In this document: positions 1-64,000 of the stretch, one piece after another
Layout of the letters: every line of letters starts with the position of its first letter
How positions within the stretch are numbered: position 1 is the stretch's first letter
Origin: Macrostomum lignano
Lineage: Eukaryota
Assembly (NCBI GenBank): GCA_002269645.1
Contig: NIVC01001263.1
Location: 186,001 to 250,000, forward strand
Direction: 5' to 3'
Length of the DNA stretch: 64,000 bases
Position numbers and translations under genes: made by a program
The notes under the pieces: generated by a model
Databases searched by the model: none
What the model was told of the DNA's origin: nothing
The model's input: only the letters and a program-made list of their open reading frames with translations

Positions 1-290
1 CCCTTCACCCATGAGTTCTGCAGACACTAAGCATTATGACCAATCACCAATGACTCCTGCAAGCACTAAGCGTTATGACCCTCAACCATGACCTTTTGGC
101 TTGCAAACTAATTGTTGTGGTTCCATTTGCCATGACACTAGTTGATAAACTATGAATAATCAATATGAATCTTCCTGTTACATGTACATGTACGACTCCA
201 TGTACACTCACTGTTATGATAACGCCATTTATGGCCTCTGTATGAAAATGGTTCTGACCACACCCCCTATGAATCCCTGTTCACTAGTCA

Positions 291-1000
291 CTCTTCGGTA
301 TGACCAACCCTCTATGACCCCTGTGCCACAAATCACTCATCATTATGACCAATCCTCTATGACCCCTGTGCCACTAATCACTCATCGTTATGACCAACCC
401 TCTATGACCCCTGTGCCTCAAATCATTCATATTTATGACCAACCCTCTATGACCCCTGTGCCACTAATCACTCATCGTTATGACCAACCCTCTATGACCC
501 CTGTGCCACTAATCACTCATCGTTATGACCAACCCTCTATGACCCCTGTGCCACTAATCACTCATCGTTATGACCAACCCTCTATGACCCCTGTGCCACT
601 AATCACTCATCGTTATGACCAACCCTCTATGACCCCTGTGCCACTAATCACTCATCGTTATGACCAACCCTCTATGACCCCTGTGCCACTAATCACTCAT
701 CGTTATGACCAACCCTCTATGACCCCTGTGCCACTAATCACTCATCGTTATGACCAACCCTCTATGACCCCTGTGCCACTAATCACTCATCGTTATGACC
801 AACCCTCTATGACCCCTGTGCCACAAATCACTTATCGTTATGACCAATTCTCTATGACCCCTGTGCCACTAATCGCTTATATTTATGACCAACCCTCTAT
901 AACCCCTGTGCCACAAATCACTTATCGTTATGACCAATTCTCTATGACCATTGTGCCACTAATCACTCATCGTTGTGACCAACCCTCTATGACCCCTGTG
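291..1000. repeat. 45-bp tandem minisatellite (TGACCAACCCTCTATGACCCCTGTGCCACTAATCACTCATCGTTA)
   Basis: About 15 near-identical units; explains the YDQPSMTPVPLITHR periodicity of ORF 152..1153. Confidence 0.95.
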
Positions 1001-1492
1001 CACCAAGTCACTAATCCCTATGCCTCCGCCTCCACAACCCCACGCAGCCACACAATGTACAGTTTATGCTTTCATACAGGAATTAAACCTCTAATACTCG
1101 CGGCAGATGTCCCAAACCAAATCCCCAGGGTATGTAAGCAAATTTCCTACTGATTTATGAATCAATAATGCTCGCATGAGGTCAGCGAGTGTCTCAAACT
1201 GACTCCGGACCCCCGCTGCTCGGCATTAGCAGCCCCCGAGTTTCACTGCATGGCAGCTGCGAATCCCGCAGCGCAGCGGGCAATGTGCTTAGCGAGTCCG
1301 CACCTGTGGCTCGGTGCTCGGCCAATTTGCATGTCCGGCTGTCTCCGCCGCCAGCTCGCGCATGCAGCCGACAAGTTTCCCGCTGAGCTGCCTATCGCCT
1401 CGGCCCATTGTTGCTCATTGCGACCTTCAGATTTAATTGAGCCTGTTGATCAAGTCTGGCGGGTCGGGACTCCCCGCTGAGCACCAAAACCA

Positions 1493-1652
1493 TATATATA
1501 AACTGTTGCTTGAGCACTGCTCATCCAGAATTTCCATCTCTGTCAACGTCTCCGTCTGGACTTGGCCTCGCGACCACTGCAGTTTCGAATTATAATACAA
1601 AGCTAGTCAACTCCGAACATTTGAAGGTCGATCGCTTAATAGCTTGGTAAGT
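1493..1652 (+). promoter_or_regulatory. Candidate TATA box and non-coding first exon upstream of the zinc-finger gene
   Basis: TATATAAA at about 1495-1502, followed by a strong donor TTG|GTAAGT at 1647. Linking it to the ZF gene is inference. Confidence 0.3.
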
Positions 1653-2019
1653 TCTGCTGTGTGTGTTTCGATTTAGCTTTGAGAAGCCCGGGATAGCAGT
1701 GTGTGTAGCATCACTGGATTAAAGCTTATCTCTGTTCAATACAGCGGGCGCTTCTGTCTGACCTCATAACTGAGTATCCATTTCTACTCAGTTTAGTCGG
1801 AGCCTTTCAACCGGATTTCACTTGTCTCCGGCTCTTGGCTTTGTCTCTAAAGCTGATTCTCTTTGAGAAAGCAAAGCAGCTCTCAGTGTATCTGCATGAT
1901 CAGCCCTGTTCTCCTATATTTCATCCCAGTCTACCACAGCTGCCCATTGTTTGTCTGCTTGTCTGTCTGTCTACCTTTTTGTCTACCTGCCTGTCTATCT
2001 TAGTCTTAGTAGTTCGTAT

Positions 2020-3338
2020 CTACCTGCCTTAGTTATCTACCTGTCTTAGTTATCTACCTGCCTTAATTATCTACCTGCCTTAGTTATCTACCTGTTTTAG
2101 TTATCTACCTGCCTTAGTTATCTACCTGTTTTAGTTATCTACCTGTTTTAGTTATCTACCTGCCTTAGTTATCTACCTGTTTTAGTTATCTACCTGTCTT
2201 AGTTATCTACCTGCCTTAGTTATCTACCTGCCTTAGTTATCTACCTGTCTTAGTTATCTACCTGTCTTAGTTATCTACCTGCCTTAGTTATCTACCTGCC
2301 TTAGTTATCTACCTGTCTTAGTTATCTACCTGTCTTAGTTATCTACCTGCCTTAGTTATCTACCTGTCTTAGTTATCTACCTGCCTTAGTTATCTACCTG
2401 CCTTAGTTATCTACCTGTCTTAGTTATCTACCTGTCTTAGTTATCTACCTGCCTTAGTTATCTATCTGTCTTAGTTATCTACCTGTCTTAGTTATCTACC
2501 TGTCTTAGTTATCTACCTGCCTTAGTTATCTACCTGTTTTAGTTATCTACCTGCCTTAGTTATCTACCTGTCTTAGTTATCTACCTGCCTTAGTTATCTA
2601 CCTGTCTTAGTTATCTACCTGCCTTAATTATCTACCTGCCTTAGTTATCTACCTGTTTTAGTTATCTACCTGCCTTAGTTATCTACCTGTTTTAGTTATC
2701 TACCTGTCTTATTTATCTACCTGCCTTAGTTATCTACCTGCCTTAGTTATCTACCTGTCTTAGTTATCTACCTGCCTTAGTTATCTACCTGCCTTAGTTA
2801 TCTATCTGCCTTAGTTATCTACCTGCCTTAGTTATCTATCTGCCTTAGTTATCTATCTGCCTTAGTTATCTACCTGTCTTAGTTATCTACCTGTCTTAGT
2901 TATCTACCTGTCTTAGTTATCTATCTGTCTTAGTTATCTATCTGCCTTAGTTATCTATCTGCCTTAGTTATCTACCTGTTTTAGTTATCTACCTGCCTTA
3001 GTTATCTATCTGCCTTAGTTATCTACCTGTTTTAGTTATCTACCTGTCTTAGTTATCTACCTGTCTTAGTTATCTACCTGCCTTAGTTATCTATCTGCCT
3101 TAGTTATCTATCTGCCTTAGTTATCTACCTGTCTTAGTTATCTATCTGCCTTAGTTATCTACCTGTTTTAGTTATCTACCTGTCTTAGTTATCTATCTGC
3201 CTTAGTTATCTACCTGTTTTAGTTATCTATCTGCCTTAGTTATCTACCTGTTTTAGTTATCTACCTGTCTTAGTTATCTATCTGCCTTAGTTATCTACCT
3301 GTCTTAGTTATCTACCTGCCTTAGTTATCTACCTGTCT
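2020..3338. repeat. 17-bp tandem minisatellite (TTAGTTATCTACCTG[T/C]C)
   Basis: About 77 units visible directly. Confidence 0.97.
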
Positions 3339-4315
3339 TTGTGTCTGCCTGTCCGTCCGTCAGCTGCCCTTAACCATCCTTGTCAGCCAGTATCAAGTTT
3401 CGGTTTTTTCCATATGAAATTGAATACGGGACGCATTTTTAGACGGCAAAATATCTTTGCCTCAACTCTCTCAATCTCTCTTTTCTCGACTCCGCGCATC
3501 CCATCAACCAATCAGCTCTGAGACACCACCGCCTCATCTCAAGTGAGTTGAGCAAAGGCGGGAGGCTGCCAGCAGTGGGAGTGGATGAGGCTGGTCAAAT
3601 AGGGGAAGAATTTCCAAATATTTCCCGCGAGCTCTGGCTGAGTGACTGCGCCTGTCTTGCCGTCTTCCCTCTTTTGCTTTTAATTTTAAAGTAATTAAAA
3701 ATTCTTTAAAAAGGTAAGCGAGCTTTTTTTTAAACTTGCACGCTCGTCTCTCTAGCATCTCTCCCTCCCCCACTCCATCTCCTCTCCCCTCTCCATCTCC
3801 TCTCCCCTCTCCATCTCCTCTCTCCTCTTCATCTCCTCTCCCATATTCCCAGTTTTCGCCACTTTCCCAATCGGACCCTGCTGCAGTTAGAAGCCCCAGG
3901 TGGACAATCTGTTGCAAAAAAAGGGTGAATTGTAAAAACAGCGATTAGATGGCTGAATGAGGGCAGAATTTTCTCCTTGTCCTGTCTGATACGGGGCTTT
4001 AAGCGCGGGGTCTCAATGGCACGAGCGTCAATTCAAGCCGGTGTCAGGTGACCGATGTCCGATGGTGCCAGCTGGTCATATTTGCTGCATCAGAACTGCC
4101 GCCGCGTGCTGTCCTAAGCAGCATTGATTTATGACCACTGCCGCATACTGTTTAATTAAGCTTTCATTCGGCTTCGGCCATAGAGAATGGAAATCGTTAC
4201 AATTCAGCGCCATAGCCAAAACCAGAACTGCAACCCCCCCTTCATTGCAGCCGCCACCACGCAGGAGCCGCCAATATCTCTCTCTCTCTCTCTGAACCGC
4301 GGCACACCCGGCACA

Positions 4316-7300
4316 ATGGCTGGCCTACTGACTGACGAGGTAAGCGAGAGCACTCCCTGATCGGTACATTTTCTTTGCAGAACTGAATGAAATCTGCAAT
4401 CTGTCTGTTTGCTGATAATACAGTTTATAGTTTAACTGTATCCATTCGGGTGACCGGCACTTGAGTCTTACACAGGGCTGATATGCGGGCATTGGCACTG
4501 GGACGCAATTCATATTCTGTATCTTGATTTTCCCATTAGATTCTTTGTGCTTGACAGCAATGTGACTGGTGCTGGTGGGTCACAGGTCCTCCGGATATGC
4601 AGTGGGTTCTTTCCAGCTCCTCTGTGGCTCCTGACTCCTTTTCAGCCAGTTCATGAGTAGCTCACTCGGTTTATGAGTAGGTCACTCGGTTTATGAGTAG
4701 CTCACTCGGTTTATGAGTAGGTCACTCGGTTCATGAGTAGGTCACTCGGTTCATGAGTAGGTCACTCGGTTCATGAGTAGGTCACTCGGTTCATGAGTAG
4801 GTCACTCGGTTTATGAGTAGGTCACTCGGTTCATGAGTAGGTCACTCGGTTCATGAGTAGGTCACTCGGTTCATGAGTAGGTCACTCGGTTCATGAGTAG
4901 GTCACTCGTTTATGAGTAGGTCACTCGGTTCATGAGTAGGTCACTCGGTTCATGAGTAGGTCACTCGGTTTATGAGTAGGTCACTCGGTTCATGAGTAGT
5001 TCACTCGGTTTATGAGTAGGTCACTCGGTTCATGAGTAGGTCACTCGGTTCATGAGTAGGTCACTCGGTTCATGAGTAGGTCACTCGGTTCATGAGTAGG
5101 TCACTCGGTTTATGAGTAGGTCACTCGGTTCATGAGTAGGTCACTCGGTTCATGAGTAGGTCACTCGGTTTATGAGTAGGTCACTCGGTTCATGAGTAGT
5201 TCACTCGGTTTATGAGTAGGTCACTCGGTTCATGAGTAGGTCACTCCGTTCATGAGTAGTTCACTCGGTTTATGAGTAGGTCACTCCGTTCATGAGTAGT
5301 TCACTCGGTTTATGAGTAGGTCACTCGGTTTATGAGTAGGTCACTCGGTTTATGAGTAGGTCACTCGGTTTATGAGTAGCTCACTCGGTTTATGAGTAGG
5401 TCACTCGGTTTATGAGTAGCTCACTCGGTTTATGAGTAGGTCACTCCGTTCATGAGTAGGTCACTCGGTTTATGAGTAGGTCACTCGGTTTATGAGTAGG
5501 TCACTCGGTTTATGAGTAGGTCACTCGGTTCATGAGTAGTTCACTCGGTTTATGAGTAGGTCACTCGGCTCATGAGTAGGTCACTCAGTCCATTATTTGG
5601 TGTCTTAGTTCGTCATTATTCACTACACGGATCATCATCACATCAGATCACACAGAGCATCATCAGATCACTCAGCTCATCATCAGATCACACAGAGCAT
5701 CATCAGATCACTCAGATCATCATCAGATCACACAGAGCATCATCAGATCACACAGAGCATCATCAGATCACTCAGCTCATCATTAGATCACCCAGATCAT
5801 CATCAGATCACACAGAGCATCATCAGATCACTCAGATCATCATCAGATCACTCAGATCATCATCAGATCACACAGAGCATCATCAGATCACCCAGATCAT
5901 CATCAGATCACACAGAGCATCATCAGATCACCCAGATCATCATCAGATCACACAGAGCATCATCAGATCACCCAGATCATCATCAGATCACACAGAGCAT
6001 CATCAGATCACTCAGATCATCATCAGATCACACAGAGCATCATCAGATCACACAGAGCATCATCAGATCACACAGAGCATCATCAGATCACTCAGATCAT
6101 CATCAGATCACCCAGCTCATCATCAGATTACCCAGCTCATCATCAGATCACAAAGAGCATCATCAGATCACACAGAGCATCATCAAATCACTCAGATCAT
6201 CATCAGACACACAGATAATCGCCCACCCCTTCCCCACTGCCAGTTTCCAGGCTTTCACCACAGCCAGCACCAACTGGAGCGGCAGAGGCGTGATCTGCTT
6301 CTTTTTGGCCAACTCTGCCGCCGAGGCGCTCTGTCTGATGACCCCGAGGATGAGGAGCGGCAGCTGGAAGCTCCAGGCAATGCCTCGGACTTGCAAGCAG
6401 GTGAGAATAGAAAATAACAATGGGCTGATTCACCGCAGCGATTGCACAGGACTTGTCAATGCCGGCACGTTCACCAGAGTGCCGATCGGAGCCAATGGCG
6501 GCCCAGCGGAGGGGGGTGGGTGTCTGGCTGGAACCTGGATCGGAGGGGAGGGGAGTAGGGGGGGGAGGGCTTGGAGCGAGAAGATCCTGGAGCAAAAAGG
6601 TGAGAGGGGCACTGCACCAAAGGGAATCTAAGAGGACCAACGGTCAGCAGCAGCAGCCTCGCCGTTTCCGCGATTCCAGACGCCTCCGCCTCCGCCGCTC
6701 TGTCCGCCGCAGTCACCGCCTTTGCCTGCCCCGACTGCGGAGAGGCGTTTCGCAGCTCCGGCTCGCTCCGGCGGCACCAGGCCTCGCTGTGCCGCAACCC
6801 CAGCGCCGAGCTCGCAGCCAAGCGTCGCCTGCTGGCCACCTGCAACCGGGCCGTCACCTGCGCAGCTGCCGCAGCCGCCGCCGCTGTTAACTGCTCATCC
6901 AGGTGAGCCTCAAGCCAAATAATTTCATTGAATTTAAGTTTTTATAGATACTCTAGTCATGAAAAACTGGGTCATAGATAGGTCTCATTGGATCATAAAT
7001 AGATCTAATTGGGTCATAGAAAGTCTCACTGGGTCATAGATAGTCTCATTGGGTCATAGATAGTCTCATCGGGTAATACATAGTCTCATCGGGTCATAGA
7101 TAGTCTCATCGGGTCATAAATAGTCTCATTGGGTCATAGATAGTCTCATTGGGTCATAGATAGTCTCATTGGGTCATAGATAGTCTCACTGGGTCACAGA
7201 GATTGATAGAGTTGCGATCAGGTTTCCAGCCTAAAACCCAAAGCTTCATAAAAATTCCCACCCAAATCTCCAGTCCGCCTGTTCGGCAAGGCGACTCCCT

Positions 7301-7937
7301 CAATTGTCAGTTCGTTGGCAGCGCCGAGGTCGCCGCCGCTCCCAGCTGCGGGCAGCCGCCGCACGCCTGCCAGGTGTGCGACAAGCGCTTTGGCACCGCC
7401 AGCGGCCTCAAGCAGCACATGCACATCCACGCCACGCACAAGCCCTACCAGTGCGACGCGTGCAAGAAGAGCTACACTCAGTTCTCCAACCTCTGCCGGC
7501 ACAAGCGGATGCAGCCAGCCTGCCGCCAGAAGGTCGCCTGCCCTGCCTGCGACCAGCGCTTCTCCACCGCGCACTCGCTTGAACGGCACAGGCGGGCCTG
7601 TCACAGCCCCGGCCCCGAGTGCCCACAGCAGCAGCCGCCGCTGCCGCTGCACTCGCAGCCATCGCGGCTTCTCTCGTTGCCGCCGCCGCCTCCGCTCCTG
7701 CCGCTGCCCCCGCCGTGCTCGCTGGCTTCGTTCTTCCCGGCCGCGTTGGTTCCGCAGCAACCGCAGCTGCAGCCGCCGCCGGTGCCCTGGCCGCAGCTGT
7801 TTCGGCAGCAGAACCAGCTGATGCAGCAGCAGCACCGCTTCGGTGCCAGCAGCGGCGCATGCAGCGGACCGGCCTTCCTGCCGCCTCCGCCGCCACCGCC
7901 GCCTCTGCCGGCCCAGTTTCAGCAGCCCCCGCATCTT

Positions 7938-7993
<56 letters not shown>

Positions 7994-8663
7994 ACCGCTG
8001 GACCTCAGTGTGCCCAAGCCCAGGGGTTTCAAGCGCCTGCCGTCTCCGCCGCCGACGCCTCCAAGGTCGACGTCTCCAGCCTCTGAGATTCGCCAGCGAG
8101 ACGCCGAGCCGCAGCTGCCGCCGCCTGCCCAGCGGCCGCGATCGCTCAGCCCAAGCGCCCCGCCACGTCGTCCCGGCGTCACGGATCCGGCGACCTTCTG
8201 GAGCCTCGCCAACCAGCAGCAGCTGCTGGAAAATCCGCCGGTGCTTCCCGAGCAGCCGGAGCGGCAGCAGCAGCGGCTGCTCACCCGGCGCAGACGCCGG
8301 CACGCCTGCGACTTCTGCGGCAAGTGTTTCCCGCGGGCGGCCAACCTGGCCCGGCACCTGCGCACGCACACGGGGGAGCAGCCGTACCAGTGCCCGCTGT
8401 GCGACCGGGCCTTCAGCATCAGCTCCAACATGCAGCGCCACCTCAAGAACATCCACCGACTTGGCCGGCGCCGCAGCCTCGGTGACCTCTGCAACGGAGC
8501 CGGCGGCGGCGAAGGCAGCGGCGAAGGCGGCAGCAGCGAGGCGGCGGCCGCGGCTTCCATCAGCGACGTCTTCGACGAGGCAGACGAAGATGAGGCGGAG
8601 GAAGTCGACGATGAAGAATCGGAGGCTGAGGCTGTGGAGGGCAGCGCGGTTGATGAGGCTTAG
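4316..8663 (+). CDS. PRDM3/16: PRDM3/16 (MECOM/EVI1, Hamlet, EGL-43)-family zinc-finger transcription factor, apparently without a PR domain
   Basis: The terminal exon 7274..8663 encodes [45 protein letters not shown] and [23 protein letters not shown] (EVI1 ZF5-7 signatures), the CtBP motif PLDLS, polyQ, then [47 protein letters not shown] (ZF8-9) and an acidic tail. Exon ~6635..6902 encodes a C2HC finger, [24 protein letters not shown] (from 6721), with a phase-2 donor matching the acceptor at 7274. Tentative upstream exons 4316..4339 (MAGLLTDE|gtaagc) and 6244..6400 keep the frame (1839 nt in total); the 5' model is less certain than the 3' exons. Confidence 0.92.
4650..5587. repeat. 20-bp intronic minisatellite (CATGAGTAGGTCACTCGGTT)
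   Basis: About 46 units. Confidence 0.97.
5632..6205. repeat. 20-bp intronic minisatellite (CATCAGATCAC[A/T/C]CAGA[G/T]CAT)
   Basis: About 28 units; source of the repetitive part of ORF 5572..6417. Confidence 0.95.
6968..7200. repeat. 20-bp intronic minisatellite (GGGTCATAGATAGTCTCATT)
   Basis: About 11 units in the last intron of the ZF gene. Confidence 0.92.
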
Positions 8664-9165
8664 AAAAACTCCGCCAGTCTGTCCTGCTCTCTGTCCTCAA
8701 TTTCCCCTCGCGTTTCTCAATCGCAAGTCCAGTAGCGTTTCTCTGATTTTCACCTTGATAATCTGCACTTTGTCACAATATTCTGCTTCCGTGCCGCCGC
8801 CGTATCCCCTGCGCGTGTCTGCCGTGTCAGCACTTTTTCCTCGTTTTGTAAACGTTCAATATTGCTCTCACTGCTCATTATCGATTTGCTCCAGCGTTGC
8901 AGCTTGTTCTGCTTCTTTGTTTTGAATGAAATCAAATGTTTTATCAGGTGTATCTTATGATTGCTGTTTTGCAATTTAATGCTTTTAGTAACTGTCGGTT
9001 TCTGCTCTGCATTGTCCAGCGTTTGTGTCACTGCTTCATCACTGATAAACCTCAAACACCTGCGGCAGTTTTAGTGTCTCAAATATATATAAAGTAAAAT
9101 TACACTGTAAACTCCTAGTAGCGTTGGGAGAAATCCCTCATATCTGCTAAATGTGCGTCTTGCCT

Positions 9166-9742
9166 TGTCAGTTTCATCCTGTCAGTTTCATCCTGTCAGT
9201 TTCATCCTGTCAGTTTCATCCTGTCAGTTTCACCCTGTCAGTTTCATCTTGTCAGTTTCATCCTGTCAGTTTCATCCTGTCAGTTTCATCCTGTCAGTTT
9301 CATCCTGTCAGTTTCACCCTGTCAGTTTCATCTTGTCAGTTTCATCCTGTCAGTTTCATCCTGTCAGTTTCATCCTGTCAGTTTCACCCTGTCAGTTTCA
9401 TCCTGTCAGTTTCATCCTGTCAGTTTCATCCTGTCAGTTTCATCCTGTCAGTTTCACCCTGTCAGTTTCATCCTGTCAGTTTCATCCTGTCAGTTTCATC
9501 CTGTCAGTTTCATCCTGTCAGTTTCATCCTGTCAGTCTCATCCTGTCAGTTTCATCCTGTCAGTTTCATCTTGTCAGTTTCATCCTGTCACTTTCATCCT
9601 GTCAGTTTCACCCTGTCAGTTTCATCTTGTCAGTTTCATCCTGTCAGTTTCATCCTGTCACTTTCACCCTGTCAGTTTCATCCTGTCAGTTTCATCCTGT
9701 CAGTTTCATCCTGTCAGTTTCATCCTGTCAGTTTCACCCTGT
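9166..9742. repeat. 14-bp minisatellite (TCAGTTTCATCCTG)
   Basis: About 41 units. Confidence 0.97.
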
Positions 9743-9777
9743 CCGTTTGTATCTAGTCAGTGTCAGAGATAGGCACA

Positions 9778-10083
9778 TCTGTAGATGAGTCAGGTGTGTC
9801 TGTAGATGAGTCAGGCGGGTCTGTAGATGAGTCAGGCGGGTCTGTAGATGAGTCAGGCGGGTCTGTAGATGAGTCAGGTGTGTCTGTAGATGAGTCAGGT
9901 GGGTCTGTAGATATGTCAGGCGGGTCTGTAGATGAGTCAGGCGGGTCTGTAGATGAGTCAGGCGGGTCTGTAGATGAGTCAGGTGTGTCTGTAGATGAGT
10001 CAGGTGGGTCTGTAGATAAGTCAGGTGGGTCTGTAGATGAGTCAGGCGGGTCTGTAGATGAGTCAGGCGGGTCTGTAGATGAG
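9778..10083. repeat. 21-bp minisatellite (CTGTAGATGAGTCAGGCGGGT)
   Basis: About 14 units. Confidence 0.95.
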
Positions 10084-10721
10084 TCGCTTGGGTCTGTATC
10101 AATTCTGTATAAAAGCGCAGCAAACTCAGGCAAGATGTAGCAGCAAAAGCAGCTTGAAAATTTCAGGTGCCTAAACAATTTCCCCATCCCATCTTCTGCA
10201 CCGTGTTGACCGAGGGGACTCCGCGCTGCCACCTGGCGTCCGAGCTGCGGGAAGGCAAACTCCTGAAACCGGTCCTGTCCGAGACTCCCAGCTCCCTCCC
10301 CCCAGGTGGCGGCAGGCAAACCTGCGCTCCGGTGGAAAGTGAAGTTTTTTAATGCGAAAATTGCAGGGGAGGCACGAAGGACAGACAGGCACAGGGGCGG
10401 CTTATTTGAGAAGCGGCCAAGTAGAGATGAATGAATAATTTGGCAGCAGATGTGTCAGTGTGTCAACACCCACTGCATACCACTGCCGCTGCCCTGCGAG
10501 ACTGGGATACCCTGCAGCTGCTGGGAATGAAAAACTGCTCAACTCTTCCATCGTCTGAGTGGACAATCCTTGAAGTGGGGGCGGATTACTAATTATAAAT
10601 TTCCTATCCGGCTTATCAGTCTCTGTTTCTTGTCTAAACAGCGCTCGGAGACTTGGAATGGGACAAAGGAGCCGCTACCATCTCCTCCGTGAGCCTTTCG
10701 GGTTGGAACTTGGATTATCAA

Positions 10722-10850
10722 ATTGATCTGAGATGCGCTGAATTGATTTGAGATGCGCCGAATCGATCTGAGATGCGCTGAATTGATCTGAGATGCGCCA
10801 AATTGATTTGAGATGCGCCAAATGCGCCAAATTGATCTGAGATGCGCCAG
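10722..10850. repeat. Short 20-bp minisatellite (AATTGATCTGAGATGCGC..)
   Basis: About 6 degenerate units. Confidence 0.8.
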
Positions 10851-11674
10851 CTAGAGCGCCAAACCAAGTCCCGAGGCGCCGAAGTTTCAACAAACAATTC
10901 GCTCGCGCGGACCCCGAGGCCAATGCAATGCAAAAGCTGCACTCGTGGCGGGGACCTCCAGCATTACGGGGAGTTCCAGCATCTGAGCTCGGGCTGAGCA
11001 GATAGGCGGCTGATAAGATAAAGAGGCGGCCGGTGGATCATTTTTTGCCGAATAAACAATTCCTCACCTGGGATGCTTTGAGAGACAGTTTGCAATAAAT
11101 TATAGCGGCCCCGACTCCGCCATGTTGCGGTTCGTGCGAAATCCCCGATTTTCAGGGCGCGAGAGGAGGCTCTCAGCTGTGTCTCTTCATTCATCCCCTC
11201 ATATCTCCCCTCTCTATAGTGGTCACCCCGCATAATTTCCCGTAACCGACCGAGCAGATTTTTAAAATTTGTCGCAGCAAGCCATGGAGCTTTAAATGTA
11301 AGACTCTGGACTGGCTTAGCAATTCTAATAACAGATGCTAGGCTAGATTAGAAATCCATGGTCTCCAGCCAGCGCTAATTCTCCTATCACCTGCGCTTTA
11401 TTGCCCTGTCTGGCGGCTCCAGCCTCCGCGCCTCCTCCCCCCATTTCGAATCAGAGGATTTCCACGCCCACCCCCCCCCCGAATGGATTTACAGCCCCGG
11501 CCTGAAGACAAGCAGAAGGTAAAAACCAACTCTGAGAGAACAAAATCGAGCAGAAGACACGGACAAGCGGCGGTGCTGCAGCGCTCTGCAAACAATTTCG
11601 AATGCGGGAAGGAAGAGGCGGGCTGATCCCGCATCCTGAAAGCATTTGGCCTGTTTCGCTGCATCTCATATCCG

Positions 11675-11946
11675 CCTGAATCTGAGCACTCGCTATCTGA
11701 ATCTGAGCACTCGCTATCTGAATCTGAGCACTCACTATCTGAATCTAAGCACTCACTATCTGAATCTGAGCACTCGCAATCTGAATCTAAGCACTCACTA
11801 TCTGAATCTGAGCACTCTCCATCTGAATCTAAACACTCGCTATCTGAATCTAAGCACTTTCCATCTGAATCTAAACACTCGCTATCTGAATCTAAGCACT
11901 TTCCATCTGAATCTAAACACTCGCTATCTGAATCTAAGCACTCGCT
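11675..11946. repeat. 21-bp minisatellite (TATCTGAATCTGAGCACTCGC)
   Basis: About 12 units. Confidence 0.93.
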
Positions 11947-13000
11947 AACCATCTAACAATGCAACATAAAAAAGTGAAATCGCAGGCTGCAATGCTTCAT
12001 CAGCCATTTCCGGTTTTTAGTAGTGCTTTGTTTCAAAATTTCCTCGAAAATAACTAAATAAGCAAACAAACTGAGAGAGGCCCCACTTTGTCAGAGACAG
12101 AAAGTTTTCAAAAACAAGTTGCGTCAGTTTCTAGGCCAAGAGAGAGCCGGGCACGACATAAAATGGATTGCGCAACAATTTGCCGCATAGCAACGCCCAG
12201 CTGCGTGAGAAGAAAGGGATTAAATTTATCTTCAAGAATTACGTGACTTATTGATCTCTCGAATTTCAACAAAACTTCGAGGGGATTTTAAGAAAAAATA
12301 TGCAAATCATTACGAAAGCTTTTCAGGCGATGATCGGCTGTTTAAGTCTGCCTGGCAAAAGAAAGAACACCTGGATTTGCTTCCAGGGGAGTGAAACTCG
12401 AGACTTGCTCCCGCAGAAATTTAGCAACAATTAAGTTGTCAAGGCAACGCCGATTGGAGGATTGGAGCGTTTTTTTCACATCATGGTGTCTGAGAACACT
12501 TTTTATTGTAGGATTTCCATAAATCTTGCTTTAGTCATTTCCCTAAAACTATTTTATCCCCATTTAATACGAGAAGTGTAGTGAGTTTATTAGTCACATC
12601 ATAAACCAGAAACTCGCGTGCCTAGCAAGTTTCTTAGAAAAAAACTTCTCATTTTCTTCAAAATCTCCTGCATTTCAGATTAGGAAATCCAGATTTTCTA
12701 CTTTTAGTAGTGTAAATTGAGCTTGACAACGAAAGCGAGAAAATTAACGCATTAAAATTCATTAATTATTGATGGAATAGCTTTCAGTACCAATGTTTGC
12801 CGTAGAATTTATTATTCAGAAAAGATAATCCTGAGTCTAGCATAGCAGCTGTCGCACCAATCCAGTGCAGCAAGACTCCCCGGGTCAGGGTTGAGCGCGA
12901 TATTAAATTTATGAATTTCTACAAGGTATAAACTGACCCTTTCGCTTTGGAGTACAACGCGAATCCGGCTGCGAAATGGTCACCCAACGAAAAGGAATGG

Positions 13001-13480
13001 GCTCTAGAGACTCAAAATGGACTCTAGAGATTTGAGAATTGACTCTAGAGATTTGAGAAGTGACTCTAGAGATTCGAGAATTGACTCTAGAGATGTGAGA
13101 ATTGACTCTAGAGATGTGAGAATTTACTCTAGAGATTTTATAATTGACTCTAGAGATTTTAGAATTGACTCTAGAGATTTTAGAATTGACTCTAGAGATT
13201 TTAGAATTGACTCTAGAGATTTTAGAATTGACTCTAGAGATGTGAGAATTGACTCTAGAGATTTTAGAATTGACTCTAGAGATTTTAGAATTGACTCTAG
13301 AGATTTTAGAATTGACTATAGAGATTCGGGAATGGGCTCTAGAGATTTGAGAATCGACTCTAGAGATGAGAGAATCGACTCTAGAGATTTGAGAATTGAC
13401 TCAAGAGATTCGGGAATAGACTCTAGCGATTTGAAAATGGACTCTAAAGATCTGGAGTGGACTCTAGCGATCTATGGCTA
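13001..13480. repeat. 21-bp minisatellite (GACTCTAGAGATTTTAGAATT)
   Basis: About 22 units. Confidence 0.95.
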
Positions 13481-14833
13481 ATGGATTCTGGAATTCATGA
13501 GAAGTTCAAGAGATGAAGCAAATTACAAAGAGCAACAAACCCACCTAAAAGTGCCCCAAGGTCGCCACAGTTACCTCTTTCTCAGCTTCTACCTTGGCAA
13601 ACAAGGTTAAAATTTTTTTATCTGTCTCTCACACTCCATCGGAGAAATGCAAATGAACAAGGCGAACAGGGAGAAACTCTCTGTTTGCCTGGCCGGTGTT
13701 GCCCTGGCATGCAGCGCTGGCCTTCTTTGTTGGAAAAGAAATCTGCATGCAAACTATTGGAGTATTTATTCAAATATGGCCAAGTGAGTCAGCGAATGCT
13801 CAGGGCCGGCAATTCAACAGTTCATGGCAAACCGCTTTCTGCTGCATTTTTCTCTTTTGTTCGATTTTTTTGTCGAGCTGGGCCGCTTCTTCGCCCTGCA
13901 GTAGGGGGGCAGAAACTCTTTATCGAAGTCGCCTCCTACCTGTCAGCTGGCTGAGGCTGAGGCAGAATGCAATGCAGCGGGAGAGCCAGGGCCACTTGGT
14001 AAACAGTAATCAATGCTCAACCCCTACTGCTAAGAGTGAAGAAGCTAAATGAGCTGATGGCGGAGGGAGGCAGCTGGACTCGCCCGATTCGCACAAATTC
14101 CACGCCCACCTTGGCGAAGGCTGCAGAACAACAAAAGAATTCCATGCCGAACTGTGCGACAAGAGAGCGGGGAGAGGGGGGGGGGGCGGTGATGGACCGG
14201 CTGCTCAGCCCAGGCAAACTCGAGCTCATTGTCACTGGCTTGTCTTCAGCCCTCTTCCCCCCTCTCGCCACTCTGTCAACCCCGACCGCCTGGGTTAAAT
14301 TGTGTCACAGGTCAGCCCGACTCTGCGCGCCAGGCTCTGACCTGCTTTCTCCTCGCTGAGGGTCCGCTTCTTGTGCCTTGCTTGTCGCCTACCTGCTTGC
14401 GGCTGTGCTGAGGCTCCGAACCCAGGTGAGCTCATGGGGGATGAGAGGTAGTTTGGAGCTGATGTCTCCCAACCTGATCAATTTGACAATAAGAAACTGT
14501 GCAGTAGGATGGCTGATCAGCTGATCTATAGGGAGTAGCCTGCAGTCTGAGCAGTTTTTAAAGAGAATTGGTGGAAGTAAGGGTAGAGAAAGACAGAAGA
14601 GGGAGAGCGCAGGGTGCTTAAGAGAGCTGAGAGGAAGAATAGGAAAATAATGAGATAGATAGAGAGAATTAAGGTGAGAGGGTAAGAATGAGGGGGTAGA
14701 GAGGAGGGGATAAGGAGAGAGGTAAAGGGGTAAAGAAAAAAAGTAAGAAGGAGAGGGATAGTGGGAGAGGATAAGAAGGAGAGGGGTAGAGAGAGAGAGG
14801 GTTAGAGGAAGAGGATAAGAAGGAGAGGGGTAG

Positions 14834-16365
14834 TGAAACGAAAAATTATATGGGTTTTTCCCATATTATCGTTTCCTTCTGCCAACAGTTCAGGAAGACA
14901 ACGAACAATGGACCTTCTCTGTGTGATCTCTAGTGTCACATTCTCAAACTTCAGGCGAGGATCTTTCCTCTTCAATCAGTATATTTTATAAGCTAGCACA
15001 CTGTACGCGAGCAACGAGGAATAGGAGCAGTAGGGAGAGAGAGTGGGATTTCGAGGCCCAATAGGCAGTGTCGGTCAGAGGTTGTGCATGCATCACGCGA
15101 GGGTCGCATGGCTGGGCTTCTTGCTCGCCGATCATCAGGACTATTTTTAGGCATGCAGATCTTGTGCATCTGGGGAGTTGCTGCCAAGGCTGGATGCTTG
15201 TTCACGCATCACGCGCGTGTCGGCTGATTTCTCCCATCCTCTTGCTAACGGCGCCTTCGTTTCACTTCAGTCGCTCTTTTTTCAGGGAAGCGAGGCCCTC
15301 CGAGCTCTGTTGAAAATAAGCTTGGAGCAATGATGACATGGCGTACAGTTGTGCATTTGCTTGCAATACGCAGTCCCACTTGGTAACTTGCAGTTGAGTT
15401 GATGTTGTTGAAACACGAAACTTGGTCAAGGGGCAAAGTGAACTTGTGACAACAGTGGATGAATTGTACCAGCATATCCTCCTGACTATTTAATCAGATC
15501 TGAGAGGGGGATTCACGTGAACTCGGAAACTCGACAAATTGAATGGGCTTTTCGATGCCCTAAACAGTGACGCAAATAGGACGGGACACGGAGACTCGAC
15601 AAATTGAAACAGTGTCTGGTAGACAGTCAAATCTGGATGCTGGCTGAAGGTACATTGCAGTTAAATAGGACGTCGGAAAAATACCGTCTTGACCAAATTG
15701 ATTGTGTAGATCTCTCAACGAAAGTTTCTTCTTGGAAGGGTAAACTGCGTCGCTTCTTGATCTTCGTCCATTGGTCTTGTTTAGTTCGAAGTCTTCCTTT
15801 ACTGAAGGCAGGAAAGTCTCAGTTCTCGATTCATTCGAATGGCTGTTGAAGACATGCAGCAGAGCGATAACTGCATGGGGTATCTGAGACTTCTGTCTAG
15901 CGGCGACTCACGCGGTCAGTGGAACCAATTGAAACGAAAAATTATATGGGTTTTTCCCATATTATCGTTTCCTTCTGCCAACAGTTCAGGAAGACAACGA
16001 ACAATGGACCTTCTCTGTGTGATCTCTAGTGTCACATTCTCAAACTTCAGGCGAGGATCTTTCCTCTTCAATCAGTATATTTTATAAGCTAGCACACTGT
16101 ACGCGAGCAACGAGGAATAGGAGCAGTAGGGAGAGAGAGTGGGATTTCGAGGCCCAATAGGCAGTGTCGGTCAGAGGTTGTGCATGCATCACGCGAGGGT
16201 CGCATGGCTGGGCTTCTTGCTCGCCGATCATCAGGACTATTTTTAGGCATGCAGATCTTGTGCATCTGGGGAGTTGCTGCCAAGGCTGGATGCTTGTTCA
16301 CGCATCACGCGCGTGTCGGCTGATTTCTCCCATCCTCTTGCTAACGGCGCCTTCGTTTCACTTCA
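14834..16365 (-). mobile_element. Non-autonomous LTR retrotransposon (TRIM-like), complete
   Basis: Direct repeats 14834..15269 and 15930..16365 (436 bp each, TG...CA, identical by eye). GTAG flanks both ends (14830-14833, 16366-16369) as a 4-bp TSD. On the minus strand a PBS, TGGTTCCACTGACCGCG (15927..15911), lies 2 nt after the 5' LTR, and a purine tract GAAAAAAGAGCGAC (15283..15270) abuts the 3' LTR. The 660-bp interior has no recognisable gag/pol. Confidence 0.92.
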
Positions 16366-16984
16366 GTAGAGGGGTAGAGGGAGAGGATAAGAAGGAGAGG
16401 GGTAGAGGGAGAGGATAAGGAGAGAGGGAGAGGGGTAGAGGAGAGGGTCACGGGATCGAGAGTTGAGATGTGCAGACAAGAAAGTTGCCGAGAAACTTTT
16501 CATTTGCGCATTTTCCTCAGCAGCAAGCTAGACGCTGGCATTTGCTCTGTGAACTCCACGAATTGCCGAAGTACTCAAAGTGCGACAGGGTGGGGTTCTG
16601 AGTACGCAGCCAATCCTGAGTTTGTGCGCTCTTGCTTGCTCTCTCTGCGTCGCTCGTGCTTAAATCTGCTAGAAGACAAGTTTTTAAACAGTCAGGACTC
16701 GAATTTTTTATTAATGCTGAGCATCATCTGTGCAGATTCAGAGATTCCGCTCTAGCAAGCAAAAGCCATATCTCAACTATCTAGAGCTTGGTCTGCCTGC
16801 TCGGCCTCTTGATACTCTAATAGCCAGCTCAGGGCAGTACAGCTTTCGGAAGAAGTGAGCTGGAGCTGTTATGCAACCGAACGGCTTTGCTGTGCCCATT
16901 GTGCTGAGATAGAGAGAAAATACACAAGGGTTGAGAGAAATACTGGCGTGAGAGATGGAATAATCTCAGAGAGTAGATCAGAGA

Positions 16985-17500
16985 TTAGATCAAAGAGTAG
17001 GAGGTGAGAGGTAGGGGACAGATCAGAGAGTGGGGGATGAGAGGTAGGGGACAGATCAGAGAGTGAGGGAGAGAGGTAGGGGACAGATCAGAGAGTGGGG
17101 GATGAGAGGTAGGGGACAGATCAGAGAGTGGGGGATGAGAGGTAGGGGACAGATCAGAGAGTAGGGGATGAGAGGTAGGGGACAGATCAGAGAGTGAGGG
17201 AGAGAGGTAGGGGACAGATCAGAGAGTAGGGGATGAGAGGTAGGGAAAAGATCAGAGAGTGAGGGAGAGAGGTAGGGGACAGATCAGAGAGTGGGGGATG
17301 AGAGGTAGGGGACAGATCAGAGAGTAGGGGATGAGAGGTAGGGAAAAGATCAGAGAGTGAGGGAGAGAGGTAGGGGACAGATCAGAGAGTGGGGGATGAG
17401 AGGTAGGGGACAGATCAGAGAGTGGGGGATGAGAGGTAGGGGACAGATCAGAGAGTAGGGGATGAGAGGTGGGGAAAAGATCAGAGAGTGAGGGAGAGAT
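16985..17500. repeat. 31-33-bp purine-rich minisatellite (GAGGTAGGGGACAGATCAGAGAGTGGGGGATGA)
   Basis: About 15 units just upstream of the first recognisable TRPM exon. Confidence 0.93.
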
Positions 17501-17630
17501 ACCTGACAATTCAGCATGAATGCTGCAGCAGAGGACACTCAGCGCACAGCAAAACCCCCCCCCCCCCTGGTCCAGAACTTGCCGCAGGTGAGAGCAGCAG
17601 CCCCAGCCGCCCAGCACACACGGCGGAGTC

Positions 17631-35782
<18,152 letters not shown>

Positions 35783-37359
35783 GAGTGACGATTTTGATCC
35801 AAATTTGGTGAACGAACTTTATTAACACTGTCAAATTCAACCTTTGCTGTCACTCTCGTCATTGCGAACTGGAGGTCGTGTGCTAACAGGTTGGCACACG
35901 GATGGAGCTGAAATCTGTGACAAACAGCTCGCATCGCTCATTACTCGGTGTTTGAGCCCAGTAATTATTATTTTTTACTCAATCGCTACAAGTACCTGAA
36001 AAAAAATCAATCTGCACTTTTAACTATATCAGTAACCGTTTGTTAATTTCGACACTTTAGGGCACCTGAAATTTTTAACGGCCTTCTTATCCCCTTGATT
36101 TAAACTTGCGCACAACTTAGATTAAGTTTTATGCACCGTAAAATACCTGCATTCCTATCTGAACTTTTATAATGAAAGTATTCAACCCAAATAAACCCTG
36201 CTGTTTTAATATCGTTTGTACGCACCCGTGTAATTTGTTAATCTCAGTTGCTATCAATTATTTAACTTGCAGCCTGGCTACCCGCAACTCAATCAAAGCG
36301 CCGTCTCCACGCTTGGTTAGGGGAGTCGGCGGAATGGGCAGCGATGCCTTTCGCCGGTAGTGTGACAATGTCGCTTGAAGTGCGCCAGGGTGCACACAAC
36401 CCCCTGACTCTAATAGAAAAATCCACCACGGACCCAAAACATGCTGGCTGTAAATGATCTTCACATGGTCACAAGGTGATGAACTTTACAATTTCTGCTA
36501 CCAGCCGAACTATTCTCAAACGCCAATCAAGTCAATGTACTCGTAGTTATTCAAAAGCATTTACTGAAGCCAGAATACAACAGCTATAAAGATGCAAGCC
36601 CAGTGCACTGCAAAAGTGCAGGCTCGTAAGCTGAGTCCAAATTCCTCAATAGCCATTCGATCCGGCGGATGTCCCTCGCTTGTCCGTCAGCCTGAGAGAA
36701 ACTCTAAACCCTCCCCAACTGAAACTAAGGCAGCGGAGGTCAGTTAAAAAACTTTTTATGATTGAAAGTCGCAAATAGCGAAGGTGAAGCTTCGGGAAGT
36801 GAGAAAAAATCCCACGGGAGCCCGGGGGCTTCAATGACTGCCTTTGCGGCATCAGCTGCGTGAGCACAAATTGGGGATTTCACGATCTCAAAAATAATAT
36901 TTCTGATAGCTGTGGCCGCGAGCTGTCCGCCACACGGCTGTGAAAATCGAAAATTTCTTATACTCGCCTTGTCTGCCCGCTAATTGGATTCTAACTCGGT
37001 CTCATGAAATTAAGGAAGTTCTCCAGAGCATCAAAGCCCAGCGAGCCATCATGCCCTGTTGTGATTGGCTGCCGGCTAAAGGGCACTCCGCCCCTCCTTA
37101 TCTCGTGAGGCCCGTGCTATGAAACTGGGAGTCAAGAGTGTTGCGTAATGAGACAACTACAGACTTCACTCTCTTGACATGCGCGGGATGCCACTCAATA
37201 TATTATGGACGAAACCCTCTATTGCACAACAATGATTTGGGTTAAGAGATCAGAAATTTAGAGATAAAAAGTAGCGCACAAATAAAGAATCAATTATCAT
37301 AAGCCAGAGTGCAACATAAATAAAATAACATTCAGTTCTACCCAGCGCAATGTACATCA

Positions 37360-37560
37360 AGAGTACACGCGCATCCGTAGAGTACACGCGCACCTGTAGA
37401 GTACACGCCCACCCATAGAGTACACGCGCACCCGTAGAGTACACGCGCACCCGTAGAGTACACGCGCACCCGTAGAGTACACGCGCACCCGTAGAGTACA
37501 CGCGCACCCGTAGAGTACACGCGCACCCGTAGAGTACACGCGCACCCGTAGAGTACACGT
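37360..37560. repeat. 19-bp minisatellite (GTAGAGTACACGCGCACCC)
   Basis: About 10 units. Confidence 0.93.
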
Positions 37561-38082
37561 ACACGAATAGTCAGTCACGTTCACATTATTGTCAGTAGCT
37601 ACGCGGGTATACGATTGCTCAAATTAATATTTATATGGTTCAAACTATATTGACTACTAGCTTTAATTTGAACCGAATTCAAAGAGTGAAGACTCAAGAG
37701 TGACTTTGTCCGCTCGCTTCAGACGGATCGACGGGGATTAAAGATCTCAAATTTATGAATTCGAACTAATCCTGTCTTTCAATTAATCTGGGCTGGGAGG
37801 GGGGCACGGCTTGGGATTGCTGCGCTTGCATGCTGATTTTAATTTGATCGGATAGGCGAACAGGCAGAAATGAATGAAAAATCGTTAACCGGTACGTTTA
37901 ACACAGACAGGGAAAAGCACGAGACAAATATGTAGTTGAAGCTCCGATCAGCGACCATCGAATCGGCGGTCACAGCTGCGAGTTCTCGCGGTGCACCAGC
38001 GGGGACACGACTCGCAGGCTGCGGCGCTCCTCGTCGCTGACTTCCACATCGTTGTCAAGCTTTCCGGGCCTGCGCCGAGGCT

Positions 38083-39189
38083 TCAAAGCCGACAGCTGCA
38101 GCACCGGCTGCGGGGCGCCAGGACCCGCGCTGAGCGCGCCAGCTGGCCCAGAGCAGTTCGGCGGTGAAGGAGGCAGCGCTGCCGCTGGACGGCGCAGAAG
38201 GCCACCAGGTTTCGCCTGAAGGCGCTGTTCAGAGCCGCGTAGAGGAAAAAGTTGGCCGCCGAGTTGACGGTGAGCAGCAGGTCGGAGATCTCGCGAACTC
38301 CCCGCCGGAAGCTCGTGCCGGCCTCGGTGTAGCCCCAGCCCAGCGCGGACAGCAGCGAGTCCGGCGCGGTCAGCACGATGGCGCACAGGATCACTGCTAC
38401 CAGAGATCTGGTAGCCCGGCCTCTGGCCGCAGGCGGCTTCCGCCTGTTGGCTCGGATGACCCGCAGCGACAGGGCGATGTGCGTGTTGAGGATCGCCAGC
38501 AGCAGCAGAGGGACGAGCGAGCGCAGGCAGCTGTGCACCCGGCCGTACAGCTGGGCCTTGGAGCCGAGGCGGAGCCACAGCTGACTCGGCTGCGGCACCA
38601 GCGTGCAGTTGGCGGGGGCTGAGGAGACGGCGGTCCCGTTTCTGGAGTCGATCGACGCTCGGCCCGGATCGCAGGCAGCTTCGTAGCGCAGCAGGTGGGG
38701 CGCAGTGGCGACCAGCACCACCAGAAACACAGCGGCCGCCGATAGACGGGCTTTTTGCACCGTGAGGCCGCTGCGGCTCCAGCCGGGCTGCGTCACCATC
38801 AGCCAGCGCTCGGTTGCCACGGCAACCGTTAGCCAGGCGGCGCATCCGGCCGAATACTGCGACATGAAGTAGGCGCCCGGATAGACTCGAGCGGCAAAGG
38901 CGCTGACGCCGCAACGACCCGCCAGGGTGGCGGGGAAGTAAAGGAAATCGTTGAGCAGCTTCAGCAGGTCGGCGATGGCCAGCGCGGTAAGGAACGCATT
39001 GGTGCTGTTGCGCATCTGCCGCCTGTTGAACACCGCGATGCTGAGGCAGCTGCCTGCCGCGCCCACCAGGCAGACAACGGGGTACAGCGCCAGAGCCGTC
39101 ACAAGCTGCGACACATCAGCGAAGGTCTTGTAGTGGTCCCGATCTTCCCAGCCGGCCGGAGTGGCGTTGGCAGGCGTAGCTGTCGGCAT
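38083..39189 (-). CDS. Rhodopsin-like peptide GPCR, FMRFamide-receptor-like, intronless (368 aa)
   Basis: Seven hydrophobic segments: TM1 GAAGSCLSIAVF, TM2 NSTNAFLTALAIADLL, TM3 VAVATERW, TM6 CAIVLTAPD, TM7 NSAANFFLY followed by helix 8 AFRRNL; N-glycosylation sequon NAT. First ATG at 39189. Confidence 0.9.
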   Translation of the reverse strand: MPTATPANATPAGWEDRDHYKTFADVSQLVTALALYPVVCLVGAAGSCLSIAVFNRRQMRNSTNAFLTALAIADLLKLLNDFLYFPATLAGRCGVSAFAARVYPGAYFMSQYSAGCAAWLTVAVATERWLMVTQPGWSRSGLTVQKARLSAAAVFLVVLVATAPHLLRYEAACDPGRASIDSRNGTAVSSAPANCTLVPQPSQLWLRLGSKAQLYGRVHSCLRSLVPLLLLAILNTHIALSLRVIRANRRKPPAARGRATRSLVAVILCAIVLTAPDSLLSALGWGYTEAGTSFRRGVREISDLLLTVNSAANFFLYAALNSAFRRNLVAFCAVQRQRCLLHRRTALGQLARSARVLAPRSRCCSCRL

Positions 39190-41151
39190 GTTTGTGTTGC
39201 TTGAGCTCCTTCTAGTGAGCAGTGGCCTTACTGATTGAGTTGAGAGCCTCTCGTTCGGGAACTGCACTGAGAGTCAGTTCAGCTGTGTGGGTGAGAAATC
39301 GCAGCGTAGGCGCAGTGCTGCACTGATTCCTCTGTTCTGTCAGACTTTCAGCTGCAAGGCTCCGTATGCTGCTGGGAGACTGGGAGGCAAACCAGGTGTC
39401 TTTATCTCTTCACTCGGACTTATAATAAGCAGGTAATTCGGGCGGGTGATGAGCAAGTTCCAGCGACTGGCTAGGTCGGGGAAGCGACGGACAAATCCAT
39501 CACGACTCAAACTCGTGATGGAGACTCTAGCCATGATTGGCTGAGCGGCCTCTGAACTGCGCGGCTACCTTAAAGCGAATGGGCAAGACAACGCATCTGG
39601 AATACCTTGCATGCTTATCAGTCACTGAAATGTCATCTGGTCAATAATTATTAGACCTGAGAAGAGAGCGCATCGCTGGGGAGCACAAGATTAATGAGGT
39701 GGATACTTCAGATACAAGGGTTGGGAAACTCGGGGGCGGCAGAAGCACGACACAAAACTACAATGGTAGGTAGCTGTTCCTACGCTCCTAGACTTATCTA
39801 AATAACTAAATGTAGACAATGCTTACCAATATCATTTTTCATATCGTTGTTGACCTAATCTTTAGAAAGCTATCATTGACCTGTACCTGAGTACTCTCGA
39901 AATTTCCTAAGCTGAGTTTGAATGATCCGAGTCGAGTGCGAGCAGGAGCCTGTGAGCGGTCGATTTCGAAGGAAGAGTTCATCATCATCTAATGCACTCC
40001 AGCGTTGCTAAATTAGCCGCAGACATCAATCTTAATGCAGCTCTGGTGCTGCTCTACCCCAGCTCATATCCGATCTCATCCTTTCAGCACGCAATAGTTC
40101 TGTAACTCCCTGCTCCAGCTCACTAGAGAATCATTTCAGTTTCACCCTAACCCTTTTGTCAACCTTAGTTCCTGCACCGTAGCTAAGTTGCTCAGCTTTA
40201 CAGGGACAGTGACAACACTGCAGCCAACTCAATCGCTCGATAGTCTTCTTGTCTGCGTACCGGTCTTAGAAAATCAAAACAGAACAATGGGCTGAGGTTC
40301 TGGAGTCTCGGATGAAGACAGGAAGTACTCGCAAGTAAGTGAATTTGAAAACAAAGCCAGCCGACACAGCTGACAGCACTGTTGACTTGCACGCCTTAGC
40401 CGCGTGAAGTTTTGAAAAACCAATTCAGATCACGGAAAATTTCCCGATGCTTCCTGCAGAAGCCCTGAGGAACTGGCATGCCGGCACAATAGTAAACCAG
40501 CAAAAAATGTACAAAAAGATCCGGACTGAAAATAGTTTTATAAACCGTTGTTTGTAAATTATGATGGTTTATTTGACAAAATGTCTGACTGAGAGTACTT
40601 ATGGCAGTATTGGGACTATTAGTCAACAGCTCAGCTCTACATCGAGACCCTTCTCCGTGTAGGGCAGTTTGTTTGGCCGGAAACTGACAAAAAACACGTG
40701 AAATCTTTTCTGCAGGACAAACAGCTTAGCTTCAATTATAAAAATTATCTTCCAGGCTCAGTGCTTGGATCGGGTGCGCACCCGCATCCCAAAATAACTG
40801 ATAATTTGCCTCTGGCAATTTCCTCCTGCTCAAGCAATTTCTCAAACGTGTCGTACGCAAGAGATTTAAAATGCCAATCTTAAACATTTTAATTGTGTTT
40901 TTCATGCACCTGCGTCAGGTGCCGATTTTCATGCAAACAGACGGGCTGCACTGTAAACAACAATGAACTGCATGTAGATTGAATCGAAGACTTGAAATGC
41001 AAAGTGACAGGCAGTTTCACAGGTTAGTGAATAAGTACATTGAGCTTGATAAACTTAGCCAGAGTCAGTTAGATCGCATTGCCAGTCACTCAGCAAAGAA
41101 TTCCGCCATCGAGCTCTATCTATTCAACATGTATCCTTGGATTGGAGCCAA

Positions 41152-42681
41152 TCTCAGTTGCAGACAACAGGCTCTCAGTTGCAGACAACAGGCTCTCAGT
41201 TGCAGACAACAGGCTCTCAGTGCAGACAACAGGCTCTCAGTTGCAGACAACAGGCTCTCAGTGCAGACAACAGGCTCTCAGTTGCAGACAACAGGCTCTC
41301 AGTGCAGACAACAGGCTCTCAGTGCAGACAACAGGCTCTCAGTTGCAGACAACAGGCTCTCAGTTGCAGACAACAGGCTCTCAGTGCAGACAACAGGCTC
41401 TCAGTTGCAGACAACAGGCTCTCAGTGCAGACAACAGGCTCTCAGTGCAGACAACAGGCTCTCAGTGCAGACAACAGGCTCTCAGTGCAGACAACAGGCT
41501 CTCAGTGCAGACAACAGGCTCTCAGTTGCAGACAACAGGCTCTCAGTTGCAGACAACAGGCTCTCAGTGCAGACAACAGGCTCTCAGTTGCAGACAACAG
41601 GCTCTCAGTGCAGACAACAGGCTCTCAGTGCAGACAACAGGCTCTCAGTTGCAGACAACAGGCTCTCAGTGCAGACAACAGGCTCTCAGTTGCAGACAAC
41701 AGGCTCTCAGTTGCAGACAACAGGCTCTCAGTTGCAGACAACAGGCTCTCAGTGCAGACAACAGGCTCTCAGTTGCAGACAACAGGCTCTCAGTGCAGAC
41801 AACAGGCTCTCAGTTGCAGACAACAGGCTCTCAGTTGCAGACAACAGGCTCTCAGTTGCAGACAACAGGCTCTCAGTTGCAGACAACAGGCTCTAAGTTG
41901 CAGACAACAGGCTCTCAGTGCAGACAACAGGCTCTCAGTGCAGACAACAGGCTCTCAGTGCAGACAACAGGCTCTCAGTTGCAGACAACAGGCTCTCAGT
42001 GCAGACAACAGGCTCTCAGTGCAGACAACAGGCTCTCAGTGCAGACAACAGGCTCTCAGTTGCAGACAACAGGCTCTCAGTGCAGACAACAGGCTCTCAG
42101 TTGCAGACAACAGGCTCTCAGTTGCAGACAACAGGCTCTCAGTTGCAGACAACAGGCTCTCAGTGCAGACAACAGGCTCTCAGTTGCAGACAACAGGCTC
42201 TCAGTGCAGACAACAGGCTCTCAGTTGCAGACAACAGGCTCTCAGTTGCAGACAACAGGCTCTCAGTTGCAGACAACAGGCTCTCAGTGCAGACAACAGG
42301 CTCTCAGTTGCAGACAACAGGCTCTCAGTTGCAGACAACAGGCTCTCAGTTGCAGACAACAGGCTCTCAGTGCAGACAACAGGCTCTCAGTTGCAGACAA
42401 CAGGCTCTCAGTGCAGACAACAGGCTCTCAGTGCAGACAACAGGCTCTCAGTGCAGACAACAGGCTCTCAGTTGCAGACAACAGGCTCTCAGTGCAGACA
42501 ACAGGCTCTCAGTGCAGACAACAGGCTCTCAGTGCAGACAACAGGCTCTCAGTTGCAGACAACAGGCTCTCAGTTGCAGACAACAGGCTCTCAGTGCAGA
42601 CAACAGGCTCTCAGTTGCAGACAACAGGCTCTCAGTGCAGACAACAGGCTCTCAGTTGCAGACAACAGGCTCTCAGTGCAG
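41152..42681. repeat. 19/20-bp minisatellite (CTCTCAGT[T]GCAGACAACAGG)
   Basis: About 78 units toggling by one T; immediately 3' of RWDD3 and overlapping its stop codon. Confidence 0.97.
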
Positions 42682-43560
42682 AACAGAGGGCAGCCAGTCA
42701 GCGCAGCCGTGCTGAGTCATCTCCACCCGCACAGAGTCCGGCTGGCAGCAGGTCAGAGTCTTGAATCCGCTGGCGTCAGATGCGTCCCGCCGACCGGCGC
42801 TCTCGTCGAGCAGCACCGACATCAGGCGCTCCCGACATGGACGCCCGCGCGAGTCGATGTCGACGCGCTCAGTGCGCAGTCGTCGAAGGAATTCTGCCAC
42901 GCGGGCGGCCGGTCCGGCCAGCAGCAGGTGGGCGGCGATGCTCGATCGGCAGTCGTGTAGGAGAACCCGACAACTGAAGCCGGCCCCTAAGCTGTCTGTC
43001 CAGCTGCGCAGGTGAGACAGGTAGATTTTTCGACTGCGCATGTGCTCCAGATGGACCAGGACACACCGCCACGCAGTGGCATCTTGACTGCAGTCTGCGG
43101 AAGCAGGGACACCTTGAGCATCAACTGCCGCAGGACTCACAGTTTGAGACTCGCCGCTGGGTGAGGCGCAATCGGACTCGAGCTCGTCAAGCAGGTCGAC
43201 AAGGACCTGCACCAGCTGCATGAGAGCCGGCGCGCCAGCCAAAGATTCTGCCGACGCAGCTAGCGAACTTGTCACCAGCTCCTCAAGCTGCTTCGTTGAG
43301 CAATCTCGGCCGCAGAGGTCGAGCGATTCGAAGCGGACGCGAATCCCCGGCCCGGCCGAGTCCGGGTAGCCCGGCGCGCCAGCGTCCAGTTCGGCGCAGC
43401 ACCGCAGACGACGCCGCCGCAAGAAGACAGCCAGGCGGAGCGATCGGCTACTGCAAACGGCGCGGCCGGCCGTGGCAGAGTCCGCATCCGCGTCCGGGTC
43501 CGCAGCCAGCAAGTCCGGGAATATGGCGCGCACAGCCGCAACCTCTTCTTCCGGGCTCGA
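42673..43560 (-). CDS. RWDD3: RWD domain-containing protein 3 (RSUME) homolog; coding exon lacks an ATG
   Basis: N-terminal RWD start EEEVAAVRAIF. The C-terminal LVHLEHMRSRKIY..W and VDIDSRGRPCRERLMSVL match RWDD3 (LLHLDHMRAK..Y..W; VDVDSSGKKCKEKMISVL, as recalled). Acceptor TTCCAG|TCG at 43561/43560; the track's start is a TTG and an in-frame TAG lies just upstream. Confidence 0.85.
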   Translation of the reverse strand, partial: SSPEEEVAAVRAIFPDLLAADPDADADSATAGRAVCSSRSLRLAVFLRRRRLRCCAELDAGAPGYPDSAGPGIRVRFESLDLCGRDCSTKQLEELVTSSLAASAESLAGAPALMQLVQVLVDLLDELESDCASPSGESQTVSPAAVDAQGVPASADCSQDATAWRCVLVHLEHMRSRKIYLSHLRSWTDSLGAGFSCRVLLHDCRSSIAAHLLLAGPAARVAEFLRRLRTERVDIDSRGRPCRERLMSVLLDESAGRRDASDASGFKTLTCCQPDSVRVEMTQHGCADWLPSVLH

Positions 43561-43606
43561 CTGGAATGCACGGATTTTATCCGCTTTGGCGCTCAATTTC
43601 TAACAT

Positions 43607-43901
43607 ATAATAATAGTAATAACAATAATAATAATTGATTACACCTGTCCTAATGGGCAGGTCAGCCACAGCTATTGCGCGGCAAATCTGAAGGCTGCGT
43701 ACGGCTGTTCAGTCCAAGGACTGGAGGGTCGCTACACACACCCTCAATTACCCCAGCTAATGCTGGCACCTAATTTACAGCTGGGTGAACTGAAGCAAGT
43801 GTATTGCTCTAGGACACAAATTGTTCCGGGTAGGTCGAGAATCGAACCCCCGACCTTTCAGTCGTGAGTTCGACGCTCTAACCACTAGGCTGCAACCCGG
43901 C
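43607..43901 (-). mobile_element. tRNA-derived SINE with conserved central domain and (TTA)-rich tail
   Basis: Minus strand: tRNA-like head with A box (GCCTAGTGG) and B box (GGTTCGATTC), then GTGTCCTAGAGCAATACACTT and CAGTTCACCCAGCTGTAAAT, resembling V-/Meta-SINE cores, then a TTA tail at 43636..43607. Confidence 0.8.
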
Positions 43902-43905
43902 GACA

Positions 43906-44127
43906 GGCTCAGTCTGAGGATCTGGGAGGGTGTCGGCTCAGTCTGAGGATCTGGGAGGGTGTCGGCTCAGTCTGAGGATCTGGGAGGGTGTCGGCTCAGT
44001 CTGAGGATCTGGGAGGGTGTCGGCTCAGTCTGAGGATCTGGGAGGGTATCGGCTCAGTCTGAGGATCTGGGAGGGTGTCGGCTCAGTCTGAGGATCTGGG
44101 AGGGTATCGGCTCAGTCTGAGGATCTG
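43906..44127. repeat. 29-bp minisatellite (GGCTCAGTCTGAGGATCTGGGAGGGTGTC)
   Basis: About 7.5 units abutting the SINE head. Confidence 0.95.
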
Positions 44128-47100
44128 GAACAGCTTTGAATCCATAGCCATCAACACGTTGTAAAAATAGGAAATAATCGTTAATTGCTTTGAATTAAAA
44201 CTAGCATATTCGATTGTCGCTACTCATAGTAGAATAGCAGTAGTAAATTAAAACAAAATTAAACACTGAAAGTCATAATATGCTCTCGGGAGAGTGAATA
44301 TATATGTGCACTTGTGGCAGGATGCCAGTCTCGGTTGGAGTCGGGGCTGCTCGGCTCTAAAAGAATTCAAGCCAGTCAATAGAAGCCAAAGCAGTATGCT
44401 GCTAGCATTAAGCCCAGGTTGAGCTGGCTTGAATCGATTATCATATCGGCAAAGCAGGGCACTGATGAGCTGCCGCATGCCCGGATCAGATTGCACAGCC
44501 GCAAGCTGAAACCAGCCAGCCATTCAATCGGCTGGGGAGACTGGGCAAAGCGGGGCCCGAATGCATTTAAACTTTGGCACTGCTCCCTCTCTCTCCCCCT
44601 GCCTTGCTCTCGTCCCCGCGTCCCCGACCGGCTATCTGTGCCATCAGCATAACTTGCCTAATTGATCTCCATCCCCCTATGCCGCAGAATGCCACAAAGT
44701 GCCACAGACCCCATCGATGGTCTTCGATATTCTCCTTAACTACACGGCTTCCTGCTGTGCCCCCCTTTTTCCCTTTTAATCCCCTCTCCTCGGGCCTAAG
44801 GCCTCTACAGCGCTTGCTGCTCCCCTTCTCCTCCTCATCCCTTCCTCCTTCCCCCTGGGGAACCCCGGCAGATTGGTCGGCGCAGCTTCTCCTCCCTTCA
44901 GCGATGGAGAGAAGGCTGGGACGATAGACTTGGAGTCGCTTTCACTCGCTATCTTTCAGCTCCATTGAGCTCGGTGTTTGCGTCTGAGCAACTCGGCTGA
45001 GGTGCAGCGCTACCTCTCTCCGAACCCGAGGAGAAAAAATGAAAAATGAAAGAAACTGTCGAGGCGACAAAAGGAAAGAAAAATTCTGGCTTAGTAAATC
45101 TCGGGGCGAATTTTTCGCTTTCCCTGCTAAGCCTGTTGAGCACATGCCAGAGTTCCCACCCGGAACAGCTCCCAGAGCAGCTCAGGCAGCAAGCTCCCCA
45201 TTCCCGTCTCGGCCTGTGAGGCACGATTTTTAAACACGAAGGCTCTTCTTCTCCAGTTTCAAGAACCCCCGAACAACCGGGAAGAATCGGTGCGAACTGC
45301 CGGCCGTGAGACTGCCCTGATCTGACTGCTCTCCTGCCTGCCAATGATAATTTTTTTCTTTCTAATTTTCTCTGACAATGTCAGCAGACGAGAGACGGCA
45401 TCTCAGCATCCCGCATCGAAGTGCGCACTAGCAGCAGAGCCCTAGTAAAAAATTCAAGAGTAGGGCCAGACTCAGCGATGACAGCTGCATCCGGTTCGAA
45501 ATTCGACGAGAATCCCCCTTTCATTTCTGCAGCTGCATCTTCGCCTCTGACAGAAGACACGCGGTAACGAACTAGAAATTCAGCAGGAAATTTGCATCTC
45601 TTACATGCGGCCGCGTTTTGCCAGAAAGTCTGTCCTGCACATTCACCAATTCGAGTTCAGGCAGCACTTTTGTGACAAAGCGGCCACTTCTATTTGAACA
45701 CCCGGTGGTCAGCAGAGTCCCAGGGAAAACTGGGATTCCCGGAAAGCTTTGCAAAACCGCGCCGGGACACGTGGGCGAAAACGTAATAAACAAAATCAAT
45801 TTAATCCATCAATCAATACACTCATTCCCCTTAAACCCCGCCGCTACTGCCTTACGCTCTCTAACTCTTCCCATGCAGCTCCGCCTGCCCCCCAGTCCCC
45901 AGCCTCCCCCCCCTCGCTCCGCCTGCCGCCATCGAGAGAGAGAGAGAGAGAGGCGGGATTGTAAACAAACTATTATTTATTATTTATGCGGCCCAGACTC
46001 TTCACCATGTGGCTTCTGCGGGTAGGGAAAAACCAGGAATCGTGCGCCTAGATAGAAGGAGACGAAGGGGCGGATCTGGTTACTGTCGAAAATAGTTCGA
46101 CGCCTTCCTCAGATCTCCCCCCGACCTTAGCCTGCGCGCTCGTGGAACATTAGTGCAGACTGTGTGGGCAGCCACTGGGCATCAAATCCTACTACCTAGC
46201 AAATTTCCTGCCTCAGAGTTGAGCTGCATGACGTTGCCCTCGCGTGAGTACAAGGCAAAGCATTGACCAGAAACGTTGCATGCGGATGCTTGAGACACAC
46301 AGGCCGGGCAACCAATAGAGAAGCCTCTCTTTGAGCTCTGACGGCTGTCCTCACCAGGCGCTATGCATAAGGATCGATTTATCCCGTTTTTCCCACCCCT
46401 CGGGCAGCACGGGAGCAGCGCAGAAGTTGGACAATTTGTGCACAGCCAACAAAAAAGAAGCCGGTTTCGCCGCGCATCTCGCATCGATTCGGTCGCCGCT
46501 ACAGCACGATTGCAGAGAGCCACGCCCACTGCGCTGCTCCCATCTGATGCGCAAAAAAATTTACGTATCTGCGACTGTCACTGACTGGCCCTGTTAAAGT
46601 GGCTGCCGACTTAGCAGTCAGCAAGACGCTGCGAGAACATGGGAGATTTCCACGCAGGGTTTGCGGACGGATTGGATTCCAGAGCAGCGACCCGAATCCT
46701 GCATTCGATAATCCCCCCGACCCCCGACGGATCGCGGCAGATAAGGCGCGTGTAGACTGAACAGCAGAGAACCCTGGCCGGCTGGGAAAAAGTGCGAGTG
46801 GGCGAGCGAGAGAGAGGGAGAAAGGGAAAATGGTAAAACGGAAGCAAATAAAAAAGGCTGGAAGGATTCGCCATCGCATCGGTAGCCCGAAAGAATAGCG
46901 AAAATAAAATCTAGGAGATAAAAATTGATGAAGCGGGAAGTCCCATGACCAGGGGTAAAAAAATATTTGATGGGCTAATCTCTGAGGACAAAAATACTGC
47001 TGAGTGAAGCGATTTTTATCTAAACAACTGCCATAATCCCGGTACACTTGCCTCGTTCGCCCGCCCGGCCACTGCAGGCGTACTGAACACTCGGCCAGCT

Positions 47101-48051
47101 GTGGCAGAGAGCTGGGGCTCCCCTAGCTGGTGGTGTCAGCGAGAGTGAAAGCAATTGCCTTTGAACGGACGTGGGCCAAATCGGGTAGAGAGGTTAAGCG
47201 AGAGACTCGGGCCTATGGAGCCGCGTCAGTCAGGATCTTCGTGTCAGCCGATTTGGCCTGCAGGCCCGGGAGCCGAGGGGAAGAGGGAGGACAAACGAGA
47301 GAGATAAGCCTGCGGGACCGGATCGGGTTTAATAGACTGCTAGATGGCGCCGCCACAGGCAGCAAAGAACCCTTGGACAAGCTCTGGTCCCCCATTCTCC
47401 CCCTACCCGCTCCCGCTCCTCCTGCTGTTCTTCTTCAGCTTCAACAAGAGACCCGCTGGGATGAAGAACTTAAAGAGAGGACACGCGAGTGGCGGCAAGA
47501 AGGGGCGGTTTGCGGCTACCGCAGCTACATATTTACGCACATATCTACGTCGTTAGAGATCCCGCCTGTCCCATCGGAGAATGGGGAAATCTAATGGAGC
47601 TGCTGCTGCAGTGCAGTTGACACGTGGAAAAATAGAAGAGCGAAGGAAGCTACTGAGGTTGAAGACGAAAGTAGGAGAAGAGAGAGGAAGAAATTCTATA
47701 CGGACAAGAAGGAAAGTAAAGGAGAGAGAGGTTAAAAAGAGAAAGGAAGAATTATGAGGGAGACCATGGCTCAACCGTGCAGCCAATGGAGTTTCCTCGG
47801 CGCTCTACTAACCACCCCAGCCAGAGCAGCGCGGAGATGAATGTACGGCTTGCCTAACTGGCCTATATTTTGCGGCCCTGCCTCACGCAATTCAGCTACT
47901 CTTCCTTTCAACCTGCTTCTGCAGCGCCGGTCTTGTATCGTTAGAGGACGCGTAAAAGGGAGAGGGACAGGTTTGCAGAAAAAAACACGGGTAGGGGTGA
48001 CGGAGATTCACCCTAACGGCGGCGCCCCGGCAAAACAATGAGATCAGCGCA

Positions 48052-49755
48052 ATGACGACTACAGTGCACCGGGAAGACATTGCTTACGACATCGGCCCCT
48101 GCCTGGGCAAGGGTGGATTCGGCGTCTGCTACAAGGCGATTGAGAGACCGCCCGGTGACAGCGCTGAGAGGGTAGTGGCAGTGAAGAAGATCAGCTTGCG
48201 CATGATCCAGCAGGCCTCAAAAGAGCCCTACCTGCAGTACGAGGTCGACATCCACAGTCGGCTAAGGCATCGCAACGTGGTCGAATTGTACGCCAACTTT
48301 GTTTACGACGACTTCATATACTTTGTGCTGGAATACTGCAACAAAAAGTCTCTGGCTGATATGATTGTCCACCTAACCTGCCTGTCGTTAGACCTGGCTG
48401 CCTACTATTTCACCCAGTTAATTACCGGCCTGCGTTACCTGCACAGTTGCAACATCCTACACCGCGATCTCAAACTAAGCAACATCCTGGTAGACGTAAA
48501 TGATGTTATAAAGATTACAGACTTCGGCTTGTCATGCACAGTTACTAGAAGCTATCTGGAGCGGCACTTGGCCTGTGGCACGCCCAACTACCTCAGCCCA
48601 GAGGTGCTACTGCGTCAAGGTCACACAACCAAGAGCGACATCTGGTCCTGTGGCGTGGTGCTATACACACTGTTTGGCGGACTGCCACCGTTCCAGATGG
48701 ACGAGCTTGCCGATATTTACCGGTGCATCGTGACAGGTAGCTACGAGTTCACTCGACACCACACAGACGAACATCTGCGGGACCTGGTGGCTCGAATGTT
48801 GCACCTAGACCCGGAGGAGCGGCCGGAACTTGACGAGATTGAGCGGCACCAGTTCTGCAGCTACAGCCAGCAGTATGAGAGTCGGCTGATCAGCGATGCC
48901 AAGGACTCAGTCGGCTGTGTGCACCTGAGATATGCAGCGAGCACCCGATTATTTCCAAAGAGTCTCACATGCGTTTTAAACGGTAAGGGAAAAACGGTAG
49001 CGACTGATGCAACGGTCAGCAACAGTAACGGCAGGAAACGGTTCAAAATTGACTCGGTTGCTTCCACCAGTGCCACCACTGTGATCGACCTCCGTCTAGC
49101 AAGGATATCGGCCTTGCTGCGCTATTTTCGGACGGCACCAGCGTGGGGCAAGCTGGCGACTGACTTTGGCCAATCTTGGCTCACCTGGTGGCGCGACAAG
49201 ACCTCCACTTGCGGCTTCTACTATCAGCTGTCTGATGGCTACAACTGTGTCTTGTATAATGACGCAACCAGCTTCCTTCAGAACACGGGCACTGGCCAGG
49301 CTTACTATGTCAGCGGACAGGTCTGCACCGAAGACAATTCAGCCAAACGGTCCACCGAGATGCCAGTGGAGCTGACGCGGACTTCGAGTGGTTCAGTCAG
49401 CAGATTCTACGAGCCTCTGGCCCAGGACTTGACCGAGGAGCTCCAGGATGTGCCCAGCAGCAACCTGATGCGGGAGCAGGTCAGCTGGGTGAGCCAAGGC
49501 ACCGGAACTGTACACTACCTGCGCAGCTGGTCAAAGCACTGCGGTGGTACCTATCATGTCTTTCACCTGTCAGACGAATCAGTGCAGGTAAACTTCGCCG
49601 GCTCCTATCTGCTGCGGGTGTGCGGCAGTCTGTGCTACTTCTACCAGCCAGCTAGAAAAGGCTTCGTATTCGAGACTAAATCGGTCGAGGACTGGTGCTC
49701 GCAGGATGTCAACGGCGAACTTGTTGACGTGCTCTGCAGCATCTTCCTTGATTAA
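48052..49755 (+). CDS. PLK: Divergent Polo-like kinase (kinase domain plus two polo boxes), intronless, 567 aa
   Basis: GKGGFGVC, VAVK, EVDIH, HRDLKLSN, DFG, CGTPNYLSPE, DIWSCG. PB1 WLTWWRDKTSTCGFYYQLSDG..VLYND; PB2 YLRSW..HLSDESVQVNF. AATAAA at 49947. Confidence 0.93.
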   Translation: MTTTVHREDIAYDIGPCLGKGGFGVCYKAIERPPGDSAERVVAVKKISLRMIQQASKEPYLQYEVDIHSRLRHRNVVELYANFVYDDFIYFVLEYCNKKSLADMIVHLTCLSLDLAAYYFTQLITGLRYLHSCNILHRDLKLSNILVDVNDVIKITDFGLSCTVTRSYLERHLACGTPNYLSPEVLLRQGHTTKSDIWSCGVVLYTLFGGLPPFQMDELADIYRCIVTGSYEFTRHHTDEHLRDLVARMLHLDPEERPELDEIERHQFCSYSQQYESRLISDAKDSVGCVHLRYAASTRLFPKSLTCVLNGKGKTVATDATVSNSNGRKRFKIDSVASTSATTVIDLRLARISALLRYFRTAPAWGKLATDFGQSWLTWWRDKTSTCGFYYQLSDGYNCVLYNDATSFLQNTGTGQAYYVSGQVCTEDNSAKRSTEMPVELTRTSSGSVSRFYEPLAQDLTEELQDVPSSNLMREQVSWVSQGTGTVHYLRSWSKHCGGTYHVFHLSDESVQVNFAGSYLLRVCGSLCYFYQPARKGFVFETKSVEDWCSQDVNGELVDVLCSIFLD

Positions 49756-51920
49756 TCAGTCAACACTAACTGGATAGAAATTGAATGTACCAAGGTGCAG
49801 CCAAACGGACTAACCGCGTTGCAAAGCCAGAGTTTGATCAAATAGAAGCACTGGGACAGCCTGGCTTATTAGCGCATATTCACTGTATTTGACTGGACAC
49901 TCTAATCTGACTAATGCTCCATCAGCTTTCCATGTACAAATATTGAAATAAACAAAGTGCGCTGCATTTTGCGTCAAATTGTGTTTCAAGTCGACTCTCT
50001 CTCTCTCTCTCTCTCTCACGCCTTTCAGCTTAGTTCCAAAAACGCATTAGCTCATTGATTTTTAACCTAGCACTCAATCATTGTTACACGTGCTAATGCA
50101 TACATTTCTACTGGCCGAGGTGTTAAGCCTGCTAGCCTAAGCTGCTCCTGCTCTGCGGGGCGCAGCTGCTCACCCTGCAGCCAGCTCTGGTCAACAATTC
50201 CAGGGCATCTCCTGCCCCCCTTCATTTCTCTCCGTATCCGCCCGTGCAATGGCGGCTTGGCTTTCCCCCCAAAAGGTGAGAATAAACTGTACAGCTCTGA
50301 AGTGGGACTCCTTATTTGCATCCCCGTCTCAGCCCACTCCGACGCCGCCGCCGCCCTGCTCTGCCTCTTGGTAAACCCCAACGGTCAAAGCTGTGGATCT
50401 GCAGGCGTAGAGAAAAGCACGGACACGAGAGCGTATGGCTCATCAATTTCAGGTGGATGCAGCCTGGGTAATGCAGTAAAAAGCGCGCACTACATTAGTC
50501 CTGACTTGGCTCTCATCCAAAGCCAAGGTACAGTACAAGTTGTAAAACTCTATTAGCACGTCGAAACTAGATTTTAAAAAAACTTTGTGACAAATCAATA
50601 TATAATTATTGCAGAAAAAATAGTTAACTAAATGAATTATAATTATTTAGTAAGAAAACCAGGCATAAAACCAGCATGACTTGCTACTAACAGTAGTAAG
50701 AGAGGAATTCTTGAAATGTTAAATCAAAATGAAAGTTTTAATTTTCTAAGAAGAAACAACTGAGAAAGCATATAGAGTAGGAAAACTAGGAGAAAAAGTT
50801 TTATTATTAGTGTGTTTAAACCCAGATTGACAAATATAAGTCCAAAAGTCCAAACAAAAGTCCATGGTTATAGGAAAGTCTACAAAACATTTGAACCTTT
50901 TGATCTTCAACAATAGATAAATAAATTATATCACCTTTTAACATGTGATCTAAATAATAAACCAGAAAATTGATAGCACATTCCTATTCAAAATCAACAA
51001 TAAAAACTGATATATTCATTGGTATATACAGCACAAAAAGGGAATGAAACAGTCAATGTAGAACCATTATGATCTAGCTAGCTACCTAAAGTCTTTTCTT
51101 TTTTGTACTTAGCAGAAAAATTATTTTTTAGAAGATTATGAATATATTACTTTTGCACTAGAAGGTGGTAAATAATAGCAATACCAACAGCTGGACAATT
51201 TTACTTTATATAGGCTTAGCCTATATTAGACTGCAGTGGAGTATTGACTCAAGACTTTATTGATAATAGGACTAAGAAATCTCATTGAAGATAAAAAAGA
51301 CAAATTAACAAACTGAAGGTAAAATATAAAGTGTAGTGTAATTGAAATGGTGTAAAATAAATTATCAATCTAACTATTTAACTAATAGATACTATCTAAC
51401 TGTTATATATAAAAACTTAAAATTACCAGAAAAAAAACTTTTTTATTTGTTGATTAAACAGTACTGTCAGGGATACAATGGAAAGCTGTGCAACTCTACA
51501 ATCTTAAAAAATTGGTTAGATTTTATTTAGTAACTAAATTTCTCAAAATACGTATTTACAATAGAATTATTAAATAGGCACAATATATAATCATCTATGG
51601 ATGAATTTTATCCTGCTTTTTTTCACTAACGAGGCTAGAAGACCGAGTTTAGTTTACTTTAAGGAGTTCTGATCGATTTCATGGAAAACAAAGAAGTCAA
51701 ATATGCGCTGGTTTTATTTTCAAAAAGTGCATTTCAGTCGTCGATTTAACATCCTTCCTTGCTCAAGAATAATCGCAAAAATGAATTTTGGGTTGCATTC
51801 TTGCTTCCCTGCCTAACCATTTAAAGTTGTAGACAGGATTTTTCTATTTCAATTCGCAATCACAACCTCCTGGATCGTACTGAGATACAGAATAAACCGA
51901 TACAAAGCCCATAGGGATAG

Positions 51921-51968
51921 CGACGTTTGCCTGCGGGACGTTTGCTAGCCGACGTTTGCCAGCCAACA
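51921..51968 (-). repeat. Short inverted copy of the 14-bp GGCAAACGTCGGCT array
   Basis: CGACGTTTGCC units are reverse-complementary to the 52801..53052 array. Confidence 0.75.
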
Positions 51969-52800
51969 TTAAGTCAGTGAGAGAAAAATTTGATACTGAA
52001 ATATTCGCAGTTTAGCGGGTTGAAAAAGTTTTTTTTAGTCCAAATTTTTGACGGTTGTTCGCATGTATAAAAGTTCGAAAACAAAATCTATACAAATTAT
52101 GCAGTTCATCAATCTAACATCCAGTTTAACAACAATTTCTTTGAATGTGAAAATATTATAAAGTTTACTTCTGACAGTTTTGTATCGCTTTTCCCAGTTT
52201 GAGATGTTTGATTTTTGATTTGCAAATGAAGACACGCAAATTTAAACGGGAATCTCCAGCGAGCGAAGTTTTGAGCCAATAAAAGAACTGCTGAACGATA
52301 ATTCTGGCTTATATATTTCCCAGTTCATTGGGAGATCCAAAAGCGAATTAATTCCAATGCAGCTTGTCAAGTGCACGCTGTCATGGCCAAACTCCGTTAA
52401 GCAGAGTTTGGCTTTTGAGTTAAGTATATATAGGCGAGACTAGGCCAATACCATTATGGATGTCTCAGTCTTTTCCCATTTAGCTTGTAAACACTTAGCT
52501 TGTTTGGCCACTGAGATGGAAAGGGCCATTCCATGGCATACATAGACACCAACTGTGTCTATGTAACGGTGTAAAGGATGTAACGATGGAAACTCCTATT
52601 TTGTATTTTTACCTTCCTATTTAGGCAGACAAGAGCAATAACTTCAATAAGCCTGAACAGTAGTTTGTTAGTAACCTGTATATTTAATAGCAGTAGCACG
52701 GAGCGAGTTGGAATTAGATTAGTGCTGTGTCCACAGTTTTCAAATGCAAGTACATGTAAGCCTAGAGAGGGCAGACTTCTTTAACCAATTGCCGCCTGCA

Positions 52801-53052
52801 AATGTCCGGCTGGCAAACGTCGGCTGGCAAACGTCGGCTGGCAAAAGTCTCGCAGGCAAACGTCGGCTGGCAAATGTCGGCTGGCAAACGTCCCGCAGGC
52901 AAACGTCGGCTGGCAAATGTCCCGCTGGCCAACGTCGGCTGGCAAACGTCGGCTGGCAAAAGTCTCGCAGGCAAACGTCGGATGGCAAACGTCGGCTGGC
53001 AAACGTCGGCTGGCAAACGTCGGCTGGCAAACGTCGGCTGGCAAACGTCGGT
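52801..53052 (+). repeat. 14-bp minisatellite (GGCAAACGTCGGCT)
   Basis: About 17 units with variants. Confidence 0.92.
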
Positions 53053-55419
53053 TGAGACTGTCACTGAAGTTTTCAAAGCCAATCAAAGATATGATAGTGC
53101 CAACACAGACCTCTTAATTATAGTGACGATTACAGTAGCAACCTTTGAAAACTACACTTCAAGTATATCTAACCAGGTTTTAATGAGTGGAAAATTAAAA
53201 GTACAATTGCAAAATGTTACTTGACATGTACATGTAACACACGGTCACAACTGTTAAAGTTATAAAATATCTTATAATGATTCAGATTGATAATGTATGC
53301 TAATAGGAGCTCATCATTTATCATGTATGCGCCATTAGTTCAGTCTTGTAGCTCATATTAATTAAATCAACTGAGCTTCGCCAGGTTTTCATTGGCCCAC
53401 TGAAGATGGCATTCATTGGCAGATGAAGTCAAATCCGAAATCGGCCGTTCCTGTCGCACTGCAGGGCAAATGTCTCTGCTGCACGAAGCTGATGTGGCCC
53501 AAGGCTTGCCAATTTGCTGCCTGGCTAAGCTTTGGGGCCAGTTGAAGGAGTTCACACTGACGCAGTGGCAGGCCAGCCCCTCAGCCAGGCTCTGGTACCG
53601 GTACGTCGAGAACTCCACTGTGCTCAGCAGGCCGATCAGGTCGAGAGACCACGCAAATTTTGTGCCGGCGGCCTTTCGTTAAAGCATCGAGTAGCACTTT
53701 TGTTGTGCTACAGGCCGGATCGCGACTCTGATTATCTCATTGAACGAGCCGAAGATGGCGTCAATCAACTGGCCGGACTGACTTCGGACTCTGCGGGGGA
53801 TCGCATCAGGAGACTTAATCAGCCCGTCCCTATTGCACGGATTAATTCCCGCCAGTCTCTCATGCAGATAAGAAAGACACGCGACTCACTCTGTTTCTTC
53901 GGGTAACCGCGTGGCGGCAGCAGGGGTGGCTTCTGTCAATTTCTGGCGAACGTTTAAGCACAGCCTGACTTCTGAGTAAATTCAGTTTAGTAAGTTTAGC
54001 GTTGTAATTGCGTCTTGCACAACTCAACCAAGCCGATGCCTCCCTTATTGCCGCTCCTGCATATATTTATATTCGCGCTAGCTGGTTAAGGCCTGGGCCC
54101 AGGCCCAGCTAGCCAAAATGATGAGTCTATAAAAGTCTTACAAGGTCGTACAAAGCCGGGGTCGCGATTGGAGGAGAAAAACACAAACCGATTGGCTGGA
54201 CCGCCAGCCAATCGCAGGGCAAGGGAGGGGCGCACCGGGGCCGCAGCCAGCCAAAACCGGCTGGCCCATACAGACAGCGGGGGTGGGTGCAGCTGGGGGG
54301 GGGGTTGGCGCAGACAGAATGGGGGGGTTGGCGCAGGCAGAATGGGGGGGTTGGCGCAGGCATGCGGCCGGGAGGGGTGGGAGTGCAGTGCCGGACACAC
54401 TTGACCGAGAGCCAGAGATTGCTCATCGGTGCAAGTGCACCCGGGCACAACACTTTCTTGGCCACAATTGCTGAAATCGAACCTGCATGGTGGATTCCTC
54501 TCGAAATTCTTTGAAGCTTTCTTCAGAATTGCTATTGGTCACGACTCACGGTTGGGATATAGAATAGAATATAGAATATGTCCTAGGTGTAGAACATTAC
54601 GCCGGACGGTAGCTTGTATTCCAGGCTGTAAATCAGGTCAGTTTAACACAATGGCTGCATCGGTTTTATCATGGTTGATAGATTTACCTAAGCTGAGCTA
54701 TTTCATAGATTAGGAACCATGCGGCCAACAGATTTCATGGCGTTGTGACGATGTCGTTATGTTATAATATTTTTAGTTTTTATCCGTTTTTTTATTGTAC
54801 CTAAATTGATTTTTATGGGGTTAGGGATATGGGGTTAGGGGGAAAGCGTTTCTTATGTTTAGTTCTAGGAAAATTCTGTATATTATTTTATCTACTGTTC
54901 TATTATTTTGGTTACCACTTTTTTCAGTAAGGATTGGAGGTTTTAGTGGGTCAGTTTTGGCGCGGTTTTGAGTGCGGGTGTTTCGTGTTTTTTTGGTGTA
55001 GGCGCAAGTCCTCTCCCTTCTCGCGCTCGGCGTGCCTCGTAATCGTGTTCCGGTGCTAGCTACAGGCTTTAGAGCCAACCCAAACCGATTTAGACCTTTA
55101 ATTTTCAATTATCCAGCAGTTTGGTCACCAGACTAGACAGTTTTGACTTAACTTAATTATGGGCATTAAAATTAGACATTAGTAACTTAACTGCCGCCAA
55201 AATTGTACTCTAATAATTTTATAGTTGATATTATAGCCTCAGGAGAATCTATTATGCTCCTATTGATATTAATGTGCTACAAATCAAATAAATAACCTGG
55301 AATAATTTACTTATAAATAATCAGAGTGGATATTACCCTTGAATTAATTTAATAGCTAAATTGATTCATTATTATTTATTTTATTTGAGCTGAACTGAGT
55401 GCTCTGCGACAGCGTACAT

Positions 55420-55456
55420 CAGAGGTCATCAAACATTTTTCCTCAAGGGCCAGATG
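55420..55456 (+). mobile_element. hAT/Charlie-like transposon terminal remnant
   Basis: CAGAGGTCATCAAACATTTTTCCTCAAGGGCCAGATG resembles the recalled Charlie/MER58-type end (CAGGGGTCGGCAAACTTTTT..AAGGGCCAGAT). No partner end was found. Confidence 0.5.
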
Positions 55457-55733
55457 CCTAAGCTCATGCCTAATCTAGAAAAATAACCTGTAAGAGCGTA
55501 CGGTTGCATTTCTAATAAATTAGAGTGCGTACACAAGAGAGCTAAAAAAATCACACTGTTTATTAATGAATTTCATCTACATCTGTTTCGATTGCAATGA
55601 ATAGATCTAATTTCGCGTGGATAATTATATAGTTACAGACTATTGATATTCTATGAGAATTTTAAAAACCAAAAGAATAAGTCTAAAATTTATAAAACAG
55701 AAAGCTTACTGACGAAGCTCGACATTCAAGCGC

Positions 55734-57146
55734 TCAGCGGCGCAGGCTCCTCTCCGACACGGACACGAAGACGCCGCCGCACCTCGCGGACCGGCCGCTG
55801 TTCCACGCGTAGCTCGCCGCCTTGGCCAGCCGGGGCCGAGGGTTCGCCGGAGCAGCGCCGGCCACCCTGGCGAACACCCGCATGCCCTGGCAGAGCACCC
55901 GCTCCAGCTGGGCCTGGACAGCCGGCCAGCCGGCCAGGAGGCTCTTCACGCTGACGACCGACAGTTCGCGGCGGCGTCGGCCGCTGCCGGTCGAGAGGAC
56001 GCGGCCGAACAGCGGGAAGCGCCGGGCGCCGGGGCGCGGCTGCACGGCGAGCTCCACAGCGTGCTGGCCGCTACGGCCGCCGCAGAGCAGCGACCGACGC
56101 ACCGAGCCGCTGCCAAACGGTTGCCATGACAACCGAGACACGCTGCCCGGCTGCCCGACCAAACGCTACGGGGACCAGGTGAGAGCGGCCAGCGCGGCGG
56201 GCAGGTGCCTGTCAAGGCAGGTCTCTCGGCGAACTCTGACCGACCTGGCAGCCCGCGCCCGCGGAGTCTTCGCAGCTGACTTGCTGGCGGCGGGCTTCTT
56301 CAGCACCCTGCCAGATGAGGCAGCAGCCGATTTGGTCGCCTCGGCAGCTTTTGGTAGCCGTGCAGCAGCAGTCTTTGTTCTTGAAGTCGTCGTTGTTGCT
56401 GTTGTCTTTGTTGAACCGGCAGCGTCGCTGGTGGCCACGGTGGCGGCTGACGAGCGGCGCACGAGGCCCAGCATGGCGCTCACGTCACCGGGCAGCGCTG
56501 CGCCATCCCTGGCGCGCACCTCGCGCTCGTAGCCGTCGCGAAGGACGTCGGTACCGCCCTCCCGGTAGGCGATGGCCATGAGGAAGTCGCGAACGCCGCG
56601 GAACTCGGCCAGGGGGAGCCGCAGGCCGCCGGTCACCTTAGCGACGTGGTCCATAAAGCTCTGCGAGTTCCTGCTGCTGCCGCACTGCACACAGTACACG
56701 GTGACTCCCAGCTGGTGCAGCAGCTCGGTCTCCGCCTTCCAGTCGATCTTGTACTTGTTCCTGGCGCTGCCAACTCCATGCGGGAAGGCGTCGCCAACCA
56801 GCACCAGAGCGCGGCTGCTGTGCGGGCGCCAGCTGAGGCGGGTGCGGGCCTGCTGCAGCACCAGCTCGTAGCACTCTGGCTCGTCCCTGCCGTACGTGTC
56901 CTTCACAGTCTTGGCGAACCGCACCAGGTCCGCTGTGGAGGTGCCGAAGTCGCGGATCTCCGTCTCGTATCTGTCCCCGTAGTCTCCGTGAGCGATGAGG
57001 GCCACGCTCAGGTCCGGGATGTCGGTAGTGAGCCGCTGCAGCATCTCGGCGATGTTGCTGCGCACCTCGTTAATGACGGAGCACATTGAGCCGGTCGTGT
57101 CGAAAGAGAAGGCCAAGTCCAGCGGCTGGAGACCGGTGAGAGCCAT
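55734..57146 (-). CDS. vWA-domain protein with basic linker and C-terminal ET/GIY-YIG-like region, interrupted by a single in-frame TAG (56168..56166)
   Basis: MIDAS-type start DLAFSFDTTGSM, plus GDY, G.D.PECYE and LVLVGDAFPH. Track ORFs 56166..57146 and 55734..56162 are in the same frame, separated only by TAG-CGT. TATATAA at about 57245 and AATAAA at 55564..55559 bracket the whole 471-codon unit. Confidence 0.8.
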
Positions 57147-57238
57147 GGCTTTCCAGTGAAGATTGATTAGCCTGCAGTTTCAGTGTTGGCTTGCTCTGCC
57201 TGAGCTGTTGGTCTGAACAGAGCCCGGCCTGTCCCGGT

Positions 57239-57245
57239 TATATAG
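57239..57245 (-). promoter_or_regulatory. Candidate TATA box of the vWA gene
   Basis: TATATAA on the minus strand about 95 nt upstream of the ATG at 57146. Confidence 0.45.
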
Positions 57246-57599
57246 ACTGGAGCGGCTCGGCTCCCGCGTGTGGCGACACGCTGTCACAAAATTCTCGCCA
57301 TAATCGCTCTTCCCTACTGCTTTCATGGGCAGAGTTTGTACGCCCAATAAGTACAGTGGGGTCAGAGAGGTTTCTACGAGCGTTGCTAAAAATAGCGCGG
57401 GGCAATCATGGCTTATGGCACGCACGCTGGGGAACGCATGCGGCCGCACGCTCTCCCAGCTGCATATCTGACTTTGTCTTCGGTCCAGATTGTTACCTGA
57501 CAGGGGCGCTGAAGTTCTGGCGTAGCGTAAGGGAGTGCGTTTAGGTGTTTCTTTAACTTCGATCCTATTTTTCACCATGATTAAATTCTCACTCAAGGA

Positions 57600-58100
57600 G
57601 AATCACTCTGATGACCCAAATGGCTCACGGAGAATCACTCAGATGACCCAAATGGCTCACGGAGAATCACTCAGATGACCCAAATGGCTCACGGAGAATC
57701 ACTCAGATGACCCAAATGGCTCACGGAGAATCACTCAGATGACCCAAATGGCTCACGGAGAATCACTCAGATGACCCAAATGGCTCACGGAGAATCACTC
57801 AGATGACCCAAATGGCTCACGGAGAATCACTCAGATGACCCAAATGGCTCACGGAGAATCACTCAGATGACCCAAATGGCTCACGGAGAATCACTCAGAT
57901 GACCCAAATGGCTCACGGAGAATCACTCAGATGACCCAAATGGCTCACGGAGAATCACTCAGATGACCCAAATGGCTCACGGAGAATCACTCAGATGACC
58001 CAAATGGCTCACGGAGAATCACTCAGATGACCCAAATGGCTCACGGAGAATCACTCAGATGACCCAAATGGCTCACGGAGAATCACTCTGATGACCCAAA
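57600..58100. repeat. 32-bp minisatellite (GAATCACTCAGATGACCCAAATGGCTCACGGA)
   Basis: About 15.5 essentially identical head-to-tail units, with no spacers. Confidence 0.97.
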
Positions 58101-58624
58101 CGGCTGATTACTCGTAGATGACGGCGTAATAGAGTCAAGGACCACTTTAGTATAGCAGCAGGACGTAAAACCCGTAGATCGTGTAATTTTTTGAAGGCCA
58201 ATCTCCTGAAAAAAATACACTGCGGAGATAGGTAAAATTCATACTCAGCAAGAGTCGAAAGTTCCACCTGTACAAATCACGCGTTATAGTAAGACTTTGT
58301 GGTGAAGAACTCTGAGTTTTACGCAATGTACATTTAAACCCTATTCGCGATGAATGGACAGTGAGGCGGTCCTGTATGTACTTTTAATTCAGAGCCTGGC
58401 CGGGGCCTGCAAGTGCCTGCGCCGCACTCCACACCATTGAAGTAGCAAAGCGATATAGTATAAAGAGAAGAAAGGCACTCTGTCCCTGTCCACAGGAAGC
58501 CCTGCATTCACTGCACAATTTAAACCTGCCTAATCATCTTGTTAGTTTAGTTGTCTATCACTGATATACCAGGTATCTATACGAGTTTGTTAATGGTAAG
58601 ACTGCACTGCAGATTTTATAGTGT

Positions 58625-58760
58625 CCTTTAGTCACCTGAATGATCCCCCTTGAGATTCCTCAGTCACCTGAGCGATTCCCATTGAGAGTCCTTAGCTACC
58701 TGAGCGATTCCCCTTGAGAGTCCTTAGTTACCTGAACGATTCCCCTTGAGAGTCCTTAGT
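58625..58760. repeat. 30-bp minisatellite (CCTTAGT[C/T]ACCTGAGCGATTCCCCTTGAGAGT-like)
   Basis: About 4.5 units. Confidence 0.85.
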
Positions 58761-59012
58761 CACCAGAGCGGTTTCTCCTTGAGAGTTCTGAGATTGCATA
58801 CTAAGAGCATACATATACTGTAACTTTTGTTAAGTGAACCATCATGAAACTTTACCCATTGACTTTTTAAAATCTTATTTTCAAATTGCAAATAACCTAC
58901 TGATAATAGTAGAGTGCAAAGGGTAAGACTCATAAATCCTAAACGGCGCCTAAAAATGAAGCCCAAAATCACCAAAAGAGAAAACTGCCGCCCCCCCGAA
59001 CACGCAGAACTC

Positions 59013-61172
59013 ATGGAGCAGCAGCCGCACCCCATCTCGCCAAAGATCGACAGTACGGGCGCCTGGTCCTACTTCCCCGGTGTCACCGTGATCTGCCCGC
59101 TGCCAGCCGAGTCCCGGCGTCGCCTCGAATCAGCAGCGGAGCGGGCGCTGGCCGCGCAACCGACGCTGTCACGGTACTTCGCCCCGCTGCCGGCTGCTAG
59201 CTATCACGTGACCATCGCCGGGGTGACCAAAAGAGGCCGAACTGCAACCCGAAGCGACTGGCTGGGGACGGTTCGAGCCAAGACTGCCGCAGGCTGGCCT
59301 GAGCTGGCTGACAACCTGAGGCGGATGCAGCTGAAGCCCGCGGTGGTCTTCAAGAGATTCTTCTCGCCCAATGCCAGCATTGTGGGCTTTGATGTGGCCT
59401 TGGCGGATGAGTCGCAGAATCAGCTGATAGAAGAGGCTCGACGGCTCGTGTGCGAGGGGTGAGTGACGCGGATGAGGAAGAGGCTGAAAGGACTGAGCGG
59501 GTGTCTATCACCAGTTGGGACCGATCTTTGCGGGTGTCTTTCACCTGTTGGGACTGATCTTTGCGGGTGTCTTTCACCTGTTGGGACTGATCTTTGCGGG
59601 TGTCTTTCACCTGTTGGGAGTGATCTTTGCGGGTGTCTTTCACCTGTTGGGAGTGATCTTTGCGGGTGTCTTTCACCTGTTGGGACTGATCTTTGCGGGT
59701 GTCTTTCACCAGTTGGGACTGATCTAAGCTGGTGTCTTTCACCTGTTGGGACTGATCTAAGCTGGTGTCTTTCACCTGTTGGGAATGATCTAAGCTGGTG
59801 TCTTTCACCTGTTGGGACTGATCTTTGCGGGTGTCTTTCACCTGTTGGGACTGATCTTTGCGGGTGTCTTTCACCTGTTGGGACTGATCTAAGCTGGTGT
59901 CCATCACCAGTTGGGACTGATCTAAGCTGGTGTCTTTCACCTGTTGGGACTGATCTTTGCGGGTGTCTTTTACCTGTTGGGACTGATCTCTGCGGGTGTC
60001 TTTCACCTGTTGGGACTGATCTAAGCTGGTGTCTTTCACCTGTTGGGACTGATCTAAGCTGGTGTCTTTCACCTGTTGGGACTGATCTAAGCTGGTGTCC
60101 ATCACCAGTTGGGACTGATCTAAGCTGGTGTCTTTCACCTGTTGGGACTGATCTAAGCTGGTGTCTTTCACCTGTTGGGACTGATCTAAGCTGGTGTCTT
60201 TCACCTGTTGGGACTGATCTTTGCGGGTGTCTTTCACCTGTTGGGACTGATCTAAGCTGGTGTCCATCACCTGTTGGGACTGATCTTTTCGGGTGTCTTT
60301 CACCTGTTGGGACTGATCTTTGCGGGTGTCTTTCACCTGTTGGGACTGATCTAAGCTGGTGTCTTTCACCTGTTGGGACTGATCTAAGCTGGTGTCCATC
60401 ACCAGTTGGGACTGATCTTTGCGTGGTGTCTTTCACCTGTTGGGACTGATCTTTGCGGGTGTCTTTCACCTGTTGGGACTGATCTAAGCTGGTGTCTTTC
60501 ACCTGTTGGGACTGATCTAAGCTGGTGTCTTTCACCTGTTGGGACTGATCTTTGCGGGTGTCTTTCACCTGTTGGGACTGATCTTTGCGGGTGTCCTTCA
60601 CCTGTTAGGACTGATCTTTGCGGGTGTCTTTCACCTGTTGGGACTGATCTTTGCGGGTGTCTTTCACCTGTTGGGACTGATCTTTGCGGGTGTCTTCCAC
60701 CGGGACTGGCTGATCTAAGCTGGTCTTCCACCGGGACTGGCTGATCTAAGCTGGTCTTCCACCGGGACTGGCTGATCTAAGCTGGTCTTCCACCGGGACT
60801 GGCTGATCAAAGCGGGTGCCTTCCACTGGGACTGGCTGATATAGGCATTAAAATAACAAGTTCAGAAGGCAACCGCATGACTTCAACTGCAGAGGCAAGC
60901 TGCCACAGTACCAGGCGCTGCACTGCACCCTTGGCTACCAGTACCAGCGCATCCCCGCGGCCGAGGAGCAGGTTGTCAAGTCGGAGCTGGCCGCGGTGCA
61001 GGCGAGCGTTCGCCAGGCCCTGTTGGCTGAGCCGCCGGTCATGCAGCTGGAGGCGGCCCGGCTCTGCTGGTACCGCGGCATGGTGCAGTTCATCGAGTGG
61101 GACGGCCGCTCCGTGCCCGAGGAGCTGGTCGCTGACCGGGAGGTTGGCAGCAGCCTTGCGAACTACATGTAA
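59013..61172 (+). CDS. 2H phosphoesterase, DUF1868-like; two exons (59013..59458, 60893..61172)
   Basis: Exon 1: YFPGVTVICPL...LPAASYHVTIAG (first HxT). The phase-2 GT-AG intron GG|GTGAGT...CTGCAG|A restores the frame. Exon 2 (not in the ORF track in this frame): GKLPQYQALHCTLGYQY (second HxT)...RLCWYRGMVQF...ANYM*. The start could instead be the ATG at 58956. Confidence 0.88.
59500..60835. repeat. 33-bp intronic minisatellite (TTTCACCTGTTGGGACTGATCT[AAGCT/TTGCG]GGTGTC)
   Basis: About 38 units of two main variants, filling the 2H gene intron. Confidence 0.96.
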
Positions 61173-61181
61173 TGCGATCTA

Positions 61182-62697
61182 GTTTGATCCCCGATTTGAT
61201 CCAATGTGATCCCAATTTGATCCAATGTGATCCCAAAATTTGATCAAATGTGATCGCAATTTGATCCAATGTGATCCCAAAATTTGATCCAATGTGATCG
61301 CAATTTGATCCAATGCGATCCCCAATTTGATCCTAATTAGATCCAATGTGATCCCATTTCGATCCAATGTGATCCTAATTTGATCCAATGTGATCCCAAT
61401 TTGATCTAATGCGATCCCCAATTTGATCCTAATTAGATCCAATGTGATCCCATTTCGATCCAATGTGATCCCAATTTGATCCAATGTGATCCCAATTTGA
61501 TCCAATGTGATCCCAATTTGATCCAATGCGATCCCCAATTTGATCCCAATTAGATCCAATGCGATCCCAATTTGATCCAATGCGATCCCAATTTGATCCA
61601 ATGTGATCCCAATTTGATCCAATGTGATCCTAATTTGATCCAATGTGATCCCAATTCGATTCAATTCTGTACCCAATATGATCCAATGTGATCCCAATTT
61701 GATCAAATGTGATTCTAACTCGATTCAATTGGGTACCCAATTTGATCCCCAATTTGATCCGATGCGATCCCCAATTTGATCCAATTTGATCCAATGTGAT
61801 CCCAATTCGATTCAATTGGGTACCCAATTTGATCCAATGTGATCCCAATTTGATCCAATGTGATCCAATTGGATCCCAATTTGATCCAATGTGATCCCAA
61901 TTTGATCCAATGTGATCCCAAAATTTGATCCAATGTGATCGCAATTTGATCCAATGCGATCCCCAATTTGATCCCAATTAGATCCAATGTGATCCCAATT
62001 TGATCCAATGTGATCCCAATTTGATCCAATGTGATCCCAATTTGATCCAATGTGATCCCAATTCGATTCAATTCGGTACCCAATATGATCCAATGTGATC
62101 CCAATTTGATCAAATGTGATTCTAACTCGATTCAACTGGGTACCCAATTTGATCCCCAATTTGATCCAATGCGATCCCCAATTTGATCCAATTTGATCCT
62201 ATGTGATCCCAATTTGATCCAATGTGATCCCAAATTGATCCAATGCGATCCCAATTTGATCCAATGTGATCCCAATTTGATCCAATGTGATCCCAATTTG
62301 ATCCAATGTGATCCCAATTCGATTCAATTCTGTACCCAATATGATCCAATGTGATCCCAATTTGATCAAATGTGATTCTAACTCGATTCAATTGGGTACC
62401 CAATTTGATCCCCAATTTGATCCCAATTTGATCCGACGCGATCCCCAATTTGATCCAATTTGATCCAATGTGATCCCAATTCGATTCAATTGGGTACCCA
62501 ATTTGATCCAATGTGATCCCAATTCGATCCAATGTGATCCCAATTTGATCCAATGCGATCCCAATTTGATCCCAAAATTTGATCCAATGTGATCCCAATT
62601 TGATCCGATGTGATCCCGATTTGATCCAATGTGATCCCAATTTGATCCAATGTGATCCCAATTTGATCTAATGTGATCCCCAATTTGATCCAATGCG
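61182..62697. repeat. 21-bp-based minisatellite (TTTGATCCAATGTGATCCCAA) with higher-order variants
   Basis: Begins about 10 nt after the 2H stop codon; about 70 units. Confidence 0.95.
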
Positions 62698-63827
62698 ATA
62701 TGCAATCAATATGATTCAACATGTATTCATAACCAAACGCAATCGATTGCGACCCCAGCAACCCCATACTGTATTCGCAGTAGGGGAAAAATGACAATAA
62801 AAGCGACAAAAGCAGAAACCAATCAGAGCGGCTTGTGTTGCATACAATATGCTAGTCGCACAAACATGTTTAACAAGATAAATGGTTCAGCACTGAAAGC
62901 GTATCTATTTATAAAGTTGTCAGTCAATAAATCTTCCAACTAATGGATTACTGATTGCACTCCCAAAGACAAAAAACAGTTTTTATATGCAGAGTTGAAA
63001 TTCCGCAGGCCAGCGCCAGGTTTAGAGCCATAAAATGTAGGGGCAATGATTTGTCAGCATTGGGGGTCATGCGAGCCTGTGCGGCTACTATAAGTAGCCG
63101 GACGAGGGTCAAGTAGATGGGCTGAGTTTGCACACTGGAATGAAGCTCGGAGCGGAGAAAATCTATTATATATTTTAGTAGATTGTGCGGATTACACTAC
63201 TAACAGTAGCAAGGTGCAAATAAAAATCAAAGTGCACGATTTGTTAATTAACTTCAGCGCGCAACCCAGCACAGAATTTACAGGTAGATAATACAGGATG
63301 AAGTGTAACACAGGCTGCATTCGCTTCATTTAATCAAGACAGTTAAAAATCTGTTCAGCTGTAACAGAGAACCAACCAATCCCGCACAATTTCGTTTAAT
63401 CAACGCAGAACTCCGCCACTATCAAGAGAGATTGCTTCTGTGTAGACTGGGCCCGCTGATTGACAGCTGGGGACAATATATACGGGAAAAAGTACAAATT
63501 CGATTGTCACAAAAAATTTCCAGTTTGGGACCGAGCTTTCGAAAAAAAGCGCCAAGAAAGTAAAATATTTTTTGCTACTAACCGCAGTAGTACGAAATGA
63601 ACAGTGCGAAATTAGATAATGTTATATAAAGGAATTATATAGAAGGTTACAGAACAATAATAAAATTTTTGCATTTTTTCCAACAAATACAACAAATTCG
63701 ACATGGCCGGAAGCGGGCAACAATTTTTGCATCGATAACTCCTCTCGTAATACCGCTGCTGACGCTGCGGGAACAAAAATATGAAAGCAATGATGCCTTG
63801 ACGCTTGGCCTGCATTTTGGTGGATTA

Positions 63828-64000
63828 GGGCGATTCCTCTGGGGGGCAGTTTGGGGGCGATTCTTCTGGGGGGCAGTTTGGAGGCGATTCTTCTAGGGGG
63901 GGGGCAGTTTGGGGGCGATTCTTCTGGGGGGGGCAGTTTGGGAGCGATTCTTCTGGGGGGCAGTTTGGGGCGATTCTTCTGGGGGGGGGCAGTTTGGGGC
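63828..64000. repeat. ~27-29-bp G-rich minisatellite (GGCGATTCTTCTGGGGGGCAGTTTGGG), runs off the window
   Basis: About 6 units. Confidence 0.9.

What the first reader, a model, noticed from the sequence alone, without database searches (positions are those of the whole stretch)
55734..56200. Single amber stop at an inferred conserved Trp splits the vWA gene: readthrough, A-to-I 'amber/W' editing, or a fresh null allele
Seen: the frame reads LTWSP-TAG-RLVGQ and then stays open for about 143 more codons with the same GC-rich composition. The only AATAAA lies beyond the second stop, and no splice sites or frameshifts are evident around the TAG. Inference: the stop falls where a W.x.x.W motif is expected (WSP*RL vs W..WKL in ET-like domains), so the ancestral codon was probably TGG. 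Established: UAG is the preferred ADAR triplet and UAG-to-UIG is decoded as Trp (hepatitis delta amber/W site); UAG followed by C is a leaky stop context. This could therefore be a switch between a vWA-only form and a vWA plus C-terminal-domain form. I could not identify a supporting hairpin by eye.
Basis: partly seen in the sequence, partly recalled or inferred. Interest (0 to 1): 0.7.

Follow-up and report, generated by a model that had tools for sequence, protein, structure and literature searches.

The report
Young nonsense mutation in duplicated flatworm gene
One of several near-identical copies of a flatworm (Macrostomum lignano) vWA-domain gene carries a recent TGG-to-TAG change at an invariant tryptophan; this is most likely an ordinary early gene-decay event in a recently polyploid genome, not a recoding switch.

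Summary
On the minus strand, a 326-codon vWA ORF (57146-56169) ends at TAG (56168-56166), and the frame stays open for 143 more codons to TGA (55736-55734). The window is Macrostomum lignano assembly Mlig_3_7. A collinear sister locus on another contig (flanks 97-99.7 % identical) encodes an intact 470-aa protein, exactly the read-through length, with TGG at that codon. Two older paralogues, a transcript from a more distant relative and about 40 homologues from other phyla also have Trp there. This assembly is known to hold three homeologous subgenomes about 2 % apart, so an intact back-up copy exists. Nothing supports a recoding switch. The stop is unique to this copy. The 3' context has only a +4 C. 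UAG read-through would insert Gln/Tyr/Lys, not Trp. No duplex beyond chance covers the site (fold z = -0.73). The stop lies 23 codons into a conserved, uncharacterised C-terminal domain related to Pfam PF19239; it is neither ET-like nor WGR. Too few substitutions have accumulated to prove relaxed selection. Reads and RNA-seq could not be checked. Verdict: a fresh nonsense allele or nascent pseudogene; ordinary.

The parts
57592..58105 (.). Tandem array of 16 copies of a 32-bp unit, about 450 bp upstream of the ATG. The sister locus has only about 2 units.
   Evidence: Tandem Repeats Finder; the 5' alignment and the blastn.
57238..57244 (-). TATA box (TATATAA), about 95 nt upstream of the ATG. 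The roughly 200 nt of promoter around it are identical in the intact sister, and the core is conserved even in the older paralogues.
   Evidence: Sequence; alignments.
56169..57146 (-). Upstream reading frame, 326 codons. It holds the vWA domain (Pfam match aa 10-162, fold to about aa 230), a low-complexity Ala/Thr/Lys linker (about aa 233-300) and the first 23 residues of the C-terminal domain (RRE...LTWSP).
56166..56168 (-). Premature amber codon TAG (codon 327). The derived base is the A at 56167 (T on the plus strand). Every other copy has TGG (Trp).
   Evidence: The Trp is invariant in A1 (W320 of P0002) and in A4 (W38).
55737..56165 (-). Remainder of the conserved C-terminal domain, 143 codons, still open. 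It is 98 % identical to the intact sister. It carries the window-specific replacements R407W (55926-55928) and R411Q (55914-55916) at Arg residues conserved in all other Macrostomum copies.
55734..55736 (-). Ancestral stop codon TGA of the full-length 470-codon gene.
   Evidence: homology among the paralogues ends just after it.
55559..55564 (-). First AATAAA poly(A) signal, 170 nt after the ancestral stop. It is conserved in the sister locus.

Best explanation
The TAG is a real and evolutionarily very recent G-to-A nonsense mutation (W327*) in one homeologous copy of an intronless vWA + C-terminal-domain gene of the neopolyploid flatworm Macrostomum lignano. The mutation cuts the protein 23 residues into its conserved C-terminal domain. 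It leaves a vWA-plus-linker product of 326 aa. Because the gene has no introns, this product would not be removed by exon-junction-dependent nonsense-mediated decay (an inference). The lesion is tolerated because an intact homeolog (P0121, 470 aa) and an older intact paralogue (the L001 ORF) supply the full-length protein. This is the first step of duplicate-gene decay, or possibly a truncation to a vWA-only form. It is not a regulated recoding site. Shown: the stop, its derived state, its uniqueness to this copy, the intact collinear sister, and purifying selection on the lost domain across the family. Inferred: that the base call is correct, that termination is efficient, and that redundancy explains the tolerance.
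For: (1) The window is Mlig_3_7 contig NIVC01001263.1. The sister locus L005 on NIVC01000235.1 has the same neighbours (a 2H-phosphodiesterase-like gene and a 567-aa polo-box kinase) and is collinear over more than 15 kb at 97.4-99.7 % identity. (2) The sister CDS is the same length (1413 nt), differs at 18 positions with no indels, and has TGG at codon 327. L001, L002 and the transcript L004 from a more distant relative also have TGG. (3) Mlig_3_7 is documented to contain three homeologous subgenomes, with 1.9 % (L1-L2) and 2.4 % (L-S) SNP divergence in an inbred line (PMC10733133). This matches the divergence seen here. (4) The lost domain is functional elsewhere: omega is 0.28-0.35 among older paralogues and species, residues are invariant across phyla, and there are 230 homologous clusters. 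(5) Polarised changes on the window lineage are 4 synonymous and 1 replacement in the vWA part, against 1 synonymous, 2 replacements (R407W, R411Q at conserved Arg) and the nonsense change in the C-terminal part. The direction fits decay downstream of the stop. (6) The promoter, 5'UTR and poly(A) signal are essentially identical to those of the intact sister, which fits a very young lesion. (7) The older paralogue L002 also carries a lesion (a 1-nt deletion) in the same domain, consistent with ongoing loss among redundant copies.
Against: I had no access to raw reads, other M. lignano assemblies, RNA-seq, ribosome profiling or proteomics, so the base call and the fate of the mRNA are unverified. 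The counts for relaxed constraint are too small to be significant (my arithmetic on the counts: Fisher one-sided p about 0.29; pairwise C-terminal omega between window and L005 is 0.29). The downstream frame has no second lesion, the regulatory elements are intact, UAG is the best ADAR triplet, and +4 C is the leakiest context. A bypass mechanism is therefore not excluded.
Confidence: 0.8

Rival explanations
1. Assembly or consensus error: the true base at 56167 gives TGG and the gene is intact. The error could come, for example, from mis-polishing in a genome with three subgenomes about 98 % identical to each other.
For: Mlig_3_7 is a long-read assembly of a polyploid described as error-prone, with 36 % of its length in chimeric scaffolds (PMC10733133). 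Paralogue L002 shows a 1-nt deletion in a C run, typical of long-read error. No independent contig carrying the 326-aa product was found.
Against: Long-read errors are mostly indels, not substitutions. A G-to-A call needs reads with A, yet every other known copy has G, so cross-mapping cannot create it. The copy carries 17 other private or shared substitutions and no indel relative to its sister, so it is a cleanly resolved distinct haplotype.
Confidence: 0.07
2. Restorative A-to-I editing (amber/W type). An ADAR converts UAG to UIG, which is read as Trp. This restores the invariant Trp in a fraction of transcripts, so the copy makes both the vWA-only and the full-length forms.
For: UAG is the preferred ADAR triplet, and editing would restore exactly the ancestral residue. 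Flatworms have ADAR1 and ADAR2, and planarian ADAR2 edits hundreds of mRNA sites (PMC8797187). Restorative editing of premature stops is documented in fungi, with a different enzyme (PMC10776026). The 'harm-permitting' model predicts G-to-A mutations at editable sites (PMC6881472). The downstream frame and regulatory elements are intact.
Against: No structure supports it. The 301-nt fold has z = -0.73, and 20 of 100 shuffles fold as well. No inverted-repeat arm covers 56166-56168. In the whole-mRNA ensemble, the best single partner of the A has probability 0.33, within short helices, and the longest uninterrupted helix (12 bp) lies elsewhere. The intact sister has the same surrounding sequence, so there is no sign of a pre-existing editing site. 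The lesion is private and young. ADAR presence and activity were not shown for M. lignano here.
Confidence: 0.03
3. Functionally relevant translational read-through of UAG-C yields a C-terminally extended isoform.
For: A C at +4 gives the highest basal read-through, and UAG-C is an avoided terminator context (PMC4615788). A 143-codon open, recently coding extension follows.
Against: The context UAG-CGUUUG matches none of the known stimulatory motifs (UAG-CAAUYA; UGA-CGG/CUA; UAG-G plus pseudoknot). There is no significant downstream structure. The stop is not conserved in any relative, unlike programmed read-through stops. UAG is decoded by near-cognate tRNAs as Gln, Tyr or Lys, not Trp (PMC4150775), so the product would lack a Trp that is invariant in more than 40 homologues.
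Confidence: 0.03
4. The mutation created a 3' splice acceptor (CCGUAG|) after a pyrimidine-rich tract. Spliced-leader trans-splicing there would add the SL's terminal AUG in frame with CGU-UUG-GUC. This would give a separate mRNA for a stand-alone C-terminal domain.
For: The M. lignano SL ends in ...UUGCAUG and about 30 % of genes are SL trans-spliced (PMC8629364). The junction would be in frame (sequence). Stand-alone versions of this domain exist in other organisms.
Against: The acceptor motif YTNCAG is only partly matched. Being in frame has a 1-in-3 chance. Stand-alone homologues include the W-x-x-W segment that would be lost. The homologous transcript L004 carries no SL. There is no direct evidence at all.
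Confidence: 0.01

Closest known systems
Nonsense-mutated homeologs or nascent pseudogenes arising during fractionation of recently duplicated (polyploid) genomes
   Same: There is a single disabling point mutation in one copy. An intact collinear homeolog lies about 1.3 % (CDS) to 2.5 % (flanks) away. Regulatory signals are still intact, and selection on the family is otherwise purifying. The host genome is documented as a neopolyploid with three subgenomes (PMC10733133).
   Different: Only the C-terminal domain is cut off. The vWA part remains a complete ORF and shows a 4:1 ratio of synonymous to replacement changes, so a functional truncated protein is not excluded. Relaxed constraint is not yet measurable.
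Hepatitis delta virus amber/W site, and fungal restorative editing of premature stops (PMC10776026)
   Same: A UAG sits at a position where UGG (Trp) is needed for the longer product. Editing would give a short/long protein switch.
   Different: The defining duplex around the edited A is absent here. No RNA evidence exists. The stop is a private, recent mutation rather than a conserved feature. The fungal system uses a different deaminase and stage-specific expression.
Programmed stop-codon read-through genes of animals (for example UGA-CUAG genes, LDHB/MDH1x)
   Same: A leaky-type +4 C and a long open, protein-like extension.
   Different: The stop is not conserved in paralogues or orthologues. 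There is no known stimulatory hexanucleotide or structure. The extension is not an add-on but the body of an ancestral domain interrupted at an invariant residue.
Pfam PF19239 ('GIY_YIG_domain', uncharacterised metazoan-type family) fused to vWA (PF00092 / PF25106)
   Same: The domain interrupted by the stop is homologous to a 230-cluster family. Of that family, 13 of 30 stand-alone members and the multi-copy protein P0157 match PF19239. The predicted order of secondary-structure elements is beta-beta-alpha-alpha-beta-alpha.
   Different: The window's own piece and its closest paralogues do not reach significance against PF19239. There is no structural match to solved GIY-YIG nucleases. Catalytic residues are not evident. 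The function is unknown.

Membership tests
von Willebrand factor type A (vWA) domain | Significant match to the family profile | tested here: met
   PF00092 at E 1.7e-5 and 25.6 bits against a gathering cut-off of 23.8, aa 10-162. The sister P0121 gives 25.9 bits.
von Willebrand factor type A (vWA) domain | Rossmann-like alpha/beta fold of vWA/integrin I domains | tested here: met
   The AF2 model of paralogue P0002 (pLDDT 76-90 over most of residues 10-200, two 10-residue blocks lower) matches VWF A1/A3, integrin I domains and TFIIH p44 with Foldseek probability 1.0 and E about 1e-8. The model is of the paralogue, not the window protein itself; identity is 81 % overall and clearly higher across the vWA domain (alignment).
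von Willebrand factor type A (vWA) domain | MIDAS metal-site motif D-x-S-x-S plus downstream Thr and Asp | tested here: inconclusive
   The sequence has D16-T-T-G-S20, a D-x-T-x-S variant, invariant across homologues together with T84, D88 and D119. Metal binding was not tested.
Duplicated-gene pseudogene / null allele | Disabling mutation relative to intact close relatives | tested here: met
   TGG to TAG at codon 327. TGG is present in L005, L001, L002 and L004.
Duplicated-gene pseudogene / null allele | Redundant intact copy in the same genome | tested here: met
   P0121, 470 aa, at collinear locus L005. L001 holds a continuous 480-aa ORF.
Duplicated-gene pseudogene / null allele | Relaxed selective constraint (dN/dS approaching 1) after the lesion | tested here: inconclusive
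   On the window lineage, the C-terminal part has 2 replacements and 1 synonymous change, against 1 and 4 in the vWA part. This is not significant. Pairwise omega is 0.29.
Duplicated-gene pseudogene / null allele | Loss or reduction of expression or of the protein | not testable with these tools
   No RNA-seq or proteome access. The promoter and poly(A) signal are intact.
ADAR amber/W recoding site | Target A in a favourable triplet (5' U, 3' G) | tested here: met
   CCG-UAG-CGU.
ADAR amber/W recoding site | Extended double-stranded RNA embedding the edited A (editing-complementary sequence) | tested here: not met
   Fold z = -0.73. No inverted-repeat arm lies over the site. The best partner probability is 0.33 and only short helices form.
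ADAR amber/W recoding site | A in DNA and G in cDNA at the site | not testable with these tools
   No read data are available.
Programmed stop-codon read-through | Stop codon conserved among orthologues/paralogues, with a conserved protein-coding extension | tested here: not met
   The stop is unique to this copy.
Programmed stop-codon read-through | Known stimulatory 3' motif or downstream structure | tested here: not met
   Only the +4 C is present. UAG-CGUUUG differs from UAG-CAAUYA (PMC4615788). There is no significant structure.
WGR domain (PF05406) as the C-terminal module | Profile similarity to the WGR domains of the bacterial vWA homologues | tested here: not met
   hhalign probability 0.1 %. 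There is no Pfam hit.
Pfam PF19239 'GIY_YIG_domain' | Significant match to the family profile | tested here: inconclusive
   The window piece has no hit. Of 10 close homologues, 2 match at E about 0.012. Homologues found with the domain profile do match: 13 of 30 members, best E 1.2e-6, and P0157 at 1.3e-45 over the same residues.
Pfam PF19239 'GIY_YIG_domain' | GIY-YIG nuclease fold and catalytic residues | tested here: inconclusive
   The order of secondary-structure elements is compatible, but Foldseek finds no PDB match (best E 0.24). The model has a mean pLDDT of only 62.

The most novel reading that the evidence does not exclude
The private TAG is functionally bypassed, so this copy makes both a vWA-only and a full-length (or separate C-terminal) product. 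The most attractive route is ADAR-mediated UAG-to-UIG 'restorative' editing that re-creates the invariant Trp. That would be a cellular animal counterpart of the hepatitis delta amber/W switch, caught at its evolutionary origin in a neopolyploid. Less attractive routes are read-through or SL trans-splicing at the newly created AG.
Probability: 0.05. Interest if true: 0.75.

Novelty: new member of a known kind. Interest (0 to 1): 0.15.

Why it matters
As it stands, the finding matters little. It is a clean, datable example of the first step of duplicate-gene decay in a neopolyploid animal, in which one homeolog is hit by a nonsense mutation while its sister stays intact. It could serve as a marker for subgenome fractionation studies in Macrostomum lignano, and as a caution for annotation: the 326-aa model in the public annotation is a truncated allele of a 470-aa gene. 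If RNA data showed editing or read-through at this site, it would become a rare natural case of a premature stop rescued at the RNA level in an animal. The gene family itself is uncharacterised. It joins a vWA domain to a widespread PF19239-like module, has a patchy animal distribution and has close bacterial vWA relatives. It may deserve study independently of the stop.

Tried and rejected
(1) A search of the 5.8-billion-protein index with the 143-aa downstream piece returned nothing, not even the known paralogues. I treat this as a limitation of the word index on this biased sequence and draw no inference from it.

(2) I tested whether the C-terminal domain is a WGR domain, suggested by the bacterial homologues and an 'FGRV' motif. 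It is rejected: hhalign probability 0.1 %.

(3) A profile search of PDB sequences and a Foldseek search of the domain model gave no significant match.

(4) PADLOC and NCBIfam gave no name or defence-system link for the vWA family.

(5) I looked for independent contigs carrying either allele. Only the reference assembly holds them, so the base call has no independent confirmation.

(6) I looked for a second copy inside the window. There is none.

(7) I checked whether the homologous transcript carries a spliced leader. It does not.

(9) I considered an in-frame intron removing the TAG. It is rejected because the sister gene is a continuous 470-codon ORF with identical surrounding sequence, and removal would delete invariant residues.

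Full report
**1. The observation.** On the minus strand, an ATG at 57146 opens a 326-codon frame that ends ...LTWSP-TAG at 56168-56166. The same frame then continues RLVGQPG... for 143 codons to TGA at 55736-55734. A TATA box (57244-57238) lies about 95 nt upstream of the ATG. The first AATAAA lies at 55564-55559, beyond the second stop, and there is none between the ATG and that point. The N-terminal piece is a vWA domain (PF00092, 25.6 bits against a cut-off of 23.8). The downstream piece has no Pfam match. The open frame after the TAG is not remarkable in itself: the piece is 75 % G+C, and about 15 % of shuffles lack an in-frame stop. Its coding nature is shown by homology and by codon-position GC periodicity (GC3 0.895 against GC2 0.62).

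**2. What the locus is.** The 326-aa product is identical to an annotated protein of Macrostomum lignano assembly Mlig_3_7 (GCA_002269645.1, contig NIVC01001263.1). The nearest relatives are three other Macrostomum proteins of 463-506 aa. The 90 % cluster of the window protein contains one more member, P0121 (BOX15_Mlig029225g1). It is 470 aa, exactly 326 + 1 + 143.

P0121's locus (L005, contig NIVC01000235.1) has the same neighbours as the window: a 2H-phosphodiesterase-like gene upstream and a 567-aa polo-box kinase downstream. It is collinear with window 45801-59611 at 96-99.7 % identity. The two CDSs are both 1413 nt, have no indels and differ at 18 positions. One of these is codon 327, which is TAG in the window and TGG in L005.

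Two older paralogous loci (L001, L002) share only the core promoter and the CDS with the window (dS about 0.15-0.2). Transcript L004, from SRR28338164, comes from a more distant relative (dS about 0.8-1.5). All three also have TGG at this codon. The derived change is therefore G to A at window 56167 (coding strand).

A published analysis shows that Mlig_3_7 contains three homeologous subgenomes (S, L1, L2) of an inbred neopolyploid, with SNP divergence of 1.9-2.4 % (PMC10733133). The window/L005 pair fits a homeolog pair.

**3. What the stop interrupts.** An alignment of flatworm, mollusc and other homologues shows a conserved C-terminal domain of about 165 residues. It starts at R-R-E (window aa 306-308) and has invariant W-x-x-W...L, E-x-x-V-Q, F-x-R and Y-A-W positions. 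The stop replaces the invariant second Trp (W320 of P0002), 23 codons into the domain.

A profile of this domain finds 230 clusters among 1.84 billion representatives. It occurs alone (150-200 aa), after vWA domains, or after other N-termini. In a second, independent alignment of 30 stand-alone members the same Trp is again invariant.

Thirteen of those 30 members match Pfam PF19239 ('GIY_YIG_domain'). So does P0157, a protein with seven tandem copies, over the same residues. The window piece itself does not reach significance. The domain is not WGR (hhalign 0.1 %). It has no significant match among PDB sequences or PDB structures (model pTM 0.62). Across older paralogues and species the domain evolves under purifying selection (omega 0.28-0.35; vWA 0.11-0.21), so the stop removes a functional module.

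**4. Age and consequences.** I polarised the 18 differences with the outgroups.

- In the vWA part (codons 1-232), the window lineage has 4 synonymous changes and 1 replacement (A219P). R87/G87 is ambiguous.
- In the C-terminal part, it has 1 synonymous change, 2 replacements (R407W and R411Q, both at Arg residues conserved in all other Macrostomum copies) and the nonsense change.
- The sister lineage has about 3 synonymous changes and 0-1 replacements.

The direction fits relaxed constraint downstream of the stop with continued constraint on the vWA part. The numbers are too small to be significant (my arithmetic: Fisher one-sided p about 0.29). The promoter (200 nt identical), the 5'UTR (1 mismatch) and the poly(A) signal are intact relative to the sister. 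The lesion is therefore young. Whether the 326-aa vWA-only product is used is open. Because the gene is intronless, exon-junction-dependent NMD would not apply (inference from general knowledge).

**5. Tests of the recoding readings.**

Editing: UAG is the favoured ADAR triplet, and flatworms have active ADARs (PMC8797187). However, the 301-nt region around the site folds no better than shuffles (z = -0.73). No inverted-repeat arm covers the site. In a whole-mRNA partition function, the A has no dominant partner (maximum 0.33), and the longest uninterrupted helices (12 bp) lie elsewhere.

Read-through: a +4 C is the leakiest context (PMC4615788). But UAG-CGUUUG matches none of the known stimulatory motifs, and there is no downstream structure. 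The stop is not conserved in any relative. Near-cognate decoding of UAG inserts Gln, Tyr or Lys rather than Trp (PMC4150775), so the product would lack an invariant residue.

Trans-splicing: I raised a further idea myself. The mutation creates CCGUAG| after a pyrimidine-rich tract, and the M. lignano spliced leader ends in AUG (PMC8629364), which would be in frame. The acceptor consensus YTNCAG is only partly met, and the homologous transcript has no SL.

None of these readings has positive evidence. None can be excluded without RNA or ribosome data.

**6. Error versus real.** I could not inspect reads, and no independent contig carries either allele. A substitution error to A is unlikely, because no known copy supplies an A at this site and the copy is otherwise cleanly resolved without indels. 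I give an error about 7 %.

**7. Verdict.** This is a real, recent nonsense mutation (W327*) in one homeolog of a redundant gene in a neopolyploid flatworm (confidence about 0.8). It is an ordinary kind of event. Interest is low (0.15). The uncharacterised vWA + PF19239-like family is the more interesting by-product.

Noticed in passing
L002:4404-4425 (NIVC01000195.1, gene BOX15_Mlig020601g1): The older paralogue has a 1-nt deletion in a C run that shifts the frame in the same C-terminal domain. This explains the aberrant tail of the annotated 506-aa protein P0003. It could be a second decaying copy or a long-read homopolymer error.
   Followed up: partly
L001:3001-4443 and L002:3001-4584: The public gene models P0002 and P0003 splice out part of a (K/T)KPVT repeat linker. 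L001 is in fact one continuous 480-codon ORF, so the predicted 'introns' look like annotation artefacts. The linker repeat number differs strongly between copies.
   Followed up: partly
window 57592-58105: A nearly perfect (99 %) array of 16 copies of a 32-bp unit lies about 450 bp upstream of the gene's ATG. The intact sister locus has only about 2 units. Any effect on expression is unknown.
   Followed up: partly
window 51144-54019 versus L005:13135-16009: This 2.9-kb stretch is 99.7 % identical between the two homeologous loci, whereas the flanks are about 97.5 % identical. It may reflect recent gene conversion or homogenisation between subgenomes.
   Followed up: no
window 55737-56237 (C-terminal domain) and proteins P0122-P0269: The domain cut by the stop belongs to a widespread, uncharacterised module: 230 clusters, stand-alone or fused. 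P0157 has 7 tandem copies behind a transposase-type HTH. The module is linked to Pfam PF19239 'GIY_YIG_domain', and the motifs in P0157 (G-[VI]-[FY]-E..., V-V-Y-[IT]-G-K) resemble GIY/YIG. Its function is unknown.
   Followed up: partly
window 56661-57119 (vWA) and proteins P0008, P0013, P0021, P0038: The nearest non-animal relatives of this vWA domain are bacterial (43-44 % identity) and carry different C-terminal modules (an unnamed roughly 130-aa domain, sometimes plus WGR). Amphioxus P0008 has that 'bacterial' module N-terminal to the vWA domain, and a Nucella protein fuses the vWA domain to nucleoplasmin. The patchy animal distribution (flatworm, molluscs, amphioxus) hints at domain shuffling or horizontal transfer.
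   Followed up: no
window 59497-60701 and 61194-62699: There are large tandem arrays: 36 copies of a 33-bp unit, overlapping long ORFs on both strands at 59350-60601, and a degenerate array with periods of 10, 21 and 42 bp. The sister locus has arrays of related units but different lengths.
   Followed up: no
window 41137-42960 (+): A 607-codon ORF gives a repeat-type hit to FluMu_N (PF17891, E 1.6e-15, with no single stretch significant). This is probably a low-complexity or repeat artefact. Other identifiable genes in the window are a polo-box kinase (48052-49755), a C2H2 zinc-finger protein (7203-8663) and a 2H-phosphodiesterase-like gene (58914-59462).
   Followed up: no
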